Part shown: positions 1 through 64,000 of the stretch, piece by piece | Layout: each line of letters begins with the position of its first letter | How positions within the stretch are numbered: the first letter of the stretch is position 1 | NCBI GenBank assembly: GCA_018060845.1 | Contig: JAGOVG010000001.1 | Span: forward strand, 15,222 to 79,221 | Source: Candidatus Woesebacteria bacterium | GTDB lineage: Bacteria; Patescibacteriota; Microgenomatia; UBA1400; UBA12108 | Length of the DNA: 64,000 nt | Direction of reading: 5' to 3' | The notes under the pieces: model-generated | Databases searched by the model: none | The model's input: the letters and a program-made list of their open reading frames with translations, nothing else | What the model was told of the DNA's origin: nothing | Program-made: the position numbers and the translations under genes

Positions 1-338
1 AATGAGAGCACTGAGATGATGGTTAAGAGGAACGGGACAGAGAAGAGTCTAGATTTTTTGGCGATCGGCTCGACTAGGCCATGCGGCATGATCTCCCCCA
101 TAACCTCGTCGTAATCGCGGCGATACATAGCAATTAAGGTATCGGGGTTTAGATGGAGGACGCGGGCATAGCTTTTGAGAAAACCCTTGGTAACTGGAGC
201 GCTCGGGAGTTTGTCAAAATCTGATTCTTCGAGTGCGAGTAAATATTCTGGTTTGACCTTGGTGCGACCTGCGACGTCCGAGAGAGTTAGTTCGAGCAAT
301 AGCCTCTTATCTTTTAATAAATCACCTGCAGTTTTCAT
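1..338 (-). CDS. RodZ-like helix-turn-helix membrane protein. Only the 5' part is in the window; the gene runs past the window start.
   Basis: ATG at 338 on the minus strand. Translation MKTAGDLLKDKRLLLELTLSDVAGRTKVKPEYLLALEESDFDKLP...GFLKSYARVLHLNPDTLIAMY matches the XRE-type HTH at the RodZ N-terminus, followed by a hydrophobic segment. Not in the ORF track because no stop codon lies inside the window. Confidence 0.55.
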   Translation of the reverse strand, partial: MKTAGDLLKDKRLLLELTLSDVAGRTKVKPEYLLALEESDFDKLPSAPVTKGFLKSYARVLHLNPDTLIAMYRRDYDEVMGEIMPHGLVEPIAKKSRLFSVPFLLTIISVLS

Positions 339-344
339 ATGAAT

Positions 345-2480
345 TTAGGCATTCTCGGCTTCTTTTGCCTTTAGCTCTTCGAGGCTGTGGATCAAGATAG
401 TGCGTGGTTTGGCACCCTCCTGCTGTCCAACTACTCCGGCAGTCTCGAGCTGATCCATGATACGTGCAGCTTTGTTGTAACCGAGTGACATTTTGCGTTG
501 CAAGAAACTGGTGCTAGCACGGCCGGCGGCAATCACCACATTAACTGCGTCCTCAAATTCTGCGTCGCGCTGCGTTGAGGCACCTACATCATCGCCAGTA
601 ATATACTTTTCGGTGACTTCTTCTTGGTATTTAACATCACCTGGCTCGGTTTTTTTGAGGTAGTCGATTAAAGCTTTGATCTCGTCGTTGGTCACGTAGG
701 TGCCCTGAATACGGGTCGGGAGTGGACGATCGGGTGGCACATATAACATGTCACCACGGCCGAGTAGTTTTTCTGCTCCAGGACTATCGATGATGACACG
801 GCTGTCGATCATGCTGGCCACGTTAAAGGCAATACGAGTTGGGATGTTGGCTTTGATCAGACCCGTAATAACGTTCACAGAGGGCCTTTGAGTTGCTAAG
901 ACTAAGTGGATACCTGTCGCACGAGCCATCTGGGCGAGGCGCACAATCAAGTCCTCGACTTTCGTTGGAGCTGAGAGCATGATGTCAGCGAGCTCGTCGA
1001 TCACAATCACGATATATTCCATAGCAGTAAAGCCGGAGAGTTCGTTATACTCCTCGACGTTTCTGACCCCGACCTCGGCAAACATTTTGTAGCGCTTGTC
1101 CATCTCTTTGGTGGCCCAGGTGAGAGCAGCGACAACCTGATCAGTGTTGGTGATAACGGGAGTCAGCAAATGTGGGATGCCGTTATAGCCGGTTAGCTCG
1201 ACTCTTTTTGGATCGACTAAGATAAAGCGCAGCTCCTGCGGAGAGTTGCGATAGAGGAGAGTTGTGATGATAGTGTTAATACAAACAGACTTACCGGAGC
1301 CGGTCGAACCAGCAACCAAGATGTGGGGCATTTTTTTGATATCGGCAATAATTGGTGCACCAGAGACGCCCAGACCCAGTCCTACTGCGAGTCGAGATTT
1401 TTCTTTTTTCATGTCGGGGTGAGTCATGATCTCTTGCAAGGTCACATATTCTGGTGAGCGGTTGGGGATCTCGAGACCTACGAGATTACGACCAGGGATT
1501 GGGGCTTCGATACGAATCTGACCGGTGGGGGCGGCGAGCGCGAGCGCTAGGTCGGTGGATAAGCCTTTGATTTTGCTGAGCTTGGTGCCCTCGGCAATGC
1601 GGATTGCATACTGGGTCACGGCGGGGCCACCATTTACCTCCATTACTTTGGCTCTAATACCAAAAGAGTCGAGAGTACTCTCGATGATGCTTGCGTTCTC
1701 TTTGATGTCTCCGCGATCGGCTTTGGCACCTTTTTGGGCAGAGAGCAGGTTTAGGGATGGATACTTCCAGATTTTGGTAGTGCCATCTTTGACGCCGGTT
1801 AGAGTAGTCTCAAATTCGTGGGTAGGATTTTTGTCTTTGGGTGCTGCCTTGGCAGCTTTAGCTGGCTCAACGGCAGGTACCGCCGTGTTACTGGGGATAT
1901 TAATCTTGGTTTCGGCATCATCTTGGAAGAGTAGTTTGGTCGAGACTTTTTTCACTGGGTCCCCAAAATCATCTTTTTTGACAAACATCCAAGAGAAAAT
2001 AGTCTGAAAGCTACCGAGTAATCGACCCATACCCATAACCAGTTCTTCGAGTGGTGTATTAGTAATAACCATAGCGCCAATTAGGATAGTGGCACTACTG
2101 ATAATGTTTGAGCCAATGTTACCAACGAGCGCGCCTAAGGCCTCAGAAATAACTAACCCAAGCTCGCCTGCCTGACTAACGCCAAGGGATCCCATAAAAA
2201 CCAGTAGACCCCCGAGGAGTAGGTTGGGGGAGGCGATCGCCCATTTGAGCGACATCATCATGAGTCCAATTGAGATTAAAAGGAAAGGCAAAATTAGCAT
2301 GGTCCAGCCAAATGCTCTAAACAAGACCTGATAGATGTCGCTGAGAACTGGGCTACTACGGGTAAAGCTAAGCATGACTACGGCTGAGGCAACCAAGAAG
2401 AGGATCGAGACCACGCTATAGACAATCTCCTTGCGAAGCTTGAGTTTGAATGGGTTTTTGCGACGACCACGACGAGCCAT
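345..2480 (-). CDS. ftsK: DNA translocase FtsK/SpoIIIE
   Basis: N-terminal TM helices, Walker A GSTGSGKSVCIN, and a C-terminal gamma winged-helix (ASTSFLQRKMSLGYNKAARIMDQLE). The ORF extends to 2525; the likely start is MARRGRRK at about 2480. Confidence 0.93.
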   Translation of the reverse strand: MARRGRRKNPFKLKLRKEIVYSVVSILFLVASAVVMLSFTRSSPVLSDIYQVLFRAFGWTMLILPFLLISIGLMMMSLKWAIASPNLLLGGLLVFMGSLGVSQAGELGLVISEALGALVGNIGSNIISSATILIGAMVITNTPLEELVMGMGRLLGSFQTIFSWMFVKKDDFGDPVKKVSTKLLFQDDAETKINIPSNTAVPAVEPAKAAKAAPKDKNPTHEFETTLTGVKDGTTKIWKYPSLNLLSAQKGAKADRGDIKENASIIESTLDSFGIRAKVMEVNGGPAVTQYAIRIAEGTKLSKIKGLSTDLALALAAPTGQIRIEAPIPGRNLVGLEIPNRSPEYVTLQEIMTHPDMKKEKSRLAVGLGLGVSGAPIIADIKKMPHILVAGSTGSGKSVCINTIITTLLYRNSPQELRFILVDPKRVELTGYNGIPHLLTPVITNTDQVVAALTWATKEMDKRYKMFAEVGVRNVEEYNELSGFTAMEYIVIVIDELADIMLSAPTKVEDLIVRLAQMARATGIHLVLATQRPSVNVITGLIKANIPTRIAFNVASMIDSRVIIDSPGAEKLLGRGDMLYVPPDRPLPTRIQGTYVTNDEIKALIDYLKKTEPGDVKYQEEVTEKYITGDDVGASTQRDAEFEDAVNVVIAAGRASTSFLQRKMSLGYNKAARIMDQLETAGVVGQQEGAKPRTILIHSLEELKAKEAENA

Positions 2481-2540
2481 ATGAGTTCCAATGTACACAA
2501 ATCTCAAATGTACACAAATGTGCACAAATGGGGAAAGTGT

Positions 2541-4184
2541 TTAATTATCAATAATAATTGGGATGACCAAAGGATTTTTGCCGTACTCTTCGAGAAAAAG
2601 TCGACTCACCTCTTTGGCGATCTTGTCTTTACTATACACCTTATCTCGATGAGAATCCTCTGCACGAAGCGCGGAACGGAGCGAGTTCTTAAATCGAGAC
2701 AGAACATCAGGTTCGATATGAGTGATTATCCCCTTGGGGATAAAGTCGACTTCGAGGGCGTTACCTGATCCAGTTACGACCGTAATCACCACCCCTTCTT
2801 GGAACATAGCCTGACGATCGGCGATCGGTTTGTCGCTCCTAGCAATCATGCCTGACTCGACATAGACTGTGCGCAGCGGGATTGGATCGCCCAGGTGAAC
2901 GATACCACCTGGCTCAATAACGAGCGGTTGGTTTTCGCTAGCTAAGATATGGTCCGGCGCGATCCCCATCTCACGAGCTAACTTGCCAAACTGCACGGCA
3001 TGCCGATGTGTACCACCAGTACCCATGACATACTTTGGTTTGGTAAAGGCTATCAACATCTTTATTTCGCTGGAGCTAGCGTGGCCTGAGACGTGGAGGT
3101 CGTCGGCGATGTCGCTATAGCTGACGCGCAGACCTTTGATGCTGAGCATGTCGATTAACCTATACACATTACTCTCGTTGCCGGGGATTGGATCGGCAGA
3201 AAAGATGACCTTGTCGCCTGAATCGAGCTTGATCATTTTATGATCCCCTACTGCGATCTTCTCTAGACTGCTACCGAGCTGACCTTGGCTACCGGCGATA
3301 ATGAGACATTGTTCATCCCTTGGTATATCTTTCATTTTGCGCTTATCAACAATCAGTCGTGGCGGGATTTTGAGAAATCCGAGTTCGGCGGCCACTTTGA
3401 CGTTTTTTTCGATACTGTAGCCGACAAAAGCAACTTTGCGGTTGTGCCGACGCGCGACCCAAAGAGCCTGCTGGATACGACTGATATTACTACTCATGGT
3501 AGTGACAATGACGCGGCCATTACAATCTCTAAACTCTCGCTCAAAAGACTCTTCAACACTCGCTTCGGAGAGTGAGTACCCTGGCTTCTCGGATCTTAGA
3601 CAGTCTGAGAGGAGGAGTGTTACCCCCTCCGCGCCAGCTCTTGTCATACTAGAGACATCCGGTAGCTCTTGGCCAACGGGAGTCCAGTCAAACTTAAAGT
3701 CTGAACCATGGTAGACATTGCCATGAGGAGTTTTGATGATTAGATGTTTGGTGTCGGGGACAGAGTGAGTGACAGGGATCATTTTGACTTCAAAAACACC
3801 GAGCTGGATCGGCTGGCGGTCACCGACTACGTTAATCATCTTAGGGTCGATACCGTAGTCTTTGAACTTTTCGCGCAAAAATCCAGCAGTTAACTTGCTA
3901 GCATAAATCGGGATCTGTCCACCGAGCTGAGGGATGACAAAGGGGAAGCCGCCGATATGGTCTTCGTGACCGTGAGTCACGACAAAGCCACGGATCCTAC
4001 TGATCTTGTCTTTGAGATAGGTAATATCAGGAATTGTTAAATCTACGCCTGGGACCCCTTCTTCGGGGAAGCCCATACCACAGTCGACGATAAAGATATC
4101 GGACTCGGATTCATAGACATACATATTGTCGTGAACATTGGGCATCCCACCGAGTGGGATCATTTTGATTGGAGAGTTAAGCAT
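2541..4184 (-). CDS. rnj: Ribonuclease J (metallo-beta-lactamase/beta-CASP)
   Basis: HGHEDHIGG motif; the N-terminus (KMIPLGGMPNVHDNMYVYESESDIFIVDCGMGFP) is typical of RNase J. Confidence 0.88.
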   Translation of the reverse strand: MLNSPIKMIPLGGMPNVHDNMYVYESESDIFIVDCGMGFPEEGVPGVDLTIPDITYLKDKISRIRGFVVTHGHEDHIGGFPFVIPQLGGQIPIYASKLTAGFLREKFKDYGIDPKMINVVGDRQPIQLGVFEVKMIPVTHSVPDTKHLIIKTPHGNVYHGSDFKFDWTPVGQELPDVSSMTRAGAEGVTLLLSDCLRSEKPGYSLSEASVEESFEREFRDCNGRVIVTTMSSNISRIQQALWVARRHNRKVAFVGYSIEKNVKVAAELGFLKIPPRLIVDKRKMKDIPRDEQCLIIAGSQGQLGSSLEKIAVGDHKMIKLDSGDKVIFSADPIPGNESNVYRLIDMLSIKGLRVSYSDIADDLHVSGHASSSEIKMLIAFTKPKYVMGTGGTHRHAVQFGKLAREMGIAPDHILASENQPLVIEPGGIVHLGDPIPLRTVYVESGMIARSDKPIADRQAMFQEGVVITVVTGSGNALEVDFIPKGIITHIEPDVLSRFKNSLRSALRAEDSHRDKVYSKDKIAKEVSRLFLEEYGKNPLVIPIIIDN

Positions 4185-4204
4185 TTTTCTTCTTTCTTAG
4201 CGTT

Positions 4205-5266
4205 TTAATACGCTTTCATATATTGTTTGTAATTGCTTATGTCGACTTTGACTGTCGCAGTTTTGCCCTCGACAATCTCGCGGGCAACACGCCTAGTTAA
4301 GGCAGCGAGGGTGCGCTGGAGTGTACGGATACCAGCGTCGTAGCCGAGTGGGCGGGCGACCACTGGCCAGACCGATTCGTCGATAACTAACTGGGATGGC
4401 AGTAGCCCTGATTCTTTGAGGGCTTTGGGGAGTAGATACTCGCGACTGATGTGGATCTTTTCTTCGTCTGTATAAGATGGCATCTGGATAAGCTCGAGAC
4501 GATCTAGAACCGCTGTTGCCACGTTGGTCGTATTATTGGCGGTTGCGACAAAGAGGACCTGGGACAGGTCGAGTGGGAAATCTAGGTAGTGATCAAGGAA
4601 GCGGTTGTTCTGGGTAGGATCCAAAAGTTCGACTAAGACACCCATGATGTCCGCACGCTCTTCTGCCCCGACACGATCTATTTCGTCGAGCAGGATAATC
4701 GGGTTCATACTACCAGCGTCCCTTAAGGCTTTGACAATGTGCCCTGGCTCGGCCTCGGCAAATAACCTAGACTTGCCGCGTAGATCCTGGGCACTACCCA
4801 AGCCACCAAACGGAATACGGGCAAATTTGCGACCGAGTGTTTCGGCCAGACTGTAGGCAAAAGTGGTTTTGCCTGTACCAACCAACCCAACCAAAAAGAT
4901 GGCTGGTGCTCTAACTACCTTTTCACCACCCTGGTCCATACGGAGTTTGATGGTTGCTAAGTATTCTAGAATGCGATCCTTGGTCTCCTGCATGCCGTAG
5001 TGACTCTTGTTCATGTTGGTGGCAGCAGCGACGATGTCGAGCTTGTCAGTAGTAGTTTCGCCCCATGGGATACTGGTGATCCAGTCGATGTAGTGGCTGA
5101 TGCGATCGTACTCGGCAGAGTAGACGCCGGTATTGATCATTCGGTTGAGGCGACCCAGCATTTCGATGGCCTTATCTTTTAAATCTTCGGGTAATTTGGT
5201 CGCATCAACTTTGGCTTTGAGCTTGACTAGTTCGTCGGCAAAATCTGTTTGGGCAATAGCATCCAT
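4205..5266 (-). CDS. Lon-like AAA+ ATPase module with no proteolytic domain and no N-terminal LAN domain
   Basis: Lon-type Walker A (GLVGTGKTT), ILLDEIDRV Walker B, and Lon-specific stretches (HYGMQETKDRILEYLA; DAGIRTLQRTLAAL). The ORF ends right after the alpha-subdomain. No S-K dyad protease domain follows. Confidence 0.72.
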   Translation of the reverse strand: MDAIAQTDFADELVKLKAKVDATKLPEDLKDKAIEMLGRLNRMINTGVYSAEYDRISHYIDWITSIPWGETTTDKLDIVAAATNMNKSHYGMQETKDRILEYLATIKLRMDQGGEKVVRAPAIFLVGLVGTGKTTFAYSLAETLGRKFARIPFGGLGSAQDLRGKSRLFAEAEPGHIVKALRDAGSMNPIILLDEIDRVGAEERADIMGVLVELLDPTQNNRFLDHYLDFPLDLSQVLFVATANNTTNVATAVLDRLELIQMPSYTDEEKIHISREYLLPKALKESGLLPSQLVIDESVWPVVARPLGYDAGIRTLQRTLAALTRRVAREIVEGKTATVKVDISNYKQYMKAY

Positions 5267-5280
5267 ATTTTTAGTATACC

Positions 5281-6396
5281 CTATGGCACGATGCGGACCA
5301 GCATGCCGACATCACTGTGATCATAAACATCTTTAGCGTCACTCGCAGATAGTGCGATACAGCCACCGGTTAGCTTGTCACCTATCTCACGATCATGACT
5401 GTATATTTTTTTGCCTTTGATGAGACTGGTGTAGGCTTTTTCGTGAAAGCCAAGATAAGCACCCACGTCATTTGCATATTCAAATGCCATCCAGTAGGGC
5501 ATCCAAGCGTTATAGATACCAGAGAATGCGAGAGGTGCCTTATTCATAATATGAAACTCCCCGACCGGTGTTGGATAATCTAGCCCCGTTGAAATCGTGT
5601 AGGTTTTGGCGAGTTGACCACTTGCAAAGAAATAAAGTTTTTGCTGGGAGATATCTACCTCGATATATTTGGCTGCGTGTTCACCACTGCTGGTTGGGCC
5701 ATCGTCTACACCGAGGACAACCGGAGTCGTCTGGAGTTTAAGACGCTCAAAGAGCGCACTTCGAACATTGCTAGTAGTTGAGTTCAGGCTAAAGTAATCT
5801 TTTTGCTTAGGGGTGAGGCGCGGCAAGATGTAGCCGAGGAGCATGGGCTCGTCGATCCCGAGAGGGACTGAGAGGTCGAGTGAGGTGGGCATAATCATGT
5901 TGCGTAGTAGCTCGGGCGGGAGCTCGAGTTCGGTCCCGCGACTACCGTCTTTGAGTAAGATTGGTAGCGATGACCGGTGGACGATGTTGAGCCTTTTGTT
6001 ATAGAGCTCGACCCGGCTCTGGTAGCGTGGGACTAACGTGTAGTTGGGAGTCAGAACTTGATGGGGCTCGGTGGTACCTCGCAGATTGGGGAGGGAGGAG
6101 AGCGCTATCTGATAATCCTGTGGTGAGCTAGTGAGGGTGACGCTTCCAGTCTTTGCATCATAGCTAAAAGATGGCTCACCCTGGTCAGTACTCGGGATGA
6201 CTATCGATTCCTGTGAGACTGGGAGATCTCTGACTTTGTAGGTCGTTGTAACATCTGGCAGCTCAAATGTTACCTCGGGATCGACTGGCATATCTGCCTG
6301 TACATTCCAGGTCTTTACCAAGACATAAGTAAGGAGAGAGACAAAGATAGTACCAAAAAATGTACCTAGGATAAGCGGGATGTTAGTTGGTTTCAT
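5281..6396 (-). CDS. L,D-transpeptidase (YkuD domain) with N-terminal membrane anchor
   Basis: C-terminal catalytic signature HxxxxGGCIAL..D (GFHEKAYTSL...TGGCIALSASDAKDVYDH). Overlaps the upstream gene by 4 nt. Confidence 0.8.
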   Translation of the reverse strand: MKPTNIPLILGTFFGTIFVSLLTYVLVKTWNVQADMPVDPEVTFELPDVTTTYKVRDLPVSQESIVIPSTDQGEPSFSYDAKTGSVTLTSSPQDYQIALSSLPNLRGTTEPHQVLTPNYTLVPRYQSRVELYNKRLNIVHRSSLPILLKDGSRGTELELPPELLRNMIMPTSLDLSVPLGIDEPMLLGYILPRLTPKQKDYFSLNSTTSNVRSALFERLKLQTTPVVLGVDDGPTSSGEHAAKYIEVDISQQKLYFFASGQLAKTYTISTGLDYPTPVGEFHIMNKAPLAFSGIYNAWMPYWMAFEYANDVGAYLGFHEKAYTSLIKGKKIYSHDREIGDKLTGGCIALSASDAKDVYDHSDVGMLVRIVP

Positions 6397-7559
6397 GGAG
6401 TCTGAGCAGAACTAGTAGCAGGAGTGGGGGTAGGTGAGACTAGAGCACTACTTACAAATGTTTTGAGTATTTCGTCCATCTCTTTGATGATGTTTACATC
6501 ATATTTGGCAGGGACATAATAGGTTACCCCACCAAAGTCGGTAGGAGTCGTAAAGTAAGGACCCTCTGCTTCTTTGTCGCAGAAGAAGAACGTTGATTTC
6601 TCCCCTTCGTTTTGATTAAAGTAACGGCGCATAACGAGATTAGCTTTGGTAGTAAATTCGGTATATTCTTTGTTTCGTAAATCACCTGATGAACCCTGGA
6701 ATGCAGGACTATCTTTAAACAGACAGACGGCACCACCGACAGGAGCCTGATACACCTTAATCTCGTAGTTGTTACGATAAATCGAGACCGTCAGAGTACC
6801 ATTTTCGGAGCTTTCTTTGACTGCCCAAGATTGTGGATGCGAAACAGAGAAAGCGGGATATGCTAGTGCATCAATTTTGCTAGTTACATATTCGACCCAA
6901 TCTATGCCAAGACCTGTTGTGGAGGTTAGCTTGAAAGTGGACAAGACGTTTCTGTATTCTTTGAGCAAACTCTCGCTGCTGATCGCATTTTTGCCGCCAG
7001 CTGGGAGTAGTCTAAAAATATAAATCTTGTCCTGGATCTGCGCATAGGTGATAACTGGTTGAAGACTCGTCTTAGGCCAACTCTCACTCCGCTCAAATGC
7101 ATCGTGATCCCCTACTTTGACTGGACTGGTCTTACTGCTGGTCCTACCATCCTGGAGAGTGCCAAAGTATTCTTCGAGGTTGCTAGTGGTTGCTTTGAAA
7201 CTCTCTATCTCCATAATGGCTGGTTCGTCGGTCTGGACTATTAAGCGACCTGATTGATCGGGACTAGTCTCGACCACGCTCCACTTAGGCGGGAGCGCGA
7301 TGCTATAAAAATGTGGTGTGTTGGTATAGCTGACGTATCCAGGAGGCGCATCTACCTGCTCTCCACCATTCGTTGTAGGAGCCTGGGTGCTACTCCTGCT
7401 AAAGAACGTAATGCCGAGCGCGAGGGAGACCAAGATGGCGGCGACTCCACCCAGAATGTAGGGTAGCCTGTTAGGTTTTTTGGCGTCAGCGACAGGGAGG
7501 ACTGGGGTCGTTTCGAGGATTGGAGCGGTCTGATTTTGAACGGGAGTATTTTCGGTCAT
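6393..7559 (-). CDS. Hypothetical membrane-anchored extracytoplasmic protein
   Basis: One N-terminal TM helix, no recognisable motifs. ATGA overlap with the L,D-transpeptidase gene suggests one operon. Confidence 0.5.
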   Translation of the reverse strand: MTENTPVQNQTAPILETTPVLPVADAKKPNRLPYILGGVAAILVSLALGITFFSRSSTQAPTTNGGEQVDAPPGYVSYTNTPHFYSIALPPKWSVVETSPDQSGRLIVQTDEPAIMEIESFKATTSNLEEYFGTLQDGRTSSKTSPVKVGDHDAFERSESWPKTSLQPVITYAQIQDKIYIFRLLPAGGKNAISSESLLKEYRNVLSTFKLTSTTGLGIDWVEYVTSKIDALAYPAFSVSHPQSWAVKESSENGTLTVSIYRNNYEIKVYQAPVGGAVCLFKDSPAFQGSSGDLRNKEYTEFTTKANLVMRRYFNQNEGEKSTFFFCDKEAEGPYFTTPTDFGGVTYYVPAKYDVNIIKEMDEILKTFVSSALVSPTPTPATSSAQTP

Positions 7560-7589
7560 AGCAAAATTGTACTACAGATTAGACACTTA

Positions 7590-7632
7590 CAGAAAAGCTC
7601 TCTAGTTACCCAGAGAGCTTTTCTTTTTACTT
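7590..7632 (-). terminator. Rho-independent terminator downstream of pnp
   Basis: Hairpin GCTCTCT-gggtaact-AGAGAGC followed by a U-tract on the minus strand. A T-tract on the plus strand also follows it. Confidence 0.5.
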
Positions 7633-7654
7633 TGTAATTACCTAATTACTAGTT

Positions 7655-9856
7655 TTAGCGACGAGGACGGAATCCGCCCCTGTCTCCACCGCGTGATCCC
7701 CCGCCAAAGCCACCGCTTCTGCGTGGACCACCAAAGCCACCTCGACCACCGCGATCTTCGCGAGGAGCCTCAGGCTTTAACTGGTCGAGTGGGACCATGG
7801 AGAGATCTACTCTGCCCTGATCGTCAACTCCTTTGACCCAGACGTGCACAGAGTCGCCTTCTTTGACAAGGCTACTGGCATCCTGGACATACTCAGCGCT
7901 CATGCGAGAGACGTGGACGAGACCCTGCTTGCCTGGGGCAAACTGCACAAAGCAGCCATAACCCTCGACACGAGTCACCTTGCCATCGTATTCTTCGCCA
8001 GCTTCTGGGACATGTACCATTCCCTTGATCCAGTTAACGGCTTTGTCCATCCCCTCGGGATCGACGCCGCTGACTGTGACTTTGCCGACACCTGTTGCAT
8101 CGTCGATATCGACATCTGCACCAGTCTCACTCATGATGAGCTTGATGTTTTTGCCTCCTGGGCCGATGATCTCGCCGATTTTGTCGGTTGGGATCTCGAA
8201 CTGGACGATCTTAGGAGCGTATTTACTCATCTCTTTTCTTGGTTCAGGAATAGCTTTGAGCATGACGTCCATGATCTGCATACGAGCGTCTTTGGCCTGG
8301 GCTAATGCCTGGGTCAAGACTTCGAAGCTGATGCCGCTGACCTTGATATCCATCTGGAGGGCGGTGATACCGTCGCGAGTACCTGCAACTTTAAAGTCCA
8401 TATCGCCAACGTGATCTTCGATACCAGCAATGTCAGTTAAGACAACGCTCTTTTTACCATCAGTCATTAGACCCATGGCTATACCAGCTACTGGTTTTTT
8501 CAGTGGGACACCGGCGGCCATAAGAGCCATACAGGAGCCACAGACACTAGCTTGGCTGGTACTACCATTACTACTCATAACCTCAGACACTACGTGAATA
8601 GTGTAAGGGAACTCTAGTTCGGATGGGAGCATGGGGACAATGGCTCTCTCAGCGAGTGCACCGTGACCAATCTCCCTCCTACCTGGAGCACCAAAACGAC
8701 CAGTTTCGCCTGATGCATAAGGAGGCATGGCATAGTGGTGGATGTAGCGCTTGACTGTCTCGGTTTCCATTGACTCGATGATCTGACCGAGTGAAGGAGC
8801 ACCGAGGGTGGCAATGGATAAGACCTGAGTCTGACCACGCTTAAACATGGCGCTTCCGTGGGGGCGAGGAAGAATGTCTACCTCGGCCTCTAGTGGTCGG
8901 ATCTCGACAGTCTTACGACCATCGACACGAATCTCTTCGTTGATAGTCATGGCACGAGTCTGCTCGGCTAAGACATCGTGAACGATCTCGCCTAGTTGTT
9001 TGCCATCGAGTTTGTCGGTGTATTCTTCTTTAAGTTTACCTACAAATTCTTCGATCAAACCATCCTCAGCCTGAGGAACGCCTAGTTTGGCACGAACATC
9101 TTTGCTTATTTTGTTGCTAACTTCATCTCTTAACTCTTGGGGAATAGTTTCTTTGGTTTCGAAGACCAATTTTTCTTTTCCTACTAGCTTTCTTAGCTCA
9201 TTGATTGAGACGATGATCTTTTTGATCTCGTCGTGGGCAAAAGCTAAGGCTTTTAACGTCTCTTCTTCGGTTACTTCGTTAGCACCGGCTTCGACCATTA
9301 CTATAGCTTCGGCAGAACCGGAGACGACTAGATCTAGCTTGGAGGTAGCGCGCTGCTCGTAGGTAGGATTGGCGACAAAGGCACCATCGATCATACCAAC
9401 ACGGACACCAGCAATAGGACCTTCCCAGGGGATGTTACTGATGTGGAGAGCGGCAGAGGTTGCGACTAGTCCTGGCATATCGGCGTCGTTACTACCATCG
9501 GCAGATAGGACGGTTGCGATAACCTGAACATCTCTTTTGACGTTCTTAGGGAAAAGTGGGCGGATAGAGCGGTCGATAATGCGACCTTTTAGAACTGCGT
9601 CATCACTAGGACGACCATCGCGCTTAACCCAGCGACTACCCTTGATTTTGCCACCAGCGTATAGCTTTTCGGCAAAGTCCACAGAGAGTGGGAAATATGA
9701 GAGAGTGGTGTCACTCTTGCCCATCACGGTTGTGACGTGGACAACAGTATCACCATAAGTTACGAGAATAGCGGCATTAGCCTGCTCGGAAAACTTCCCG
9801 TATTCGAGTATAAGATCTTGGCCACCCACCTGGGCGACGACTTTTGTAGACTGCAT
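7655..9856 (-). CDS. pnp: Polynucleotide phosphorylase with a C-terminal RGG/GGF-rich disordered tail
   Basis: Two RNase PH domains, KH and S1. Unusual C-terminal roughly 48 aa: REDRGGRGGFGGPRRSGGFGGGSRGGDRGGFRPRR. Confidence 0.95.
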   Translation of the reverse strand: MQSTKVVAQVGGQDLILEYGKFSEQANAAILVTYGDTVVHVTTVMGKSDTTLSYFPLSVDFAEKLYAGGKIKGSRWVKRDGRPSDDAVLKGRIIDRSIRPLFPKNVKRDVQVIATVLSADGSNDADMPGLVATSAALHISNIPWEGPIAGVRVGMIDGAFVANPTYEQRATSKLDLVVSGSAEAIVMVEAGANEVTEEETLKALAFAHDEIKKIIVSINELRKLVGKEKLVFETKETIPQELRDEVSNKISKDVRAKLGVPQAEDGLIEEFVGKLKEEYTDKLDGKQLGEIVHDVLAEQTRAMTINEEIRVDGRKTVEIRPLEAEVDILPRPHGSAMFKRGQTQVLSIATLGAPSLGQIIESMETETVKRYIHHYAMPPYASGETGRFGAPGRREIGHGALAERAIVPMLPSELEFPYTIHVVSEVMSSNGSTSQASVCGSCMALMAAGVPLKKPVAGIAMGLMTDGKKSVVLTDIAGIEDHVGDMDFKVAGTRDGITALQMDIKVSGISFEVLTQALAQAKDARMQIMDVMLKAIPEPRKEMSKYAPKIVQFEIPTDKIGEIIGPGGKNIKLIMSETGADVDIDDATGVGKVTVSGVDPEGMDKAVNWIKGMVHVPEAGEEYDGKVTRVEGYGCFVQFAPGKQGLVHVSRMSAEYVQDASSLVKEGDSVHVWVKGVDDQGRVDLSMVPLDQLKPEAPREDRGGRGGFGGPRRSGGFGGGSRGGDRGGFRPRR

Positions 9857-9879
9857 GAGATTTTTAACCGGACCCCTCG

Positions 9880-10146
9880 TTATTTGGCGAGGTTGAGGGT
9901 CTTGACCAGGGCACGATAACGGTCTTCGACGCTAGTTCTCAAATAGTTGAGAAGACGACGACGTTTAGAGACCATTTTCAGTAATCCGCGGCGAGAATGA
10001 TTGTCCTTTTTGTGAACCTTCAAGTGCTCAGTGAGCTCCTTGATTCGCTCAGTCAAGAGGGCAATCTGCACCTCGGGAGATCCAGTGTCTCCTTTCGTTG
10101 TTGCAAATTTTTTAATAATTTTGGATTTGTTATCGTCTTTTAGCAT
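9880..10146 (-). CDS. rpsO: 30S ribosomal protein S15
   Basis: [38 protein letters not shown] is classic S15. Conserved rpsO-pnp order. Confidence 0.95.
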
Positions 10147-10230
10147 GGTTTTTGTTGATCAAATTATGATTAATATTGGTGTATTGTAACTTACGAGGGG
10201 CAATCTGGCAATCACTAGATACTTACCAGG

Positions 10231-10497
10231 TTAATAAACCTGGTTGTGAGTGCCTACATCATAAAAAATTAAGATCCCGTCCTTTTCACCATATACGACT
10301 CTGTAATCTCCTGTAATACTAAATGCTCTCTTGCCAATTTTTGTGCCTGTTAACGCGTGATCTCGAATCAGAGGATCTTTAGGATTAGTTTGGAAAAGCT
10401 TGAGACGCTCGGCAAATTTTTTGGATAGACTAGAGCTTGGCAAGATTCTTTTCTTGAAGGATTTCTCAAAATATTTAGAAAATTTAATTTTCTTCAT
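10231..10497 (-). CDS. Type II toxin of the RelE/ParE superfamily, YafQ-like mRNA interferase
   Basis: C-terminus RDHALTGTKIGKRAFSITGDYRVVYGEKDGILIFYDVGTHNQVY matches the YafQ/RelE core (H.L.G....R..H.....L.Y......L...GTH). Confidence 0.78.
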   Translation of the reverse strand: MKKIKFSKYFEKSFKKRILPSSSLSKKFAERLKLFQTNPKDPLIRDHALTGTKIGKRAFSITGDYRVVYGEKDGILIFYDVGTHNQVY

Positions 10498-10840
10498 ACC
10501 CCAATTGCTTCATAAGATCGTCCACACCGGTTGCTGATTTAAAATTTTTACCTTTGGCTAAATCCTGATCCATCTTGTTATAACGATTAATTGCATCTTT
10601 GGAGAGTTTAACGGTGGATGGCTCAGAGTAGACATCGACACGTAGCGTGCCAGAGGAGAAGCGATGCATAATGACCCTCATCGCCTCTTGCAGACTAGAG
10701 AATCCCTGACTTAGCGCCATTTGGTGGGCGCTATCTCTTAGATCTGTGCTTACCGGTATTTGAACAACTGTTCTACTCATATGCATACAATTGTAATGTT
10801 TTGGTATGCGGTTGTCAATATATCGAGAGTTATCCTGCAC
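10484..10840 (-). CDS. RelB/DinJ-type antitoxin (ribbon-helix-helix), partner of the YafQ-like toxin
   Basis: Its stop overlaps the toxin start by 14 nt. RHH-like segment SRTVVQIPVSTDLRDSAHQMALSQGFSSLQEAMRVIMHRF. The true start is probably the internal MHMSRT at about 10786. Confidence 0.62.
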   Translation of the reverse strand: MQDNSRYIDNRIPKHYNCMHMSRTVVQIPVSTDLRDSAHQMALSQGFSSLQEAMRVIMHRFSSGTLRVDVYSEPSTVKLSKDAINRYNKMDQDLAKGKNFKSATGVDDLMKQLGYEEN

Positions 10841-10949
10841 AGCCGCGAATAACGCAAAGATATCCTAACCTTGGAGGTTACTATTCAACTATCATCGATA
10901 TTAGATTCAATACCTGAACTCAACTCAAATTATAAATAACTAACGCAGA

Positions 10950-11309
10950 TTAATTTTTCCTTGGCAAAAGTGGAGAATTTTTCTTTAATCTTGTTGGAAT
11001 TTTGTTAACCATAGGAGCAATTATATGAAAAACCTCAATTTGACCTTGATCTAACCCATGTTTAATAGTAGAAAGAGCATCATTTAGCCCTGAAAGATAT
11101 TCTCTCGCTGCTACTAATGTGATACTCGATAAAGCGTAAATCGTTTCTTTTGGAAGTTCTTGCAGGAGCATTACTGCAACTGTTGCCCTGTGTTGCATAG
11201 AGATTTCGTGAGGATTAAGGCCTAATGTAAGTGATACTTCTTTTTCAAAGAGAGCACTCCCCAACACTTCCTCTTCGCTAGCGTGAACTTCTCCACCGAT
11301 AATTTTCAT
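10950..11309 (-). CDS. Hypothetical protein, possibly the detached DHHA1-like C-terminal part of the upstream DHH-like gene
   Basis: Starts 8 nt after the stop of the DHH-like ORF. An N-terminal GGEVHAS stretch weakly recalls the DHHA1 GGGH motif. Weak call. Confidence 0.35.
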   Translation of the reverse strand: MKIIGGEVHASEEEVLGSALFEKEVSLTLGLNPHEISMQHRATVAVMLLQELPKETIYALSSITLVAAREYLSGLNDALSTIKHGLDQGQIEVFHIIAPMVNKIPTRLKKNSPLLPRKN

Positions 11310-11317
11310 ACTCGTCT

Positions 11318-12214
11318 TTAGTTATTGTTTTGTTTACTCTTATAGATCTTTGGCTTGAGCCAATCAGCCTGTGGTTCAGCAACTGGCTGCCCCACTTCGC
11401 TTACAGCTTCGGTTGGGGTCTTCGCTTCGCTTCGAGTGTCAATATCTATAATGGGCATGTCAGCGACAATCTTGGCCTGCTGAGGAACGATGGTCTTAAC
11501 CTGGCGACGAGCGCCGGTTCGATAGAGAACGGCCAAGGCTTCGAAAGTATCTGCCGTCATGTTGGGACTACCAAGATTATCAGTACCTGCTTCGATGCCG
11601 ATCATGAGGTTGTTGGCGATATCGACGTCCATGGGGAGAGCTAGCTCTTTGAGGAGTGCTGTAACTAACTCGCTATTACTACTAGATGGGTCTGCGATAT
11701 TGATGGCACCAAAGCTACTAACCTGGTTGCTAACGTTGGCGATAGTTGATTTGCTAAAGAGCTCGATTTCTTTTTCGGCTAGACTACCCACATCTTTCAA
11801 ATCAGCTGCACCAATCACGATTATGAGATCAGCAACAGCGCCAGAATAGCCAAAGACAATATCTTTTTCGGTGACTGGCTCGGCACCTTCTCTCGGATTA
11901 ATGATGAGGTTAAGATGGCCTCCTTCGGTATTACTGGTAACTTTGTCGACCCTATCTTCGGGAACATTTAAGGTTATTACTAGGTTGTTACCACCGAGGT
12001 CTGTACTCACTTTATCAAGCCCTACTAGGTGTGAGTCGCGGACGGTTACAGGGTTACTGGCAACAACGGCGACTTTTTTGCCACTAGTTTTGAGTGAGAG
12101 GTAAAAAGCGAGAGCAGCGGCGATACTATCTTGATTGGGGTTAGCCGCAAAAGTAATGAGAACTGAGTTAACCTCTTGGATTTTGGCTTTGAGAGCGTTT
12201 AGTTGATCTTGCAT
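11318..12214 (-). CDS. DHH-superfamily-like protein (NrnA-like fold) with a degenerate catalytic motif
   Basis: Layout resembles NrnA/DHH phosphoesterases, but the motif reads ITFAANPNQDSIAAALA instead of HxxPDGDA and no DHH triad is seen. It may be an inactive paralog. Confidence 0.5.
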   Translation of the reverse strand: MQDQLNALKAKIQEVNSVLITFAANPNQDSIAAALAFYLSLKTSGKKVAVVASNPVTVRDSHLVGLDKVSTDLGGNNLVITLNVPEDRVDKVTSNTEGGHLNLIINPREGAEPVTEKDIVFGYSGAVADLIIVIGAADLKDVGSLAEKEIELFSKSTIANVSNQVSSFGAINIADPSSSNSELVTALLKELALPMDVDIANNLMIGIEAGTDNLGSPNMTADTFEALAVLYRTGARRQVKTIVPQQAKIVADMPIIDIDTRSEAKTPTEAVSEVGQPVAEPQADWLKPKIYKSKQNNN

Positions 12215-12232
12215 AATTATAAGAAATAGAGA

Positions 12233-13660
12233 CTAATCTTCAGTCTTAATTTTCTTATAGGCTATTATAACGTCCTTTTCTCGGATGTCAAGATTGGGGG
12301 AGAAGAGGATGCCACACTCTTTGCCTGCTTCGATTTCTTTGAGTTCGGTCTTGCCAGTTCGGATATTTTTGATCCTGGCTTCTTTATTTACATCAGTGCC
12401 CCTTTTAATGTGGACAGTATCACCCACACTGATTTTGCCTGAGTCTACGCGGGTCCCACCAATGTGGTCTCCATTAATATCAAATACCTTGATTATTACC
12501 CCTGATCCTAGCTGATCTTCGTCGATTGTGGGCTCCATGAGGCGGAGGATCTTTTTCTCGATATATTCTAGGAGTTCGTAGATGATTTTGTAAGATTTGA
12601 TCACTACCCCCTCAAGCTCGGCGAGTTTGGCGACGCTAGTGGGGATGCGGACTGCAAAAGCGAGGATGAGTGAGCCGGTGGTGCGAGCTAGTAGTATATC
12701 GCTCTCAGACACGTCACCAGTACCTGCCTCGATTACGTGGATCTCGTCGGTAAAACTACCTCGGAGGGCCTCGAGTGAGCCGAGTGAGTCGGCGCGGACA
12801 ATAAGCTTTAGTCTATTGACTGGCATAACCGCAGCATCGGCTGCTCCTGCAGCCTGAGCAGCCTCTGGATCAGCTACTACAGCTTGAGAAGTTATAATCT
12901 CGCCAACTTTTGGAGCCGTGTTAAAACCTAAGAGCTGAACTGGGGTACCAGGTGTAGCGACCGGGATCTGAACACCCGCATAGCTGATGATCGAGCGGAT
13001 TTTGGTAGCAACCTCACCCACATAGACGGTATCGCTAGTTTTTAGAGTGCCCTCTTTGACGATTGCGGAGACTAGGACCCCCCTCTTCATATCTAGTTTG
13101 GACTCGATAATTGGGGCAACTAAGGGTGATTTTTCGTCATTTTTGAGCTCCTCGAGTTCGGAGAGGAGGAGGATGGTCTCGAGCAGCTGATCTACACCGG
13201 CTCCGGTCTTACCTGAGATTAGAACAAAAGGAGTATTACCACCGTAGCCCTCGACAAAGACTTGATGCTCAGTGAGCTGAGCCTTTGGTAATTCTGGGTT
13301 GGCCTGGGGTTTGTCGGTTTTGTTGATTGCAACTACAAATGGGATGCCGGCTGCTTGGATGTATTTAATACTCTCGGCTGTCTGCGGCATGACCCCGTCG
13401 TCGGCGGCGACCACCAACACTGCAATATCTGCAACATTTGCACCCCGAGAGCGCATCTTGGCAAAAGCGGCGTGGCCGGGAGTGTCGATAAAGGTTAGGA
13501 GATTGTCTTTAAAACTAGCCTGGTAGGCACCAATGCTCTGGGTAATACCCCCTGCTTCTTTGGCGGCTACGTGACTGCTCCTGATGTAGTCGAGTAGTGT
13601 GGTTTTGCCATGATCAACGTGGCCGAGGATTGCTACGATTGGAGGGCGTGTATTAGTCAT
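12233..13660 (-). CDS. infB: Translation initiation factor IF-2, minimal form (G domain to C2 only)
   Basis: Starts straight at the G domain ([14 protein letters not shown]; DTPGH; NKTD). It is 475 aa with no N-terminal domains. Confidence 0.9.
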
Positions 13661-13666
13661 AATTGA

Positions 13667-13695
13667 GGGGCGGACACAGGGGTCCGCCCTTACAT
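13667..13695. repeat. GC-rich palindromic element, copy 1 (GGGGCGGAC-acagg-GGTCCGCCC), between nusA and infB
   Basis: Perfect 9-bp stem. A near-identical 27 nt recur at 41585-41611 inside the pcrA coding sequence. Confidence 0.6.
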
Positions 13696-13704
13696 GAGTT
13701 GTTA

Positions 13705-14940
13705 TTATCTATTTTCGGCGTCGCGTTCGGCGGCAAAACGTGCGGCTTTTTCGGCTTCTTCACGAGCCATGTCGGCTTTTTTGTAGAAGCGAGCGATAGC
13801 TTTGCCAGTTTCGACGTAGGCGCGTGGGTCTAGCTCTTCGATGGTTGCTTTGAGTGACTCTAGCTTTTCCTCGAGTTCTTTGACTGTTGTAATCTTGAGA
13901 TCTAGCAAGGTGTTTCTGACTTTGCTGCCTAGCCCTAGTCTATCGATCTCAAACTCTTCTTCGCCAGTTACTGAGTGCACACCACTATCTGTTACACCCT
14001 TGATGTCGACTTTGAAACCAAGGAGCTTGGCGGCAAGGCGAGCATTTTGGCCACCGCGGCCGATTGCGAGACTGAGCTGATCGTCGGGGACGGTCACTGT
14101 GACTTTGCGTTTGCTCTCGTCAATATTTACTTCGAAGCCTTCGGCTGGAGCTAGGGCGGCTTTGACGTATTCGACTAGGTTGGTGCTGTACTCGACGATG
14201 TCGATCTTTTCACCATTTAGTTCGTTGATAACAGCCTGGACACGGATACCTTTTTGGCCGACGCATGAACCGACTGGGTCGATACCATCTTCGGTGCTTT
14301 TGACACTGATTTTGGTGCGGTGTCCGGCTTCGCGGGCAATTGCGACGATCTCCACACTACCGGCACCTACCTCTGGAACTTCGCGGGCAAAGAGTTCTTT
14401 GACGAGCTCTGGAGCTGCGCGACTAACAATGATGGTTTTGCCTTTGTAGGTGTCTCTGATTTCTTTGATGTAGACGGCGACGCGTTGGTTGAGGCGGTAG
14501 AACTCGTTAGGAATAGCCTCGGCCTGTGGCATCATAGCCTGGCCACGACCTATATCGATCACCACATTAGGACCATCAAAGCGCAGGATCATGCCTGTGA
14601 CTAAGGTACCTAGTTTGTCGCTATAGTCGGCGATGATTGCGTCTTTCTCGGCTTCTCTGACTCTTTGCATGATGACCTGTTTGGCGACCTGGGCGGCAAT
14701 ACGACCAAAACCAGCGGGGGTAGCGTCCTTGCCATCTTTGGTGACGGCTATTGCACCAGTTTCTTCGTTGACAGTGACCACGTATCCGACTAGTTCCTCT
14801 TCTTCGGCGATGTTTAGATCACGTTTGAGAGCTGCGAGGATAGCGGTCTTGATAGCGTCGATTACCATCTTGGGGTCGATGCCACGCTCGGAACAGATCT
14901 GGTTAAGGGCGAGCATAAATTCTGATTTAACTTGAGTCAT
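13705..14940 (-). CDS. nusA: Transcription termination/antitermination factor NusA
   Basis: N-terminal domain, S1, and two KH domains (GxxG: IGRGGQNARLAAKLLG). Conserved nusA-infB order. Confidence 0.93.
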   Translation of the reverse strand: MTQVKSEFMLALNQICSERGIDPKMVIDAIKTAILAALKRDLNIAEEEELVGYVVTVNEETGAIAVTKDGKDATPAGFGRIAAQVAKQVIMQRVREAEKDAIIADYSDKLGTLVTGMILRFDGPNVVIDIGRGQAMMPQAEAIPNEFYRLNQRVAVYIKEIRDTYKGKTIIVSRAAPELVKELFAREVPEVGAGSVEIVAIAREAGHRTKISVKSTEDGIDPVGSCVGQKGIRVQAVINELNGEKIDIVEYSTNLVEYVKAALAPAEGFEVNIDESKRKVTVTVPDDQLSLAIGRGGQNARLAAKLLGFKVDIKGVTDSGVHSVTGEEEFEIDRLGLGSKVRNTLLDLKITTVKELEEKLESLKATIEELDPRAYVETGKAIARFYKKADMAREEAEKAARFAAERDAENR

Positions 14941-15035
14941 ATAAATTACCTCCGTAATTAAGTCGTAAGTACCTAGTACTTAGTACTTAGATTATTGATG
15001 CTAATTAATAAATTGAGAGTCGAGTGGGTATATAC

Positions 15036-15062
15036 ATAAAAAGGTGGGAGACCCACCTTCAA
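15036..15062 (-). terminator. Rho-independent terminator downstream of the 15115-15378 gene
   Basis: Hairpin GGTGGG-tctc-CCACC followed by TTTTTAT on the minus strand. Confidence 0.5.
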
Positions 15063-15114
15063 CGTAATAAACACTAAACCTTAGAGAGTATTGTAGCACA
15101 GTGGCAGTCGAAAA

Positions 15115-15378
15115 CTAAAAAAGGTTTCTGATGCTCTCGACAAAATCGAGCCAAGATTCTTTTAACATCATCAGTAGGCCCTGGTTAGCAGGACTAGTTG
15201 GTGTAGCTTCTGTCACTTCGGCTATTGTTAAGCTCTCGGTGGTTAACCTGACGTGACTCTCTGTCACAAACTCGGCTCGGTCAGGACGCCTCTTAGTGGT
15301 GTCGTCTGCTGCACTCACTACTACAGGTGATGTAGTGAGAGTGATGACAGTGAGTAAGATTAAGAATCTATATTTCAT
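15115..15378 (-). CDS. Small secreted hypothetical protein
   Basis: N-terminal signal peptide (MKYRFLILLTVITLTTSPVVVSA). Confidence 0.45.
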   Translation of the reverse strand: MKYRFLILLTVITLTTSPVVVSAADDTTKRRPDRAEFVTESHVRLTTESLTIAEVTEATPTSPANQGLLMMLKESWLDFVESIRNLF

Positions 15379-15381
15379 AGT

Positions 15382-16245
15382 TTAAAAAAGGAACCGCTCA
15401 AGGAAGCGCTTAACGGGATTGGTCTCCCCTGATTTTGTCTCGACTTCGCCGGTCTCGGCTGAGACCTCACTATCTCGTTTAAATTTGATAGCAAAGCCCA
15501 AGATTCTTCTTTCCGCTTCTTGACTGACTTTATAAACGGCTTGACCATCTTCGTTCTCGGTTAACTCTGGTGTTTCATCCTCGACTAGTATCCCCTTTTC
15601 TTGGAGTTTGGCGACAGCCTGGTCAGGTAGTACTGTCAAGACACGACTACTCCCATCAGGTTTGGTGACGATCAACTCGTTGTCTTCGTTAACACTTAAG
15701 TCAAAATCTGTTCTAGCTTTGACTTTTTCTTTGATGAGCTCGAGTTTTTGCTCACGATTTTCGACCCGATCCTCTTTTCTTTCTTCGCGATTTTCTTGAC
15801 GCTCTTCTATTCGATCCATAACCATGGGCTTGATCTCGGTGCGCTCACCTCGCTCGTTCTCAACGTGTAGTGACTCGCCCTCTTTGAGTTCGACTTCTTT
15901 GTTGATCACTCTACCCGTTTTATCTTTGATCTCTTGCTTGAGTTTAAACTTGCCGTCTTCTGAGCGAACTTCTAGTCGAGATTTTGTCTCGTTTTTGTCA
16001 TTCATTTTTTTGCGAGCTTCTACCTCGCGCTCCAACGTTTTCTTGGCCTGCTCTCGTTTTTGCTCTTCTCTTTTATTGTCTGACTCATCTTCAACTGCGA
16101 CTGTAGAATCATCTTCGCCAAGGACAGAGCCATCAATAGATACTAAGGTGCCGGAGCGGTCATAGAGGTAATCAGCTCGTGCGGGGAGTGCTAGGATTGA
16201 AAACATAACTAGACTTAGAACTGTAATGATGGCTGTTTTTTGCAT
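15382..16245 (-). CDS. Secreted, highly charged (E/K/R-rich) hypothetical protein
   Basis: Signal peptide with an ARA cleavage-like site. Long low-complexity charged region (EERQENREERKEDRVENREQK). Confidence 0.5.
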   Translation of the reverse strand: MQKTAIITVLSLVMFSILALPARADYLYDRSGTLVSIDGSVLGEDDSTVAVEDESDNKREEQKREQAKKTLEREVEARKKMNDKNETKSRLEVRSEDGKFKLKQEIKDKTGRVINKEVELKEGESLHVENERGERTEIKPMVMDRIEERQENREERKEDRVENREQKLELIKEKVKARTDFDLSVNEDNELIVTKPDGSSRVLTVLPDQAVAKLQEKGILVEDETPELTENEDGQAVYKVSQEAERRILGFAIKFKRDSEVSAETGEVETKSGETNPVKRFLERFLF

Positions 16246-16254
16246 AATGTCTCC

Positions 16255-17373
16255 TTAATATAAGTTAAAGGTACTAGATTGTTCGTTTTTGTTGCCGCGC
16301 GCGTCAGTCATGCGAACGGCATAAGAGTGAGCACTACCAGAGTTTCCTTTGAAGCAATAGTCCGCTTTTGGTTGAGTAACCCAGTCACCACTATCGATTT
16401 TGTGCTCGATTTTGAGATCTTTTACTTCGGTTACATTGTCGTTGGGATAGTTGAGCAAGAAACAGGTACCATTCTCGTTCCAGTTGTAGGGACCGGAAAG
16501 GGTAAAGTTGGGAGCGATGTTATCGGCAAGATTCTTATAATCTAGCCGTGCTGTATTGTTGGCGTAAGTTGATTCGCCAAGTGCTTTGGCGTTGTTAATA
16601 GTTAACTCTATTTTGTGAGTGCCGATACCAATACTTACATCGCGACAAACATCATAGGTCTTACCTGCTTCTATCTTTGAATACTGCGAGAGCGTACCCT
16701 CTGCTACGACTTTGTCGTCTTCTCTTAAGGTATAACCTAGCTTGCTACCCTCTGTATCCTGATTACTGACGACATGGAAACAGGTGGTTATTTTGGCCGC
16801 CCAGCCTGATTTGAGTTCGTCAAACTCGCCTATCTGGGTACTACTAAATTCTCTATTGATCACACGTCCTGCGCCAGTATTATCATCATAAGTTTGTTTG
16901 ATGTGGGCACTCGGGTTACCAAAACGGACGTCGAGAGTAGCGCTAGATGTTACAGGAGTAGGAGTTGGGGAAGATGTGGTAGATGCTTTTGGGGTGTCTG
17001 TAGCAATGGTCGTGGGTTTACTACTAGCTTTGCTGCTTGGTTTGGCGCTAGTTTTGGGGCTCGCGCTCGCAGTTGCTGTCGCACTAGGCTCCACAGTGGG
17101 ACTAGCCATTACAGAAGGGCTCGGAGAGGGAGTAACACTCGCGACTTCTTTTTTTAGTTTAGAAAAATAGTAGAGGCCAGCAAAAAAAGAGGAGACTATG
17201 ACTACTACTACAACTCCGAGGAGCATGGGGATGATGGGCGAACTACTCTTTGGTTTGCCGAGAGGGAGAACTGGCGTAGTCTCTGGCTGGGTAACTAGAG
17301 GAGGAGGTGTGACAGGAGACTGTTCGGCTGCAACGTCGGGAGTGTCATTTTGATAAGTGTCCATGGACACCAC
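16255..17373 (-). CDS. Membrane-anchored protein with a Ser/Thr/Pro-rich linker and an extracellular domain
   Basis: TM helix at about aa 48-70, then a roughly 90-aa STP-rich linker (SPSPSVMASPTVEPSATATASASPKTSAKPSSK...), then a globular domain. Confidence 0.5.
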   Translation of the reverse strand: MVSMDTYQNDTPDVAAEQSPVTPPPLVTQPETTPVLPLGKPKSSSPIIPMLLGVVVVVIVSSFFAGLYYFSKLKKEVASVTPSPSPSVMASPTVEPSATATASASPKTSAKPSSKASSKPTTIATDTPKASTTSSPTPTPVTSSATLDVRFGNPSAHIKQTYDDNTGAGRVINREFSSTQIGEFDELKSGWAAKITTCFHVVSNQDTEGSKLGYTLREDDKVVAEGTLSQYSKIEAGKTYDVCRDVSIGIGTHKIELTINNAKALGESTYANNTARLDYKNLADNIAPNFTLSGPYNWNENGTCFLLNYPNDNVTEVKDLKIEHKIDSGDWVTQPKADYCFKGNSGSAHSYAVRMTDARGNKNEQSSTFNLY

Positions 17374-18245
17374 TATAGAACAGTTGCGAGTTGTTGTACA
17401 AGGTCCCTGGCTTTACGATTTAATTTGTCTGGCAACATAACCTTGAGTTTGATATAAAAATCCCCCCTACCACTGCTGCGGAGATGTTTAATACCTTTGC
17501 CGGTCAACCTCATGGTAGTGCTAGGCTGGGTACCTGGACGGATCTTGATATCGAGATCACCCTCGAGAGTCGGGATAGTAGTCTCGCCACCAAGGAGCGC
17601 GAGTGTGAGTGGGATCTCATGGAACAGGTAGATGTCGCTACCCTCACGGCGGAACTTGACGTGATCGCGGACACTAATACTTACATCAAATTCGTTGTAT
17701 CTGATACGAGTCCCGTCGTCTGCGCCTGCGGGGATTTTGACAGTATAGGTCTTCCCCTCATGAACAAAACTTTTCTCAACACCATTTACTGCATCCATAA
17801 ACTCGATTGCGAGACTGTAGTGTGGTTTGGGTCTGTACTGATTGCCAAAAGGGTTCTGGCCGCCAAAGAAACTCTCAAAAATATTAAAGGGATCCTGAAA
17901 ACCACCCTGACCCTGTTGACCAAAGAGGTCTTCAAAACCACCTCCAGAGCTGTAGGTATAGGTAAAGGGACCTGAGCGATAGGACTGTCCCCCGCCTCCA
18001 CCACCAAAGCCAGCCGATGGGTCAAAGGCAGCGTGGCCAAACTGATCGTATTTGGTGCGCTTTTCTTTGTTACTTAGGACCTCGTAGGCTTCGTTGATCT
18101 CTTTAAACTTGGCCTCAGCACCTTTGTCTTTGTTGCGATCTGGGTGCCACTGGAGAGCGAGCTTGCGATAAGCGCTCTTGAGCTCGGTCTCACTAGAAGT
18201 CTTGTTTACCCCTAAGATGTCGTAGTAGTCGCGTTTGGTAGCCAT
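17373..18245 (-). CDS. J-domain co-chaperone (DnaJ/CbpA-like, no zinc-finger domain)
   Basis: J-domain DYYDILGV...HPDRN, G/F-rich region, C-terminal DnaJ_C. No CxxCxGxG repeats. Start probably MATKRDYY at about 18245 (the ORF extends to 18281). Confidence 0.85.
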   Translation of the reverse strand: MATKRDYYDILGVNKTSSETELKSAYRKLALQWHPDRNKDKGAEAKFKEINEAYEVLSNKEKRTKYDQFGHAAFDPSAGFGGGGGGQSYRSGPFTYTYSSGGGFEDLFGQQGQGGFQDPFNIFESFFGGQNPFGNQYRPKPHYSLAIEFMDAVNGVEKSFVHEGKTYTVKIPAGADDGTRIRYNEFDVSISVRDHVKFRREGSDIYLFHEIPLTLALLGGETTIPTLEGDLDIKIRPGTQPSTTMRLTGKGIKHLRSSGRGDFYIKLKVMLPDKLNRKARDLVQQLATVL

Positions 18246-18290
18246 ATAGGAGATTATAATGAGATCTGTAGCAGATGACAAGGGAGAGTG

Positions 18291-18599
18291 CTAAGCACTT
18301 TCTAATTCAGCTAAAGTTATGGTCAAAGCTTGGCTAGCTACTTCGTTTAGGAACGCTAAATGGTCTGGACGAGTAGAGAATTCCCACACGTTACCTAGCG
18401 ACATCGCACTGGTAATATTACTAACCAGTCTACCACGTGGGTCACCTTCAGCAGCTTGAGCATGTGCGAGTACCCCATGAAGTAAGAAATTTAGTTCTTT
18501 GAATTTACCAAGAATAATTGCTTGACGATAAACATCAAACCCACTCAAACCTAGTGTGCCTCTGAGTGCATTCTTTTCCTGTTCAGTAAGTATACCCAC
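18291..18599 (-). CDS. Hypothetical protein
   Basis: ORF only, no motif recognised. Confidence 0.3.
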   Translation of the reverse strand: MGILTEQEKNALRGTLGLSGFDVYRQAIILGKFKELNFLLHGVLAHAQAAEGDPRGRLVSNITSAMSLGNVWEFSTRPDHLAFLNEVASQALTITLAELESA

Positions 18600-18672
18600 C
18601 TTACGTGCTAATTAAAGCGGAAACTGGATTAAAAAACTATGTGTCATGAAGATGTATGAAATATCCAAAGAG

Positions 18673-18921
18673 CTATGCGATTGAAGCTAACTGTATCACT
18701 GCCTGAGTAGCACAATTTGGACAAGTGCGAACACCTGTGACCGCATCAACCAACAGCTCAAGGAAGTGCTCGCCACATCTAACTACTCCTGTCTCTGTAT
18801 TTAGAGTTACTGACCCTTTATCAACATGTAAGTCATATCCCTCATAGTTAACCCAGTTAGAAGGATCAGCCGTGAACGTTTTTTCTTTTTTGTCTGCACC
18901 CATGTTTATATTGTATTTCAT
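18673..18921 (-). CDS. Hypothetical small Cys-containing protein
   Basis: CGEHF...CPNC suggests a zinc-ribbon-like fold. ORF only. Confidence 0.3.
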   Translation of the reverse strand: MKYNINMGADKKEKTFTADPSNWVNYEGYDLHVDKGSVTLNTETGVVRCGEHFLELLVDAVTGVRTCPNCATQAVIQLASIA

Positions 18922-19116
18922 CAGTCAATAGTCGTTTCTTGAAACTACAGTTACTGGAATGTGAAAAGTGCAAATATGAATAATAAATTAACTGCAGGTG
19001 AACTATTTGAGTAAGTGGAACTTGCGATTGTGGAAGTAGCTGTAGCTGCTAACTTTAATATTTAATGCGTCATACGTACAGTCGTGTGACACATAGCCTA
19101 AATCAGGAGAAAAAGG

Positions 19117-19692
19117 CTAGCTTCCTGAGTATTGGCAGGTGAAAATTCTTCTTGTAGCGACAATAGAGCTATACCAGTCGTTATCAACTTCTCTTGGTGC
19201 AGGAGTCCATGATTGAGAGTTTACGAGGTCCCACTTTCTTCCGTATTTACCAGAGAATGCGTGTCTTGTGCCTGGCTCGTCCGCAAATACCGTTAACATG
19301 AATAGAGCTCCGTGAACAAGCGAAGGAGAGATATGTTCCAGAAAAGCCTCTAAACTGCTAATAGCTATTAGGTAGTCTTTGGATATTATTGCATGTACGG
19401 GAGTTTTAATCTCTGCATCAAAAATGCTTTTTCTAACTAAGTTCATGTTTGATTTTGCGGGAGTAAGCTCTGTAAGTGAAAATGGAGAAGCGTCGACTGC
19501 AGTAAAAACAAAATTTCCTAATTCATCTACTTTTTTCAAAAGAGAACCTGTACCTGCTCCTACCTCCAAGACATGAGGCACTTCGTTCCGAAACCGCGCC
19601 AATGTGCGTTTTGCGAATGTCTCTACATGAGGCACAAAAGTGGGTAAGATAGCACCCCTATATTGATAAGCAAGGTCATTATATTTTGTCAT
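19117..19692 (-). CDS. Class I SAM-dependent methyltransferase
   Basis: Motif I VLEVGAGTGSL and a post-I acidic residue (TAVDAS). Confidence 0.72.
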   Translation of the reverse strand: MTKYNDLAYQYRGAILPTFVPHVETFAKRTLARFRNEVPHVLEVGAGTGSLLKKVDELGNFVFTAVDASPFSLTELTPAKSNMNLVRKSIFDAEIKTPVHAIISKDYLIAISSLEAFLEHISPSLVHGALFMLTVFADEPGTRHAFSGKYGRKWDLVNSQSWTPAPREVDNDWYSSIVATRRIFTCQYSGS

Positions 19693-19745
19693 CCAGTTAT
19701 TATAGGGTATATATTTTGAAGTTCAAGAACAGCTAGCGGTATCTT

Positions 19746-20204
19746 CTAGACTTTCCTGATCTTTTCGGCGTACTTAAGCCTCTCGACAGGGTCTGCAAGT
19801 TGTTTATCATGCATGTTTTGGTGGAGATCATCATGGTCGTAGCGAGGAAAGATGTGGAGATGATAATGGAAAGCGTGTTGGCCCCCAGCTGGCTCGTTGT
19901 TTTGTAGAAGTGTTATCCCATCACAGCCATACGCTTTTTTCATGGTAATCGAGATTTTTTTGGCAATCGCCAAAATGCGTGAGGCAACGTCAGTGGGTAG
20001 GTCGTAGATATTTTCATAATGTTCGTTTGGGACAACAATTACGTGTCCAGGATTATTTTTGATCCAAAAGGAATTGATAAAGGCGGTCACTGTCTCGTCG
20101 ATATAGACAATATCTTGGAGCCTGAGCAGTGTCCCATCACTCTCTACCCCGTTTACTCCTAGGCAGATGGGACAGGCGTAATCTGTGTCGGCGTGGTTGT
20201 GCAT
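19746..20204 (-). CDS. HIT-family (histidine triad) hydrolase
   Basis: HYHLHIFPR triad; N-terminal CPIC zinc motif. Confidence 0.85.
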   Translation of the reverse strand: MHNHADTDYACPICLGVNGVESDGTLLRLQDIVYIDETVTAFINSFWIKNNPGHVIVVPNEHYENIYDLPTDVASRILAIAKKISITMKKAYGCDGITLLQNNEPAGGQHAFHYHLHIFPRYDHDDLHQNMHDKQLADPVERLKYAEKIRKV

Positions 20205-20208
20205 AAGA
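20166..20208. repeat. Direct repeat A, the native 5' end/start region of the HIT gene
   Basis: gatgggacaggcgtaatctgtgtcggcgtggttgtgcataaga. It recurs at 22781-22823 (about 87% identity) and as a partial copy at 21261-21304. Confidence 0.7.
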
Positions 20209-20212
20209 ATAT

Positions 20213-20518
20213 TTACCGTCCGATAATTGGCTCACCGATATATCCACCTCTAATATCTGTCTGAAATAACCATCCAATAATACCAAATGCTTCGGATGGA
20301 AATGTAGAATGAAATTCTTTGCCGTTAATAAGCCCGTTCAGGACCATGCCTGTTAGAACAAGCACCTTCTCATCTATATAAACAACTACTTCTTGTCCAG
20401 GTAGCGCTTCGATTATATCGTTGAGCTTAATAACTCCATGAGAAACCATTCCGCGGAGATCCCCCGAGCGATCAAACCTATATTCCGCAACAGACAAACT
20501 TGTTCCTCTTATAGACAT
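20213..20518 (-). CDS. Hypothetical protein (in cassette 1)
   Basis: ORF only. Confidence 0.35.
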   Translation of the reverse strand: MSIRGTSLSVAEYRFDRSGDLRGMVSHGVIKLNDIIEALPGQEVVVYIDEKVLVLTGMVLNGLINGKEFHSTFPSEAFGIIGWLFQTDIRGGYIGEPIIGR

Positions 20519-20576
20519 GTTGAAGATTATATACCTGACAGACTAAGGTGTGTTTAACTGGCTTAACACTTAATTA

Positions 20577-21196
20577 TCATTTTATTCCGATAGCAATTGC
20601 TCTGAGTAGAGGTTCCTCGTACCAATCATCATCTGCCTTACTAGGCCACCATAAGAGTAGTTCGTCGTCGAATAATATCCCTGAACGCGATGCAGCCGTT
20701 CTTATTTGATCAAATGTTGTATGTGTGTATTTTTGGTTTGGGGGTGTTTTTTCATTAGGTCCAACAATACTTGGAATCGCGTTAAATACACACATAATTA
20801 TTCCAGGTGAACGTAAAACCCGACTACAGCTCGAGAAGAAAGTTCCCTTATTGGGTAAATGCTCGAGAACATCTTTAATATGTATTATGTCAAAGCTACT
20901 TACAGAGAGTTGTGAGTCTTCGAGTGTAGAGTAAATTTTAGGGGATGTAGTCATGCGCATAGATGCTGGCGAAGGATCGAGGACTGTTACATGAAAACCT
21001 TCTTCTGAAAGGCCTTGGCATAGATGCCGTTGCCAGAGCCAATATCCAGTAATGAGGGAGACTCTACTGAGAGTATCTGCCCAGCTCTCTCAACCAATGC
21101 GCTTATTACTGCATGATATGTTCCCACTGTTTGTGGTGCTTTTTCGTAGCTATGTAGATTGCCTTTTTCGCTATATTCAATATAACTTGTCATCAC
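20577..21196 (-). pseudogene. Class I SAM methyltransferase split into two ORFs by a frameshift
   Basis: ORF 20987-21196 carries motif I (LDIGSGNGIYA). ORF 20577-20960, in another frame, carries the C-terminal part (DIIHIKDVLEHLP). Confidence 0.6.
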
Positions 21197-21260
21197 GAAA
21201 TTTTAACAATATTATGTCAAAAATCATGTTATAGGACTACGTTAATAGCATTTTGCTGTC

Positions 21261-21304
21261 AATGGCGAGATTGGCGGAATTGGTCTTGGCGTGGTTGTGC
21301 ATAA
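21261..21304. repeat. Direct repeat B, partial copy of the HIT 5' end
   Basis: ttggcgtggttgtgcataa is identical to the core of repeat A. Read on the minus strand it gives a remnant MHNHA... reading frame. Confidence 0.5.
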
Positions 21305-21362
21305 CCTTGTTCGATTATAGCATTTTGTTATAATTAACCGAATAAAATACGTACGTCGTAAA

Positions 21363-21926
21363 TTGTGGTATAAAGAAAGTGATATGAGTAATAAACATAA
21401 GTTAAGCACAAGAGACTACATCTTATATCTCTTAAACAAGATAGAACTTGCCAAAGTTGGAAAGATCAGACTTAACAAACTCGCATTTTTTGTTGAGTTT
21501 GGGTACATATATAAGACTGGTAAACAGTTGTCGGAAACAGAATACGCTGGAATTAACCTAGGTCCTGTTATTAACGACTACCGCAAGATCCTAGCACAGA
21601 TGGAGAAAGATGGTGATGTGAAGATGGAAGGCGATAGGATCGTACCGTTGAAAAATTCGAACTTAATACCAGATGAAGTTAGGGTTGTGATTGATCCGCT
21701 GATTGCACGATTTGACGCTCAGCCAGATCGGCTGCTGGTAAGCATGTCCCATGCCACCGATGCTTACAAAATAACAACTATAGACGAAAAAGTTATGGGC
21801 AAGATAATCGATAAATCACTAGCACCACTTGAGACTGCTTTCTTCGATGAAAAAACTATAGTGGAAGACTTACAAGATCTGCCAAGTATCAATAGAAATA
21901 AGTTGGTTCCGTATGAGTTTGGATGA
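21363..21926 (+). CDS. Panacea-domain (DUF4065/SocA-like) putative antitoxin
   Basis: KIRLNKLAFFVEFGY matches the Panacea domain core (LnKLLYfad). Overlaps the downstream toxin-like gene by 14 nt. Confidence 0.68.
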   Translation: MWYKESDMSNKHKLSTRDYILYLLNKIELAKVGKIRLNKLAFFVEFGYIYKTGKQLSETEYAGINLGPVINDYRKILAQMEKDGDVKMEGDRIVPLKNSNLIPDEVRVVIDPLIARFDAQPDRLLVSMSHATDAYKITTIDEKVMGKIIDKSLAPLETAFFDEKTIVEDLQDLPSINRNKLVPYEFG

Positions 21927-22230
21927 TGCGTATCGAGTCTTAACTGATGACAAGTTTAATAAATGGATCAAGAAAAATTTGCCGACACAGCTGAAGAAAG
22001 TATTAGATAAAAAGATCGCGTATTTAGCATCTAACCCACAACATCCTAGCCTGAATACAAAGAAGTATGGTGTTAGTCAACAAACACTAAAGCAGTCCCA
22101 AGTGGATGAAATCTGGGAGTTTCGTATTAACATGAACTTTAGATGTGTCTATTATGTAGTGCACTCTGAGAAAACAATTATCCTGGCATTTGTGGGCAAC
22201 CACGAAGATGTGAAAGTTCGTTTTGAGTAG
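21913..22230 (+). CDS. RelE/ParE-superfamily-like toxin partnered with the Panacea antitoxin
   Basis: C-terminus EIWEFRINMNFRCVYYVVHSEKTIILAFVGNHEDV follows the RelE/ParE pattern (lwElR...yRiiY.v....i.il.vg.H.d). Confidence 0.6.
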   Translation: MSLDDAYRVLTDDKFNKWIKKNLPTQLKKVLDKKIAYLASNPQHPSLNTKKYGVSQQTLKQSQVDEIWEFRINMNFRCVYYVVHSEKTIILAFVGNHEDVKVRFE

Positions 22231-22249
22231 CTTGTGGTAGTATGCGATT

Positions 22250-22768
22250 ATGCAAAAAATACTAATTACCGGCATGGCAGGATCAGGAAAATCAACTGTA
22301 TGCGTTGAGTTAAAACGCAGGGGCTATAATAGCTATCCGATTGAAGACATAGATGGAATGTTTAATATTTATCATAAAGGTACTCGGACATTTTTTGAAG
22401 GCTATAGCAACCTTAATCCGGATGATATAGAAAATGCTGAATGGCTTTGTAACACCAATAAGTTACTGGAACTCATACGTGCCCAAAAGAGTGAGGTTGG
22501 ATTCTACTGTGGGGTCTCGTCAGACATGAACGAGCTATTTCCTTACTTTGATAAAGTATTAGTTCTTAAAGCTAGCGCAAATACGCTTAACGAGAGATTA
22601 ACGAATAGAGAGGGTACTGACGATATAGGTAATAACCAATCTGGTAGAGATATCATTTTGAAGAGGAAGGAACTCTGGGAAAAACAAATGGAGGAAAAGG
22701 GGGCAATATTTATCGACGCCAACAGTTCATTGGAAAAAGTCGTTGAAGATGTGTTAAGAAATATTTAG
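22250..22768 (+). CDS. Small P-loop NTPase/kinase-like protein
   Basis: Walker A ITGMAGSGKST. Size and layout fit the nucleoside/shikimate/zeta-like kinase fold. Last gene of cassette 2. Confidence 0.55.
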   Translation: MQKILITGMAGSGKSTVCVELKRRGYNSYPIEDIDGMFNIYHKGTRTFFEGYSNLNPDDIENAEWLCNTNKLLELIRAQKSEVGFYCGVSSDMNELFPYFDKVLVLKASANTLNERLTNREGTDDIGNNQSGRDIILKRKELWEKQMEEKGAIFIDANSSLEKVVEDVLRNI

Positions 22769-22780
22769 AAATCCGAGGGA

Positions 22781-22823
22781 GATGGGACAGGTGTAGTCTG
22801 TGTCTGAGTGGTTGTGTATAAGA
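22781..22823. repeat. Direct repeat C, HIT 5' end copy with ATG mutated to ATA
   Basis: gatgggacaggtgtagtctgtgtctgagtggttgtgtataaga. On the minus strand it reads IHNHSDTDYTCPISLG, compared with the native MHNHADTDYACPICLG. Confidence 0.7.
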
Positions 22824-22871
22824 GTTCTGCGGGACTTATAGCTCTGGTAATGGTAAAATTCCTGACTATAT

Positions 22872-23195
22872 ATGGCAGATGTAGAAATTCTTCATAAGTA
22901 CGGGATAGTTATGGGAGACGTTACATACGACCCAATAAACCGCTATGCACACCTCGGCCGGTTAATTGTGAACCCTGTAATCCAAAGACGTAACGGAGTT
23001 GGAACTCTTCTTCATAAAATGTTTGTTCAAGAAGCTCTTACGTGGGGCAATATCGCTATTGTTACTTTTCTTGATCCAGACAAAAAGAGTGACATGGAAT
23101 CGACTCGAATTTTTCTCGAAAAGTTAAAATATACGTTGTTTGAATACCAAGAGAAACAAATTTATCGAAAATTTATTGATTGGTCATCCGAATAA
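22872..23195 (+). CDS. Small GNAT-like N-acetyltransferase
   Basis: Motif A-like RRNGVGTLL. Confidence 0.5.
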   Translation: MADVEILHKYGIVMGDVTYDPINRYAHLGRLIVNPVIQRRNGVGTLLHKMFVQEALTWGNIAIVTFLDPDKKSDMESTRIFLEKLKYTLFEYQEKQIYRKFIDWSSE

Positions 23196-23222
23196 AAAGC
23201 CCCCTTGCGGGGGCTTTTATAC
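23194..23222. terminator. Bidirectional Rho-independent terminator between convergent genes (GNAT and dnaK)
   Basis: AAAAAGCCCCC-ttgc-GGGGGCTTTTAT; perfect 7-bp GC stem flanked by A-tract and T-tract. Confidence 0.75.
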
Positions 23223-23294
23223 TTTAGTAATCCTTATTTCTTATCTCCCCACTTTGTCCCGCACAGACGGGACTTCGTTAGGGGCACGGCCACC

Positions 23295-25211
23295 TTACTT
23301 TTCATCAACTACTTCCCCTTCTTCTGCGCCCTTGTCTCCAGACTTGGGTTTTTGTCCTTCGGTGGACTCAGGACCTGTCTGAGCGGAGTCAGACGCGGCT
23401 GCGGCTTTGTATAGGCGCTCGCCGTATTTAGAGAGAGCGTCGGAAGCTTTTTTGAAGGCTTCATCGATACTTTCGACTGTGGCATCAGCCTTGTCTTTGG
23501 CTTCTTTTAGAGCGCCAACGGCTTCTTCGATCTCTTTCTTTTCGTCCTCGGTGATTTTGTCACCGGCGTCTTTGAGAGTCTTTTCGGTCTGGAAGATGAG
23601 AGAGTCTGCCTCATTCTTCTTTTCGACTAGCTCCTTTTTCTTTTTATCTTCTTCGGCGTGGAGCTCGGCCTCTTTTTTCATGGTCTCGATCTCTTCGTCA
23701 CTAAGGTTAGTGGCGTTTTGGATAGAGATCTTTTGCTCTTTGCCAGTCCCTTTATCTTTGGCACTCACGTGGAGGATACCGGATGCATCGATGTCAAAAG
23801 TGACCTCGATCTGAGGGATCCCACGAGGAGCGGGGGCGATTCCATCTAGGACAAAACGACCCAGACTCTTGTTATCCGCGGCCATCGGGCGCTCACCCTG
23901 CAGGACATTGATCTCGACCTGGGGCTGGTTGTCGCTCGCGGTACTAAATACCTGACTCTTACTGGTTGGGACTGTGGTATTACGCTCAATAAGAGCTGTC
24001 CTGACACTACCCATGGTCTCGATACCGAGAGTCAGAGGAGTGACATCTAGCAAGAGGACATCGTTAACTTCGCCACCTAGGATACCGGCCTGAATGGCGG
24101 CACCTACGGCAACAACCTCGTCGGGATTAACCCCCTTATGAGGTTCGCGACCAAAGAAGTCGGCGACAGCTTTTTGGACAGCTGGCATGCGAGTCTGGCC
24201 ACCTACGAGGACGACTTCGTCGATATCGCTGGCTTTGAGTTTGGCATCGGCTAGACATTTTTTGACTGGCTCGATGGTCTTTTTGATTAGGTCATCAACT
24301 AGTTCTTCTAGTTTGGCGCGGCTAATACTCAGCGTTAGATGTAGTGGTGTGCCATCTTTGCCCTGGGTGATAAAGGGCTGGTTGATCTCGGCGCTACTAC
24401 TACTAGAGAGCTCGATCTTGGCTTTTTCGGCGGCGTCACGGATCCTCTGCAGGGCCTGTTTATCGCCCGATAGGTCGACTCCATTATCTTTTTTGAACTC
24501 GGCCACGATGTAGTCGACGAGTTTGTGGTTAAAGTCGTCACCACCGAGGAAGGTGTCGCCGTTGGTGGCTTTGACCTCAAAGACTCCATCGCCAATTTCG
24601 AGGATACTAATATCAAAGGTTCCACCACCGAGGTCGTAGACCGCGATTTTGCCTGATTTCTTTTTGTCGAGACCGTAGGCTAATGCTGCTGCGGTTGGCT
24701 CGTTGACGATACGCTTTACTTCTAAGCCGGCGATCTTACCTGCTTGCATGGTAGCTTGACGCTGAGAATCGTCAAAGTAGGCTGGGACGGTGATGACAGC
24801 TGAGCTTACTTTGGTACCTAGATAGGCTTCGGCATCGGCTTTGATCTTGCCCAATATCTTGGCACTGATCTCTTGTGGAGTGTAGACTTTGCCATCTACT
24901 TTGACTCCTGCCATATCGTCTTTGCCTGCTGCGACCTCGTAAGGGACCTTTTTGATCGTATCTTTGACCATGGCATCGCTCATTTTGCGACCCATTAGGC
25001 GTTTGACACTATAGATAGTGTTCTTACTATTTAGGACCATTTGGTTTTTGGCGACCTGGCCAACTAAGTTTTTGATCGGCTCGACGATACTGGGGATGGT
25101 GTTTCCACCCTCAGCACTAGGGATTACCTTGGCTTTGCCACCCTCCATGACTGCGATACAACTATTAGTGGTACCTAGGTCGATACCGATTGTTTTTCCT
25201 GTGTTAGTCAT
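23295..25211 (-). CDS. dnaK: Chaperone DnaK (Hsp70)
   Basis: [22 protein letters not shown], full NBD and SBD. Confidence 0.97.
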
Positions 25212-25238
25212 ACTTTTGACTCCTTTTTTAACAAATAT

Positions 25239-25715
25239 TTAATTAGACTTTGTAGTTTCGCCATTACCCACTGTGACTCGGGCTGGCCTTAATAGCTTGC
25301 CGTGGAGCAAGTAGCCACGGAGCTGAACACCGATCACCTTATCTTTGTCCCCTGGGACTGTCTCGTGACACTCCATAGTGGCTGGATCATACATACCATC
25401 TACTTTAACTTCGGTTACACCTTCGTCGATTAAGAGCTTGTCAAAAGTAGCGAGGATCATCTTAAGAGAGGTATCGCCTGCCTTGCCGGCAGACAGGCCG
25501 GCTGAGGCAGCCATACCGAGGTGGTCTCTAACTTCGAGCAGTTTACCCAGCAGGTTGCTGTTGGCAAACTTGATGATGCTAGAACTATCACGCTCAAACC
25601 TCTTCTCGAGGTTGCTGTAGTCGGCGAGCGCGCGAGCTAGTTTACCCTTTAGATCGCTTAACTGTTCATCTCTTGGATCTACTGCTTGTGGATCTGGTGT
25701 ATTTTTTTTGGTCAT
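25239..25715 (-). CDS. grpE: Nucleotide exchange factor GrpE
   Basis: Size, coiled-coil N-terminus, conserved C-terminal fold, position between hrcA and dnaK. Confidence 0.88.
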   Translation of the reverse strand: MTKKNTPDPQAVDPRDEQLSDLKGKLARALADYSNLEKRFERDSSSIIKFANSNLLGKLLEVRDHLGMAASAGLSAGKAGDTSLKMILATFDKLLIDEGVTEVKVDGMYDPATMECHETVPGDKDKVIGVQLRGYLLHGKLLRPARVTVGNGETTKSN

Positions 25716-25718
25716 AGT

Positions 25719-26450
25719 TTAACTCCAACTAGCTGCTATTTCGTCTAATAAGCTACTCATGTGTCTGAGCATGGGCATAACGTATGGGTAGTTGAGGCGG
25801 GCGGGACCGAGAACACCAACGTGACCGCGCATCTTGCCGGCGTTCCAGTCTATGTAGGCCATGGCGCAGGGATAGAGATATTCGTTACCAAATTCGTCCC
25901 CTACTACTATATGGAGGGGCTGAGTGTCGATGGTCTTCGCAAAGATACTCTCCATGGCTCGAGAGTCCTCGACGATCGAGAGGACCTGGCGCATGACGTC
26001 GATATCGTAGAACTCGGGGAGACTAAGGAGGTTACTGTAGCCACTACTATAGATGATGCCCTCGCCAGTCGTAGCAAAGCCGATGGTGCCAGTTTTTTCG
26101 GATAGGACGCGAGCTGACTCTTGTAGGAGACGGTCGATCTGAGCGCGGTGGTCCCAGATGCGCTCTTTGACACTAACTTCTTCGGTGACTGGGAGATCGT
26201 TCTCACTCATGAGCTCACTCACGTAGAGCTTGAGGGCGATCGGGGTCGGGACACGACCTGCGCTGGTGTGGGGCTGCTTTAGGTAACCGAGGTCTTCGAG
26301 CCTGACCATTTCGTTTCTTATGGTGGCTGGACTGACTCCGAGATTAAACTTTTTGTCGAGAGTCTCGCTACCCACGGCCTCACCGGTTGAGGTATATTCC
26401 TCAACTATTGCTTTGATGATGCTGATCTGACGTGGACTAAGTGGCTTCAT
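25719..26450 (-). CDS. hrcA: Heat-inducible transcription repressor HrcA (short form)
   Basis: N-terminal wHTH RQISIIKAIVEEYTSTGEAVGSETL, and a CIRCE operator immediately upstream. Confidence 0.88.
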   Translation of the reverse strand: MKPLSPRQISIIKAIVEEYTSTGEAVGSETLDKKFNLGVSPATIRNEMVRLEDLGYLKQPHTSAGRVPTPIALKLYVSELMSENDLPVTEEVSVKERIWDHRAQIDRLLQESARVLSEKTGTIGFATTGEGIIYSSGYSNLLSLPEFYDIDVMRQVLSIVEDSRAMESIFAKTIDTQPLHIVVGDEFGNEYLYPCAMAYIDWNAGKMRGHVGVLGPARLNYPYVMPMLRHMSSLLDEIAASWS

Positions 26451-26472
26451 AGCTAACCTCCGTTTAGAAGTG

Positions 26473-26499
26473 TTAGCACTATGATAGCGAGAGTGCTAG
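26473..26499. promoter_or_regulatory. CIRCE operator (HrcA binding site) overlapping a sigma-70-like promoter of the hrcA-grpE-dnaK operon
   Basis: TTAGCACTa-tgatagcga-GAGTGCTAg versus consensus TTAGCACTC-N9-GAGTGCTAA. On the minus strand TTGACA (plus-strand 26505-26510) then 18 nt then TATCAT (plus-strand 26481-26486) brackets it. Confidence 0.85.
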
Positions 26500-26534
26500 G
26501 TAGTTGTCAATACTCAACGGATCGATTTGCAACC

Positions 26535-27062
26535 CTATCTCCATGTCCTCTCGACGTGAACTGACCTATTTTCGTCGACCCAATTACTGAATTTGTTTAC
26601 ATTAGCTTGAAAACTGTCAGAAATATTTACTTTAAGAGCGCTGAGAATTGTTAATAAACCGATTAGTAGTCCGTTTTTCTCAACTATTTTCATGGCTTCT
26701 ATTGAAGGATTGATCATTACTTTTTTATAGTATTTTGCGTTCCTGTATAAAGGTCGTATCGATCTATGTGAAGTGGTTAAAATGCAACCTATCAACCTCT
26801 GGTCACTAGATTCCACCACTAGCGAAGTCGGGTGACCAAACTCATGAGGTTTCTGTATTACTTTACAAATAGTTGTAGGGAATAGGCTGTCGCCAACTCT
26901 AGCGAGTGCAAACTTTGTTATTGGAAGCTGACCTGAATCTAGGAGCATTGAAAAATAGTCAAAAAAGAACCCTTCGCCTTCTCTACAAGCAGGGTCAGAA
27001 AATGGTCTAGATCTCCACTCTTTCGGGATAATTGATAAATCAAATTTATCTTCCTTGGTCAT
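26535..27062 (-). CDS. Hypothetical protein
   Basis: ORF with ATGA overlap to lepA. No motif recognised. Confidence 0.4.
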   Translation of the reverse strand: MTKEDKFDLSIIPKEWRSRPFSDPACREGEGFFFDYFSMLLDSGQLPITKFALARVGDSLFPTTICKVIQKPHEFGHPTSLVVESSDQRLIGCILTTSHRSIRPLYRNAKYYKKVMINPSIEAMKIVEKNGLLIGLLTILSALKVNISDSFQANVNKFSNWVDENRSVHVERTWR

Positions 27063-28927
27063 ATCTTCAATACTTCAGTAAAGGCGCTCTGCGGAACCTC
27101 GACACGGCCGAGCATTTTCATTTTCTTTTTACCCCGCTTTTGTTTGTCGAGGAGTTTTTTGTTACGTGATACATCACCACCGTGCAGTTTGGCTTCGACA
27201 TCTTTGCGATACGCCCTGATTGTGGCGCGGGCGATAATTTTGCCACCAATTGCTGCCTGGATTGCAATCTCGATCTGGGCTCTGGGGATTACTTCTTTGA
27301 GTTTATCTACTAGTACCCTACCGCGAGCCTCTGCCTGATGACGTGGGGCGATAAAACTGAGCGCTTCGGCAGGCTCAGTATTTAAGAGAATGTCGACTTT
27401 GACAACATCAATCGGCTGATACCCTGCGTGTTCATAACTAACGCTCGCGTATCCAGAACTAACCGACTTGAGGCGGTCATAAAAGTTGGTTATCAGCTCG
27501 GCGAGAGGCATGAGATAGCTCAACCTGACGCGAGAGCTCACGTACTGCATATCGATAAACTCGGCTCTTTTGTTCTGGGTCAGCTCCATGATGCCACCCA
27601 CGTACTGTTCGGGAGTGTAGATAGTCATCTCAACCACTGGTTCCTCGACACTACTGACTAGCTCGGGTCTCGGCCAGTCGGAAGGAGAAGATATTTCAGT
27701 TTTTTCGCCATTATTGAGAGTCATGTGGTAAGGGACAGATGGACTGGTATTAACTACGGAGACCTCAAACTCTCGGGAGAGGCGCTCTGTCACGATCTCG
27801 GCATGGAGGATACCCAAGAACCCGACACGAAAGCCGTGACCAAGGGCGGGAGAGCTAGCGGCGTGATAAGTGAGCGCGGAATCGGATAGAGTTAGTTTGC
27901 CCATGGCATCGACAAAGTCGCGATAGTCGTCGGCATCGATCGGGTAGAGATCCATAAAGACCATAGGTTGTGGTTTTTGATAGCCAGGGACTGGGGTAAT
28001 TTTCGAACCAAAGGTAGTGACGGTGTCACCGATTGTAATCGCCTTAATATCTTTGTGGCCGGTTGCAATAAAACCTACCTCCCCTGCCTTAATTGTTGTG
28101 GCTGATGTCATGAGCGGGGCAAAGTAGCCGATGTCGAGGGGTGAAAACTTTTCTTGGGTCGCATAGAGATAGAGATTGTCTCTATTTCTCTTATTAATCT
28201 CGCCCTCTAAGACTTTGACAAAAGCGATTACGCCCTTGTGGCTGTCAAAAGTACTGTTAAAGATGAAAGCACGCAGATTGGAAACTGGTAAACCTGCCTG
28301 CGCAGGCAGGTCCGTGGAACCGTTAATCCGTGAAGCCGTTTTTGGCGCAGGAATTTTGTGTACTATTTCCTCAAGCAGCGCTGGAACACCCTCGCCACTT
28401 TTGGCTGAGACTCTAAGAATTTCTTCTTTTTTGAAACCTAGGTTATCGATTAGCTCGGCCTCGACCCGATCTGGCTCGGCGGCGGGCATATCAATCTTAT
28501 TAAGCACTGGGATTATGGTCAGCCCTGCAGCTTTGGCTTTGTCGTAGTTGGCTAGGGTTTGCGCCTGGATACCCTTGGTTGCGTCGACCACGAGCACGGC
28601 GCCTTCGCAGGCATAGAGAGCGCGACTTACTTCGTAACTAAAATCAACGTGACCGGGAGTATCTATCAAATTTAACTGGTAAGTTAAATTTGAATTCTCA
28701 AATCCCAAATTCTCAAATTGCTCAAGTTTAGAAGTGTAGTTCATGCGGACGGGCGCGAGCTTGATGGTGATCCCCCGCTCGATCTCGATCGGATTACTAT
28801 CCATGAGCCGAGCTGAACCCCCCATGGCGACAGTCCCGGTCTCCTCGAGCAATCGATCAGTCAAGGTAGTTTTGCCATGATCGATGTGAGCGATGATGCA
28901 AAAATTGCGAATATGAGTGGTGTTCAT
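27059..28927 (-). CDS. lepA: Elongation factor 4 (LepA)
   Basis: IIAHIDHGKTTLTDRLL, DTPGHVDF and the LepA C-terminal domain. The ORF extends to 29023 and would overlap murJ; the likely true start is MNTTHIRNF at about 28927. Confidence 0.9.
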   Translation of the reverse strand: MNTTHIRNFCIIAHIDHGKTTLTDRLLEETGTVAMGGSARLMDSNPIEIERGITIKLAPVRMNYTSKLEQFENLGFENSNLTYQLNLIDTPGHVDFSYEVSRALYACEGAVLVVDATKGIQAQTLANYDKAKAAGLTIIPVLNKIDMPAAEPDRVEAELIDNLGFKKEEILRVSAKSGEGVPALLEEIVHKIPAPKTASRINGSTDLPAQAGLPVSNLRAFIFNSTFDSHKGVIAFVKVLEGEINKRNRDNLYLYATQEKFSPLDIGYFAPLMTSATTIKAGEVGFIATGHKDIKAITIGDTVTTFGSKITPVPGYQKPQPMVFMDLYPIDADDYRDFVDAMGKLTLSDSALTYHAASSPALGHGFRVGFLGILHAEIVTERLSREFEVSVVNTSPSVPYHMTLNNGEKTEISSPSDWPRPELVSSVEEPVVEMTIYTPEQYVGGIMELTQNKRAEFIDMQYVSSRVRLSYLMPLAELITNFYDRLKSVSSGYASVSYEHAGYQPIDVVKVDILLNTEPAEALSFIAPRHQAEARGRVLVDKLKEVIPRAQIEIAIQAAIGGKIIARATIRAYRKDVEAKLHGGDVSRNKKLLDKQKRGKKKMKMLGRVEVPQSAFTEVLKI

Positions 28928-28955
28928 GGAAACTATTATACGGGATAGATCAGGG

Positions 28956-30608
28956 TTATACCGAGCTATCGTCAGAATCGAGGGTTTCTTTGCTCTGTGA
29001 TAGTGCTTTGTGCCAGTTGCCAATTTTTTCCACTAGCGCGACAAAGACTGTTAGCTCGCGGATTTTGAGGAAGTACGAGAGCGTGATGTAGACACCGATC
29101 CCAATTAGACCAACAGAGAGAGTCAGCATAATAAGAGGTAGCGTGCGGGTAGTGTCAAAGACCATTCTGTCTAGTACGCGCAGAGGCACCCAGAGGGCAA
29201 AGCCAGTGATAACGGTCGAGAGGAGGATTTTGCTGAGTGGGACAAGAAGATCCCGGAGGGAAAACTTGGCGTAGCCATAGAGGATCGCGGTTAAGACAAT
29301 GGTTTCGAGAATGCTCGCGACGGTGATCGCAAACGCCATCCCCAGGATCCCGGCCTGAGCCACAAAGAGAAAATAATAACTAACGCTCACATTAATAATA
29401 GTAGAGAGGAGGTTGGCGATTAGTGGCACTGTGGTGTTGTGGAGCGCGTAAAAAACCCGGACCAAAACGTGGGTGAGTGACCGTGCGGCAATGCTTAAGG
29501 CTAGGATCGCTACTAGCTTGCCAGTTAGGACAGTCTCGGCCCAGGGAAAAGAGTCGGCACCATACGCGAGTCTAACTAGCGGGATGCGCAAAACCAAGAC
29601 TATTGCAGACAAAGGAAGTGCCAAATAGAGCATCTCGAGGATCGTGTGATTGACCATAGTCGAGAGCTCCCCGCGCTCGCGGCTGCTCGCGTTTTTGGCA
29701 AAGAACGGGAGAGAGGCCTGGCCGATCGGCACGCCAATTAGCCGGACTGGCATGGCAGAGAGCTGCTGTGCGATCGCCATTAGGGTGACTGTGCCAGTGC
29801 TGAGCCAGGACGAAAAGGTAACAATAATCGTAGCCTCAATCTGAGTGAGAGAGAGCGTTAGGACCCGCGGACCCATGAGCCGCATCATCTCGGCTACTGC
29901 GGGGGATTTTGGCGAGATAGTTGGGGTATAGCGAAACCCTAGCTGGTGAGCAAGTGGGAGCTGAGCTAGTAGATGTAGTACTGCGCCTAGGACGACACCA
30001 ACTGCGGGGCCGTAGATACCAATGGTCGGACCGAGTACGATAATACCAATGATGATGCCGAGGTTATAAAGTATGGGAGAGAGCGCGGGGATCAAAAAGC
30101 GCTGGTTGGACTGGATGATGCCAGTTAAGAATGAGGAAAAGCCAAAAAAGAGCTGGGCTGCAGCCATGATGCGTGTCAGGTTGGCCATGAGGTCAAGTTG
30201 AGAACTCTCAAATCCCCCAGCGATCACACCACTGAGCGGGCGTGCATAGATTAAGAGGAGGATAGTGAGAACCAGCATGACTAGCATAATCGCATTGATC
30301 ATGGAGCTAGCAAGCCTACTACTCTCACTCTTATTACCTAGATATTTAGAAAATACTGGGATAAAGGCAGATGAGAGTGCGCCCACGATGATGATCTGAA
30401 AAACCATGTCGGGCAGCCTAAAGGCAGCCCAAAAAACATCGAGAACAGCGGTGTCGTTGTAAAAGTAAGTGATTAATAGCCTGGTACGAATTAGTCCGAG
30501 GACAGCGGAAGCTAAAGAGGCCCCCATGATCACTGTGGCTGCCGAGAGGATTGAGCTGTTTTCTTTGACAAAGAGCGACCGGCCATTATTAATTAATCGT
30601 TTGAACAT
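28956..30608 (-). CDS. murJ: Lipid II flippase MurJ (MviN)
   Basis: About 14 TM helices; typical MurJ N-terminus. Confidence 0.82.
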   Translation of the reverse strand: MFKRLINNGRSLFVKENSSILSAATVIMGASLASAVLGLIRTRLLITYFYNDTAVLDVFWAAFRLPDMVFQIIIVGALSSAFIPVFSKYLGNKSESSRLASSMINAIMLVMLVLTILLLIYARPLSGVIAGGFESSQLDLMANLTRIMAAAQLFFGFSSFLTGIIQSNQRFLIPALSPILYNLGIIIGIIVLGPTIGIYGPAVGVVLGAVLHLLAQLPLAHQLGFRYTPTISPKSPAVAEMMRLMGPRVLTLSLTQIEATIIVTFSSWLSTGTVTLMAIAQQLSAMPVRLIGVPIGQASLPFFAKNASSRERGELSTMVNHTILEMLYLALPLSAIVLVLRIPLVRLAYGADSFPWAETVLTGKLVAILALSIAARSLTHVLVRVFYALHNTTVPLIANLLSTIINVSVSYYFLFVAQAGILGMAFAITVASILETIVLTAILYGYAKFSLRDLLVPLSKILLSTVITGFALWVPLRVLDRMVFDTTRTLPLIMLTLSVGLIGIGVYITLSYFLKIRELTVFVALVEKIGNWHKALSQSKETLDSDDSSV

Positions 30609-30686
30609 ACGTACTAGTTTATAGCAGGTGGCTCATAGTTAATAGGTATTGTGATTTGCAGGATTACTTGATAAAATGCCCCCCAT

Positions 30687-30935
30687 ATGCCAATAACCAA
30701 ATCAGCGATCAAAAAACAAAGAGTCGACAAAAAGCGTTTTAGTGTTAATGCGCCTATCAAAGGACAGGTCAAAAGCACCCTCAAGGCCGCTCGCTCTAAG
30801 CCAACCAAAGAGAGTATTGGCGCGTTCTATACCGCAGTCGATCGCGCAGTAAAAAAGAGCTTAATCCCAGAACGAACAGCTTCTCGCTTAAAATCCAGAT
30901 TGGTTAAGCTAAGTAAGAAAAAAGCCTCGATTTAG
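30687..30935 (+). CDS. rpsT: 30S ribosomal protein S20
   Basis: MPITKSAIKKQRVDKKR...; basic helical protein of 82 aa. Confidence 0.88.
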   Translation: MPITKSAIKKQRVDKKRFSVNAPIKGQVKSTLKAARSKPTKESIGAFYTAVDRAVKKSLIPERTASRLKSRLVKLSKKKASI

Positions 30936-30965
30936 TTTTTTTTGTTATAGTGTTACACTTAAGTC

Positions 30966-31538
30966 ATGCAGCTGCCCGCTTTTTTTGGTCGTCGTCGTGC
31001 GATTAATTTATTACCCAGAGATTCGTTTGAGAGTAGTCAGATTGGCATTGTCCTCGCATGGCTTTTGTCGTTTGGCAAATGGGCAGTCATTGTTACTCAA
31101 CTGATCGTGATGGGTGCTTTTTTGTGGCGATTTTCGCTAGACCGGGAACTTACTGATCTCAAAAAATCGATAGCAAAGAATGTAGCGATAATTAAATCGT
31201 ATGATCAGATTGAGCGAGACTTTGTGCTAACGCAAAAAAGACTTACTACAGCCAAGACCGTAATAAGTCAGCAAAAGGCTATTACCGAAGAACTAGCAGT
31301 ACTCGCCTCCTCGACTCCGGTTGATGTTTGGTACGAAAAACTCACGCTCACCCCGACCTCTACCACTCTCTCGGCATATAGCAGATCTCTACCAGGATTT
31401 AGCCAATTTTTGTCGAGTGTACAGCGTAACCCTAGATACGGCGGGGTGTCTGTTGCCCGGATCCAGGACGGTGGAGCCCAAAATGCTCAGATGCAGTTTG
31501 AGATCAGTATGAACCGAGCTAAGGAGAGTGCTAAATGA
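30966..31538 (+). CDS. pilN: Type IV pilus assembly protein PilN-like
   Basis: N-terminal INLLP motif (RRRAINLLPRD, the PilM-binding peptide), then one TM helix and a periplasmic coiled-coil. Confidence 0.62.
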   Translation: MQLPAFFGRRRAINLLPRDSFESSQIGIVLAWLLSFGKWAVIVTQLIVMGAFLWRFSLDRELTDLKKSIAKNVAIIKSYDQIERDFVLTQKRLTTAKTVISQQKAITEELAVLASSTPVDVWYEKLTLTPTSTTLSAYSRSLPGFSQFLSSVQRNPRYGGVSVARIQDGGAQNAQMQFEISMNRAKESAK

Positions 31539-32209
31539 GTTCGACACGAAGACTACGCTTAGATCTCATGCGTTACTACCGACTACCCTCGGTGCAGGTA
31601 TCTATTGGTGTTGTTCTAGCTTTGTTTATCACCGCTTTCTTTATCATGTTTGCGATCAGACCAACATTTGCAACCATCGTGACACTGCAAAAAACGATTG
31701 TAGAGTCGAGAGAAACGCTCAAATTGCTAGAGACCAAAGTAACATCACTCGGCAAGGCCTCGACACTACTTGAAAAAATCAAACCTCAGCTGCCACTACT
31801 AGATAGTAGTATCCCAGCTAACGGCATGAACTATGATGAGATCTCGTACAGTCTGGAGGCTCTAGCTCAGAACACAGAGACTACTCTCGAGTCATTTACA
31901 CTAGGCAAGTCAATACTATCTTCACGCCTAGTTAGTGCATATGAACCAAGTAAAAAAAGTGAGGTGATCCCGAGTCCTATCACTATCCGAATTAATGGGA
32001 CATATCCACAAGTAGTAGCCTACCTTAGTCGACTCGCGAGTACGATCAGATTAACTAGCATCGAGAGTGTGGCCATTATCCGAGATGGCACTGGCTCTAA
32101 TAAGACTGGGACCGGCGGGCTCACCATGACGATTGGCGGGAGTGTGTATTACATGGGCGACACAGCTGCTATTAACAAAGTACTAACTACTAGCGAGGGA
32201 GGCAAATAA
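31535..32209 (+). CDS. pilO: PilO-like bitopic membrane protein
   Basis: Short cytoplasmic N-terminus, TM, coiled-coil (LKLLETKVTSLGKASTLLEKIKPQLPLLDSSIP). ATGA overlap with pilN. Confidence 0.5.
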   Translation: MSSTRRLRLDLMRYYRLPSVQVSIGVVLALFITAFFIMFAIRPTFATIVTLQKTIVESRETLKLLETKVTSLGKASTLLEKIKPQLPLLDSSIPANGMNYDEISYSLEALAQNTETTLESFTLGKSILSSRLVSAYEPSKKSEVIPSPITIRINGTYPQVVAYLSRLASTIRLTSIESVAIIRDGTGSNKTGTGGLTMTIGGSVYYMGDTAAINKVLTTSEGGK

Positions 32210-32210
32210 C

Positions 32211-32570
32211 ATGGCTCACCGCACACTAGTGATGGTTAAGAGGACATATCTACATGTTGGCGTAATAACGCTATTTACGGCGGTTTTGTGGTTAATCATT
32301 ACACTCTATAACTCGATGACTGCAGTTACCGAGGTAGCAGTTGACGCCAATATCAAATCCCCTATCAATCCCTCATTTGACGAAGCGGTGTTTATGGAGG
32401 TAATAGGACGCGAGAATCTGAGTAGTCTATCATTCGAAGCCCCAGCAAGCAGTGAGAGCGCTGTCACAATAAACGAGATAGTGGTCGCACCTGAGGCGAG
32501 TGAGACCCCGGCTGCTGATCCGACTGTAGAGGATACAACAGAAGTAAATACTGAGGTGGCAACCCCTTAA
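32211..32570 (+). CDS. Small membrane-anchored acidic protein
   Basis: TM helix followed by an acidic, Thr/Glu-rich tail. In the same operon as pilN/pilO. Confidence 0.4.
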   Translation: MAHRTLVMVKRTYLHVGVITLFTAVLWLIITLYNSMTAVTEVAVDANIKSPINPSFDEAVFMEVIGRENLSSLSFEAPASSESAVTINEIVVAPEASETPAADPTVEDTTEVNTEVATP

Positions 32571-32608
32571 ATGTGATAGCATGAAATTATATTAGATAGG
32601 CTCGCTTT

Positions 32609-33961
32609 ATGCTTGGCAAAAAGATCCCCACATTCCTAGCTCTACTCCTCCTCGTCTCTATTGGGATCTGGATCTGGATATGGCAGCGAAACAGAGTGGG
32701 CGTGACGAGTAATGAGATAGTACCCCAATCTGTCAAAATAACTAACATTGCAGATAATAAATTTAGTGTGTCATGGACTACCCAAGCACCAACTGTTGGT
32801 TACGTAGAGTACGGGAGTGTGGGAGAGAAGCTAGACAAACAAAAAGGTGATGACCGTGGCGAGAGCTACGCAGGTCTAACACACCATATTACAGTCACTG
32901 ATTTACAGCCTGCGACCAACTATGCTTTTCGCATACTATCAGGTGAGCGCTCGCAGCGCTTTGACAACAATGGCAGTGTCTATACAGCTCAGACAGGTGT
33001 GACTATCTCTAGTGTGCCAGCAGCCAGGAGTTTGTACGGTAGCGTGAGCGGAGCCAGCGAGGATACGATCGTTTATATTGCCCTACCCGACGCGCAGCCA
33101 GCATCCATTACTCTTAACTCTAGCGGCACATATAGTGTCCCCTTGTCTACTATCCGTAACGGTGACCTCACACAGTTTGTGTCATATGACCCGGCCGCGA
33201 CAATAGTAGCTTTGACACTGGATAATGGGGTCGCCAAATCTGAGGTTAATGTCTCGACCACCAATATTACCCCAGTACCAACTATTGCGATGGGTCAGAA
33301 TGCAGACTATAGAGCAGCACCGGGACAAGAGGAGCCAGTAGTCTCGCAGATTGCCCAGGTGGAGCCACAGACCACTACCACAGAGCCTGTCGCAACCGTC
33401 GAGCCATCACCCACTATGGCTGCACAACCTGTAGAGATCTTTAATGTAGAACCGCTATCCAATCCAGAAATCAATGCAGTGACCACGGGTTCGTATACCC
33501 TCACCAACCCTGCTGTCGAGGGTGAGGTACTATCGACCACCAAGCCAGAGTTTAGAGGGACTGGGGCAGCTAACGCCTCTATCACCATAGCAATTAGCGG
33601 CCAAAAAGCCGTCACTGACACTGTTGTCATTAGTGCAGGTGGCAGCTGGAGCTGGACACCAGCTATTGCGCTATCTTTGGGTAAACAAAAGATTACAGTG
33701 TCATACAAAGACAAAGATGGCAAAGCACAGACAATCGTCCGTAACTTTAGCATTACTGCTGCAACTACCACTAGCGAACCAGCATTTGTCTCGACACCAT
33801 CGGCTAGCACTACGACTACTATTGCAACTGCTTCGCCGCGAACCAACCTCCCCGCGACTGATAGTGGTGTTCCTGTTACTGGAGTAATGACGCCTATGCT
33901 ATTGACGGGAGCCCTAGGGTTTGCCATTATGGTAGTAGGCGCATTGTTACTGGCGCTTTAG
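32609..33961 (+). CDS. Surface protein with an FN3-like domain, Thr/Pro-rich stalk and a C-terminal LPATD-plus-hydrophobic anchor
   Basis: Signal-anchor at the N-terminus. FN3-like block (FSVSWTTQAPTVGYVEYGS...THHITVTDLQPATNYAFRI). C-terminus NLPATDSGVPVTGVMTPMLLTGALGFAIMVVGALLLAL. Confidence 0.6.
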   Translation: MLGKKIPTFLALLLLVSIGIWIWIWQRNRVGVTSNEIVPQSVKITNIADNKFSVSWTTQAPTVGYVEYGSVGEKLDKQKGDDRGESYAGLTHHITVTDLQPATNYAFRILSGERSQRFDNNGSVYTAQTGVTISSVPAARSLYGSVSGASEDTIVYIALPDAQPASITLNSSGTYSVPLSTIRNGDLTQFVSYDPAATIVALTLDNGVAKSEVNVSTTNITPVPTIAMGQNADYRAAPGQEEPVVSQIAQVEPQTTTTEPVATVEPSPTMAAQPVEIFNVEPLSNPEINAVTTGSYTLTNPAVEGEVLSTTKPEFRGTGAANASITIAISGQKAVTDTVVISAGGSWSWTPAIALSLGKQKITVSYKDKDGKAQTIVRNFSITAATTTSEPAFVSTPSASTTTTIATASPRTNLPATDSGVPVTGVMTPMLLTGALGFAIMVVGALLLAL

Positions 33962-33962
33962 G

Positions 33963-35519
33963 TTGATGAATATGACTGACCCAAATACACCAACAACTCC
34001 ATCCAGTAACCCCCAGGATCTCATCGACCAGGCACTTGGTGGCACACCTACCCCAACCATGACACCAGATCCAACACCCACAGTTACAGAGCCCACCCTA
34101 CCTACACCAGAACCATTAAGCGCCCCAGTAGTCGTCGAAGATACTCCTGTACTACCCCCAACCGGGACAGTCCCAACGGAGTTAACTACTACCCCTGTTA
34201 TCCCCACGATGAGTGAGCCACCAGTAGATACCAAACCAATGGGTGAAGATATGCCTCTAGCTTTTGCTGGTATTCCTAACGATGTAGCTGCTGATATTAA
34301 CCTTAACAATGTCTCTGCGCCTATCATTGAACCTGTAAATAACGTAGTACCACCAATCTTGACTAATCCCGCCCCAGCCGCGCCAGTGAATAAGGGTAAG
34401 GGTGCAATGTCTAAGGTTAAGATGGTGATAGTCGCTGCTCTAGCTTTCTTTGGTATTGCTAGCGCTACTGGTTACTGGGCTTACAGTCAGTATGGAACAG
34501 TTAGTCCAGCCATAATCGCTGGTATTAAAGATCAGTCTGAAGATACTTGTAGCGGCTGTGTAAATGGTGGATGGATGAGATGGGACAAAAAGACTGGAAC
34601 ATGTAAGCATACGGGTATTTGTGGCAGTGGAGTGCCAGGAAAAGATACAGAAGATCCTGTCATTGCACGAGCAGAGGACGCAAACAGTCCCACTGCTTGT
34701 TCACAGGCAAAAGGGGTATGGTGTGATAGTACTGATTCTGTTGGCAAACGCTACTCATTCTGTATCTCAAATCAAAGTACTACCGGTTGTAATCAAGCAG
34801 CCATTGATAAAGGGTACACTATAACTTTGGGAAAGGTCCAATGTGAGTGTAAAGATGCAAAGATCGGAACTAATGGATGTCAGAACTGGGGGGTATCTGC
34901 AGAAACACTGGCAGCGATGGAAAGTGCTCAAGTTGGATCAAATACTTACAACCAGAACTTAATGGCTGCCACCTCACAGTGCCAGAACGGAGGTAATTTT
35001 AGCGCGGTCTCGTCAGAAGCGTTTATATGTCCTCCTGGTGTGAGCGGACCTTGTACAGCATTGAACGGCAAACCATTCAAAGGAAACTTGGGTTGTTTCT
35101 GTGGAACCGTACAGGTAGATACTCCAAATGGTCACACAAGCTACAGTTCAACATGTGGCTGTAACAAACCAGAAGAAACTCCCAACCCAACTCCTACCCC
35201 AACTCCATCAGTCCCAGTATTTAGCACCCTAATGTGTTCTAACTTGACTCGAACACCTACCACTACTCCGGTAATTGGTGACAAAGTGACATTTACATGT
35301 GTCGGCGCATCAGTACCTGCCGGGAGCGTGAATCTCAGCTACAAGTTCCGCTATAGTCTAAATAGCGGCTCATACATCAACCTCACTAATAAGACAGCTA
35401 CTACCTCAGAACTATCTATTGCAGCATGTGGAAACTATAGCGTAGAGTGCCAGGCATGTGGCACAATTAATGGAGTACTAACCTGTGATCCTAATTGGGC
35501 AGGAGCAACAACACAATGA
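33963..35519 (+). CDS. Pro/Thr-rich N-terminal region, single TM helix, then a Cys-rich (roughly 30 Cys) extracellular domain
   Basis: PT repeats (TPTPTMTPDPTPTVTEPTLPTPEP), a TM helix (VIVAALAFFGIASATGYWAY), then many spaced cysteines. Confidence 0.5.
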   Translation: MMNMTDPNTPTTPSSNPQDLIDQALGGTPTPTMTPDPTPTVTEPTLPTPEPLSAPVVVEDTPVLPPTGTVPTELTTTPVIPTMSEPPVDTKPMGEDMPLAFAGIPNDVAADINLNNVSAPIIEPVNNVVPPILTNPAPAAPVNKGKGAMSKVKMVIVAALAFFGIASATGYWAYSQYGTVSPAIIAGIKDQSEDTCSGCVNGGWMRWDKKTGTCKHTGICGSGVPGKDTEDPVIARAEDANSPTACSQAKGVWCDSTDSVGKRYSFCISNQSTTGCNQAAIDKGYTITLGKVQCECKDAKIGTNGCQNWGVSAETLAAMESAQVGSNTYNQNLMAATSQCQNGGNFSAVSSEAFICPPGVSGPCTALNGKPFKGNLGCFCGTVQVDTPNGHTSYSSTCGCNKPEETPNPTPTPTPSVPVFSTLMCSNLTRTPTTTPVIGDKVTFTCVGASVPAGSVNLSYKFRYSLNSGSYINLTNKTATTSELSIAACGNYSVECQACGTINGVLTCDPNWAGATTQ

Positions 35520-36397
35520 AACCACTAACCCCTACACTCAAAAAATCTATTCAGATCGGACTCGCGGTATTTGCTGTGATTACGATCTCGCTCGGTGTAG
35601 TTTATTTGGTTAGACAACCATCAACAACCCGCCCCACTCCTACACCATCACCAAAAGTAGCGATGAGCACTACCTCACCTGTTCCGGTCGGAATAAATGA
35701 AGTAATACCAGCAGCAAAAGCAAAATGTTCTCTAACCTTTACCGTCGCTTGTATTGGCTCACCTACACCTTCACCATCAATCTCACCCACCCCCTCCCCA
35801 TCAGGCACGCCTATGGTCTATGTGTCCCCTTCACCATCTACCCCAGCTTCGGCTGACCTAGACTGTGTATCAAAAGAAGTATATGCCGACGACTCTCGTA
35901 ATAGAGCTGGCTTCTACTATCTTGAGTCACGAATAGCTGAGGCATCATCACTAGCCTCTGGCTCGACCATCGTTTACAGCATCATTGCCAAGAACCACGG
36001 TGGATCGACTGTCCCAGATACCAAGATTACCGACACGCTATCTTCTAACCTGACATTTGTTGACTCTGACAGTGACTGTACCTTTGATAGTGCTACCCGA
36101 ACTGTTACCTGTACCATCGGCACACTAGCAGCTGGTGCACAAGCACAGAGATCTATCAGAGCGCGTATTAATGTCTCATCCAACACCTCTATTGCTAACA
36201 CAGCCGAAGTATTCTCTAGTAATGGCCAGCGTAACAGCTGCTCGGTCCAGCTAGATGCAACAGGCAAGATAGTAGTACCTCCATCCCCAGTACCAACAGA
36301 GCTACCTGTAGCAGGTGTGTTTGAGGTGACTGCAGGAACGATCGGAGTCGGAGTAGTCTTCTTAATCCTCGGCGCACTAGGTCTACTACTACTTTAA
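35516..36397 (+). CDS. Surface protein with signal anchor, PT-rich linker, DUF11-like repeat domain and a C-terminal LPVAG-plus-hydrophobic anchor
   Basis: ATGA overlap start (MKPLTP). DUF11-like block (IVYSIIAKNHGGSTVPDTKITDTL...CTIGTLAAGAQ). C-terminus TELPVAGVFEVTAGTIGVGVVFLILGALGLLLL. Confidence 0.58.
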   Translation: MKPLTPTLKKSIQIGLAVFAVITISLGVVYLVRQPSTTRPTPTPSPKVAMSTTSPVPVGINEVIPAAKAKCSLTFTVACIGSPTPSPSISPTPSPSGTPMVYVSPSPSTPASADLDCVSKEVYADDSRNRAGFYYLESRIAEASSLASGSTIVYSIIAKNHGGSTVPDTKITDTLSSNLTFVDSDSDCTFDSATRTVTCTIGTLAAGAQAQRSIRARINVSSNTSIANTAEVFSSNGQRNSCSVQLDATGKIVVPPSPVPTELPVAGVFEVTAGTIGVGVVFLILGALGLLLL

Positions 36398-36519
36398 TCT
36401 CCTCACTAGCTAGATAGATTACCCGATTTACTTCACACATACTACCCATATATTAGTCTATTCACGCAGGGCGACAGAGCTTGGTTGGCAATGATTGGTC
36501 TCTCTTATTGCTAATCAGT

Positions 36520-38928
36520 TTACTTCCAGGTAGGAAAGATCTTAAACAAGCTATCCCAGTACTCGGTAGGGAGTGGGTAACCATAGAGCATGGGTGAAAT
36601 TAGGACTAGGGAAATGCAACAGAGCAACAATGCAACATTGCGATATTTGATTGGGAAAGAGAGGAGCCAGCTAGCAAGGATTGGGAGCAGAAAAACGGCA
36701 CTAGGCAAGTAATGATAATAGAACATGATGCGAGGAGAGATGACCCAGGGAATAAAGAGAATAAAGTACAAAGTATAAAGAAGCAAGTATGGGAACCGGC
36801 GAATAAGTGGTAGCTGCAGAATGAGAGCGACCAATCCTAGCCAGAGAATGAGTGGGTTGGCGTGAACATAGATGTTACTTATCACGCCCTCCCCATACTG
36901 CACCCAGTACCACACAGGCCTAGCTCCAAAGATCCATTGCAGCGGTGTGGACTGGTAGCCATGGGTTGCGACCAGTGTCGTGTGGTAATACCACATTTGT
37001 CGGTGCAGCTCCCACCACTGAGCCCAGGTATGACCGGCCAAAATAAAGGGAGCGAACGTCAAAATGTACACTGCAGTAGCAATTAAGATATAGCGTATCG
37101 CAAAGATGAGATGCTTAATATAGTGCATGAAATTTTGCTTTGAAAAGAATGAGTTGTTGTAGCTGTAGAGTAGAGATAACGGAAGAGAACCATAGAGAGC
37201 GCTCCATTTACTACCGAGGGCGAGGCCATAGAGGATAGCGACCATCTTCCATCTAGATTTGACGGCCGCATATAGGGACCAAATATAAAAAGTTAGCATG
37301 TAGCTATCGTTCATCGCAATGCGAGACTGAGCGATATGTGTCCCCTCGATGGTCATCAGGAATGCTGTAAGGAGCGCAAGATTTTTGTTGTTAGTAAGAC
37401 TAGATACAAAGAGGTAGAGTCCTAGGATACCGAGCACTCCCATCACAGCTGAGCCAACACGGTAGCCTAGCTCCCCTTCGCCCAAAACCAACATGCCGAG
37501 GACCATCCCGTATTTGGCAACGGGTGGGTGCGTCCACTCGTAGGCCACGCCCTCGGGCGGCTTGGTCCACCACTCCCATGCTTCGACACGACTGTGCAAA
37601 TATTCTCTCGCAGTAAAGCCATGATAGACCTCGTCAAAGATGTAAGCAGCGGGGTGAGAGAGGTTAACAAAGCGGAGGAGCGTCGCTATGATGAGGATTA
37701 GCATCAGTGACTTATTTGATCTAATAATATTCGTAATCTTTTGGTAAAAATCAGGAACCATTGTGGTTATTAATAGTGATAGCGCGGAGAGCACGGTCGC
37801 ATAAGAACTGATAATAGTGACCCAGATCGGGAGTGGCCAGACTTGATTATTCATCACCCAGGAAAAAGCTGAGTAGAGGTTGAGGATGTAGCAAAGACTT
37901 AAGATTATGTAATGACTAATTAATTTGGGATTATTTATAAGCGCAATGATTAGGAATGGCAATCCAAAGAGAAGATGCCTCTCGTGCATACGAGATGTTA
38001 CGGTATAGAAAATAATGAGAACAAGAGCGCTTAGCTGGTAACTCAGCTTAGGGTCAAACCCTGTCTTAAACCAGGATTTAAATATCAAGAATAGAGAAGT
38101 GAAAAATAAGAATAGTCCAAAGGCATGACCAGAGATACCGAGGAGAGTTAAGTTGTCTGGTACCCAGCTAATGTTACCGGTAATAGTCCAGAGATTCCAG
38201 GCATTAATACTAAGGTAGGGGTAGGTACCAGCCTGCTCGACTGCACGAGAATACATAAAAGAGATTACTTCCCAGGGCATTTTGACAAAAGGCAGTGCTG
38301 TTAAAAAGAAAATGGTGCCAGAGACTAGTGGGAACTGCCATGCCTGCTTCTTTTTGATTGCGACTATCCAGAGGATGGGTGCGATCAGGAGCATGATTGG
38401 CTTGTAAGCCACGGCCAGACCATAGAAGAGTGCAGAGAGCATCGTTGATTTGGTACTTAAGGTTTTTGGTGTGACTAACATCGAGAGTGAAAGCAAGCTC
38501 AGGAGACTCGGGATAGAGTCAACCTGTCCCCAATAAGTGGTGTTGCCAATGGTCGCTGGCGCGAGCAGGAGCAGAGCGATGATCACTTGATTTTTGAGAC
38601 CAGTGGAGCGGATGATAAGAGCTAGGAGCAGGAGCTCGACCACAGTATTGGTTGCTTTAAAGACTAGCGTAAAGTCGAGCGAGAACAATTGACTTAAATA
38701 AGTAGGAAGCGCAAAAGTAAGGATTGGGAGCGGCAGATAATCGGACCAGATACTGCCAAAGAACGCTTGTGGGCCAACTGATAGTAGGTGTGATCCCCAG
38801 GCATGGTATGTACCGATATCATAAGGCTGAGCAGGCAGGGTTAGACCATAGATACGAACGGCTAGCGCGACTACTAGCGTGAGATAAAAAAGATTGAGAG
38901 AACTAAAGATTGTCCGAAACATATTCAT
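36520..38928 (-). CDS. Fused two-module GT-C membrane glycosyltransferase; the C-terminal module is GT39/PMT_2-like
   Basis: More than 20 TM helices. The C-terminal half has YIFDEVYHGFTAREYL and WTHPPVAKYG, the PMT/ArnT-type DE and HPPLaK motifs. Confidence 0.72.
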   Translation of the reverse strand: MNMFRTIFSSLNLFYLTLVVALAVRIYGLTLPAQPYDIGTYHAWGSHLLSVGPQAFFGSIWSDYLPLPILTFALPTYLSQLFSLDFTLVFKATNTVVELLLLALIIRSTGLKNQVIIALLLLAPATIGNTTYWGQVDSIPSLLSLLSLSMLVTPKTLSTKSTMLSALFYGLAVAYKPIMLLIAPILWIVAIKKKQAWQFPLVSGTIFFLTALPFVKMPWEVISFMYSRAVEQAGTYPYLSINAWNLWTITGNISWVPDNLTLLGISGHAFGLFLFFTSLFLIFKSWFKTGFDPKLSYQLSALVLIIFYTVTSRMHERHLLFGLPFLIIALINNPKLISHYIILSLCYILNLYSAFSWVMNNQVWPLPIWVTIISSYATVLSALSLLITTMVPDFYQKITNIIRSNKSLMLILIIATLLRFVNLSHPAAYIFDEVYHGFTAREYLHSRVEAWEWWTKPPEGVAYEWTHPPVAKYGMVLGMLVLGEGELGYRVGSAVMGVLGILGLYLFVSSLTNNKNLALLTAFLMTIEGTHIAQSRIAMNDSYMLTFYIWSLYAAVKSRWKMVAILYGLALGSKWSALYGSLPLSLLYSYNNSFFSKQNFMHYIKHLIFAIRYILIATAVYILTFAPFILAGHTWAQWWELHRQMWYYHTTLVATHGYQSTPLQWIFGARPVWYWVQYGEGVISNIYVHANPLILWLGLVALILQLPLIRRFPYLLLYTLYFILFIPWVISPRIMFYYHYLPSAVFLLPILASWLLSFPIKYRNVALLLCCISLVLISPMLYGYPLPTEYWDSLFKIFPTWK

Positions 38929-39868
38929 TTACCTTGATCCAGCTAGTTTGTGGTATCAGTACCCACTGCCCTGCATATGGAGATAGGTTTTTTGGGTTAT
39001 ATAACTGGTTCTCGATCGTTACACTTTTGATCTCATCAAAGTTTAGACTTAGTCCTAGCTTGGTAAACGAAGAGGCAGCTGACTCATCAATGTCGGTCTT
39101 GATAGAGTCGCTCAATGCCTGCTTGAGTGTTGTGATGCGCTCTGAGTTAAAGACAGTGTTTCTGGAGATTAGGCTCGCAATAAAAGCTCTGATTACTTTT
39201 TGTTGTCTTTTGCTCCGGGCAAAATCTGTCCCCTCGTCCCCTAGCGCGTGGCGAGACCTCACATATTTGAGCGCGGTGACGCCGTCCATTTTTTGGGTAC
39301 CTGCTTCAAAGTGGAGGTGCTCGTAACGATCAGCTTCGGGTTCGACATTTTCTTTGCCTGGGATTGGGTATTTGTAGTCATCAAAAGTCTGGTCGACTGT
39401 AACTGTGATCCCACCCACGGCATCGATTGCTTTGATAAAGCCAGAAAAATCGATGAGCAAACTGTAGTGGATCGGCAGACCCGTTACTTCGGTTAACGCA
39501 GTCTTTAATTTGGATAGGCCAGTGCCAGGCTCTGCTTGGTCACCGTAGTAATAGATGCTATTAATTTTGGCTCGGTACGAAGTGAGGTAGATATCGCGTG
39601 GGATACTAATGAGAGTGATCTTTTTAGTGTCATGATGAACTGAGGCGATCAAGATACTATCGGTGAGCTCTCCCCCCTGGTGACCCTGACCCCCGACGCC
39701 GAGGAGGGCGATGTTGGTGCGAGAGTTCGTAGTTGCTAAGACCTCAATAGGCGGCTGTGTGATGCCGCGCGCATAATCTTTTATATTTTGACTCCGGTAG
39801 AGCCGAGCACCTGCTGCCACTAAGAGCGCAGCTACTAGAGCAGCTAGGATCGGGAGTTTAGCGCGCAT
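38903..39868 (-). CDS. LytR-CpsA-Psr (LCP) family cell-wall glycopolymer transferase
   Basis: N-terminal TM; LCP core NIALLGVGG...LTDSILIASVHHDTKKITLISIPRDIYL. Confidence 0.85.
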   Translation of the reverse strand: MRAKLPILAALVAALLVAAGARLYRSQNIKDYARGITQPPIEVLATTNSRTNIALLGVGGQGHQGGELTDSILIASVHHDTKKITLISIPRDIYLTSYRAKINSIYYYGDQAEPGTGLSKLKTALTEVTGLPIHYSLLIDFSGFIKAIDAVGGITVTVDQTFDDYKYPIPGKENVEPEADRYEHLHFEAGTQKMDGVTALKYVRSRHALGDEGTDFARSKRQQKVIRAFIASLISRNTVFNSERITTLKQALSDSIKTDIDESAASSFTKLGLSLNFDEIKSVTIENQLYNPKNLSPYAGQWVLIPQTSWIKVNEYVSDNL

Positions 39869-40550
39869 GTCCTACCCTGATGAGTATCTCGTTTAGACTA
39901 TTGGGGTCTAGGCTCGCGGTCGCGACTAGGACGCCGTCGATCGAAGTAGTTAGGAGTGAGTCGATATTGTCGGGTGTGACACTGCCACCGTACAGAACAG
40001 GGGCACTAGTATAGCGGCGGATCATGGTGAGTGTATCTTCGATGACATCAGCAGGAGCCGCGACAGTCCCGCCAATATCGGCCGGTGGCTCAAAACAATA
40101 TATACAATCGTTTTGAATACCATCATCTAGTGCAGCAAACTGAGGCTCGATATCCTCACGAGAGAGGCAGATCGCGGGAGTAATGCCGGCAGATAATAAC
40201 TCCTTGGCTTTGTTGGCAACATCTGTCATAGTCTCGTGGAAGTAGCGCCTGCGCTCAGTGTGACCAACTAGACCATATTTAATACCATATTCTTTGAGCT
40301 GAGTAGCATTGACCGCGCCAGTATAAGAGCCGGGGGGGAATGGGGAGACGTCCTGGGAGCAGAGGTTGATTGGATATAGGTTGTGACCTATATGATAGGA
40401 GGTCTGTGCTAGGTGGATGGTGCTAGGTGCTACGAGGAGCGAAACTTTATCTTTAGACTCTGTTATCACAGGATTTACAGTTTTTAGCCAGGATTCGACC
40501 TCTGCACTCGTTTTGTGTGACTTAAAGTTAGCCAAGACAATGAAGTTCAT
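39858..40550 (-). CDS. tpiA: Triosephosphate isomerase
   Basis: NFKSHK; active-site region GHTERR (GHSERR type); EPPADIGG (the catalytic Glu loop, EPxWAIGTG equivalent); GGSV. Confidence 0.85.
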   Translation of the reverse strand: MNFIVLANFKSHKTSAEVESWLKTVNPVITESKDKVSLLVAPSTIHLAQTSYHIGHNLYPINLCSQDVSPFPPGSYTGAVNATQLKEYGIKYGLVGHTERRRYFHETMTDVANKAKELLSAGITPAICLSREDIEPQFAALDDGIQNDCIYCFEPPADIGGTVAAPADVIEDTLTMIRRYTSAPVLYGGSVTPDNIDSLLTTSIDGVLVATASLDPNSLNEILIRVGHAR

Positions 40551-40561
40551 ATGTAGTACTA

Positions 40562-42568
40562 TTGTACCTTATGCATACCTACCTAGACGAGCTAAACAAA
40601 GAGCAGAGGCGAGCGGCCGAGCATCTAGGTACGCCACTACTCATCCTGGCTGGGGCGGGGAGCGGCAAAACTAAGACACTCACCTACAAGGCGGCACACC
40701 TCATGCACTCTGGTATTGTGACCCCAGAGCAGCTACTACTCGTTACTTTTACAAATAAGGCAGCTGGAGAGATGAAGGAGCGGGTCAAAAAAGTAGCTGG
40801 AACATACCTACCAAATGTCGGGACTTACCACTCATTGTCTGCTCGAATACTACGAAGGCACGGTGACGCACTAGGGATTGGTCATGACTTTGTGATCTAC
40901 GATGACGGCGACCAAGAGGACTTGGTTAAGCAGATCCAGGGTGAGTTATCGCAGGACCCCAAGAGATTTAAGTCACGTAGCATCATGAGTATGATCAGCT
41001 CGGCCAAACAAGAAATGGTAAACCCAGAAAATTATCGAAGTATGGCTCGTGGACCTTTTCAAGAAGCGGCGGCTGCAGTTTACTCTAAGTATCAAAAATA
41101 CTTAAGGGACTATACGGCGGTAGATTTTGATGACCTACTATCACTAACCGTTGAGCTACTGCAGAAACATGAGCACGTAAGAGATAACTACCAGAACCTG
41201 TTTAAAGCAGTGTTTGTGGACGAGTATCAGGACACCAATACCACACAATACCTGTTAACTAAGCTCCTCGCAGCCAAGGCTGAGCTGACAGTGGTTGGGG
41301 ATGCGTCGCAGTCGATCTATAGATGGCGTGGGGCAGACTATCGTAATATGACCAAGCTAAAGTCGGACTTCCCTACTCTCACCGAGATTAGACTAGAGCG
41401 TAACTATAGGAGCACCCAAAATATCTTAGATGCGGCAACAACGGTCATTGGCCATAACAAAAACCATCCCATCCTGTCGCTCTGGACCGAAGCTGGGGCG
41501 GGCGAGCCAATAGGACTTATCGAAGCGTATTCGGGTAGCGACGAGGCGAGCCGGATCGTTGAACTAATACTGAATATGGTCAACGGGCGGACGCAGGGGT
41601 CCGCCCCTACAAGATGGAATGATATCGCTTTACTTTACCGCACCAACGCACAGAGCCGAGCGATCGAAGAAGCGATGATTAGGAGCAGTGTCCCGTATAC
41701 CTTGGTTGGGGGGACAAAGTTCTATGAGCGCAAAGAAATAAAAGATTTACTTGCATACCTACGAATCCTCTTAAACCCTGCTGACAAAGTTAGCTATACC
41801 AGAGCCGAAAAAGTGGGTAAGAGGAGACTGGCCATGCTCATGGCAATCAGCGAAACTATTGATGTAGCTAAGACTCGGCCTAGTGATCTGCTTGAAAAAG
41901 TAATAGAGACAACCAAATATTTGGACCAGTACGACGAGGATGACCCGGAGGAGCTATCGAGAATTGAGAATATCCGGGAGCTGCAGGTGGTAGCTGAAGA
42001 GTTTGAAGACCTGCCAGCGCTCCTAGAGAATGTGTCCCTTGTACAATCAGAGTACTTTGCCGGAGAAAAGGGCAAAGACAAAGCTAACTCAGTGACCCTC
42101 ATGACGCTGCATGCAGCTAAGGGACTAGAGTTCCCGATCGTGTTTTTGATAGGAATGGAAGAAGGACTGTTCCCCCACTCCCGAGCGCTCATGGATCTAG
42201 AGGAGATGGAAGAGGAGCGGAGACTCGCCTATGTAGGTATCACGCGTGCCAAAGAAAAACTATATATTTCATATGCCAAACAGAGGACAGTCTGGGGTAA
42301 TACTGGTTTTCAAACTAAGTCGAGATTTATTGATGAGATCCCCGCCAACTTGATTCAGAATGTCGGACAACCAGAAAACTCAGAGGGTCGGAAAGTCGGA
42401 GAACCAGTTAACCAGATAAAGAGTAAAAGTGAGAAGGATTTTTGGGTATCGCATGGAGCGCAGTTTAAGACAAAAAAATCCGGCGTCCGGATAGACAGTC
42501 TTAATGACTCGACACTAGATGATTTTCTATCGGGTAATTTGAGTATTGATGAACTGCTGAATCGTTGA
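40562..42568 (+). CDS. pcrA: UvrD/PcrA-family SF1 DNA helicase
   Basis: LNKEQRRAA...AGAGSGKTKTL (motif I), VDEYQDTN, TLHAAKGLEF, VGITRAK. Confidence 0.9.
   Translation: MYLMHTYLDELNKEQRRAAEHLGTPLLILAGAGSGKTKTLTYKAAHLMHSGIVTPEQLLLVTFTNKAAGEMKERVKKVAGTYLPNVGTYHSLSARILRRHGDALGIGHDFVIYDDGDQEDLVKQIQGELSQDPKRFKSRSIMSMISSAKQEMVNPENYRSMARGPFQEAAAAVYSKYQKYLRDYTAVDFDDLLSLTVELLQKHEHVRDNYQNLFKAVFVDEYQDTNTTQYLLTKLLAAKAELTVVGDASQSIYRWRGADYRNMTKLKSDFPTLTEIRLERNYRSTQNILDAATTVIGHNKNHPILSLWTEAGAGEPIGLIEAYSGSDEASRIVELILNMVNGRTQGSAPTRWNDIALLYRTNAQSRAIEEAMIRSSVPYTLVGGTKFYERKEIKDLLAYLRILLNPADKVSYTRAEKVGKRRLAMLMAISETIDVAKTRPSDLLEKVIETTKYLDQYDEDDPEELSRIENIRELQVVAEEFEDLPALLENVSLVQSEYFAGEKGKDKANSVTLMTLHAAKGLEFPIVFLIGMEEGLFPHSRALMDLEEMEEERRLAYVGITRAKEKLYISYAKQRTVWGNTGFQTKSRFIDEIPANLIQNVGQPENSEGRKVGEPVNQIKSKSEKDFWVSHGAQFKTKKSGVRIDSLNDSTLDDFLSGNLSIDELLNR
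41585..41611. repeat. GC-rich palindromic element, copy 2, embedded in-frame inside the pcrA coding sequence
   Basis: GGGCGGACgCAGGGGTCCGCCCcTACA. It encodes the NGRTQGSAPTRWN segment just before the conserved LLYRTNAQ motif. Confidence 0.6.
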
Positions 42569-42596
42569 CCCGTATATCCGTATATCCGTATATCCG
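42569..42596. repeat. Tandem octamer repeat (CCGTATAT) x3.5 in the 35-nt pcrA-femX intergenic spacer
   Basis: cccgtatatccgtatatccgtatatccg lies directly between the pcrA stop (42566-42568) and the femX ATG (42604). Confidence 0.85.
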
Positions 42597-42603
42597 CTAG
42601 AAT

Positions 42604-43617
42604 ATGGTTGTGAATAACAAAGACTGGAATACTCAGGCTAACCACCCCCTACAAGCATGGGAATGGGGGGAGTTTCGAGGGGCGACCGGGATTAAGGTAG
42701 TAAGAGAGAGCGGGATCCAAGTGACTATCCACCCTATCCCCCACACCCCATGGACAGTCGGCTACTACCCCAAAGGCAGTGAGCCGAACAAAGAACAGGT
42801 AGAAATACTAAAGAAAATTGCCACAGACAATGACTGTATTTTTATCAAATGCGAGCCGATGGTCGAGTTACAAGGTGAAGGTAAAGTTTTAAAACAGAAG
42901 CTAGGCCGTTTGGGGTTTGTTGAGGGCCGGCCACTGTTTACCAAATACAACTTTGTATTAGATGTGACCCCGAGCGAAGAGGAGTTACTAGCATCGTTTA
43001 AGCAAAAAACTAGATATAACATCCGGGTAGCACAGAAGCGTGGTGTCACAGTAGAACTTTCAAAAAAGCAAGGTGACTTTGAGAGATACTTGGAGCTAAC
43101 TACTGAGACCACCGAGCGACAAGGGTTTTATGCACACGGAGCTAATTATCACAAAAAGATGTGGGAGACGCTGGGAGATAGGACAAAGGAAAAAGGTGAA
43201 AGTAATAAGGATGAATTGAGCGCACATCTACTAGTGGCAGAATACCAGGGACAGGTAATCACTACCTGGGTGCTATTTAGATTTAAAGATACACTCTACT
43301 ATCCATACGGAGCTAGCACCCGTGAGCACCGAGAGGTAATGGCCAATAACCTGGTGATGTGGGAAGCGATCCGGCTCGCCAAAAAGTGGGGATGTAAATA
43401 CCTAGATATGTGGGGGGCACTAGGGCCTGAGCCAGACAAAAATGATCCGTGGTACGGCTTTCATACCTTTAAATCAGGTTATGGCGCTAGGCATGTAGAG
43501 TATATCGGGACGTGGGATTATGTGGCTAAGCCAATGCTATATCAGATATATACAATAGTAGACAAGGTCCGCTGGACACTTCTTCGCACAAAAAAGCTCG
43601 TGACTAAAGGCAGGTAG
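42604..43617 (+). CDS. FemAB-family peptidoglycan interpeptide-bridge aminoacyltransferase
   Basis: Size and FemAB-type GNAT-like halves (FKQKTRYNIRVAQKRGV; LYYPYGAS). The usual FemX coiled-coil insert is largely absent. Confidence 0.75.
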   Translation: MVVNNKDWNTQANHPLQAWEWGEFRGATGIKVVRESGIQVTIHPIPHTPWTVGYYPKGSEPNKEQVEILKKIATDNDCIFIKCEPMVELQGEGKVLKQKLGRLGFVEGRPLFTKYNFVLDVTPSEEELLASFKQKTRYNIRVAQKRGVTVELSKKQGDFERYLELTTETTERQGFYAHGANYHKKMWETLGDRTKEKGESNKDELSAHLLVAEYQGQVITTWVLFRFKDTLYYPYGASTREHREVMANNLVMWEAIRLAKKWGCKYLDMWGALGPEPDKNDPWYGFHTFKSGYGARHVEYIGTWDYVAKPMLYQIYTIVDKVRWTLLRTKKLVTKGR

Positions 43618-43640
43618 TAGTAATCACGAGCTTAATTTTT

Positions 43641-43808
43641 TTATTTTCGTTTTTTAGTTGCTTTTTTGACAGTCTTTTTGACTATTTTCTTTGGAGCTGC
43701 TTTGACAACTTTTTTAACGGGTTTTTTAGCTACTTTTTTGACGGCTTTCTTGACAGTTGGTTTAACTGTTTTTTTGCCGAGCAGTCTGTGTAGTATTTTT
43801 TTAAGCAT
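43641..43808 (-). CDS. Small (55 aa) lysine-rich histone H1-like/basic repeat protein; too short for the ORF track
   Basis: Minus strand: strong SD AAGGGGGTGA 7 nt before ATG at 43808. Translation MLKKILHRLLGKKTVKPTVKKAVKKVAKKPVKKVVKAAPKKIVKKTVKKATKKRK, stop at 43641. Confidence 0.5.
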   Translation of the reverse strand: MLKKILHRLLGKKTVKPTVKKAVKKVAKKPVKKVVKAAPKKIVKKTVKKATKKRK

Positions 43809-43856
43809 AGTGGTGATTCACCCCCTTTTGAGATTATTTGGCGTGAGCCAGTATGT

Positions 43857-44135
43857 TTATTTGCGGTCTACGGTGATAGTACACTCAGAGATCATGGCAA
43901 CGAGAGCGCCTAGGACGATGAGTGGGGGGAGTAAGAGAGCACCAACGACGCCAACCGTCACGGGGATAGACATTATTACTTTGCCTTTACTATCTTTGAC
44001 AGTAATTTTTCTGACATTGCCCTCTTTGATGAGCTCTTTAACTTTGCTGACTACTTTTTTACCTTCGACTTTAAATTCGTTTTGTTGTTTTTTGCTAACT
44101 AGTGGTTTCTTCTTAGTTGTTTTTTTGGCAGGCAT
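43857..44135 (-). CDS. DUF4342-like small protein with a basic N-terminus and hydrophobic C-terminal segment
   Basis: FKVEGKKVVSKVKELIKEGNVRKITVKDSKGKVIMSIPVTVGVVGALLLPPLIVLGALVAMISECTITVD matches the DUF4342 pattern as I recall it. Confidence 0.55.
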   Translation of the reverse strand: MPAKKTTKKKPLVSKKQQNEFKVEGKKVVSKVKELIKEGNVRKITVKDSKGKVIMSIPVTVGVVGALLLPPLIVLGALVAMISECTITVDRK

Positions 44136-44204
44136 ATACTTCCTTTTTGATTAATTAATACTTAGTTATTTGTATCACAAACTAGGTGGTATTGATACGC
44201 CCTG

Positions 44205-44714
44205 CTAACTCAAACTCTTAGTAAAAAACTTTGCATTACCGTTTTCATAGTAGTCAGATAACTCACCAATTAACTTGTAACCATTTTTCTGATAAAAAGT
44301 ATGGAGCTGTGGCTGCATGCTGTGTGCATTTACCATCACTGTTGATGCGCCAAAATCTCTTGCTGCTTCTTCACATTTTTGTAGGATCATGCTGCCTAGG
44401 CCACCGCGCTGAGTTCCGGGTAAAACACCAATAATAAATAGTTCGACTTTTTTTCCATCTGGCCAGCTGATAGGGTGTTGTTTGGCAACAAAGCCTGCGC
44501 CGATCAATTTATTTTCTTCGTCTCTAGCTTCTACCAATTTTCCATACTTCATGTATTTGATCATTTCGTCGTAGTCGAACCACGCTTTGAGAGTGTTTTG
44601 ATCCAGCTCGGGCGTAAAGTAGCCCGTCTCATCTTCTAAGATCTCATTAAACGCACGCTCAAATAATTCTCTAACTTCTTTGTGATCGGGATTATCTTGG
44701 GTATATATCTTCAT
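44205..44714 (-). CDS. GNAT family N-acetyltransferase
   Basis: Motif A QRGGLGSMILQKCEEAARDFG. Confidence 0.75.
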   Translation of the reverse strand: MKIYTQDNPDHKEVRELFERAFNEILEDETGYFTPELDQNTLKAWFDYDEMIKYMKYGKLVEARDEENKLIGAGFVAKQHPISWPDGKKVELFIIGVLPGTQRGGLGSMILQKCEEAARDFGASTVMVNAHSMQPQLHTFYQKNGYKLIGELSDYYENGNAKFFTKSLS

Positions 44715-44724
44715 GACAAATTAT

Positions 44725-45282
44725 CTAGTGTGATTTGATAATCTCTATGATTTCAGGGAACTCATCGTTAGCTGGGTTTTGTTCTATCAAAAAGTGACCA
44801 CGATTGGGGAGGACTAGTAGCTCGCTACCTACTTGTGACTGGATATACTTAGGCTCGGTAGTATCAAAATATGGATCATCATCACCATGGATCTGCACTA
44901 CCCACCCTGCATTAGTTTTGATCTTTTCCCACTGCCATGGCGCGTCATACCACCCTGCTTCTTTTTCATCTTCAAAACCTAAGTCAGTATAGTTGCAGCC
45001 AACTAGTATAGCTCCTGCCAACTTATGCTCTTCGAGATATCGGAGGGTTGCGACTGCACCACTGCTGTGACCGACCACTATAGTATTTTCGTCTTTGATC
45101 AGCTCGGACTCGATGTATGGCAACCAGATATCCATATGTGCTGCCACGGGATCTGGCATATCGGTCATCGTTACCGAGTATCCTAGTTTGACTAGCTCGT
45201 CCCTGAGCCACGGATACCAGTTATCTGTTTCGACTCGGCTGCCACCGTTACCTGGGATGATTACAATGTTTGGTTTGCTCAT
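44725..45282 (-). CDS. YdeN/RBBP9-like alpha/beta serine hydrolase
   Basis: Nucleophile elbow VVGHSSGA, a His near the C-terminus (NRGHF), about 185 aa. Confidence 0.68.
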   Translation of the reverse strand: MSKPNIVIIPGNGGSRVETDNWYPWLRDELVKLGYSVTMTDMPDPVAAHMDIWLPYIESELIKDENTIVVGHSSGAVATLRYLEEHKLAGAILVGCNYTDLGFEDEKEAGWYDAPWQWEKIKTNAGWVVQIHGDDDPYFDTTEPKYIQSQVGSELLVLPNRGHFLIEQNPANDEFPEIIEIIKSH

Positions 45283-45297
45283 AGCAGATATTGTAAC

Positions 45298-45675
45298 TTA
45301 TCTAATAGGGAAGACGACAGAGTAGAGACTACTCCCTTTTTTGTTAATCTGGATCTGGATATCCTGAACACCTAGGTAGTCAGCTAATACCTTCCTCATA
45401 CGACTGGGTGCAAAGTGACCACGACTACGAAAGGTGGCGATCATGACAGTACCCCTTAGTTCCTGATCTACTATCTCTCCGGCTATCCCACCCTCACGCA
45501 ATATGTTGGTGAGGAGATAATTGTTGTACCAGGTGGCATAGGTATCAGCGACGTTCAGGAGTGTGCGAGAACGTAGCAGGCGCGCCACGTACTGGAGTAG
45601 GTCATTGGTGTGAAACAAAATGTATGCGACCACAGTCGCTAGCCAACTAATTATGGTGCTAGTTATATACTTCAT
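45298..45675 (-). CDS. Hypothetical protein with N-terminal TM
   Basis: ORF with 4-nt overlap to the TfoX-N gene. Confidence 0.35.
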   Translation of the reverse strand: MKYITSTIISWLATVVAYILFHTNDLLQYVARLLRSRTLLNVADTYATWYNNYLLTNILREGGIAGEIVDQELRGTVMIATFRSRGHFAPSRMRKVLADYLGVQDIQIQINKKGSSLYSVVFPIR

Positions 45676-45989
45676 TTTTTTGGTGGTAGGTTATTGTAAG
45701 TAATCGTTATTAGTTGGCAGAGCTTACCCCGGTCATTAATTATTTCTTCTGCCACTTTGATATGTGCCTTGGCACCAGGGTATGGGACCCCCTCTGCATA
45801 ATCAGCATCCAGTAATGTCTTGCCTTGATCCGTTATTTTGACAAAAAGAGTGTCATCACAGACGAGGGCAATTACACGATCTAGGTAGTAGAGAGCGTAC
45901 TCGCCAAACATTTTGCGCGATCTAATGTGAGGCACTAGACTCGATAGCTGATCAACAATATATGTGATTGTGGTTGGGTTACTAGACAT
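45672..45989 (-). CDS. TfoX/Sxy N-terminal-domain protein (competence-regulator-like), no C-terminal domain
   Basis: RKMFGEYALYYLDRVIALVCDDTLFVK is the TfoX_N signature. Confidence 0.68.
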   Translation of the reverse strand: MSSNPTTITYIVDQLSSLVPHIRSRKMFGEYALYYLDRVIALVCDDTLFVKITDQGKTLLDADYAEGVPYPGAKAHIKVAEEIINDRGKLCQLITITYNNLPPKK

Positions 45990-45992
45990 AGT

Positions 45993-46760
45993 TTAAGACT
46001 CCTTTTTTAAGTAGTATTGTCTCTCTGACTCTGATAACTTCTCAATAGCATAGCGCAGCATAGTCCTGGGCATGACGCTTGCGTACTCATTAAGAAAGTT
46101 AAGGAGTGTCATTTTATCTTTTTTGCCCATTTCGCGTAGCATCCACCCAACGGCTTTGTGGATTAGATCATGGGGATCGTGGAGCAAGACTTTGCTTAAT
46201 TTGAGCGTGTCTTCAAATACTCCTGCTCTAATAAAAGCAAATGTTGCCATAATACTGATCCGACGCTCCCATAAATTATCTGAACTGGCTAGCTGATATA
46301 GGACGCCCCGCGGTCGAGATAGTAGGTAGTCACCCACGATCTTCGGCGTGCTCAAATCGACTAGGTCCCAGTTGTTGATAAACTGACGATGTTCTAGGTA
46401 ATATTCATATATTTTAATTTTTTCTGTATCTAATTTAGTCTTCTCATACTTTTTGACTAGCATTAGTAGAGCGACTAAACGGATTTCGTGGTATGGACTA
46501 CTTATTAATTTATCTATGTTAGCTAAATCTAGCTCAAGATAATATTTGCTAACCAGCTTGTGGGCTGTAGGTACCATAATACCTAGGAACTGATCCCCCT
46601 CCCCGTACTGACCAGGCCCAGTCTTAAAGAATCGGCCGAGGATGGCCGCACGTGCTTGATCAGCAAGAGAATGTAGCTCTTTGGTTAGCTCATTTACGCT
46701 CATATAACTATTGTAGACTAGAGAATGTATAATGAGGCTATATGGCGAAGAAACATACAC
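45993..46760 (-). CDS. AlkD/AlkC-like DNA alkylation repair glycosylase (HEAT-like repeats)
   Basis: All-helical, with the family motifs FFKTGPGQYGEGDQFLGIMVP and WDLVD. Confidence 0.72.
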   Translation of the reverse strand: MYVSSPYSLIIHSLVYNSYMSVNELTKELHSLADQARAAILGRFFKTGPGQYGEGDQFLGIMVPTAHKLVSKYYLELDLANIDKLISSPYHEIRLVALLMLVKKYEKTKLDTEKIKIYEYYLEHRQFINNWDLVDLSTPKIVGDYLLSRPRGVLYQLASSDNLWERRISIMATFAFIRAGVFEDTLKLSKVLLHDPHDLIHKAVGWMLREMGKKDKMTLLNFLNEYASVMPRTMLRYAIEKLSESERQYYLKKES

Positions 46761-47080
46761 ACCACAAGTCCCCTTTTTCGGATTACTTTAATGCACTATC
46801 TCGGATAGATAAGGGTAAGAGATATTCGGATGAGTACGGGTCGATCCTGATATTGTCACTAGTTGAAGAGGTGGGCGAGATCGCCCGTGCCTACCTGGCC
46901 GAGCACGGTCGAAAACCCAACAACAAGGCAGCTCAGCGTGATGAGACCTATGAGCAGGAGCTCGGTGACCTGGTGGTGACCATCCTACGATTTGCCAGAA
47001 CTAAGGATATTAATCTAGACGAATACGTCAAGCGTACACTCGCCAAGATAGAGGCACGTAAGAATAAGCCAAAAGAATAG
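46742..47080 (+). CDS. MazG-like nucleotide pyrophosphohydrolase (small, single domain)
   Basis: LVEEVGEIARA...ELGDLVVTILRFA is the EExxE/D MazG motif set. Confidence 0.75.
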   Translation: MAKKHTHHKSPFSDYFNALSRIDKGKRYSDEYGSILILSLVEEVGEIARAYLAEHGRKPNNKAAQRDETYEQELGDLVVTILRFARTKDINLDEYVKRTLAKIEARKNKPKE

Positions 47081-47093
47081 GGATATTCCCTAT

Positions 47094-47549
47094 TTATTTC
47101 CCTTTGCCGTAGCTAGCTTTGACCTGATAGAGGAGGTAGAACGAGATAACGGTCATGACGAGTGAGCCGACATTAAAATATTGGAGAGTTGAGAGGAGTG
47201 AGAGCAGCTGGGAGTAGTACATGAGCCTCCAGCCTTTACCCCTGCGTGCAAAGAGTGGCTTTACTGCCATAGCAGATAAGACTACCTGCGCAGCACCAAC
47301 TGCCCAGAAGAGCCAGAAGATGCCAGTGCGTGAGCCAGCGATCCAGACGAATGGAGTAGCGATAGCACCGAGCCCAAAGACAGCCAGGAGCGCTGGGATG
47401 CCGACGATCGCACCGATTAGGGCGAGATAAGGGGCAACAGAGACGATGAAATCTTTTCCGCCTTTTGGTAGGACTGGGGATTTTTTAACTAGGTAATCAC
47501 TGAGTACTTTGTCTAGTGCGTCGGTGTATGTTTTCATATATGTCTCCAA
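47094..47549 (-). CDS. Hypothetical 4-TM membrane protein
   Basis: Hydrophobicity only. Confidence 0.45.
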   Translation of the reverse strand: METYMKTYTDALDKVLSDYLVKKSPVLPKGGKDFIVSVAPYLALIGAIVGIPALLAVFGLGAIATPFVWIAGSRTGIFWLFWAVGAAQVVLSAMAVKPLFARRGKGWRLMYYSQLLSLLSTLQYFNVGSLVMTVISFYLLYQVKASYGKGK

Positions 47550-47624
47550 GGTGTTTATCTAATAGATACACTATAACAAATTAATCAATGCTGGGTAACT
47601 AGAGATAACTCTAAGTCTTATAGT

Positions 47625-48050
47625 ATGTTATACTCTTACCTTATGATTAACTATGAGCTATATACCCATACTCAGACTCCTGAACTAGTGACGTATGTTC
47701 TGCTCCCTTATACATGGACCGAAGACATTACCACAACTAGCTTTGTTCAGGCTAGGCGTGTCGCATCTGCTCTAATGTGTATTGATGATCTTAATTCAGT
47801 GAGTGAGGGAAATGGAGCTGGGACAGCACTACTAAATGCTATAGCTGTTTGGGGCATGAGTCGTGGACTGGATAAAATTACGGGTAGTGTAGTAACTAGA
47901 GATGGATTTTACGAGGCCCTCGTGAAATGGTACGGAAAACGTGGACTCAGTGTGCAGAATGGGTGGCTAGTGGGCGAGACAAGTGAAGTACGAGACATGA
48001 CTGCAGAAATATTGCACGCACATAACGTAGAGTACAAGATTGCTACTTAA
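47625..48050 (+). CDS. Possible GNAT-like acetyltransferase
   Basis: Weak motif A-like GNGAGTALL. Confidence 0.35.
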   Translation: MLYSYLMINYELYTHTQTPELVTYVLLPYTWTEDITTTSFVQARRVASALMCIDDLNSVSEGNGAGTALLNAIAVWGMSRGLDKITGSVVTRDGFYEALVKWYGKRGLSVQNGWLVGETSEVRDMTAEILHAHNVEYKIAT

Positions 48051-48133
48051 ATATCTCAGAAATAAAAAGGGTGGTAATATCTAGCTTTACAATGTTTGGC
48101 CATAGGTTTAGGAATTGCATATGTGTTTACCAA

Positions 48134-48161
48134 CCCCCTCCCTACAATCGCAGGGAGGGGG
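48134..48161. promoter_or_regulatory. Very stable GC hairpin (10-bp stem CCCCCTCCCT/AGGGAGGGGG) at the left edge of the AT-rich island
   Basis: Lies between convergent genes. No adjoining U-tract on either strand. Confidence 0.4.
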
Positions 48162-48170
48162 TGTTAGGCC

Positions 48171-48368
48171 TTACTTACTCCTGTTATATGGAGATTGATT
48201 TGTTGGCTTGAGTGAAACACCTATATGACCAGCTCTTGACTGAACTGCGTCTGGTGTCCGACCAAGCTTAAGACCGATGACTCTAGTAGGCGTATTCTGC
48301 CTTACTAGTGATCTAAGTTGTGACTCCTGTGAAGAAGTCCAAGGTTTATTGTTATTTTTGGGTGACAT
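48171..48368 (-). CDS. Small GcrA-N-terminal-like HTH protein
   Basis: WTSSQESQLRSLVRQNTPTRVIGLKLGRTPDAVQSRAGHIGVSL follows the GcrA N-terminal pattern W-T-xE-x3-L-...-IA-x2-LG-x-T-x-NAV-x-gK-x-hRLGL. SD GGAGCT precedes the start. Confidence 0.45.
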   Translation of the reverse strand: MSPKNNNKPWTSSQESQLRSLVRQNTPTRVIGLKLGRTPDAVQSRAGHIGVSLKPTNQSPYNRSK

Positions 48369-48530
48369 AATAGCTCCTTATATTTGCCTTCTACCCACCA
48401 GAGAGAGCTTGCTAAAAATTTAATAGTGTAGAATACTAGTCTTGATGTAGAACTGAGAGGAGTGAGTAATTCATTCCTCTCTTTTCGTATTCTGTCGCCA
48501 ATTGTTTTTTGGCATGTTTAATCCTTTGGC

Positions 48531-48558
48531 TACAAAAACCTCCCTTAACCGGGAGGTT
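48531..48558 (-). terminator. Rho-independent terminator ending the hsdR-to-ORF150 operon
   Basis: On the minus strand: CCTCCC-ggttaa-GGGAGG followed by TTTTTGT, about 135 nt downstream of the ORF150 stop. Confidence 0.55.
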
Positions 48559-48692
48559 GCCTTGTTCCCGCTTAAGCGGTTGTGGTGATTAAGAATTACT
48601 TCGCGTCATCATAACTTGAAAACTATCCTAACGAATATTACACATACCATGCAACCACTAGATCTATATCAAAGTAGTGCAACTTAATTTCT

Positions 48693-49145
48693 TCATCCTG
48701 AAATATCTACAATCGCTTTAACTCTGTTTTTGTCGACCCTGTGTATCTGGATGGCCTTACGATTGGCAGATATTTCCATTGCGAGGCGATTAAGGATGTA
48801 CATACGGATATTTTTCTCAGTCATATCCTCATATTTCACAGTCGTAACTAGGTAATTATTTATAGTTTGTACATCTTCAACAGTCACCTTGAAATGTTTT
48901 GAGGTTGTATTCTCATAATCTAGAGCATTATGAATGAGTCTAGCGTTGTACCAGTTGCCATACGACTCAAATACGTTATATGTGAATTCTCCGGGGAAGA
49001 GGTCGTTTAGTGATTTAAGAAAGTCAACAGTTTTTCGAAGAACTATAGACTTTGCTAGTTGAAAAACCTGCTCTATGAATCTAAATACCCAAACCATTGC
49101 ATCCACTATTGGATCACTAGGCTCTTTAATCTTCTTTTTCTTCAT
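48693..49145 (-). CDS. Hypothetical protein (last gene of the R-M-linked operon)
   Basis: ORF with 20-nt overlap to the FtsK-gamma gene. No recognised motif. Confidence 0.4.
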   Translation of the reverse strand: MKKKKIKEPSDPIVDAMVWVFRFIEQVFQLAKSIVLRKTVDFLKSLNDLFPGEFTYNVFESYGNWYNARLIHNALDYENTTSKHFKVTVEDVQTINNYLVTTVKYEDMTEKNIRMYILNRLAMEISANRKAIQIHRVDKNRVKAIVDISG

Positions 49146-49479
49146 ATTTTCTTAGAACATCTCTAGGTTTTACTCCCTCTGCCTTACTAACGACCCCTTC
49201 TTTTTCTAGTTTTTCCATAATCATTGCTGCTTTGTTGTATCCATGTGACATACGGCGTTGTAGGTATGACACACTGGCTTTGCCTGCGTCAGATATGACT
49301 CTCCATGCCTCGTTATATTCTTCATCAGCTATCGTAGTAAAGGGATTTGCGTAAGGAATATCAATTTCATCTTCATCTTCTCTTGGCTCGGTATAAAGTA
49401 AATAAGCCACCATCTTCTCGAGGATTAATACACGATTGGTTAATTCATCTACTTGCTTCATTAATTGATCATCGCTCAT
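49126..49479 (-). CDS. Standalone FtsK gamma-domain (winged-helix) protein
   Basis: C-terminal 58 aa EEYNEAWRVISDAGKASVSYLQRRMSHGYNKAAMIMEKLEKEGVVSKAEGVKPRDVL align almost residue-for-residue with the FtsK C-terminus at 345-2480 (ASTSFLQRKMSLGYNKAARIMDQLETAGVVGQQEGAKPRTIL). Confidence 0.75.
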   Translation of the reverse strand: MSDDQLMKQVDELTNRVLILEKMVAYLLYTEPREDEDEIDIPYANPFTTIADEEYNEAWRVISDAGKASVSYLQRRMSHGYNKAAMIMEKLEKEGVVSKAEGVKPRDVLRKYEEKED

Positions 49480-49487
49480 ACGCCTCC

Positions 49488-50163
49488 TTAGAATGGTAAA
49501 TCACTCTTAGTATTCCGATACCTTTCATTAACATGCCGATACTTACAAAACCGGCAATCCTCATTCTCATTGGGGATTGGGCCAGTGATGAGCGTATTGA
49601 TCTCATCCATAAATTTGGTGAAAGATGACTCGTCGATTGGGACTTCGAGCCACTTGGGTGGGAAAGTTAGAGTGGCAACTCCATTATCGAACTTTACCTG
49701 ATCGGGATACATGACAATAAGACCCATTTGGGTGATGCGAATTGGTTCGTCATGCCTGGGATGTTCCATGGCGAATTTGTAGGAATAGAGCTGGGTCTTA
49801 TATTTATCGATTTTGTCCACATGTGGCTGAGATAGCTTAAAGTCTACTAAAAGATATGTACCATCTCGACGTTTAACTAGTAGGTCATATTTGCCTTTGA
49901 GATACAGCTCTGTGCCGGGTATAACGATAGACTCCACAAATCCCCTCCTGCTTCTCAACGATTCCCTCTGGTAGACTTGGGGATAGGGCACGCAACTCTT
50001 TACCAACTAGCGTTCCTTGTAAGCGAGTATTGATAGCTGAGAAGATCCCTGGCATGGGCATTTGAGGCCTCATAACCTGATCGTGGACTTTCATCCAATA
50101 ACATCGTTTACACTCTTCATATAAATAGGCAAAATCTGATGGAGAGAGTTTGCATTGATGCAT
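49488..50163 (-). pseudogene. Cas4-like/RecB-family PD-(D/E)XK nuclease with Cys cluster, interrupted by a 1-nt frameshift
   Basis: N-terminal ORF has SPSDFAYLYEECKRCYW (Cas4 YCPRrfY-type). C-terminal ORF, in another frame, has GKYDLLVKRRDGTYLLVDFKLS (D...D/ExK), TQLYSYKF (QxxxY) and a C-terminal CRFC. The two frames would join by deleting one C in the CCCC tract at 49942-49945. Confidence 0.65.
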
Positions 50164-50165
50164 AG

Positions 50166-50759
50166 TTATGAGTTCTTCTCTCGTATCTCTTCCTCTAAGG
50201 ACTTCAATGTAGATTCAAATAGTGTCATAAATTCGTCAGTTTTCCCATTAGTTGCTCCGTACAATTCCATCCAAAGCCCTTCTGCATCTTTATTGCCGAT
50301 TCTATTAGTCGGATCGTCCCATTTAGATTCGTAAAAGATTTCAAAATCTATTGCATATCTTTTTATCAGGTCTAGGATTGATTGAATGTATTTAGTTTTA
50401 TCTTTTCCCCATAAGGCGTCGGCTCTGAGCTTTAATATTCTGAGATGACTATTAGTTTCTATTACGTCATTAAGTCTTGCTGCATGTTCACTGTAATGTG
50501 CATCACGTTGTTTTTCCACATCCTTCATAATATCTTGTTGATATCTATAAAATCTTCCTCTCGCATGTATGAGCTTTTCTTCTATCTCATACACACATTC
50601 CATAATTTCAAGTGATAATTTGTATTCATCTTGACCTTTTACTTGCTTCTTCCATGTTGACAACCCTTGATACGCTATCCATACTCCAAAACCTACTAGG
50701 AGAGAGTTAACTAATTCTAGATTTAACATGTTTAATAGACATGGTAGATTAATTAACAT
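50166..50759 (-). CDS. Hypothetical protein with N-terminal TM helix, directly downstream of hsdMS
   Basis: Lies 4 nt after the hsdMS stop. N-terminal hydrophobic helix (LVNSLLVGFGVWIAYQGL), then a charged helical domain with no recognised motif. Confidence 0.45.
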   Translation of the reverse strand: MLINLPCLLNMLNLELVNSLLVGFGVWIAYQGLSTWKKQVKGQDEYKLSLEIMECVYEIEEKLIHARGRFYRYQQDIMKDVEKQRDAHYSEHAARLNDVIETNSHLRILKLRADALWGKDKTKYIQSILDLIKRYAIDFEIFYESKWDDPTNRIGNKDAEGLWMELYGATNGKTDEFMTLFESTLKSLEEEIREKNS

Positions 50760-50763
50760 ATCA

Positions 50764-53163
50764 TCATTCTGACCATAAATTAGATAAAAGTAAATCTACT
50801 TTTTGCTCATATATTTCAACTAGTTGTCGCACGTTATCGACTAACATATATTCTGAATTAATATTTTTAATTATTTCGATTTGAGTTTCAGCCGAGGGAA
50901 AAGGTACTTCAATATCTTCTATTTGAGATTTACTTATTGAATCAAATACTGCACCTCCGTTTCCTACTATTTCCTTTTCAATCATTTTCAAATATGTAAA
51001 TAAAAACATCTGATTTATCTTTATTGGTTTTATTGCTGCCAGACCTCTCCCTATACAGATTTGTTCTGTAGTAATGTTTACGGGTCCAACAGGTGCTCGA
51101 ACTGACATCAGAATATCACCCTTATCTGCAACCTTAGATGTTTTTGTAGTCCACTTCGTAGGCTTCCGTAGATAGACATCTCCAAATTCTGTTTTGCCTT
51201 GATAAAATGCCATCCCTTGCTCAGAATCGTTATAATACTTTCCTTCTGGTGATTGGCCTGCAATAACATTAGCAACTTCGTGTAATTTGACTTTATTCCA
51301 AAGCTTATTAATTTCTATACTAGGTTTCCAATTATTTTTTATTAGCAGAGCCCCATTTATAATTTTCTGATAATTATCTATCTTTGCAACGATTTGATCC
51401 TGAATTTCAATTGATGGTAAGGGTATATTAAACTGTCCTAAATCACTAGTTTTCATTGTTACATTTGCTGCTCCACTCATCAATTTCGCCATTTCCTTCT
51501 TAACACTATTTAATACGTAATACAGGTATTTAGTATTCAATTGGCTCGCATCAATGGGCACTAGCAGAGCTAATAAATTAGCAAGAGCAAACTTTCCTGT
51601 TGTGTAATGTATCCTCTTTATATCGGCTTTCCCGTGTCCCGTTGCGGAAATTAGAGGAACAGCAACTCCTTCGCCCTCAAAATCAAAATGATCTGATGAT
51701 TTTATTATTTCTGCAGTTAAATATAATTTGTATGGACCATTTTCAGTTTTAGTGCTTGATGACTTTCCTTTTACTATTGTGCAAATTTCCGCTAAAGGTA
51801 CATACTTAATATCTGTACTTACAACATCTCTTTTTTTATATTTTAATAATGAAAGATTATAGTTATTATTTATTATTTCTTGTTTATTTATAATTGAAGA
51901 TAAGTGATTAGGTTTGATTTTCGTACTACTTTGGTAAGCTTTAATTATTTTGAGAGCAACTTCTAAATCGTTTTCTTTTATAATTTTTTGAGTTGCGCCT
52001 AGACTTACTCCAGTGCTATGGATATCTATAAATATAAGGTTGTCATTCAGATTATTAAGAGCCTTATCAAAAACTAATATAGAAGTTTTTACTCCTGAAT
52101 ATGGTTGAAATACTCCACTTGGAAGACTAATGACAGCATACAATCCATCATTAATAAGATTTTTACGTAACTCAGTATGGGATTTTCCAGTTTGGAAAAT
52201 AATACCTTCTGGAACAATAATTGCAGCTCTCCCGTTTGGCTTTAAATGATTCATTATGTAGTCAACAAACAATACCTCTGAACGACTAGATTGAATACTG
52301 AATTTGCTGTGTGGAGTAATTCCTCCTTTTGGAGACATGAAAGGAGGATTGGCTAAGATAACATCAAACTTATCATTCCAACGTTCATCTTGTGACAGTG
52401 AGTCGTACTGAAATATTTTTGGGTTCTTAAATTGATGAAGATACATATTTACCTGAGCTATACGGACCATCCCTGGATCAATATCATATCCTTCAAAGTT
52501 ACCCATCATTTTCCTGCGCTCGTCAGGTGTTAGCGCTTTTTCTTTCTTATCTGGATCATTTTTCCCATCATGCTTCTCAAGTATGTGAAGGAAGGATTTG
52601 ATTAAGAATCCTCCTGTCCCACAAGCTGGGTCTAGCACCTTATCATCCTTAGTTGGATTTACAACATCTACCATGAAATCAATAATGTGTCGTGGAGTTC
52701 TAAACTGTCCGGCGTCCCCTTGACTAGACATGATTGAAAGTAGATATTCGTAGGCATTGCCAAGCTCTTCTGGATGAGAGTAATCAAAGAATCCTATTTC
52801 TTTAAGAAATAGTCCTAGTGTTTCTGGTGAACGATATGGTAAAAATGCAGATTTGAATATGCCTCTAAATAACTCTGGGAGCTGTTTAGATTCGGAGAAC
52901 TTAACTAATGCCTCGGCATATAAATTCATTCTCTCCTGATTACCGAGCCGTGAGTCCATAATTCTAGTCCATGCGTATTTCTCTAGGTCACCGACAAAGA
53001 AGGCTGGCTCTCCACCTACTTTCACCGAAGCTTGATCTATATCGTCCATGAACTTGTAGATTAGAGCAGTAGTGATTTGATCAATCTGAGATGTCGGATT
53101 GGGAACCACCCCTACAAGCACTTGTCGTGCCGCGTCTATATGTCTTTTAGTGTCTGTATTCAT
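50764..53163 (-). CDS. hsdM: Type I R-M fused methyltransferase-specificity subunit (HsdM-HsdS fusion)
   Basis: HsdM_N helices, motif I DPACGTGGFL, motif IV ILANPPF. Two HsdS-type TRDs follow, each ending in a conserved spacer helix (LPLPSIEIQDQIVAKID; VPFPSAETQIEIIKNINSEY). Confidence 0.85.
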   Translation of the reverse strand: MNTDTKRHIDAARQVLVGVVPNPTSQIDQITTALIYKFMDDIDQASVKVGGEPAFFVGDLEKYAWTRIMDSRLGNQERMNLYAEALVKFSESKQLPELFRGIFKSAFLPYRSPETLGLFLKEIGFFDYSHPEELGNAYEYLLSIMSSQGDAGQFRTPRHIIDFMVDVVNPTKDDKVLDPACGTGGFLIKSFLHILEKHDGKNDPDKKEKALTPDERRKMMGNFEGYDIDPGMVRIAQVNMYLHQFKNPKIFQYDSLSQDERWNDKFDVILANPPFMSPKGGITPHSKFSIQSSRSEVLFVDYIMNHLKPNGRAAIIVPEGIIFQTGKSHTELRKNLINDGLYAVISLPSGVFQPYSGVKTSILVFDKALNNLNDNLIFIDIHSTGVSLGATQKIIKENDLEVALKIIKAYQSSTKIKPNHLSSIINKQEIINNNYNLSLLKYKKRDVVSTDIKYVPLAEICTIVKGKSSSTKTENGPYKLYLTAEIIKSSDHFDFEGEGVAVPLISATGHGKADIKRIHYTTGKFALANLLALLVPIDASQLNTKYLYYVLNSVKKEMAKLMSGAANVTMKTSDLGQFNIPLPSIEIQDQIVAKIDNYQKIINGALLIKNNWKPSIEINKLWNKVKLHEVANVIAGQSPEGKYYNDSEQGMAFYQGKTEFGDVYLRKPTKWTTKTSKVADKGDILMSVRAPVGPVNITTEQICIGRGLAAIKPIKINQMFLFTYLKMIEKEIVGNGGAVFDSISKSQIEDIEVPFPSAETQIEIIKNINSEYMLVDNVRQLVEIYEQKVDLLLSNLWSE

Positions 53164-53165
53164 AT

Positions 53166-55742
53166 TTATAGATTAGTTAAGTTGTACGCGTAATCGTGAA
53201 TGTATTGTGGTACAACAGTTGAGTATCCATTTAACCTCTGGTACTCATCAAAAGTAAAGCTCGATTCGGTGTTAAATCGCCCAACTTGGCGACTTGCGAC
53301 GATTTCTCTCACCTTTTCATCAGATGCATAGGCTTTGAAGTACATTTTTACGGCGTCGTAGTGTTCTTGGTCAACTGGGTTAACCTCCATAAACTTGCCC
53401 CATTCAGACTCTAATAGGTCATCTTTCATCTCAAAAGCATCTTTGTCTCCAAATGCTACCTGAAGGAATTCTTTGACAGTAATGCGTCTATCGACACTAA
53501 ATATCTTTCTTATTTTGTCTAGGTTGAGGAAATGTTTTGGCTTATCAAAGATATTCTTCTTAGCAAAATCTTCTGCTGCCTCAATGTCACCATTCTCCCA
53601 CATATTTTTGAGAGTTTTGTTTCCAAGCACATCTTCGTCAATCGCACGCTTGAATCCTTCTCTATCAATCTTCATTCCCTCCACCCCGATTGCAGTCTCA
53701 GCGACTGAGACAACTTCATCTCTAGTAGCAAGATCGATGGGACCGTTAAATACTTTGTGACCATTTTCATCTACATAGTCGCTACTAGATGATACTTCAA
53801 CACCAATCTCAGTGACGGGAACTTTTTTGATGTTTGGTAATTTTATCTTTTCGTCATACTCAAATTCTTTTTCAAAATATTCACAAGTAGCGAAGAAATC
53901 AAAGAACTTAAATTGTTTTTTGGGGATCGAGATTGTTTCGTTATTGGTGTAGTCGTGATAGTCGAAGGAGTATTTCCTAGTTCCACGCCCCTTAATCTGT
54001 ACAAAATCGGCAGGACTAAAGACTGGGCGCATCAGAGCAATGTTAAGCAGATCCTGACAATCGTAGCCAGTCGTCATCATTCCGACTGTTACGGCTACGC
54101 GAGTTTTACTTGTATCGTATCCTTCTGGACTTTTAATCTGTCCACCAAGCTTATTATTTGCAAAGTTGATTGTCATTTGTTGTGCACTTTGAACTTGAGA
54201 AGTAACTTGTACTGCAAAGTCTGACTCACTATAAAGCTTTGGCCATTTTTCCATTGCTAGTTTATTGAGAATATTTGTGACGTGAGCCGCATGGCGCTGC
54301 GATACGCAGAATACGATAGATTTACCAAATAGCTGAATGTCGAACTTACTAGCAATAGGATCGAAGAACCCGTTATCAAGAAATGCTTTGGACATGGCAA
54401 TATTTGTTTCTTCATTAAAGAACTTACGCTCGTAGTGACGCTCATTAAAGACCTCGTCAATACTTTCGCCGTCTTCTCCGGTTGTGTGGACTGAATACCC
54501 TTCACCAGATAAAAGTTGAGTTGTGATCTCGGTGCGAGCATCAACTACCGTAGGTTGGATTAAATAGTCTTCTTTCGAACCCTGAACGAGATCATATGAG
54601 AAGGTTGGGTTGCCAGACTCACAGCCGAAGGTTTTATATGTATCCAGAAGAAGTCTTCGTTCGTATTCTCTTTGACTATCGTTGCTTTCACCGCTATCCA
54701 GCCCTTTTAGATAATTCTTGGGTGTAGCAGTAAGTCCAAGCTTATATCCGACAAAATATTCAAATACAGCCCGACTATTTCCTCCGATTGAGCGGTGAGC
54801 TTCGTCAGATATCACAAGTTCAAAGTCGGTAGGAGAGAAATCCTTTCGATACCTATTGCCAGAAAGAAAAGTTTGAATTGTTGAAACAACGACACTTGCA
54901 TTTTGCCAGCTATCTTTTGTATTTTTGTATATTGCACAAGTAAAATCTTTGCCTAAATACTGGATAAAGGCTTTGTTTGCTTGGTCTTCAAGTTCTAGGC
55001 GATCTACTAGGAATAGTACTCTCCTTGCATTCCCAGATTTGAGGAAGAGCTTAATAACTGCGGCAGAAATTAGGGTTTTTCCTGTTCCTGTTGCCATCTC
55101 GAAAAGAAATCTTTGATTACCTTCTAAAGCAGATTGTTGAAGTGCCTTTAGAGCTTGAACTTGATATGGACGAAGTTGTTTAAGATTGTGTTTCTTGAGA
55201 TATGACGAACGAGTATTCTCATCTATAAATTCAGGAACTCTCGAATAATCTGGCATTTGAGTTGAGATAACATAGTTCGCATCAACGCTAGTGTTAGCTA
55301 GCTCTTCTGGGTCTGGAGTGTATTTCTGGTACTGACTGATTGAATCTTGAGTTGGGAATCGAGAGATTGTATCGGGGTTTCCATGTTTCGTATCCCAAAA
55401 ATAGTGAATATTCCCATTTGAGAGAATAATAAATCGAGCTCCGCAATTACGTGCGTAGTTACGAGCTTGCTCTTTGGCAGATAATGGGTCGACTGACTCT
55501 TTCTTTGCCTCTACTACGAGAAGTGGTCGTCCATCCTTATCTAACAAAAGGAAATCAATAAAACCATGCACTTCATGTTCAAAGTCATCTCCTAGCTCGG
55601 AGTACTTAATTCCTGGTTCGAGCTGAATGTTAGCTTTTCCGAGACTATTATCTACAAATCTCCAACCTGATTCCTCGAGAAGTTTATTTATTTTTATCCG
55701 AGCTTGAGCCTCTTTTTGCACCATGAGAGTATTGTACCCCAT
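53166..55742 (-). CDS. hsdR: Type I restriction endonuclease R subunit
   Basis: N-terminal PD-(D/E)XK (GFIDFLLLDKDGRPLLVVEAKKE), SF2 motor motifs (EMATGTGKT; VISDEAHRS), C-terminal helical domain. Starts 3 nt upstream of the hsdMS start. Confidence 0.9.
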   Translation of the reverse strand: MGYNTLMVQKEAQARIKINKLLEESGWRFVDNSLGKANIQLEPGIKYSELGDDFEHEVHGFIDFLLLDKDGRPLLVVEAKKESVDPLSAKEQARNYARNCGARFIILSNGNIHYFWDTKHGNPDTISRFPTQDSISQYQKYTPDPEELANTSVDANYVISTQMPDYSRVPEFIDENTRSSYLKKHNLKQLRPYQVQALKALQQSALEGNQRFLFEMATGTGKTLISAAVIKLFLKSGNARRVLFLVDRLELEDQANKAFIQYLGKDFTCAIYKNTKDSWQNASVVVSTIQTFLSGNRYRKDFSPTDFELVISDEAHRSIGGNSRAVFEYFVGYKLGLTATPKNYLKGLDSGESNDSQREYERRLLLDTYKTFGCESGNPTFSYDLVQGSKEDYLIQPTVVDARTEITTQLLSGEGYSVHTTGEDGESIDEVFNERHYERKFFNEETNIAMSKAFLDNGFFDPIASKFDIQLFGKSIVFCVSQRHAAHVTNILNKLAMEKWPKLYSESDFAVQVTSQVQSAQQMTINFANNKLGGQIKSPEGYDTSKTRVAVTVGMMTTGYDCQDLLNIALMRPVFSPADFVQIKGRGTRKYSFDYHDYTNNETISIPKKQFKFFDFFATCEYFEKEFEYDEKIKLPNIKKVPVTEIGVEVSSSSDYVDENGHKVFNGPIDLATRDEVVSVAETAIGVEGMKIDREGFKRAIDEDVLGNKTLKNMWENGDIEAAEDFAKKNIFDKPKHFLNLDKIRKIFSVDRRITVKEFLQVAFGDKDAFEMKDDLLESEWGKFMEVNPVDQEHYDAVKMYFKAYASDEKVREIVASRQVGRFNTESSFTFDEYQRLNGYSTVVPQYIHDYAYNLTNL

Positions 55743-55898
55743 AGCGGCAACATCTCAGATTGCTCGGGCAACTTTGAAGATGACAATCGCCAACTTACTG
55801 TGAAGGATGTTGTTTCTAAAGATGAGGTTGGCCTAGCCTGCCACAAATGATTTAGGAGATCAGTGGCAAATGCTTCAGTACTAACAGCCACAGCTGAC

Positions 55899-55922
55899 CA
55901 TTTTGTCGGCGTCGACAAAATG
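55899..55922. promoter_or_regulatory. Palindromic operator-like site 1 upstream of hsdR (CATTTTGTCGGCGTCGACAAAATG)
   Basis: 24-bp inverted repeat with one mismatch. It sits inside a roughly 50-nt unit (TGACCATTTTGTCGGCGTCGACAAAATGATATTTGAC) that is repeated 90 nt downstream. Confidence 0.6.
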
Positions 55923-55988
55923 ATATTTGACGGGTTGATCGCTCCTTTTAAAGGATTCTTATGCACACAATATAGAGGATTGACCAAC

Positions 55989-56012
55989 CATTTTACCGGC
56001 GCCGGTAAAATG
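55989..56012. promoter_or_regulatory. Palindromic operator-like site 2 (CATTTTACCGGCGCCGGTAAAATG), a perfect 24-bp palindrome
   Basis: Second copy of the unit (TGACCAACCATTTTACCGGCGCCGGTAAAATGGTTTTTGAC). Half-site CATTTT(A/G)(C/T)CGGCG. Confidence 0.6.
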
Positions 56013-56031
56013 GTTTTTGACTGATTATCTG

Positions 56032-56286
56032 CTATTTTCTTGGATTTAGTATTAAGAACTCTAGAGCTCTCCACAGAGTACCAATAAAGCCGCTGTCTGT
56101 ACATTTTGCGGCACGCATTAGAGACTCGACGGCATCGTGTTGTGGAGGGAGACTAACCCCAGGTTCTGAGGGTACGCGAGTCTTTAACTCGTGCTCTAGG
56201 AGCTGTCTCGCAAAACAAAAACCTAACCAGGTACAGGTATCTGGATTTGGACATGTTGGTGAAATCTTAAATTCTGATTTGGTCAT
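56032..56286 (-). CDS. Hypothetical small Cys-containing protein
   Basis: ORF only; it lies downstream of the 285-aa ORF and immediately before (higher coordinates) the palindromic sites, which sit between it and hsdR. Confidence 0.3.
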   Translation of the reverse strand: MTKSEFKISPTCPNPDTCTWLGFCFARQLLEHELKTRVPSEPGVSLPPQHDAVESLMRAAKCTDSGFIGTLWRALEFLILNPRK

Positions 56287-56301
56287 CTATGTTGCTTGAT
56301 G

Positions 56302-57159
56302 TTATTGGGGTACGCACTCATAGAGATCTTGACACATTGTTAGTAATGCGTGTGCGTTTGCAGCTACTGGGTTATTTGATGCTTTCATTTCGTATTTCAA
56401 AGAATTTGCTACCATTTGATCATAAGAAGCAAATTGATAATCTTTAAGTGGAGTGGGATCAAATATTCCATCTTCCCTGAAAGTAGCTGCTCGATACAGT
56501 TGTCTTACTTGCCATAATATTGCGGCTTGTCGCATACCAAGTATTGCAGTGTGAGCAACAGATGGTTCAAGTTGGACATCTCTACACCCCTTACTCTGCA
56601 TTACTGTATATGATCGCTCTAGTGCACGAAAAAGCGAGTCTCTATATTCAGTAGCATTTTTATCACTAATCTTTCTGTGAGTTGCTTCTTTTAGTGTTTG
56701 GATTGTTGGTGTCACTCGTACAGCGTTAGGGTCTATTCTAAATAATTCGGTTTCTAATACTGACAGTGGGGTGTTTACAATTGCCTGAGATGGCCCACCT
56801 GAAGAGCAGATATTTGTTGAACCAACTAGGTGAAGTAAACGTATTTTCGATAGTTCGCCTGGAGTTCTTTTAATTGTATTCTTTAGAATAGTATTCAGGT
56901 GCGCATCGTTTAGTGCATCTTTAAAATTACCACCTTTGCCATAAAATTGATAAACTCTACTCGAGAAAGTATTTACAGTTTCTGCAAGAGCTAAAGTGAG
57001 TTTCTCGCTTAATTCAGGTCTATTTATCGCTGCTGCTGCTTGTTCAGCTGCTATCACTAACATGGATGAAGTTACTCGATACATGAAGTGTTTCACTGTT
57101 TCAAAAGACTCAGGGCCAAGTCTAATGTTGCTGTATACCGCTTCGTGATCTATAGACAT
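56302..57159 (-). CDS. Hypothetical 285-aa protein between the RecD-like helicase and the R-M locus
   Basis: ORF with no recognised motif. Looks AT-richer than the helicase genes. Confidence 0.45.
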   Translation of the reverse strand: MSIDHEAVYSNIRLGPESFETVKHFMYRVTSSMLVIAAEQAAAAINRPELSEKLTLALAETVNTFSSRVYQFYGKGGNFKDALNDAHLNTILKNTIKRTPGELSKIRLLHLVGSTNICSSGGPSQAIVNTPLSVLETELFRIDPNAVRVTPTIQTLKEATHRKISDKNATEYRDSLFRALERSYTVMQSKGCRDVQLEPSVAHTAILGMRQAAILWQVRQLYRAATFREDGIFDPTPLKDYQFASYDQMVANSLKYEMKASNNPVAANAHALLTMCQDLYECVPQ

Positions 57160-57195
57160 TCTTGGTATTATAGGATAAATGGCTGAAATTTCAAG

Positions 57196-58503
57196 CTAGA
57201 GGATGGTACTGGTTTCGCGCATTAAAGTGAGCCAAGAGGTCACGGTCGGATCCATGATGACGTGGCGGTGGGTGAGCTCGCGGCGGAGATAGACGCCAGC
57301 GAGACTGGTTGCGCGTGATAGTGCGACATAAGTCTGGCCATGGGCAAAGGACTGAGGTAGGTCGATGATGACTCGGTCAAAAGTCTTCCCCTGTGCTTTG
57401 TGGATGGTAACTGCCCAAGCGAGCATAAGCGGGAGCTGGGTGTAGGTGCCGACCACGTCGCTACTGATCCGACGTGATTTTTCGTTGTAGTCAAAACTAA
57501 ACATCTCCCAGGTAGTTGGGGCGACGTCAACGAGCTTTTTGTTTTTGAGCCTGACTGAGACTATAGGCAGGCTATTCTCCCAGTCGATTTCCTCGACCCT
57601 GCCAACTGTCCCATTAACATACCTCTTCTCCCTATCGTTTGCCGTCAGCATAACCTGTGCCCCGATCTTGAGGGTTAACTCGCGAGGAGCTGGTTCGGTA
57701 CGATTATCAAACTTCCCGGTTGCGATCGCAAAAAAATCGTGGCTCTTGCCACTTAGGCTATTTAGCTGATAGTCGTTGTAGTCACCGGCGGTTTTGTTGG
57801 TACCGGTTAGGTTGATCACATACTCCTCGGGAGGTGGCGCATAGTCGGGAGAGACGCGGGTATTTAGAAGATCTAGGTGGGAGCTATTAAGTTTCCCCTC
57901 GCGTAGCGCATTTAGGACCTCGATAAACTCGGCATCACTCTGTCTATAGATATGGTCGAGTTCGATAAAGGTAAGTGCTAGGCGAGACATCACGTCGGCA
58001 CTAAAGAAAAAAGGTGAAGAGTAGCGAGCACGAAAAACCTCTGCCTCCATATATGGTACGACGGGTGGGAGCTGATAGAGGTCGCCAAAGAAAATCATCC
58101 GCTTGCCACCGAACGGGCGAGAGCTCATGCAGACCCTACGCAAGAAAGCATCGATACAGTCTAGGAGATCGGCTCGGACCATACTGATCTCGTCGATGAT
58201 GACTAGATTTAGGTTTTTATAGAGTTCGGATTTTTTGGTTTTGCCACCTAAGCTCCAAGCTTTGTCGATTGTGATGTTGGGTTTAAAACCAAAGAAGCTA
58301 TGAATGGTGGCACCACCCACATTGACTGCCGCCACTCCGGTGGGAGCCAAGACTACATGGGACTGCTCGGTGCTCTTGTGAAAGTAAGTAAGGAGCGTGG
58401 ACTTGCCTGTCCCTGCCCGACCAGTGATAAAGAGGTGGTCGCTACCGTGCTCTAAGAGCTCTAGGGTTTGTTTAAATATTGGAGAGAGCTCAATGTTAGA
58501 CAT
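57196..58503 (-). CDS. RecD/PIF1-like SF1B DNA helicase (short form)
   Basis: Motif I FITGRAGTGKST, Ia VLAPTGVAA, II VIIDEISMV, and a C-terminal SH3-like/2B region (AVTIHKAQGKTFDRVII). Confidence 0.8.
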   Translation of the reverse strand: MSNIELSPIFKQTLELLEHGSDHLFITGRAGTGKSTLLTYFHKSTEQSHVVLAPTGVAAVNVGGATIHSFFGFKPNITIDKAWSLGGKTKKSELYKNLNLVIIDEISMVRADLLDCIDAFLRRVCMSSRPFGGKRMIFFGDLYQLPPVVPYMEAEVFRARYSSPFFFSADVMSRLALTFIELDHIYRQSDAEFIEVLNALREGKLNSSHLDLLNTRVSPDYAPPPEEYVINLTGTNKTAGDYNDYQLNSLSGKSHDFFAIATGKFDNRTEPAPRELTLKIGAQVMLTANDREKRYVNGTVGRVEEIDWENSLPIVSVRLKNKKLVDVAPTTWEMFSFDYNEKSRRISSDVVGTYTQLPLMLAWAVTIHKAQGKTFDRVIIDLPQSFAHGQTYVALSRATSLAGVYLRRELTHRHVIMDPTVTSWLTLMRETSTIL

Positions 58504-58524
58504 ACCTCATGTTACACCACGATT

Positions 58525-61500
58525 TTAAGCGAGCAAGTCAATTTCGAATGATTTGGTGCCCTGGAGGTTCTTGCTATATTTGTCGGTTATTGGGAGGTCT
58601 AAGGCCTGGATCTTGCCCCAAACTACCCCTATCAGTTTTTTGATCTCTTGCTCTTCTGCCTCATTAAACTGAATACTGAGCGGTGCAATGATATCACCGC
58701 TCCTTAGATCTGTGGGCTCGACAAACTCTAGCCGAGCCTCAGTTACTTTGTAGCTCCTCCAAGTGTAACTACCCTCTATAAGGAATTTGTAGAAATATAA
58801 TTGATGCTTGTATTTGTAGGCTTTCATTGAGGATTCCCATTTGGGGAGAGGCTGACCAGTTTTGAAGTCTACAATACGCAGAGTTTTGTTAACTTGATCA
58901 ATCTCTAGTCTATCGATCTTGCCGGTCAATCTAGCATCACCAATACAGACTCCCTCACTATAAAAGTTTACCTCTGTCTGAGCACTCTGGCTAAACATAT
59001 CTCCACGGCTAGTTAGATACTTTTGAAGTACTACACTACCCCGACTAAGTAAGTGATCCTTATCATGCTCGCTTAAGAAGCGATGATTTAGCTCTACACT
59101 ATAGTGAGTCAGTACCTCGGCCATCTCTGGTTTTTTACTGCTTAAAATCTGTTGCTGATACCACTCTAAGGTATTGTGGATCGCTAAGCCATATTCACTA
59201 TCCGGAGTTGGGGCGCTCGGGAAGCGTAGCAGTGTCCGCATCAAAAACTCTTCGGGACCGCTGTGCTCTAGATCCATAAAGGTATTGAGGTGGGTGGGAC
59301 TCATGACGTAGCTGTCCAGGTGCTCACTCAGGAGGTCACGAAAATCGACCGGGAGCGTAACTCGGCCGGCGCTCCAGAGAGTGGCTACATCACGAGCTAA
59401 GTCATCTGAGCTATGCTCTGTAGTCACAATATTCTGTGAAGATAACGGTAAGTGTGGTGAGACACCGTCAACCTCACCCAAGTATTTGAGAGGAGTGGTT
59501 GGTTTGCCGTTATCGTGACTCGAATGTGAGGAAATATAGAGGCCGTAGCGGGAGCGGGTGATGGCAACAAAGAAGAGTCGCAGCCGCTCGTCATCACCAC
59601 TATGGGTATAGCGGATATGGCTCAGATTGGGTGGGAGGGAGAGCTTGGACCCGCCGCCGCGACTGGCACTACCCCAGACATCGTCGTGCGCCTGCAAAAT
59701 AAAGACGTGATCAAACTCGAGCCCCTTGGCTTTGTAGGCTGTCATGAGCTGGACACTACTTAACCCCTGTGCGACAGGATGTGAGTTAATCAGTCCCTCG
59801 CCAGCCGATTCGTACATCGCAAAAAAGTCGAGAAAGTCGGTGAGCGTCAAGCTATGGTCACTACTATTTTGATATTCCCTCAGGTGTGAGCGAATAATAC
59901 TTAGATGTGTGATCGCTTCGTAGTATTTGACTGCATCAACCGAGCGCATTTCTATGGCAAAGTAGTGAGACTTAAGAGGAGTCTCGGTAATTAGCTGGTC
60001 AAGGATAGATTCGAGCGGTGTAGTTGCTACTGCACCACTGAGAGTGAGATAAAAATTAACTGCCTCTGATAATGCATTATTCTCGAGCGCGATCTCGGCC
60101 CAGGCTCTCTTTTCTTCTTTTTTGGCAAACTGCCAGTTGGTACGCCATACCTCGACCACCGGGATACCCCAGTATGGTTGAGACAAAACCTGAGGAAAGT
60201 ATTCGTTTATCTTTGAGCGATTATTAGTCCAAAGCGCGTCGAGTAGTAGTGCTGATTGGTGAAGGATTTTGACTATTTCGGTATCCAGGATGTTCTCACG
60301 CTTTTCGTAGGTTAAGGGGACTCCCAGTTGCTTGAGGAACGGCACCATATTCTCTAGTAGTTTGTGTTTGGGAGCAATGACTGCAACCTCGCTGGGTTTG
60401 GTGCCACGCTTAATTAACTCGTCGATCTGACGAGCGACCCATGAATACTCTGCTGCCTCGGATACAAAATCATTGCGCATAATATTGGAGCTGGGAGGGA
60501 GTGCGTCGCTACTCTCAACTAGTAATTTGTCGATACCCTCTAGCTTGGTATGCAATCGACCACTAATCTGACTGGCGATGTTCTGGGCAACGTGTAGTAC
60601 GTCGCGGTGTGAGCGATAGTTGTTGACTAGGTTGATAACCTGCACTTCACGAAATGATTCTAGAAAATCTTGGATGTTGCCGATGTTCGCACCCTGAAAA
60701 GCAAAAATGGCCTGGTCATCATCTCCTACTGCCATCACGTTGGGTCGACCCTCGTGGACAGGGTGGTCTGCTATCCGCTTGACCAGCTCGAACTGTGCGG
60801 GGTTGGTATCCTGGAACTCGTCGAGGAGGATATATTGATAGCGTTCCTGCAGGTTAAACCTTAGTTCGTCATTATTTTTAAGACCCTCGATTGCGCGGAT
60901 GATCATGTCATTAAAATCGTAAGATGCCTCTACTCTGAGAGCTTGCTCATACGACTCGTAGATGCTTGAGAGATCGACCATTTTTTCGCTGGTCGCGCGC
61001 TTGGTTAATGTAAATTTATCTTTATCATCTTTGTGTAACCAAGCGTTCTTCCATTTGGTTAGGGGAGTGGAAGTGCTACTCTCCTCATATTCATCAAATG
61101 CAAGTTTTAACCCACCTGCTGCTTGCTCGACCAAACTACCACTAAGAGCGGACAAGCGCTCGAGCAATGTCGCATACTGGCTTGGCCACTGATCTTTTTT
61201 GCGCGAGATACCACCCACCTGGTTAATCACCTCATCGATGACTATCTGAGCGGAGTCGATCTGATGGAGGTTGTTAATACCTAGTTCATAGAGTGCTTGT
61301 GGAGTTATTAAGTTTTTTTTGAGATCGCTAATAGTACTCACCACATCTTTGACAAAGTAGCGGGCAGAGAGGAGTGAGCTATCAAATGGTAGCTTACCGA
61401 GGATCGCTTCGACTATCCGGATTTGAGATAACTCATCGATCGCTCGCTCGAGCCTAACATCATCCGTTCGATCTAGCCCTATCTGCTGAAAGTATTCACT

Positions 61501-61818
61501 GTGGCTCTTTATGATGTCGCTACCAAAACTGTGGTAGGTACTAATAGTCACCTCGTAGGCGGCCTCACCAATAAACTCCCTGAGGCGACGACGCATATTG
61601 GCGGCACCGGACTCGGTAAAAGTGAGACAGAGGATGTTGCTGGGTGCAATATCCGTTAGCTTTAGAATATTGGCGACACGAGCGGAGAGGAGCTGGGTCT
61701 TGCCAGTACCAGGACCAGCAAGTACGAGGAGCGGGCCATCGATCGTATCGACTGCCAGTTTTTGCTCTTTGTTTAGATTGTTGTAGGCGGTCGCAAAGGA
61801 TGATTTGTAGTCTGTCAT
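58525..61818 (-). CDS. RecB/AddA-like UvrD-family helicase fused to a C-terminal PD-(D/E)XK nuclease
   Basis: Helicase motifs VLAGPGTGKTQLL, LLDEFQDTNP, YKAKGLEFDHVFIL, VAITRSR. C-terminal nuclease GKIDRLEID...LRIVDFKTGQ plus QLYFYKF. Confidence 0.85.
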   Translation of the reverse strand: MTDYKSSFATAYNNLNKEQKLAVDTIDGPLLVLAGPGTGKTQLLSARVANILKLTDIAPSNILCLTFTESGAANMRRRLREFIGEAAYEVTISTYHSFGSDIIKSHSEYFQQIGLDRTDDVRLERAIDELSQIRIVEAILGKLPFDSSLLSARYFVKDVVSTISDLKKNLITPQALYELGINNLHQIDSAQIVIDEVINQVGGISRKKDQWPSQYATLLERLSALSGSLVEQAAGGLKLAFDEYEESSTSTPLTKWKNAWLHKDDKDKFTLTKRATSEKMVDLSSIYESYEQALRVEASYDFNDMIIRAIEGLKNNDELRFNLQERYQYILLDEFQDTNPAQFELVKRIADHPVHEGRPNVMAVGDDDQAIFAFQGANIGNIQDFLESFREVQVINLVNNYRSHRDVLHVAQNIASQISGRLHTKLEGIDKLLVESSDALPPSSNIMRNDFVSEAAEYSWVARQIDELIKRGTKPSEVAVIAPKHKLLENMVPFLKQLGVPLTYEKRENILDTEIVKILHQSALLLDALWTNNRSKINEYFPQVLSQPYWGIPVVEVWRTNWQFAKKEEKRAWAEIALENNALSEAVNFYLTLSGAVATTPLESILDQLITETPLKSHYFAIEMRSVDAVKYYEAITHLSIIRSHLREYQNSSDHSLTLTDFLDFFAMYESAGEGLINSHPVAQGLSSVQLMTAYKAKGLEFDHVFILQAHDDVWGSASRGGGSKLSLPPNLSHIRYTHSGDDERLRLFFVAITRSRYGLYISSHSSHDNGKPTTPLKYLGEVDGVSPHLPLSSQNIVTTEHSSDDLARDVATLWSAGRVTLPVDFRDLLSEHLDSYVMSPTHLNTFMDLEHSGPEEFLMRTLLRFPSAPTPDSEYGLAIHNTLEWYQQQILSSKKPEMAEVLTHYSVELNHRFLSEHDKDHLLSRGSVVLQKYLTSRGDMFSQSAQTEVNFYSEGVCIGDARLTGKIDRLEIDQVNKTLRIVDFKTGQPLPKWESSMKAYKYKHQLYFYKFLIEGSYTWRSYKVTEARLEFVEPTDLRSGDIIAPLSIQFNEAEEQEIKKLIGVVWGKIQALDLPITDKYSKNLQGTKSFEIDLLA

Positions 61819-62789
61819 GAGATCCTCGGCTGCTCATCGGCATCTGATTTTGTTAAAGCTTTGGTGCCCTCTAGTTTTTGACCCAGCTGGGTGATGCCGC
61901 TACTTACTTCACTATATTTGTTGTAGGCATTGGTTAGATGAGTGCCGAGCGTACCGTATGATTCGCTAACTTTTGTGTAGTCTTTTTGGATACTACGAAG
62001 GAGAGTAAAGACTTCTTTGGCCCGTGACTCGATGCGGCGACCCTCGAAAGATAGGAGGATAGTCTGCAGTGCGGCATAAAGGGTGCTCGGGGAGACGGGG
62101 TAGACCCGGAGCCCTCGCGCATAGTCCATGACACCGTCAGCCTGGACGATCTCGTAATATACGCTCTCTGAGGGGATATACATAAGCGCAAAGTCCAGTG
62201 TCCCCTCGCTGGGATTAATGTATTTGGTGCTAATGGCCTTAACGTGGAGTCGAACATCCCGGACAAAGGAGCGCCTATGCGCAATGACCAAATCTGGGTT
62301 TTGTTCTGAGTAGATTTTTTGAAAATTCTCGAGAGGGAACTTACTATCGATCGGGAGGATGCCAGCATCGGTCTTTACTATCGCGTCGACTTTTTCCCCT
62401 GATTTAAACGCATATTGGAGCACGTAACTACTCTTAGGGAAAATCTGACCTATTAGGTCGGCGAGGACCGCCTCACCAATATTGCCGCGTAGCTTAGGAG
62501 AGCGCAGATAATCCTGGAGATCCTTCATGGAGCGGCCGATCTCGCTAAAGGCCCCTGTCTCTTTTTTTAGTTCACCAATCACATAACTCGCTCGCTCTAG
62601 ACGCGAGCTGATATCACGCGTCGTATCAAGGAGAGAACTGGCCACGCTAGATTTTGTTGAGTCAACGCTAGTTCTTATAGTATCGAGCTCCCGTCTAAGG
62701 GAGCTGATAAAGAGATAGCCTGCGATAAAGATCACAACGGTTATGGCGATTAAGAACAGTTCGAGAGACATAGATTTATTGTATACCAA
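61815..62789 (-). CDS. rmuC: DNA recombination protein RmuC
   Basis: N-terminal TM, coiled-coil, conserved RmuC C-terminal nuclease-like domain (LPIDSKFPLE...DFALMYIPSESVYYE). 4-nt overlap with the downstream recB-like gene. Confidence 0.82.
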   Translation of the reverse strand: MVYNKSMSLELFLIAITVVIFIAGYLFISSLRRELDTIRTSVDSTKSSVASSLLDTTRDISSRLERASYVIGELKKETGAFSEIGRSMKDLQDYLRSPKLRGNIGEAVLADLIGQIFPKSSYVLQYAFKSGEKVDAIVKTDAGILPIDSKFPLENFQKIYSEQNPDLVIAHRRSFVRDVRLHVKAISTKYINPSEGTLDFALMYIPSESVYYEIVQADGVMDYARGLRVYPVSPSTLYAALQTILLSFEGRRIESRAKEVFTLLRSIQKDYTKVSESYGTLGTHLTNAYNKYSEVSSGITQLGQKLEGTKALTKSDADEQPRIS

Positions 62790-62804
62790 GCATATAATGA
62801 AGTA

Positions 62805-63044
62805 ATGCTAATGATACTTAAAATAATCTCGATAATCTCTTTGTGGGTGGTAGTTGCCGCGGCTACTATATATATAGACCCAGTAACGATTAAAGATGTA
62901 TTGATCCCTGGACTATACCTACCTATGATCCTCATAATCGGAGTAGCGACAGGCTATACTGCATACTCGCTCTCTAGTGGGTGGAAGTGGGTGGCAATAA
63001 GCCTCTTTGTTATGGTTCTGACTGGTGTGTTACTGTTGCTTTAG
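62805..63044 (+). CDS. Small 2-3 TM membrane protein
   Basis: Hydrophobicity only. Confidence 0.35.
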   Translation: MLMILKIISIISLWVVVAAATIYIDPVTIKDVLIPGLYLPMILIIGVATGYTAYSLSSGWKWVAISLFVMVLTGVLLLL

Positions 63045-63071
63045 AGTACTAAAGTTGGTACAAATATAGGT

Positions 63072-63416
63072 ATGAACAAAAATATCCAATCCCAGGTGAT
63101 GAAAATCTTTTACCAAGTTTTGGCTGATGCCAAAACAGAGACAGATATGGAGCTGATCCTCAAGTCACTTTTGACTGAGAAAGAATCCCTAACTATCGCC
63201 AAGAGATTAGCTATTGCTGTATTTTTGGACAAAGGACAGTCATACGAGCATATCCACGATACTTTGCAGGCATCGTCGGCGACCATTGCGGCTGTTGCTG
63301 AAAGCATGAACAAAAAAGGAATGCAGATGGCCCTAAATAGAGTTAAGGCAGAAGAATGGGCTGACGTATGGAGTATCAGAATATCGCGAGCACTAGAGAA
63401 GTTGATGAAGAACTAG
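63072..63416 (+). CDS. YerC/YecD (TrpR-like) family small DNA-binding protein
   Basis: LLTEKESLTIAKRLAIAVFLDKGQSYEHIHDTLQASSATIAAVAES matches the YerC/TrpR-like HTH layout. Confidence 0.58.
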   Translation: MNKNIQSQVMKIFYQVLADAKTETDMELILKSLLTEKESLTIAKRLAIAVFLDKGQSYEHIHDTLQASSATIAAVAESMNKKGMQMALNRVKAEEWADVWSIRISRALEKLMKN

Positions 63417-63430
63417 GTTATAATTAGGGA

Positions 63431-64000
63431 ATGGGTAAGTACTACATTACAACGACCGCGCCATACGTAAACTCTGATCCACATATCGGCTTTGCTCTCG
63501 AGATTATCCAAGCTGATACTGTTGCTCGATATCGCCAACTCATGGGAGACGAAGTGTTTTTTAATACAGGCACCGATGAGCATGGCAAAAAGATCTATGA
63601 AAAAGCACTCGAAGAAAAGCGAGATGTCCAGGATTATGTGGATGAGTATGCGGCTAAGTTTCGTAATTTAAAGACACTGCTCGGGCTATCTGAGCTACTA
63701 CATTTCTCCCGGACAACTGATGAGTCACATATAACAGCAGCTCAAGAGATGTGGAAGCGAGTTGACGCAGCCGGCTACATTAGGCGCGGCGTCTACCAAG
63801 CCAAGTACTGTGTAGGGTGTGAGCTAGAGAAGCAGGAGAGTGAGCTAGAGGATGGCGTCTGTCCACTGCACCCTAACAAAAAAATTGAACTTATTAACGA
63901 AGAAAACTACTTCTTTTGTTTTTCTAAATTACAGAAAGATTTGCTAGCTCTATATGAAAAGTACCCCGATTTTGTAGTGCCAGCACACAGACAAAAGGAA
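63431..64000 (+). CDS. metG: Methionyl-tRNA synthetase, 5' portion; the gene continues beyond the window end
   Basis: MGKYYITTTAPYVNSDPHIGFALE (HIGH motif), a CVGCE...CPLH zinc knuckle, and the class I fold order. Not in the ORF track because no stop lies inside the window. Confidence 0.85.
   Translation, partial: MGKYYITTTAPYVNSDPHIGFALEIIQADTVARYRQLMGDEVFFNTGTDEHGKKIYEKALEEKRDVQDYVDEYAAKFRNLKTLLGLSELLHFSRTTDESHITAAQEMWKRVDAAGYIRRGVYQAKYCVGCELEKQESELEDGVCPLHPNKKIELINEENYFFCFSKLQKDLLALYEKYPDFVVPAHRQKE

Follow-up and report, generated by a model that had tools for sequence, protein, structure and literature searches.

Lon, by definition, combines an ATPase and a protease in one chain, and it belongs, together with ClpX and HslU, to the AAA+ clade HCLR. 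ClpX and HslU are stand-alone unfoldases that dock on ClpP and HslV, respectively. Within the Lon family, LonB, LonC and LonBA have ATPase modules that deviate from that of LonA, and the ATPase of LonC is degenerate. A non-proteolytic derivative of an AAA protease is found in the chloroplast FtsHi/Ycf2 import motor, in which the protease domain has been retained but inactivated. In many bacteria, lon adjoins clpX. Here we describe a protease-less Lon-type AAA+ ATPase gene from Candidatus Woesebacteria bacterium, encoded in a window (the whole stretch of DNA that was analysed) of 64,000 nucleotides from contig JAGOVG010000001.1.

The closest described system is LonA (endopeptidase La; MEROPS S16, subfamily A; TIGR00763), whose three-helix bundle and AAA+ module are 38–44% identical to the product, which we call short Lon, and collinear with it over aa 8–350. 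Walker A and B, sensor-1, the Arg finger, sensor-2 and Lon_lid are common to both, and the nearest laboratory counterparts are the fragments 6n2i from E. coli (Lon AAA+ domain), 4ypl from M. taiwanensis (LonA lacking the N-domain) and 3m6a from B. subtilis (Lon). In contrast to LonA, short Lon is missing the S16 Ser-Lys protease domain and the N-terminal LON/PUA-like domain, carries L-[H/F]-[LIA]-E in pore loop 1, and sits in a pnp–rnj block. With ClpX and HslU it would share an AAA+ ring layout that has no peptidase in the same chain, the ring being predicted for short Lon; however, its sequence resembles Lon, with matches to ClpA and ClpV only at E ~1e-3, and it has no GYVG-type pore loop, no identified IGF-type loop and no partner peptidase gene recognised among the nearby genes that were scanned. 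Whereas LonB, LonC and LonBA also deviate from LonA in their ATPase modules, short Lon took the opposite course: its ATPase retains the catalytic residues, and the protease is what was given up. In abandoning proteolysis while keeping ATP-driven work, it would parallel FtsHi/Ycf2, although that motor belongs to the FtsH family, with homology limited to the AAA+ fold, and the protease domain of short Lon has been deleted outright.

The gene is complete and occupies positions 4205–5266 of the minus strand (ATG start; TAA stop codon at 4205–4207), where an earlier note on this DNA had placed it; it lies well within the window and hence away from any contig edge. Its product of 353 aa corresponds to LonA residues ~245–578, which comprise the three-helix bundle followed by the large and lid subdomains of the AAA+ module. 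The N-terminal helical region (aa 1–115; 4922–5266, minus strand) covers the last part of the long LonA helix and the three-helix bundle (E. coli Lon ~245–355), and consensus comparison places the conserved motif SHYIDWIxxxPWG inside it; structure alignments with LonA begin at chain residues 241–249. It is followed on the same strand by the large alpha/beta subdomain (aa 116–262; 4481–4921) and the small alpha-helical lid subdomain (aa 263–353; 4208–4480), and the C-terminal end of the protein coincides with the start of the LonA ATPase–protease linker. The Pfam matches are AAA (aa 124–260) and Lon_lid (aa 284–336) and nothing else: within the 353-aa chain, Pfam detects neither an S16 protease domain (Lon_C, Ser-Lys dyad) nor an N-terminal LON domain (~240 aa), and the LonA match starts at residue ~245.

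Profile and structure searches delimit the same segment. The match to NCBIfam TIGR00763, 'endopeptidase La', is strong (E=1.3e-95) and restricted to profile positions 249–572 of 795, and the protein stays below the curated cut-offs of both TIGR00763 (321.5 vs 608.05 bits) and NF008053 (241.6 vs 891). A PDB sequence search returned B. subtilis LonA 3m6a at E=3e-76 and matched E. coli, Meiothermus and Thermus LonA at residues ~241–578, and short Lon spans almost the same stretch as 6n2i, the engineered 'Lon AAA+ domain' of E. coli (query 8–347 vs chain 6–336 of 344). An AF2 monomer model (overall pLDDT 72.5) places helices at 6–22, 27–46, 51–65, 78–88 and 93–111 with pLDDT ~75–89 and matches LonA chains over ~340–355 columns. 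In the pore loop, and likewise around sensor-1 and the Arg finger, its pLDDT falls below 50, too low to support an analysis of surface or docking. Judged by its domain content, the predicted product is not a protease.

Lon homology that ends at the end of the lid is the sole point in favour of a recent truncation, a pseudogene or an assembly artefact of an ordinary lon. Short Lon lies inside the window with tightly packed intact genes on either side, and custom HMMs, run over stop-to-stop frames of at least 30 aa in 1.47 Mb (the window and related loci, 87 sequences), detected no remnant of Lon_C or of the N-domain in any frame. The custom Lon_C HMM recovered 68 of 70 full-length Lons as a positive control. 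A hidden protease domain, reached by read-through or preserved as a frameshifted remnant or an adjoining fragment, was likewise rejected, as the chain closes with a TAA stop, no signal appears in any frame, and RNase J (2541–4184, minus strand) begins 20 nt past that stop codon. The earlier note had read the sequence in the same way, with Lon followed through both ATPase subdomains and then stopping, without protease domain or N-domain, and with RNase J rather than a protease fragment next door; Pfam, TIGR00763 and the custom HMMs bear this out. The large ORFs of the window that were scanned (PMT glycosyltransferase, type I R-M subunits, DnaK, LepA, MurJ, UvrD-like helicases, IF2, NusA, DnaJ and others) were considered as possible full-length Lon or other AAA proteases, and none is a protease. 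Extensions in relatives were considered in the same light. Those at the C-terminus in Dojkabacteria (P0155, 548 aa; P0154, 428 aa) are S/N-rich low-complexity sequence without a Pfam or HMM match to suggest a degenerate Lon_C, and those at the N-terminus (P0145, P0133, P0140, P0141) are Q/P/S-rich low-complexity sequence that does not match a Lon N-domain.

Comparison with orthologues decides the matter. Across 80 species-level genomes (54–99% identity), the complete orthologues share one length, with chain ends within 0–6 residues of a single point, and these genomes contradict the presence of a full-length Lon at this locus, which the earlier note had named, together with evidence of assembly truncation, as what would refute its reading. 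A further set of at least 120 clusters at 90% identity falls at 347–363 aa without exception, and 120 distant relatives (Dojkabacteria, Patescibacteria, 'Nomurabacteria') are 342–507 aa long; among the members listed in either set, none has a Lon_C or LON Pfam match. Short Lon is under very strong purifying selection: dN/dS is 0.019–0.107, with synonymous sites near saturation, and Microgenomates-wide identity reaches 54–60%, vs 48–54% for PNPase, 48–59% for NusA and 38–44% for RNase J, which puts short Lon on a par with PNPase and NusA in conservation. In a neighbour-joining tree, 89 of 89 short forms split from 70 full-length LonA modules with a bootstrap of 96/100. The short forms have a single origin and make up an old, monophyletic clade, which ranges from Microgenomates through Dojkabacteria and other Patescibacteria; the closest Lons of full length, at ~39–43% identity, are ordinary LonA from unrelated bacteria. 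With a uniform length and end point in these complete orthologues and in more than 240 protein clusters, and with selection at a dN/dS of 0.02–0.11 on an old, monophyletic group, we find no relaxed selection, no variable end points and no lineage restriction, and the truncation or pseudogene reading, to which we give next to no probability, is refuted. Of the two origins offered in the earlier note, the ATPase-only derivative stands and the recent truncation falls. On sequence grounds, several lineages of the ultra-small CPR bacteria contain a natural family of protease-less Lon ATPases that is intact and strongly conserved. Full-text searches of a limited literature collection found no published description of such a family.

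The motifs expected of a working ATPase, for binding nucleotide, for hydrolysing it and for sensing between subunits, are in place. Walker A (G127-LVGTGK-T134, where LonA has GPPGVGKT) lies at 4865–4888, Walker B (L192-LDEID-197, with D194 and E195) at 4676–4693, the sensor-1 region ATANN (N244, equivalent to E. coli Lon N473) at 4532–4546, the Arg finger DRLE (R256, equivalent to R484) at 4493–4504, and sensor-2 (R314 in AGIRTL, equivalent to R542) at 4319–4336, all on the minus strand and all assigned by motif comparison, with E. coli Lon numbering taken from PMC9569914. Walker A is identical in 73 of 75 Microgenomates orthologues, the GPPG of LonA having become GLVG or GLQG in the short family, and K133, D194/E195, N244, R256 and R314 are kept throughout (75 orthologues and 120 distant relatives). 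Short Lon is expected to form a ring, as conservation of the Arg finger, which acts in trans, implies, and to hydrolyse ATP. The LonA N-domain aids oligomerisation (PMC9961632), and isolated Lon P domains are hexamers in crystals (PMC9569914). Since both are linked to LonA oligomerisation, short Lon, which has neither, may need another route of assembly.

The pore loops, of which the first grips substrate in Lon, are not those of LonA. Pore loop 1 (aa 163–175, RGKSRLFAEAEPG; 4742–4780, minus strand) is the counterpart of LonA RGHRRTY[VI]GA[ML]PG, and it reads L-F-A-E vs T-Y-[VI]-G, with the LonA Tyr replaced by Phe169 and the invariant Gly by Glu171. Of the 75 orthologues, 53 have H, 19 have F and 2 have Y at the Tyr position, and 72 carry Glu at the Gly position; most relatives read H-[LI]-E, whereas Tyr is kept in 70 of 70 sampled LonA. 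The loop is hypervariable in Dojkabacteria, and across the 120 wider-family members the Tyr position holds S, N, V, Y, A or F. Pore loop 2, after Walker B, has likewise changed, from RGDP in LonA to R204-A-D-I207 here and R[AM]DI across the family. Because both the aromatic-hydrophobic-Gly of pore loop 1 and the RGDP of pore loop 2 have been lost, we propose that short Lon lacks the processive threading of polypeptides that Lon carries out. Some gripping of substrate would still be possible, since the pore aromatic is Phe in the window's clade and His with Leu/Ile in most Microgenomates. Short Lon is probably not a classical threading unfoldase, and the suggestion in the earlier note of an unfoldase gained no specific support once the Tyr-hydrophobic-Gly motif, on which Lon-type threading depends, was seen to be lost.

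We propose, with a probability of roughly 55%, that short Lon is an intact and ancient LonA-derived ATPase that would act as an ATP-hydrolysing ring, neither degrading its substrates nor threading them processively. Of LonA it keeps just the three-helix bundle and the large and lid AAA+ subdomains, and it ends at the very point where the protease linker starts. The more likely role of the product would be that of a non-degradative, ATP-driven protein remodeller, either chaperone-like or an assembly factor.

A different possibility is that proteolysis has been divided between two chains. Short Lon would then be an ATPase ring that docks, like ClpX or HslU, on a separately encoded peptidase, and its C-terminal aromatic residue would be the docking element. 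The partner might be a Lon_C-type protein that stands alone, or some other self-compartmentalising peptidase. In favour of this arrangement, the ATPase motifs are intact, and the C-terminal YMKAY-COOH (4208–4222, minus strand) aligns with [YF]LGxP[RK][FY], which opens the LonA ATPase–protease linker. The last residue is Y, W or F in nearly all Microgenomates orthologues (…FLPKW, …YLPQY, …YMKAY-COOH). Some AAA+ proteases are known to keep ATPase and peptidase on different subunits, which provides a precedent (PMC9569914). The conserved aromatic is nonetheless confined to the Microgenomates clade, with Ser last in 80 of 120 wider-family members, and it may be just a retained LonA linker residue. 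The pore-loop-1 Tyr-hydrophobic-Gly that would feed a peptidase is lost, and the loop is hypervariable in the wider family. Gene fission usually leaves both parts adjacent. The halves of a split lon would usually adjoin, yet the Lon_C signal is absent from the 1.47 Mb of window and flanks, and among the neighbouring genes scanned within ±10 kb at 86 related loci no peptidase recurs as a conserved neighbour, although Dojkabacteria locus L082 has Peptidase_C39_2 and Peptidase_M78 genes nearby. Over the window and flanks, the partner peptidase raised in the earlier note thus found no specific support; such a partner may be encoded elsewhere in the genome, but we regard a two-chain protease as unlikely.

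What recurs around short Lon across the 86 related loci is PNPase, S15, UDG, RNase J and FtsK, in the conserved order nusA-infB-rpsO-pnp-[short Lon]-(udg)-rnj-ftsK. Upstream, PNPase lies at most five genes away in 55 of 76 loci, and downstream the same holds for RNase J in 59 of 78; contigs of Dojkabacteria and 'Nomurabacteria' have the same order, and a branch of 38% identity retains it in part. PNPase is the ancestral immediate upstream neighbour. In the window (PNPase at 7655–9856, minus strand), a YkuD L,D-transpeptidase gene (5281–6396) and an unknown gene (6393–7559) have been inserted between the two. The YkuD ORF, stop included, ends 14 nt before the start of short Lon, and no terminator is predicted in the 14-nt and 20-nt gaps that flank the gene, which is probably co-transcribed with these RNA-turnover and translation housekeeping genes.

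This setting raises the possibility of an ATPase linked to RNA turnover or translation, acting as a degradosome-like accessory of PNPase and RNase J or as a partner of ribosome or nucleoid components. Such a role would re-use a known property of the Lon AAA+ module, its affinity for nucleic acids. It is consistent with the pnp–rnj position within the nusA-infB-rpsO-pnp block, which holds down to ~40% identity across CPR classes, with the small intergenic gaps, which suggest co-transcription, and with the name 'DNA-binding ATP-dependent protease La', under which the AAA+ domain of E. coli Lon was deposited as PDB 6n2i. Conserved housekeeping gene order is, however, common in small streamlined genomes, and shared order alone is no proof of a functional link. 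The context is also not universal: the gene has been relocated at eight Microgenomates loci, where the neighbours, assigned by eye, are DnaG, RpoD … NrdR, RNR, and Dojkabacteria locus L082 presents yet another context. A basic shift that might signal nucleic-acid binding is absent from the family when it is compared with LonA modules (median pI 5.7 vs 6.2), and the conserved acidic pore-loop residues E171 and E173 argue against nucleic-acid threading. We consider this role quite doubtful.

The short Lon family offers a natural test case for what the Lon motor does without proteolysis, the long-discussed 'chaperone' side of Lon. Its fixed pnp–rnj position, degenerate pore loops and extreme conservation together point to a core function. 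As a speculative extension to which we give a low probability, in this CPR branch (Microgenomates, Dojkabacteria and relatives) LonA would have become an essential, non-proteolytic, non-threading AAA+ machine in a PNPase/RNase J/translation operon, for example one that uses ATP to remodel ribosome-associated complexes or those of RNA decay. JGI pipelines annotate members of the family as 'ATP-dependent Lon protease', and because of this label published inventories may list, for Microgenomates and Dojkabacteria, a Lon protease that is possibly missing. Reconstructions of CPR proteostasis are thus affected by the family. If the extension to an essential, non-proteolytic machine were true, these organisms might have no Lon protease at all, and nature would have separated the long-debated chaperone-like activity of Lon from its proteolysis.

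The ATPase gene is an open reading frame at 4205-5266 (-), running from ATG to TAA and encoding 353 amino acids, in agreement with the coordinates of the earlier note. Its only Pfam matches are AAA (residues 124-260) and Lon_lid (residues 284-336), which bears out that note's remark that the sequence follows Lon through both ATPase subdomains and then stops. The NCBIfam profile for endopeptidase La, TIGR00763, matches with E=1.3e-95 over profile positions 249-572 of 795 only, and the score of 321.5 bits lies far under the 608-bit family cut-off. Among PDB sequences, LonA proteins score best (B. subtilis 3m6a, E=3e-76); Lon from E. coli, Meiothermus and Thermus aligns across residues ~241-578, and 6n2i, an engineered E. 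coli 'Lon AAA+ domain' of 344 aa, covers almost the same extent as the natural protein. An AF2 model (mean pLDDT 72.5, pTM 0.67) likewise matches LonA chains, with ~340-355 columns aligned. The profile, PDB and AF2 matches therefore identify the protein as no more than the LonA three-helix bundle preceding the ATPase together with both AAA+ subdomains.

The earlier note allowed for either an ATPase-only Lon derivative or a recent truncation. The gene lies in the interior of the window, where 14 nt separate its start from the end of the upstream YkuD ORF and the downstream gene, rightly named RNase J in that note and recognized here by its RNase J domains, starts 20 nt past its stop codon. Querying 5.8 billion proteins through a word index returned at least 120 clusters at 77-100% identity; all 120 listed are 347-363 aa long, with no Pfam match to Lon_C (the S16 protease domain) or LON (the N-domain) among them, and those that are named belong to Woesebacteria or Microgenomates. 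A one-genome-per-species scan found relatives encoded in 239 genomes, and in the best 80 of these 239 loci (54-99% identity; Woese-, Collier-, Chisholm- and Cerribacteria) every complete ORF has its C-terminus 0-6 residues from that of the window protein. Comparison of the window gene with nine orthologues gave dN/dS (Nei-Gojobori) of 0.019-0.107 in the eight computable pairs, synonymous sites being saturated in the ninth (locus L019), and pS was 0.52-0.54 even where the proteins are 99% identical. Microgenomates-wide identity is 54-60% for the ATPase protein, 48-59% for NusA, 48-54% for PNPase and 38-44% for RNase J; its conservation is thus on par with NusA and PNPase and greater than that of RNase J. 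The ATPase gene is intact and ancient, and it is under strong selection. Its uniform end point and low dN/dS refute a truncation or artefact of an ordinary lon gene, to which we assign practically no probability, and its identity as a protease-less, ATPase-only Lon derivative is near certain.

The missing domains were also sought with Lon_C and N-domain HMMs custom-built from 70 full-length LonA proteins. Neither matched any ORF of at least 60 aa or stop-to-stop frame of at least 30 aa in the window and 86 loci of relatives (1.47 Mb); as a positive control, the Lon_C HMM detected 68 of the 70 full-length Lons. Searching 1.84 billion cluster representatives exhaustively with HMMER yielded more short forms at 38-54% identity (351-669 aa), two of them from named Dojkabacteria, and all carry AAA and Lon_lid only. 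Where the distant short forms carry N- or C-terminal extensions, these are low-complexity sequence rich in Q/P or S/N and were ruled out as Lon domains. A further search that started from the most divergent short form (P0168, 38% identity) recovered at least 120 proteins of 342-507 aa; those listed again have only AAA-type domains and Lon_lid, and NCBI assigns them to Dojkabacteria, Patescibacteria or 'Nomurabacteria' under the name 'AAA family ATPase'. In a tree of 159 AAA+ modules (341 columns; neighbour-joining only, with LonA sampled as the top-scoring set), a single split parts all 89 short forms from the 70 full-length LonA proteins, with bootstrap support of 96/100. Among full-length Lons the nearest, at ~39-43% identity, are ordinary LonA proteins from unrelated bacteria (Clostridiales, Binataceae). 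Together, the single split and these nearest relatives suggest that the protease and N-domains were lost once, long ago. The top-scoring HMMER representatives (P0121-P0131 and others) are proteins of 1000-1800 aa with two to three Lon-type AAA stretches; P0121 (1675 aa), with three AAA modules, Lon_lid and Lon_C, is a tandem-AAA Lon. Many MAG records with the Microgenomates-type gene and synteny (among loci L003-L079) are titled 'uncultured Pseudomonadales bacterium', one 'Gammaproteobacteria' and one 'Spirochaetia', evidently placeholder or mislabelled taxonomy.

We compared the motifs of 75 orthologues with those of 70 LonA modules, numbering E. coli Lon residues after PMC9569914. Walker A, GPPG[VT]GKT in LonA, is GLVGTGKT in 73 of the 75 orthologues, and Walker B, (F)LLDEIDK in LonA, is LLDEID. 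Sensor-1 (E. coli N473), the Arg finger (R484) and sensor-2 (R542) are kept as N244, R256 and R314. In LonA, pore loop 1 reads RGHRRT-Y-[VI]-G-A-[ML]-PG, with Tyr in 70/70 and Gly in 68/70, whereas the orthologues have RG[QEK]SRL-[HFY]-[LIA]-E-[AS]-EPG, the Tyr position being His in 53, Phe in 19 and Tyr in 2 of 75 (window, RGKSRLFAEAEPG); pore loop 2 is RGDP in LonA and R[AM]DI in the orthologues. The ATPase motifs persist in the wider Dojkabacteria-type set too (Walker A GLQG[VI]GKT), and pore loop 1 is hypervariable there: the 120 listed sequences hold 73 variants, with S/N/V/Y/A/F at the Tyr position and Asp at the Gly position in 91. The full residue set for ATP binding, hydrolysis and inter-subunit sensing is thus present, with the pore loops altered. 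The Microgenomates proteins end in a conserved aromatic (…FLPKW, …YLPQY, …YMKAY-COOH) that aligns with [YF]LGxP[RK][FY], the start of the LonA ATPase-protease linker; the 120 listed wider-family members are mostly five residues longer, with Ser at the end. If the protein were one half of a split protease, working with a peptidase encoded elsewhere, this terminal aromatic might serve for docking. We consider such a split protease unlikely: the aromatic is specific to one clade, the pore-loop motif is lost, no peptidase is adjacent, and none recurs as a neighbour across the loci examined.

All neighbours of the gene up to ~10 kb lie on the same strand (-). FtsK (345-2525) and RNase J (2541-4184) follow it; before it come a YkuD L,D-transpeptidase (5281-6396), a 388-aa protein with no Pfam match (6393-7559), PNPase (7655-9856) and S15 (rpsO; 9880-10146), with FtsK, PNPase and S15 assigned by translation and clustering with orthologues that have Pfam matches. 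Further out, in order, are DHH-like protein, IF2 and NusA genes (-), then DnaJ (17373-18281, (-)), and DnaK (23295-25211, (-)) belongs to the same housekeeping stretch. A YafQ/RelE-type pair (10231-10840, (-)), probably a type II toxin-antitoxin, is inserted between rpsO and the DHH-like gene where GC content drops locally (0.414 vs ~0.49): an 88-aa toxin (PF15738, E=9e-10) overlapping a 118-aa ORF without a Pfam match. Gene clustering in the best 80 of 239 loci gives the ancestral order NusA-IF2-(DHH-like)-S15-PNPase-[ATPase]-RNase J-FtsK. Upstream, PNPase is at most five genes away in 55/76 loci (immediately adjacent in 25); downstream, RNase J is at most five genes away in 59/78 (adjacent in 26), with a median same-strand downstream gap of 22 nt. 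The YkuD and 388-aa genes intervene solely in close relatives of the window, and most other genomes have nothing between pnp and the ATPase gene.

The order from NusA to FtsK is partly kept in the 38%-identical branch, and one Dojkabacteria contig and one 'Nomurabacteria'-labelled contig show DnaJ-NusA-IF2-x-S15-PNPase-[ATPase]-UDG-…-RNase J-FtsK, DnaJ upstream of nusA included. A UDG (uracil-DNA glycosylase; PF03167) gene is a second recurrent neighbour: in Dojkabacteria-type genomes it lies directly 3' of the ATPase gene with gaps of 0-36 nt (9217-9873 in locus L084, 9137-9748 in L085, 9029-9556 in L086), and UDG-like genes, judged by eye, occupy that place in some Microgenomates loci. In L086 the ATPase-UDG pair stands beside an inverted NusA-IF2-DHH block with no PNPase or RNase J nearby; eight Microgenomates loci, read by eye, have DnaG-RpoD-[ATPase]-x-NrdR-RNR instead, and one Dojkabacteria locus has yet another context. 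The gene's position is fixed in a housekeeping operon-like block. Because neither flanking gap (14 and 20 nt) contains a predicted terminator, co-transcription with pnp and rnj is likely. Immediately downstream of pnp, a perfect 13-bp palindromic hairpin (7591-7624; AGAAAAGCTCTCT…AGAGAGCTTTTCT) looks like a terminator or attenuator that would part pnp from the gene group containing the Lon-type ATPase. The synteny is the one point in favour of a functional partnership with PNPase and RNase J, or with nucleic-acid-bound complexes; the pI of the short forms is not shifted and their pore loops are acidic, and we find this reading distinctly improbable. Elsewhere in the window, a low-GC stretch at ~48000-56000 (0.335-0.41 vs 0.45-0.50 outside it) carries a type I restriction-modification system, with HsdR (53166-55742, (-)) and a fused HsdM+HsdS (50764-53163, (-)), and is probably a horizontally acquired island.

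We propose, with a probability of about 0.55 and from sequence features, that the protein is a ring-forming ATPase for non-degradative remodelling without Lon-type threading. A ring is expected, since a conserved Arg finger acting in trans would have no role in a monomer. The protein would hydrolyse ATP and would not degrade proteins on its own. Processive polypeptide threading as in Lon is probably absent, since the family has lost the aromatic-hydrophobic-Gly paddle and part of it tolerates free variation of the loop. ATP would more likely be spent on remodelling, holding or assembling a protein or complex without degrading it.

Lon subfamilies A, B, C and BA by definition combine ATPase and protease in one chain (PMC9569914), and the LonA N-domain serves substrate recognition and aids oligomerisation (PMC9961632). 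The ATPase protein has the Lon-type AAA+ module but, unlike LonA, it has no protease domain or N-domain, departs from the pore-loop motifs and scores below the NCBIfam cut-off; it should therefore not be filed as a Lon protease. A full-text literature search turned up no account of a naturally protease-less LonA family or of Lon in the ultra-small CPR bacteria (Microgenomates, Dojkabacteria and other Patescibacteria), and the family is clean, widespread and apparently undescribed. Public annotation of the short forms is generic ('AAA family ATPase', NCBI) or wrong ('ATP-dependent Lon protease', JGI/IMG), and the JGI label, a systematic mis-annotation, would inflate CPR protease inventories. 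This protease-less family bears on the non-proteolytic function of Lon and on CPR proteostasis.

Follow-up and report, generated by a model that had tools for sequence, protein, structure and literature searches.

Two copies of a GC-rich hairpin in a Woesebacteria genome, one between nusA and infB and one in-frame inside pcrA, have the architecture of GTAG-type REPs

The 64-kb stretch of Candidatus Woesebacteria DNA analyzed here (the window) contains two copies of a short hairpin, one in the spacer between nusA and infB and one in-frame inside pcrA. On the sequence evidence, both are very probably solitary GTAG-tagged canonical REPs of the Y1/HUH RAYT/TnpAREP type, closest to subclass 2.4, and lineage-specific gains. 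Read on the reverse strand, the element consists of GTAG, an 8-bp stem with a GGG foot and a 6-nt loop, which is canonical REP architecture; a GTAG tetranucleotide abutting a GC-rich hairpin is the defining feature of GTAG-class REPs (PMC2817692, PMC3733652, PMC6006769). A search of the window allowing up to three mismatches returned exactly two matches to GGGCGGAC-RCAGGG-GTCCGCCC with a (C/T)TAC tail, and 100 dinucleotide-preserving shuffles of the window returned none, so that no match is expected by chance. The core of copy 1 (13668-13689, GGGCGGACACAGGGGTCCGCCC, R = A) is followed by TTACA and that of copy 2 (41585-41606, GGGCGGACGCAGGGGTCCGCCC, R = G) by CTACA, the common tail being (C/T)TAC(A). 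Each core spans 22 nt, with 8-bp arms and a 6-nt loop, and is a hairpin, not a palindrome of perfect symmetry. The preliminary description of this DNA had reported a 27-nt palindrome in both places; the repeat is real, occurs twice in the 64 kb and lies where it was placed, in the nusA-infB spacer and in-frame in pcrA, but the palindrome proper is 22 nt long and imperfect.

Together with its tag, the intergenic copy 1 occupies 13668..13693 on the − strand as GTAA-GGGCGGAC-CCCTGT-GTCCGCCC, and the intragenic copy 2 occupies 41585..41610, also on the − strand, as GTAG-GGGCGGAC-CCCTGC-GTCCGCCC. The GT[AG]G tag at the hairpin foot is thus GTAG in the pcrA copy and a degenerate GTAA, with one mismatch, in the nusA-infB copy; a scan of the window for GTAG plus a hairpin returned the pcrA copy only. 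Both copies are singletons, not REPIN/BIME doublets. The GTAG strand is the window − strand in both, and this equal chromosomal orientation fits strand-specific insertion but, with n = 2, proves nothing. Relative to transcription the two copies are oppositely oriented, and copy 2 is translated. The GGG...CCC foot is present in both copies and matches the description of subclass 2.4 REPs: TnpAREP proteins of this subclass go with canonical REPs that have three G-C pairs at the foot, and with REPs located in-frame in tnpAREP between HuH and Y, an arrangement unique to the subclass (Quentin 2018, PMC6006769). Elsewhere in the window, at 48133-48162, there is a hairpin with 11-nt perfect arms (ACCCCCTCCCT-acaatcgc-AGGGAGGGGGT), on the margin of an AT-rich region that may be a foreign island (GC 0.37-0.40 over ~48-56 kb, compared with 0.45-0.49 in most of the window).

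The host gene of copy 2, pcrA (40562..42568, + strand), encodes a UvrD-family helicase with Pfam UvrD-helicase and UvrD_C domains. The NCBI PcrA protein has 665 aa, which implies that translation begins 9 nt into the ORF, and the window PcrA is 100% identical to that of another Candidatus Woesebacteria assembly (P0001; GCA_020049755.1, JAHZTO010000034.1). On the + (sense) strand copy 2 is read in-frame as GRTQGSAPT within ..LNMVN-GRTQGSAPT-RWND.. Alignment with PDB entries places the loop that contains copy 2 directly before motif IV, with the strand and motif ..ALLYRTNAQSR / FAVLYRTNAQSR coming next, and in a structure alignment the loop is 5 aa longer than that of G. stearothermophilus PcrA. 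Through the element this surface loop gains a flexible segment rich in Gly, Ser, Thr and Pro. An alignment of pcrA orthologs, the check named in the preliminary description, finds the REP loop absent in all 15 of the nearest PcrA homologs (P0002-P0016, 93-71% identical), which read ..L(K/M)(Y/H/L)R(N/D/S)(E/G)G(R/K)(N/E)W(S).. where the window protein has ..LNMVNGRTQGSAPTRWN.. The case of coincidence considered there, in which there are two copies only and the pcrA segment is conserved, is not what we observe, the loop being missing from the relatives. The nearest orthologs carry ..KYRNEG(R/K)NWSD.. at the loop, making the window allele net 18 nt longer. DNA identity to the nearest empty alleles is no more than 81-83%, and the loop's flanks differ as well (NMVN vs KYRNEG), so that no clean insertion junction or target site can be defined.

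REPs are recurrent at this loop in Microgenomates. A REP-encoded segment is located at exactly the same place in 34 of 119 Microgenomates PcrA homologs, or 12 of 73 after dereplication at 90% identity, and the REP+ alleles are scattered in a neighbor-joining tree, each sister to an empty allele. The alignment of these homologs contains no GTAG-type insert elsewhere in PcrA. The embedded REPs include at least five different stems, all in one frame and one orientation and each followed by CTAC. Their arms are GGGCGGAC / GTCCGCCC in the window and in L122, GGGCAG / CTGCCC in L129, GGATCGAC / GTCGACCC in L130, GGGCAGAT / ATCTGTCC in L252, GGGCAGAC / GTCCTCCC in the decayed copy of L128, and GGGAGGAC / GTCCGCCC in L253. 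When seven embedded copies chosen by position, not by pairing, were aligned, 91% of cells were paired, compared with 36-59% in slid controls; three stem pairs have changed on both sides, and the observed covariation was reached by 3-5 of 500 shuffles. We infer at least three separate REP acquisitions at this loop. Strong purifying selection that tolerates only this loop and this benign frame, REP-for-REP replacement at an already occupied site, or a real target preference could each account for its recurrent occupation.

Recombination appears to contribute in part of this group. In a Collierbacteria-like clade most REP+ alleles are mutual nearest neighbors in the flanking ±40 aa (91-96% identical) while their nearest neighbors over the whole protein are empty alleles, a pattern that suggests spread of a REP-bearing pcrA haplotype by recombination within the clade. 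The window copy could in the same way have been imported by homologous recombination, as a short gene-conversion tract from another Microgenomates REP+ allele, or have replaced an older REP. Such an import would agree with the shared codon position, frame and orientation of REP+ PcrA alleles across many lineages, and with the immediate flanks GTN-(G/A)NN...CTACA that the window has in common with the Collierbacteria-like REP+ alleles. However, the local nearest neighbors of the window allele, as of P0023, are empty alleles, and for the window allele the nearest neighbors are the empty alleles P0005, P0007 and P0008, locally as well as globally. Moreover, sliding-window DNA identity to the REP+ allele L122 rises over the element only, with no tract beyond it; the 45 nt downstream are 82% identical to the empty allele L121 and 80% identical to L122. 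Import into pcrA also leaves the second copy, in the nusA-infB spacer, unexplained, and we regard it as quite unlikely. In the preferred reading, that of a REP gained in this lineage, the pcrA copy would persist because its frame, G-R-T-Q-G-S-A-P-T, is benign in a surface loop that tolerates extra residues. In-frame REPs of the GTAG and CGTC types are listed in UvrD/Rep helicases, UvrABC, RecBCD and DNA polymerases, and REP inserts in genes have been argued to survive in loops or linkers (Di Nocera 2013, PMC3733652).

Copy 1 lies between nusA (13705..14940, − strand; Pfam NusA_N and NusA-like KH domains), which is upstream and transcribed in the same direction, and infB (12233..13660, − strand), which is downstream and encodes a short IF2 of 475 aa with Pfam GTP_EFTU and IF-2 domains. 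The spacer measures 44 nt, from the nusA stop at 13705-13707 (−) to the infB ATG at 13660-13658 (−). Copy 1 begins 11 nt past the nusA stop, its first stem base is 15 nt past the stop, and 7 nt separate the end of its stem from the infB ATG. The corresponding spacers of three relatives (L125, L126 and L127, with IF2 93, 89 and 85% identical, respectively) are 27-33 nt long and contain no hairpin, and a TAACAACT(A/C) motif located 5′ of the REP in the window is present in two of the three. Read by eye, neither the spacer of the window nor those of the three relatives has an obvious Shine-Dalgarno sequence, in which case the insertion of copy 1 destroyed none. Since each copy is absent from the orthologous sites of the closest relatives, both can be read as lineage-specific insertions, and on these alignments the lineage of this Woesebacteria genome evidently gained both after its split from the closest sampled relatives.

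RNA folding of 81-nt segments predicts the 8-bp hairpin in the RNA of either strand, at −18 to −25 kcal/mol; the segment from the nusA-infB mRNA strand folds at about −18 kcal/mol and has no U-tract. Copy 1 would be co-transcribed as a stable intercistronic hairpin that may at most modulate mRNA stability or infB initiation. A function selected by the host, as an RNA regulatory or processing hairpin, a nusA-infB attenuator, or a DNA signal for recombination or uptake, could be suggested by this predicted stability in either orientation, by the location 7 nt upstream of the infB start codon, from which initiation could be affected, and by the roles in mRNA stabilization and termination with which REPs are credited in the literature (PMC3733652). 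We consider such a function very unlikely. The two copies are opposite relative to transcription and one of them is translated, the orthologous spacers lack the hairpin and so do not point to a conserved regulator, and the same sequence recurs in unrelated contexts in dozens of phyla. DNA uptake signals recur at about one short oriented motif per kb, and two copies in 64 kb are far too sparse for one, which argues against the uptake signal raised in the preliminary description. Its further proposal, a structured RNA or other functional signal, fares no better: Rfam at gathering thresholds gave no match in the whole window, Rfam at E ≤ 10 around copy 1 gave two chance-level matches only, and a scan around copy 1 found no terminator or promoter at the site. 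An intrinsic terminator is rejected because the hairpin is followed on the mRNA (−) strand by CUCAAUUAUG, with no U-tract, and because that scan was negative.

Two further features were noted in this region. The IF2 protein (12233-13660, −) starts directly at the G domain, without an N-terminal extension, and the IF2 proteins of all close relatives are of like length (471-490 aa). Between rpsO and the nusA-infB cluster, 10231-10840 (−) of the window contains a pair of short ORFs that overlap (88 and 118 aa); the smaller protein, ending in ...GDYRVVYGEKDGILIFYDVGTHNQVY, looks like a RelE/YafQ-type toxin, and the upstream 118-aa ORF may be its antitoxin.

The element is widespread. In a scan with one genome per species the exact 22-mer was present in at least 119 genome stretches from more than 20 phylum-level groups, the 119 stretches listed containing 124 copies. 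Among the 80 rows that carry titles are Planctomycetota, Glassbacteria, Chloroflexota, Acidobacteriota, several classes of proteobacteria, Campylobacterota, Nitrospirota, Elusimicrobia and CPR groups. CTAC follows about 100 of the 124 listed copies; otherwise the flanks are unrelated and nothing else is conserved outside the hairpin. Inverted doublets are frequent among the matches listed and many copies lie at contig ends. For example, at least 25 contigs of the Planctomycetota MAG JACRIP01 carry the 22-mer, many as gtagggg...//...cccctac doublets. The 119 listed loci also contain 64 distinct GTAG + 8/6/8 hairpins with differing, mutually complementary stems (such as GGGCAGAC/GTCTGCCC, GGGCGCAC/GTGCGCCC, GGACAGGC/GCCTGTCC and GGGTCGAC/GTCGACCC), whereas eight control tetranucleotides gave 0-8. 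Some five stem positions vary within the fixed scaffold GTAGGG...AC-CCCYGT-GT...CCC, so that the same stem can recur in many genomes and its recurrence is partly expected. A BIME-like cluster of the same superfamily is located downstream of ribF in the complete genome of Vescimonas fastidiosa, a cultured isolate, which shows that the REP family is not a MAG artifact.

A chance likeness of two GC-rich hairpins, or an assembly or sequencing artifact of MAGs, has a negligible probability: although all 80 titled rows (of 119 listed) are MAGs and contig ends hold many of the copies, genuine repeats produce just such an enrichment, none of the 100 shuffles contained a match, the carriers differ in assembler and platform and include Mb-scale contigs and a complete chromosome, related variants are present in the complete genome of the cultured isolate, and the pcrA copy is in-frame with diverged homologous copies in related lineages.

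To estimate how often the element is intragenic, we restricted the count to listed loci with GC < 0.52, since stop-to-stop ORFs are uninformative in GC-rich loci. Among the matches listed, an open frame of at least 150 codons spans 12 of 32 such copies, of which, from translations read by eye, about four lie convincingly inside a real gene (a polyprenyl synthase, a RAYT, a membrane glycosyltransferase-like protein and a prepilin peptidase). The exact 22-mer is present in one of 2.9 million viral contigs, and phages are thus no obvious vector. That contig, L124 (IMGVR_UViG_3300032069_000866), has two copies in the same orientation, 45 nt apart, at 11286-11352. A full-text literature search for the sequence gave unrelated primer matches only.

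The 22-mer is also linked to genes for candidate cognate enzymes. Y1_Tnp/RAYT-like genes contain the identical 22-mer or lie within a few hundred nucleotides of it at L032, L094, L008, L083 and L060, that is, at 5 of the 119 listed loci, compared with a rough estimate of ~0.3 expected if the two were unlinked. The encoded proteins score above the cut-off of Pfam Y1_Tnp (PF01797), and the NCBIfam model that matches them best is NF047646, "REP-associated tyrosine transposase", with E values of 1e-16 to 4e-19 that fall below the equivalog cut-off. In L032, a Woesebacteria MAG, the 22-mer is in-frame in the gene, between the HUH motif and the catalytic-tyrosine region (...VMPNHVHVIIII-GRTQGSAPT-LGTII...RNYYEH...), where it follows MPNHVH (...MPNHVHVIIII-GRTQGSAPT-LG...). 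L094 has the 22-mer at the same place in another reading frame (GGHRGPPL). The RAYTs beside the 22-mer in other genomes are only 33-43% identical to the Woesebacteria RAYT of L032. When the L032 ORF adjoining the 22-mer was used as the tblastn query (E ≤ 1e-3), no RAYT homolog was found in the 64-kb window.

By analogy with characterized TnpAREP enzymes, the strand that carries 5′-GTAG and the hairpin would fold when single-stranded, a RAYT would bind the folded strand and cleave at a CT located 5′ or 3′ of the hairpin, and the cleaved REP strand would be joined into another single-stranded site. For this REP class, mobilization by a RAYT is presumed from the systems of E. coli, Stenotrophomonas and Marinomonas (PMC8266576). 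In TnpAREP cleavage and strand transfer, changes at the third or fourth GTAG position abolish cleavage (PMC8266576). Given the effect of such mutations elsewhere, the nusA-infB copy, its tag decayed to GTAA, is probably inert and no longer cleavable. The pcrA copy could still be a RAYT substrate, with its GTAG and a CT one base upstream on that strand.

Several known types of short repeat resemble the element to different degrees. REPs are small mobile DNA hairpins present in many bacteria; those of GTAG type are 20-40 nt long, GC-rich and imperfectly palindromic, compensatory changes preserve the stem-loop within a family, the copies are numerous and scattered through a genome, often paired in inverse orientation (REPIN/BIME), and a RAYT/TnpAREP gene accompanies them (REPtron). 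MITEs have terminal inverted repeats around an internal sequence, create target-site duplications and measure ~50-500 bp. The MITE label of the preliminary description has been dropped, as the conserved unit here is 26 nt, without terminal inverted repeats, its flanks are unrelated among the 124 listed copies and no duplication is visible. Its companion suggestion, a REP-like mini-insertion that tolerates in-frame insertion, agrees with the REP architecture, with the multi-copy and RAYT-linked occurrence in other genomes and with the absence from the relatives' sites. As in the GTAG REPs (PMC2817692, PMC3733652; subclass 2.4, PMC6006769), GTAG stands at the foot of a GC-rich hairpin with a GGG/CCC foot, in a unit of 26 nt; in other genomes there are multiple copies of the element, with inverted doublets, and it adjoins a Y1/HUH gene or is located in-frame inside one. 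Unlike the published GTAG REPs, it has here a reduced-genome CPR host, two solitary copies and no RAYT in the window, and one GTAA tag. Rickettsia palindromic elements are likewise in-frame palindromes in genes, including those for DNA replication and repair, that add short peptides without destroying the protein (PMC3733652); however, RPE-1 elements are longer palindromic insertions restricted to Rickettsia, and RPE-4 and RPE-6, although short, are of CGTC and not GTAG type and lack an associated transposase (PMC3733652). The IS200/IS605 TnpA proteins (Y1 HUH, "peel and paste") belong to the same family as the cognate enzyme, PF01797, and recognize a folded single-stranded hairpin with a 5′ guide tetranucleotide, but a REP consists of a single hairpin: it lacks a transposon body and does not have left and right ends that form a pair.

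The extra loop of an essential helicase and the intercistronic hairpin are, on this reading, both footprints left by selfish DNA of a single known kind, and neither should therefore carry the annotation of regulatory RNA, intein remnant or functional motif specific to the lineage. The feature itself is of an ordinary, already-explained kind, with a few modestly interesting comparative details. It extends GTAG REPs to CPR/Microgenomates, whose genomes are small and usually deemed repeat-poor; no description of REPs in CPR was found in the literature searched, nor, in the same literature, the recurrent REP occupation of one PcrA loop or a 22-nt REP core shared unchanged by many phyla and accompanied by RAYTs only 33-43% identical to the Woesebacteria one. 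In the literature, a REP family is described as specific to one host lineage and its own tnpAREP; the exact 22-mer, by contrast, recurs here across many phyla. TnpAREP is regarded as a domesticated, single-copy gene. An identical core across more than 20 phylum-level groups, next to RAYTs so diverged, would imply either spread of the hairpin between phyla or an unusually rigid protein-DNA recognition code. Both this core and the repeated occupation of the PcrA loop bear on how REPs choose or retain sites.

It is tempting to view the loop before PcrA motif IV as a genuine REP hot spot of Microgenomates and, separately, one 22-nt core as recurring across phyla, but we hold this fuller reading to be unlikely. 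A hot spot could arise by targeted insertion or REP-for-REP replacement at a habitually single-stranded site. HUH enzymes recruit PcrA/UvrD helicases, and a functional link of HUH tyrosine transposases with these helicases could be involved. The alternative to a hot spot is mere insertion tolerance of the loop.

Other short palindromes and inserts were observed. In the pcrA of L253 (L253:201-2258, JGI contig Ga0376277_0000019) a nested 18-nt palindrome, CCTGCCTGCGCAGGCAGG, unrelated to the REP, is located between the REP loop and the 3′ arm (GGGAGGAC-ACAGGG-CCTGCCTGCGCAGGCAGG-GTCCGCCC-CTAC), and both elements are in-frame (VDGRTQG-LPAQAG-SAPT). In the window an unrelated perfect 20-nt palindrome, ACCTGCCTGCGCAGGCAGGT, at 28292-28311 lies in-frame in lepA (ORF 27059-29023, −), where it encodes LPAQAG in LepA/EF4; the peptide LPAQAG is also a lineage-specific insert in the PcrA homologs P0007 and P0036. 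The exact lepA 20-mer has matches in at least 120 stretches of JGI metagenomes, where its flanks are unrelated and carry no GTAG/CTAC tag; it resembles a further family of mobile palindromes, very short and inserted in-frame. Finally, the PcrA homologs P0095, P0103, P0106, P0092 and P0008 contain further lineage-specific inserts in the C-terminal part of the protein, HPPSLWRASDG, PPSRWGASDGRG, LLRSGELRTGKT, SPNASLPAGRQGSEL and TTLRSSEL, which look like products of additional GC-rich repeat families, and short peptides encoded by repeats seem to be a widespread decoration of Microgenomates proteins.

Follow-up and report, generated by a model that had tools for sequence, protein, structure and literature searches.

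Comparison with related loci supports the view that the start of a HIT-family gene lying between dnaK and dnaJ is a recurrent insertion point, at which older 5′ ends of the gene remain as co-oriented vestiges, since in relatives the site bears scars of the same kind, holds different genes, or is empty. In the window (the whole stretch of 64,000 nucleotides analyzed here), three co-oriented copies of the HIT 5′ end, called A, B, and C, were confirmed as real and far beyond chance, and they bracket two blocks of accessory genes. How CPR bacteria (Patescibacteria), with their very small genomes, acquire genes is poorly understood. The locus represents a concrete and repeatable route for gaining and stacking accessory genes, from toxin-antitoxin pairs to kinases, methyltransferases, and proteins of unknown function, which enter at the initial codons of a conserved gene of the heat-shock operon.

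The window derives from the Microgenomates/Woesebacteria-type CPR lineage. A hypervariable island containing HIT separates hrcA-grpE-dnaK from dnaJ, and HIT homologs are found between dnaK and dnaJ in relatives too. The HIT ATG lies at 20204-20202 on the minus strand, and the features of the locus are as follows.

17373..18281, minus strand: dnaJ, conserved right flank of the variable island
19746..20204, minus strand: intact HIT-family gene, 152 aa (Pfam HIT, 1.8e-16)
20157-20208, minus strand: copy A, the functional HIT 5′ end (HIT -4 to +48), used as the reference copy
20213..20518, minus strand: ORF101, no Pfam match, stop codon 8 nt before the HIT ATG
20577..21196, minus strand: SAM-dependent methyltransferase pseudogene (Pfam Methyltransf_11/23 on both pieces)
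21190-21306, minus strand: copy B, a module of ~115 nt made up of an ATG box that matches exactly (21288-21304), decayed HIT sequence, and a promoter-like 45-nt leader (21238-21194) before the methyltransferase ATG (21193)
21384..21926, plus strand: Panacea/SocA-like antitoxin (Pfam SocA_Panacea, 2.8e-7, above cutoff; NCBIfam SocA weak)
21913..22230, plus strand: ParE/RelE-like toxin (ParE_toxin, 4e-3, and TIGR02385 RelE_StbE, 4.6e-4, both below cutoffs)
22250..22768, plus strand: P-loop kinase, AAA_18/dNK-like (Pfam), stop codon 3 nt from copy C
22772-22823, minus strand: copy C, a vestigial HIT 5′ end (-4 to +48), the farthest out of the three
22872..23195, plus strand: short GNAT-like ORF (weak Acetyltransf_1 match)
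23295..25211, minus strand: dnaK, conserved left flank of the variable island

A repeat search of the window returned a single family with three direct copies, all on the HIT strand. Copy C matches A at 45 of 52 positions (87%), its ATG being changed to ATA and Cys14 to Ser. The core of copy B (21255-21306) is 62% identical to A without gaps, and gapped alignment resolves B into a HIT 5′ end that has decayed up to about +63, followed by the leader. The box at the HIT 5′ end is ATGCACAACCACGC, and the exact 17-mer GGCGTGGTTGTGCATAA is common to A and B (21288-21304 in the latter). With up to three mismatches allowed, this 17-mer occurs three times in the window versus 0.10 expected, a count reached by none of 100 shuffles; together with a scan for the box of ~1 Mb of loci against shuffled controls, this rules out chance similarity. 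Upstream of about -5, no similarity was found among the copies, which rules out a longer repeat taking in upstream DNA. An assembly artifact at this locus is likewise ruled out, as the NCBI and Logan assemblies (L060 and L061) agree; copy C, moreover, is not an assembler k-mer repeat, because it differs from A at 7 positions. The initial annotation had been right about the common orientation of the copies, the ~87% identity of C and its ATA codon, and the gene content (Pfam and NCBIfam) of the two cassettes that the copies delimit. The repeat measures 52 nt (-4 to +48), not 43 nt, and the partial copy placed at 21261-21304 is real, while its extent was set too short compared with the gapped module at 21190-21306.

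The cassette between A and B consists of ORF101 and the broken methyltransferase gene, which is frameshifted into an N-terminal part (20987-21196) and a C-terminal part (20577-20960); intact 200-aa homologs from the contigs L076 and L002 match it in frames 1 and 3 by tblastn. The predicted structure of ORF101 was unusable (mean pLDDT, 43.6). The cassette between B and C contains the Panacea/RelE-like pair, whose genes overlap by 14 nt, and the kinase gene; its antitoxin gene is on the strand opposite to HIT. In L004, the closest relative, a kinase homolog with 85% nucleotide identity lies directly against a HIT fragment. The GNAT-like ORF, which lies between the array and dnaK and is divergent from copy C, is absent from all relatives; with neither a homolog nor a solved structure to compare it with, its reading as an N-terminally truncated gene that marks a junction was dropped.

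Additional HIT 5′ fragments were found in seven other contigs (L002, L004, L007, L056/L067, L065, L074, and L075), so that the fragment table, with the window, comprises 11 fragments in eight contigs. All 11 begin at the ATG (-13 to 0), upstream of HIT and in the same orientation as HIT, whereas their inner ends are spread over +18, +40, about +45, +48 (twice), +63 (four times), +75, and +117. The set of genes between dnaK and HIT is different in every relative, as are the contents of the HIT-dnaJ interval (18291-19692 in the window), and no mobility genes were found in either. One relative (L078 to L082) carries an empty site, in which dnaK is followed by 77 nt and then HIT. The comparison with relatives that had been proposed as a check thus returned both empty and differently filled sites. 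In L065, three fragments, all extending to +63, lie within 1.9 kb, with single ORFs in one orientation between them. In a distant Uhrbacteria genome, L056/L067 bears a fresh event with 130-nt repeats that are 98% identical, in a different genomic context; the structure of L056 is also present in the independent JGI contig L067, which argues against an assembly artifact. Two further candidates were set aside: a match at 8915 of L031, which lies inside a 261-aa ORF, and a supposed gene cut at a junction in L002 (“RmlD”), whose N-terminal part is just upstream, indicating an internal break.

It is highly improbable that the copies are remnants of duplicated HIT paralogs trimmed by deletions, or chance or assembly artifacts, with no insertion process at all. 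Small deletions do erode fragments, and an apparent duplication in L077 is indeed a scaffolding artifact, in which a run of N is flanked by duplicated sequence. However, all 11 fragments are 5′ ends, and no middle or 3′ remnant was found; the DNA between copies differs between genomes and is unrelated to the DNA upstream of the copies, which also rules out tandem duplication; and the structures in the window, where C and A have their 7 differences, and in L056 were each recovered in independent assemblies. We found no convincing extra copies of the middle or 3′ end of HIT or of dnaK, dnaJ, or grpE, although these also border variable DNA. This restriction to the HIT 5′ end argues against homology-driven exchange alone, which does not obviously predict it.

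We lean toward a serial displacement in which no integrase takes part, brought about by homologous recombination anchored in HIT together with rare illegitimate joins. A, B, and C would then have been, one after another, the 5′ end of a single HIT gene on the margin of a flexible dnaK-dnaJ island. Incoming blocks would enter exactly at the HIT start, bringing an intact HIT 5′ end or an upstream gene joined to HIT, such as ORF101-HIT. Since each block would supply a HIT 5′ end, the gene would stay whole, and the previous 5′ end would be pushed outward and decay; this outward displacement would leave A in use and B and C as vestiges bracketing the two cassettes. As for how recombination proceeds and in which sequence of steps, we infer that DNA would be taken up from relatives and that one crossover, within HIT, would be homologous, while in rare founder events the other join would be illegitimate and fall no more than ~120 nt into the resident HIT gene. 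A cassette situated between a HIT 5′ fragment and HIT could subsequently be copied by double homologous recombination into any genome bearing HIT, whereby arrays may grow and be exchanged, and small later deletions would erode the inner ends of the fragments.

Several observations are in line with serial displacement, beginning with the uniform position and orientation of the 11 fragments. The stretch running from the start of ORF101 into HIT is 86% identical to L074 over 733 nt (73% in L075 and 77% in L076); ORF101-HIT is a block that is conserved in some relatives, has a patchy distribution, and moves as a unit. Upstream genes often end just 2 to 16 nt before the HIT ATG, and the gap between a fragment and the gene to its left is small in most cases (1 to 14 nt in five), which equals the native spacing between an upstream gene and HIT. 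Erosion is visible at the kinase-block junction, where the window lacks 66 nt compared with L004, between the imperfect repeats CTCGGAG and CCTGAGC; similarly, L074 and L075 share the ORF101 leader, yet their fragments are 18 and 45 nt long. Furthermore, a published report describes Patescibacteria as competent and as having kept genes for homologous recombination (PMC12455944).

One of the closest parallels is found in Vibrio cholerae, in which the displaced-end arrays of T6SS effector-immunity genes were attributed to homology-facilitated illegitimate recombination and likened to Rhs orphan 3′ regions and to the orphan modules of contact-dependent toxins (Kirchberger 2017, PMC5361080). As in the HIT array, variable modules pile up beside the conserved part of a gene, and older modules keep a conserved fragment with one end fixed at the boundary and the other variable. 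No integrase is involved there, as is proposed for the HIT array, and the suggested route combines a homologous anchor with an illegitimate join, followed by homologous spread. The HIT array is nevertheless a mirror image, as the 5′ rather than the 3′ end is displaced; its target is a housekeeping-type hydrolase instead of a toxin, the cargo is unrelated rather than made of tip variants with an immunity gene, and the host is a CPR bacterium.

Flexible islands without mobility genes provide a second comparison. Like the HIT island, the minimal mobile elements of Neisseria (discussed in PMC3787668) and replacement flexible genomic islands (PMC4033161) have differing gene sets between the same flanks and lack mobility genes, in organisms thought to be competent for DNA uptake. 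Differing contents between conserved flanks, the lack of mobility genes, and an empty state are what the HIT-bearing relatives display. To our knowledge, no such element or island has been described in which partial copies of a flank, ordered and co-oriented, remain between cassettes.

Other features of the junctions go against serial displacement. The fragment-cargo junctions examined are all intergenic and leave the genes whole, which argues against random illegitimate joins, since these would rarely do so. Inner breakpoints recur, at +48 in the window and in L002 (about +45 in L075) and at +63 in copy B and in all three fragments of L065. The 45-nt leader in module B, with the pattern CCTATAACNTGATTT...TAAAAT-N6-ATG, is identical at 33 of 45 positions (73%) to the leader after the first L065 fragment (f1) and at 29 of 45 to that after the third (f3); the next best match to it anywhere in the window reaches 24 of 45. 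A leader that follows a fragment and precedes three unrelated ORFs in two genomes resembles a defined cassette junction. The fresh event of L056/L067, in a distant lineage and another genomic context, counts against serial displacement as well.

These features would fit a cassette system with site-specific recombination, akin to integrons, tycheposons, or CIMEs, whose recombinase is encoded elsewhere in the genome or by a helper element, an alternative that we regard as less likely. Circular cassettes with a HIT-5′-like site would recombine at the HIT start, and the newest would adjoin the gene, with B and C as former attachment sites. Such a system would explain the specificity for the HIT start, the strict co-orientation, the recurrent breakpoints, the whole-gene cassettes, including the single-ORF units of L065 that are split by 63-nt fragments, the promoter-like module common to three unrelated ORFs, and the occurrence of the same scar in the distant lineage of L056/L067. 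In addition, co-oriented direct repeats of the HIT end flank the inserts, with HIT intact at A, as expected from attL and attR. Partial copies of a target gene between stacked elements are a signature of repeated integrase insertion, as in tycheposons (bioRxiv 10.1101/2020.12.28.424599).

However, the searches for such a system run the other way. No Pfam-recognizable recombinase was detected in gene calls covering most of the window or in its unannotated ORFs, and neither tyrosine nor serine recombinase domains turned up in the window cargo, in the neighbors conserved across relatives, in the cargoes of the seven other arrays, or adjoining the arrays in relatives; in none of the eight arrays was an integrase or an integrase fragment seen. 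The HIT 5′ end, searched with two IUPAC patterns, had no match among 2.9 million viral contigs (IMG/VR), which thus yielded no attP copy. The cargo side of the junctions showed no conserved sequence or cassette-end motif, and the spread of inner ends from +18 to +117 is also at odds with a fixed site. A structured attC-like site is contradicted by the fold z-scores of the three modules and HIT (-0.8, -0.85, -0.25, and +0.08), which are no better than those of shuffles; the alignment fold had a positive covariation term and no covariation support, and gave just a weak 9-bp stem at +40 to +64. Three other identities for the repeat were rejected: an RNA family, as an Rfam E-value scan of 18.5 to 23.5 kb returned noise only; a dif/Xer-like site, for which GTTGTGCATAA resembles a XerC arm by eye but the conservation among A, B, and C does not extend to the second arm; and a DNA-level site deduced from synonymous-site conservation at the HIT 5′ end, which is modest (0.31 versus 0.46).

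The known systems invoked by this alternative share some traits with the HIT array. In the tycheposons that Prochlorococcus carries at tRNA genes, direct partial copies of the target gene also split tandem insertions, each arrival rebuilds the gene end and drives the earlier insertions outward, and decayed remnants lack mobility genes. Unlike these, the HIT arrays show no integrase in any of the eight cases, have a cargo of 0.3 to 2.6 kb, target the 5′ end of a protein gene, and show a variable repeat length. CIMEs are integrase-less remnants of ICEs that are stacked at gene ends. In integrons, the tyrosine recombinase gene intI lies next to the array, and the attC sites, formed by imperfect inverted repeats with conserved core sites, fold into hairpins as single strands. 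Integron arrays resemble the HIT array in their short cassettes, often of a single ORF, their repeated site of ~50 to 115 nt, and their serial accumulation at one point, and the layout of L065, with its single-ORF cassettes in one orientation, is very similar. In contrast, the HIT array shows neither intI nor an attC-type imperfect palindrome, its crossover point is not fixed, and its repeat comes from coding sequence; one cassette of the window comprises three genes as a unit and has the opposite orientation, and boundaries vary among genomes. Of the earlier proposal of an integron-like serial insertion at the HIT 5′ end, the insertion point and its vestiges therefore stand, while the site-specific reading is not borne out, in view of the missing recombinase, end motif, significant fold, and viral matches and of the variable inner ends. 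The remark in the initial annotation that no integrase was seen holds for the gene calls covering most of the window and for every cargo, and a decayed insertion array or recombination hotspot, which it gave as the alternative, is the better description.

In a related and unlikely scenario, the HIT 5′ repeats would be the recombination sites of an undescribed CPR cassette-capture system, a functional analog of integrons. The gene-start sequence of ~63 nt may then act as attC or attI, and the promoter module (in B and in f1 and f3 of L065) may express the captured ORF; the enzyme may be an unrecognized recombinase, or the cell’s own recombination machinery may be exploited via portable homology. 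If a recombinase is involved, the locus would constitute a new cassette system. If, as serial displacement would have it, no integrase is needed, a short piece of a conserved gene would become portable homology that makes any gene a transformable cassette. Either way, the ordered vestiges are a readable record of insertion history.

The leader also bears on the improbable idea that the copies are kept mainly as expression signals, a fragment and its leader forming the promoter of the next gene and the array being a by-product of module reuse. Module B contains a -35/-10-like pair (ATGATT, or TTGATT in L065, then 16 to 17 nt, TAAAAT, 6 nt, and the ATG), with equal spacing in B, f1, and f3, and its box and leader are conserved while the middle has decayed. 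The promoter reading of this leader is by consensus only, as the promoter scanner did not list the site and its scan gave no excess of promoter-like sites. Nor can such a role apply to C, whose ATG is gone and after which comes the 3′ end of a convergent gene. The idea would account for the retention of the copies rather than for their origin. On the other side, the HIT start at the empty site reads TACAAT-N6-ATG, which suggests, from the sequence, that starts in this lineage may be leaderless. Separately, a TfoX_N gene and PilN/PilO-like genes are present, an observation that sits on the side of serial displacement.

The 5' end of the HIT gene is present as three direct copies in the window (A, B and C). 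The account of repeats and gene content in the initial annotation is correct, the three copies and the same genes being recovered by repeat and domain searches.

19746-20204, minus strand: HIT gene (Pfam HIT, 1.8e-16)
20157-20208, minus strand: copy A (-4 to +48 relative to the HIT ATG), the reference copy, in use
21255-21306: copy B, 62% identical to A (ungapped), sharing an exact 17-mer at its ATG end
22772-22823: copy C, 45/52 identical to A, with ATG changed to ATA and Cys14 to Ser

With up to three mismatches allowed, the window contains three occurrences of the 17-mer (0.1 expected), and comparison of the DNA upstream of the copies revealed no similarity beyond about -5. The A-B interval holds ORF101 and a SAM-methyltransferase split over two frames, while the B-C interval carries, on the opposite strand, a Panacea/SocA-like antitoxin, a ParE/RelE-like toxin (weak score) and a P-loop kinase. 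Beside copy C lies a GNAT-like ORF (22872-23195) with a counterpart in none of the relatives; since it is just 107 aa long and has its acetyl-CoA motif (RRNGVG) near residue 40, it may lack its N-terminal third.

HIT sits in the middle of a variable stretch of about 5 kb that splits the heat-shock operon, between hrcA-grpE-dnaK and dnaJ (window 17373-25211; contigs L002-L012 and L069-L082). The window is matched by contig JAHZTO010000034.1 (assembly GCA_020049755.1), and its nearest relatives carry the labels Microgenomates or Woesebacteria. The G+C content of the island is 0.35-0.43, versus 0.47-0.55 for dnaK and dnaJ. The gene content between dnaK and HIT differs in every one of about 20 relatives that share these flanks, and the upstream neighbor of HIT often stops just 2-16 nt 5' of the ATG. 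The HIT-dnaJ stretch likewise differs in every genome, yet is without gene-fragment scars. Comparison of relatives yielded both differently filled sites and an empty one: in one lineage (L078-L082), the dnaK stop, a terminator and TACAAT-N6-ATG of HIT occupy 77 nt in total.

Using a 52-nt probe, a HIT N-terminus profile against six-frame translations and a 14-nt box scan, we identified extra HIT 5' fragments in seven contigs besides the window.

HIT sequence retained in extra fragments, relative to the HIT ATG
L002: ATG to +48
L004: ATG to +75
L007: ATG to +40
L056 (= L067, Uhrbacteria): -13 to +117, 98% identical to the intact copy
L065 (1.9-kb metagenome contig): three fragments, each to +63
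L074: ATG to +18
L075: ATG to about +45

Counting B and C, the total is 11 fragments in 8 contigs; each of them begins at the ATG and lies upstream of HIT on the HIT strand. Control searches of this kind with the middle and C terminus of HIT, three parts of dnaK, the dnaJ N terminus and the grpE C terminus gave no convincing extra copy, the sole second matches being two marginal ones (E = 0.09 and 0.075). Therefore, the HIT start is a specific hotspot.

The "intact" HIT of Uhrbacteria (L056 1724-2206, = L067 8561-8079) is frameshifted in an A8 run, whereas its upstream fragment, with A7, remains in frame. Of the HAD hydrolase that is full length beside HIT in L031, L057 and L022, just the C-terminal 40% precedes this HIT. 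The two independent assemblies agree. In L065, the gene ahead of the first fragment (1176-1861) belongs to the 8xMP octameric membrane protein family (5.7e-30) and is preceded by a 68-aa ORF; PADLOC found no matches among the L065 cargoes. In L076 (7320-7345), about 13 nt 5' of an ORF101-like start, lies CAGCGTGGTTGTATAAT, which when reverse-complemented looks like the HIT ATG box minus 2 nt; it may be an inverted fragment remnant. A second HIT start in L077 (5850-6000) was rejected as a scaffolding artifact, with an N run between duplicated sequence, a warning for automated surveys of such repeats.

The window is a composite of L004 and L074, the two relatives nearest to it in dnaK (96.7% and 96.5% aa identity, respectively). 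In L004, a fragment and the kinase block known from the window (85% nt) come before a different methyltransferase, which HIT follows; in L074, the fragment is succeeded by ORF101-HIT, at 86% nt identity with the window over 733 nt. At the C-kinase junction, window and L004 differ by a 66-nt stretch between CTCGGAG and CCTGAGC. L074 and L075 have the ORF101 leader in common, with fragments of 18 versus 45 nt. Fragments are eroded by small deletions, so that variable inner ends alone do not exclude a fixed original site. In five instances, the gap between a fragment and its left-hand gene measures 1, 2, 6, 11 or 13 nt, resembling the native spacing upstream of HIT; to the right lies a 22- to 180-nt leader or the 3' end of a convergent gene. 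Cargo genes are whole at every junction examined.

Copy B forms a module of about 115 nt, composed of decayed HIT to about +63 and a 45-nt leader. Without gaps, this leader matches those of the first and third L065 fragments at 33/45 (in the same register) and 29/45 positions; its best other match within the window is 24/45. The layout is ATGATT (TTGATT in L065), 16-17 nt, TAAAAT, 6 nt and the cargo ATG, ahead of three unrelated cargoes: the window methyltransferase, L065 ORF154 and a third L065 ORF. A leader profile found no further copies in about 1 Mb of related loci.

The topology initially proposed, repeated DNA entry at the HIT start with a replacement start, leaving older starts as ordered vestiges, holds. 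As to the route, we favor integrase-free displacement by homologous crossover inside HIT. Rare founder events would combine a crossover with an illegitimate join within the first ~120 nt of the resident HIT; later, cassettes bracketed by a HIT fragment and HIT would be copied to other genomes via ordinary double homologous recombination, from which equal fragment lengths within one array would follow. Displaced-end arrays of Vibrio cholerae T6SS effector-immunity genes are a mirror image of this arrangement; their authors liken them to Rhs orphan 3' regions and invoke homology-facilitated illegitimate recombination (PMC5361080). An integron- or tycheposon-like system acting site specifically at the HIT start is kept alive by the exclusive use of that start, the whole-gene cassettes, the fragment ends recurring at +48 and +63, the common module ahead of unrelated ORFs and the fresh event in the distant Uhrbacteria. 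We consider it rather unlikely: of the integron-like reading, repeated insertion stands and the site-specific system is less favored, no recombinase having been found. As the initial annotation remarked of integrases, screening the genes called in the window up to 61819, its unannotated ORFs and all cargoes yielded no recombinase domain. A weak stem (+40 to +64) has edges coinciding with breakpoints +40, +48 and +63; the repeats fold no better than shuffled sequence, and HIT 5' patterns are absent from the viral contigs scanned.

Competence and the retention of homologous recombination genes have been reported for Patescibacteria (PMC12455944), and both TfoX_N and pilus genes are present in the window. 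In close relatives (L002-L005, L069, L074 and L076 against window 19746-20204; dnaK 94-97% aa), HIT identity is 82-96% over the first 150 nt and 74-83% over the remaining 290 nt, and synonymous sites of codons 2-4 (CAC AAC CAC) are near-invariant, a pattern that frequent swapping of 5' ends could explain. There is precedent for flexible islands, displaced-end arrays and partial-target repeats; we found no published account of CPR genomes in which unrelated cassettes are separated by ordered vestiges of a housekeeping gene's 5' end and a recombinase is lacking.

Other accessory loci occur in the window. A second small toxin-antitoxin-like pair (10231-10780; 88-aa YafQ-family toxin and 98-aa partner) lies among core genes upstream of rpsO. 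An accessory-looking stretch (45672-62789), with no recombinase seen among its genes called up to 61819, includes a 1097-aa ORF and the following:

45672-45989: TfoX_N gene
49126-49937: small PDDEXK_1 and FtsK_gamma ORFs
50764-55742: type I restriction-modification system
57196-58503: PIF1-like helicase

ORF101-like genes (window 20213-20518; L074 6046-6351; L075 2188-2496; L076 7352-7597) have no Pfam match, and structure prediction was unusable (pLDDT 43.6). Their C-terminal half is invariant (NGxINGKEFHS...FGIxxWxFQTDI...YxGEPIIG). The constant position 5-8 nt 5' of HIT at all four sites, where the two genes form a conserved block, suggests that ORF101 is a functional partner of HIT.

Follow-up and report, generated by a model that had tools for sequence, protein, structure and literature searches.

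Three consecutive open reading frames (ORFs A, B and C) lie on the + strand of the window, the 64,000 nt stretch of Candidatus Woesebacteria DNA analysed here. ORF A, panA, runs from an ATG at 21384 to 21926 and, when read from this ATG, encodes 180 aa; along its whole length the product shows 100% identity to an NCBI entry, 'DUF4065 domain-containing protein [Candidatus Woesebacteria bacterium]'. ORF B (21913..22230), here called panT, encodes the 105 aa toxin; it overlaps panA by 14 nt, and its product has the same sequence as 'hypothetical protein KBD69_00195' from that organism. ORF C (22250..22768), 19 nt 3′ of the toxin gene, encodes a 172 aa P-loop kinase of the AAA_18 family. Since many homologues were found for each, all three can be taken as real genes. 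The three ORFs were laid out in the same way in the original prediction, but the start that it gave for the first, 21363, is an alternative upstream TTG. For several close homologues of the kinase, public gene calls begin at Met9, giving 164 aa and corresponding to a start at 22274 rather than 22250 in the window; such a start would remove the first beta strand, and the family alignment favours the 172 aa start, MQKILITG.

On the same strand, ∼50 nt before panA begins, we read from the sequence a candidate extended −10 element (TGtTATAAT, 21326..21334), which may belong to a panA promoter. It was not listed by a consensus promoter scan, and the −35 hexamer is weak. A 16 nt direct repeat (21240-21255 and 21312-21327, CGTTAATAGCATTTTG and CGATTATAGCATTTTG, 88% identical) sits just upstream of this putative promoter and flanks a degenerate fragment of a HIT gene. 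The repeat could be an operator or a piece of a rearrangement scar.

The identity of PanA as a Panacea (DUF4065) antitoxin, as originally predicted, is secure at the level of family assignment. The protein scores 31.9 bits against Pfam Panacea (PF13274), above the gathering score of 25.7, and matches phrog_1281 (1.4e-12); PF13274 was also found in all 26 of 26 PanA homologues. In the family alignment (A5, 24 members) the Panacea core spans residues ∼30-128 and is followed by a further conserved stretch at 118-150. The acidic linker after it (151-165) varies among members, and conservation returns at the C-terminus in the motif LPxxxRxxLxxY (166-177). PanA has no recognisable DNA-binding domain, and a PADLOC search gave no match for either PanA or the toxin.

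The toxin is much more divergent. Its scores fall below threshold for ParE_toxin (18.1, threshold 23), ParE-like_toxin (17.4, threshold 28) and TIGR02385 (RelE_StbE; 20.6, threshold 27.9), and phrog_1213, 'RelE-like toxin', is matched at 3.3e-5. A search of the PDB with the single sequence found no direct match to any solved structure, and the close-family profile A1 gave only matches to PARP9 macrodomains (E 0.03), which we regard as spurious, so that a broader profile, A2, was needed. With A2 the solved YoeB 7v5y was matched with an E-value of 1.7e-5 and RelE3 with 0.0099. When the toxin family profile was run against 1.8 billion representatives, 109 proteins were returned; among 61 sampled remote relatives, 19 matched ParE_toxin, 12 ParE_like, 10 HigB, 7 YafQ and 4 YoeB. 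The viral contigs that were searched contained no relative of the toxin.

An AlphaFold model of the toxin, built on 16 homologues, had a pLDDT of 80.8. The predicted elements are a first strand (residues 8-11), two helices (13-22 and 25-40), a three-stranded antiparallel sheet (66-71, 76-83 and 88-96) and a C-terminal helix (97-104), with an extra short helix at 56-62. In a Foldseek search of the PDB with this model the top 30 matches were all RelE, YoeB, YafQ, HigB or ParE toxins, led by Staphylococcus aureus YoeB (7v6w), archaeal RelE (1wmi), HP0892, Thermus thermophilus RelE and YafQ; the probability was 1.0 to YoeB, RelE, YafQ and HigB, and the target-normalised TM values were 0.7-0.82. 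Both the modelled fold and the A2 profile thus confirm the predicted RelE/ParE character of the protein, whereas the signature is sub-threshold when judged by Pfam and TIGRFAM sequence scores. On this combined evidence from modelling and sequence profiles, ORF B is a divergent RelE/YoeB-fold toxin, which puts a name to a family that NCBI calls 'hypothetical' and that Pfam leaves below threshold.

Two residues, R77 and H97, are invariant in the toxin family, and in the A2 alignment they fall on the Arg and His of the YoeB HRV...SH motif, which we take to be the catalytic Arg65 and His83 in Escherichia coli YoeB numbering. The position of YoeB Glu46 is occupied by Lys50, and the catalytic mechanism is for this reason not readable from the residues. 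Judged from sequence and model together, the toxin is most likely an mRNA interferase. An alternative is that the pair is the same two-gene system with a toxin that acts as a ParE-type poison of DNA gyrase instead of as an mRNA endonuclease. The best Pfam matches of the toxin itself are ParE_toxin and ParE-like_toxin, ParE families are also matched among the 61 remote relatives (by 19 and by 12), the YoeB/ParE structure 6n90 is among the fold matches, and PMC8832971 names ParE among the partner domains of PanA. We nevertheless consider a gyrase poison unlikely. All of the closest structures are those of mRNA interferases (YoeB, RelE of archaea and bacteria, YafQ and HigB), YoeB and RelE3 are the only solved structures significantly matched by profile A2, the invariant Arg77 and His97 coincide with the catalytic residues of YoeB, and the C-terminal helix is short (8 residues).

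The association between PanA and the toxin is well conserved. A PanA gene adjoins the toxin gene for each of the 16 toxin homologues. Taking every available homologue context together with a genome scan, we obtained 14 distinct toxin loci besides that of the window, all of them from the candidate phyla radiation (CPR), and at all 14 the gene immediately upstream encodes a PanA homologue, its 3′ end overlapping the toxin gene by 14-29 nt. The hosts include Blackburnbacteria, Saccharibacteria, Andersenbacteria, Sungiibacteriota, Moraniibacteriota, Nealsonbacteria and unclassified Patescibacteria, among others. The genes that flank the pair are not conserved; those downstream vary from locus to locus (VIT1, Methyltransf_21, Pur_DNA_glyco, DUF5678, SpoU, ArsR, TrmB). 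In the window both ORFs are full length for their families (PanA 180 aa, family range 180-196; toxin 105 aa, family range 104-108) and have kept all the family-invariant residues. The two genes are probably translationally coupled.

ORF C is, as predicted, a Walker A kinase. It carries the motif GMAGSGKST, the lid arginines and a kinase fold, and scores 45 bits against AAA_18, above threshold, with a marginal match to dNK. Its model (pLDDT 94.7) resembles deoxyadenosine and adenylate kinases in Foldseek, and its neighbours in structure comprise kinases of dephospho-CoA, adenylate, shikimate and nucleosides. The suggestion that it might be a zeta-like or AAA_33 kinase was not borne out: there was no match to Zeta_toxin (PF06414), the AAA_33 score was sub-threshold (18.2, threshold 27), and no zeta toxin appeared among the structural neighbours. 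The closest known counterparts are the small P-loop kinases of the AAA_18, dNK and COG1936-like groups (hCINAP/Fap7, dephospho-CoA kinase, deoxynucleoside kinase), but ORF C fits no specific family, and its identity to solved kinases is at most 21% among the top five structural matches. Sequence and model are those of a generic small-molecule or nucleotide kinase. PADLOC returned weak matches to 'VakA' (1e-5) and mad8; as the VakA match was weak and a literature search on VakA found nothing relevant, we take it as generic P-loop similarity.

The three genes had been proposed to form a single module, and we therefore looked at the kinase and the pair in other genomes. A kinase homologue was found downstream of the pair at none of the 12 PanAT loci with at least 500 nt of downstream sequence. 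Conversely, no PanA or RelE-superfamily ORF was detected by tblastn or HMM near the kinase at any of 34 kinase loci, 22 of which have at least 900 nt of upstream sequence; the metagenome scan for the kinase was run with a closer alignment set, A4. The kinase has no conserved neighbour among these loci. The co-occurrence of the trio was thus not seen in either direction, and the kinase is found alone elsewhere, one of two outcomes that the original prediction had itself named as counting against the module; the other, a 105 aa protein without a toxin fold, did not arise, since ORF B does match such a fold.

Two close relatives of the window are particularly informative. One (L010) is a locus of genome GCA_031972135.1, whose kinase is 84% identical to that of the window; the other (L053) is a short ENA metagenome contig, with a reach of 1.5 kb and a kinase 87% identical to that of the window. 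In L010 the gene order is as in the window (HIT, methyltransferase, kinase, HIT 5′ fragment, dnaK-grpE-hrcA), and L053 matches this order within its 1.5 kb, from HIT to the HIT fragment past the kinase. PanAT is absent from both, with the kinase intact. Homology to the window starts within the final 17-27 nt of panT (...GTGCGTTT(T)GAGTAG); this terminal remnant is clear in both, and its codons fit the C-terminal consensus of the toxin family. In L053 a partial HIT fragment has also been retained directly beside the toxin remnant (matched by 0 of 500 shuffles), which is the counterpart of the window copy upstream of panA. Because a global alignment with cheap gaps over-fits for PanAT remnants in L010, local alignment with a shuffle control was used there, and by this test an internal remnant of the toxin is no more than modestly supported (14 of 500 shuffles). 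The simplest reading of these sequences is that the window, L010 and L053 descend from an ancestor in which PanAT adjoined the kinase, and that the pair was later deleted from the two relatives. In all pairwise comparisons the kinase has a dN/dS of 0.07-0.10, and by this measure it is under purifying selection in L010 and L053 after the deletion of the pair.

The possibility that the kinase is a functional third component, for instance as another toxin of zeta-like type or by modifying the toxin or antitoxin, has to be set against these results. It would be in keeping with the same-strand arrangement, the 19 nt gap, the lack of a detected terminator between the toxin and kinase genes, the adjoining of all three genes in the common ancestor and the weak VakA match. 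A further point is the locus of Candidatus Andersenbacteria (DATDYZ010000013.1), where a different P-loop ORF (2856-3452; AAA_33 30.2 bits, with a weak Zeta_toxin score of 18.4 bits) overlaps the PanA start by 8 nt on its upstream side; its family is not that of the window kinase, and it is the only P-loop neighbour among ∼14 PanAT loci. The comparative genomics nevertheless points the other way. With kinase loci that lack the pair, pair loci that lack the kinase, and the losses in L010 and L053, the two are separable in both directions, and a tripartite module is not supported; we regard it as very improbable. Established three-component systems (paaR-paaA-parE, toxin-antitoxin-chaperone, mazEF-mazG, epsilon/zeta) share with this locus only a superficial layout of three adjacent genes on one strand with a ParE/RelE-like toxin. 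However, their third gene is conserved with the pair, whereas the kinase here is not, and it is neither a zeta toxin nor a chaperone nor a regulator. In Kurata et al. 2022 (PMC8832971) accessory third genes are described in a small fraction of genomes only, and probably have no general role.

Transcription is a separate matter. A scan found no terminator-like site after the toxin gene until 23201, and together with the 19 nt gap this suggests that transcription of the pair from the putative PanAT promoter probably extends into the kinase gene at this locus. Such co-transcription is read-through, not partnership, and a functional link between the pair and the kinase, as a lineage-specific feature, is at most conceivable. 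The same-strand adjacency, the narrow gap and the flanking repeats did not in this case indicate a functional trio, and it was the comparative context that separated the genes.

Our preferred reading, to which we give a probability of about 0.8, is that the locus holds a translationally coupled, bicistronic type II module of the PanAT kind, with the kinase as a separate and independent neighbour. PanA would bind the toxin directly, and the contact would probably be made by its C-terminal tail, the acidic linker followed by LPxxxRxxLxxY. We favour the tail as the neutralising element because some published PanAs neutralise through C-terminal extensions and not through the Panacea core (Ernits et al. 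2023, PMC10440598). Freed toxin would be expected to arrest growth by ribosome-dependent cleavage of mRNA, as RelE and YoeB do, and what suggests cleavage here is that two invariant residues, Arg77 and His97, occupy the places of Arg65 and His83 in YoeB. The kinase would be an older, standalone enzyme, which the pair came to adjoin in the ancestor of this Woesebacteria clade, and it would take no part in toxicity or neutralisation.

The pairing of Panacea with RelE/ParE-like toxins is already published, and what is new here is the set of CPR members with a divergent toxin. In Kurata et al. 2022 (PMC8832971) ParE is among the toxin domains paired with Panacea, PanA is described as forming complexes with cognate toxins, and two untested partner clusters are of a similar kind, T14 (HigB-2/YoeB/ParE-like, from Methanobrevibacter) and T28 (YoeB/ParE-like, from Taylorella). 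The present locus resembles these systems in that an upstream Panacea antitoxin, without an N-terminal DNA-binding domain, overlaps the gene for a small toxin of RelE/ParE fold, in the order antitoxin then toxin, and in that the pair is conserved across species. It differs from them in three ways. The CPR clade is absent from the examined part of the PMC8832971 dataset, the PanA tail LPxxxRxxLxxY is specific to this clade, and the toxin, which is below the Pfam and TIGRFAM thresholds, is ∼15 residues longer than a typical RelE, with an extra short helix at 56-62. Our results extend the catalogued pairing to ∼15 loci in several phyla of the CPR. The likeness to YefM-YoeB and RelBE lies in the predicted toxin fold (target-normalised TM up to 0.82), in the Arg and His conserved at YoeB positions 65 and 83, and in the bicistronic organisation with its inferred translational coupling. 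In contrast to those systems the antitoxin is a Panacea protein, unrelated to Phd/YefM or RelB, Lys50 stands where YoeB has Glu46, and the identity of the toxin to solved structures is 14-23%.

The repeats around the three genes derive from the 5′ end of the adjacent HIT gene. The true HIT 5′ end, its first 16 codons (MHNHADTDYACPICLG), lies at 20157..20208 on the − strand and serves as the reference copy. A degenerate copy (21255..21306, − strand) just upstream of panA has 62% identity over 52 nt and includes an exact 14-mer, GTGGTTGTGCATAA, and a third copy (22772..22823, − strand), with 87% identity, begins 4 nt past the kinase stop codon. The repeats in the window were reproduced by 0 of 100 shuffles. 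They consist of the first 16-25 codons of the HIT gene, with the right edge falling exactly at its start codon. Similar copies occur in L010 (1943-1991 and 3320-3394) and L053 (148-196, 813-836 and 1408-1452), so that each locus has two to three, and the genes between them differ among genomes. The copy 3′ of the kinase is shared with these two relatives, which lack PanAT, and it therefore belongs to the kinase side and not to a cassette of three genes. The repeats reported as bounding a cassette are thus real, but they are pieces of a HIT 5′ end and are not specific to a cassette. Repeated HIT 5′ ends could serve as a marker of variable-region hot spots in small CPR genomes.

The interval of ∼18.6-23.25 kb is lower in G+C content (∼0.39 compared with ∼0.50) and looks like a variable hot spot. 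It contains several products of decay, namely a split methyltransferase, MerR remnants, HIT fragments and half of a GNAT domain. That the PanAT pair is itself a decaying, non-functional remnant in this degrading region, as the decay all around it and its loss in relatives might imply, is highly improbable, given two full-length ORFs that keep the family-invariant residues and the conserved 14 nt overlap.

The three HIT 5′ copies may conceivably be scars left by gene cassettes that inserted one after another exactly at the start codon of HIT, each of them carrying in a new HIT 5′ end, although we find this doubtful. Were it true, the interval from HIT to dnaK would be an integration hot spot of Woesebacteria and the segment with PanAT and the kinase one of its cassettes, and in a weaker variant of the idea PanAT would stabilise the cassette array. 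No integrase was recognisable at the HIT-repeat region, and tRNA and Rfam scans of the window returned nothing, so that it contains no tRNA-type attachment site. The HIT-fragment repeat had no exact match in the viral contigs; neither this search nor that for toxin relatives in the same material gives any support for a phage origin.

Several smaller features of the interval deserve mention. A MerR-family gene at 18939-19053 is reduced to two short pieces (66 and 39 nt), and is intact in the syntenic L010 (942-1520). Between the MerR remnants and HIT lies a gene for a 191 aa methyltransferase (19117..19692), absent from L010. The split methyltransferase, on the − strand at 20577-21196, consists of an N-terminal part (20987..21196) and a C-terminal part (20577..20960), and from its sequence is probably a frameshifted pseudogene; a 101 aa ORF beside it (20213..20518) has no family match. 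The 187 aa methyltransferase of L010 and L053 was considered as the counterpart of the split methyltransferase and rejected; it is related to another gene of the window, 19117-19692, at only 25-26% identity. Beyond the kinase, a 107 aa ORF (22872-23213) matches only the C-terminal half of a GNAT acetyltransferase model (17.4 bits, below threshold) and is followed by a terminator-like hairpin at 23201-23213. This ORF is absent from L010, which has an unrelated 149 aa ORF there on the opposite strand.

Elsewhere in the window, an 88 aa ORF on the − strand (10231..10497) scores 39.2 bits against Pfam YafQ_toxin, for which the threshold is 30. Upstream of it, and overlapping it by 14 nt, is a further − strand ORF (10484..10840) with no Pfam match. 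Judging by this organisation, 10231-10840 is likely to be a second type II toxin-antitoxin pair.
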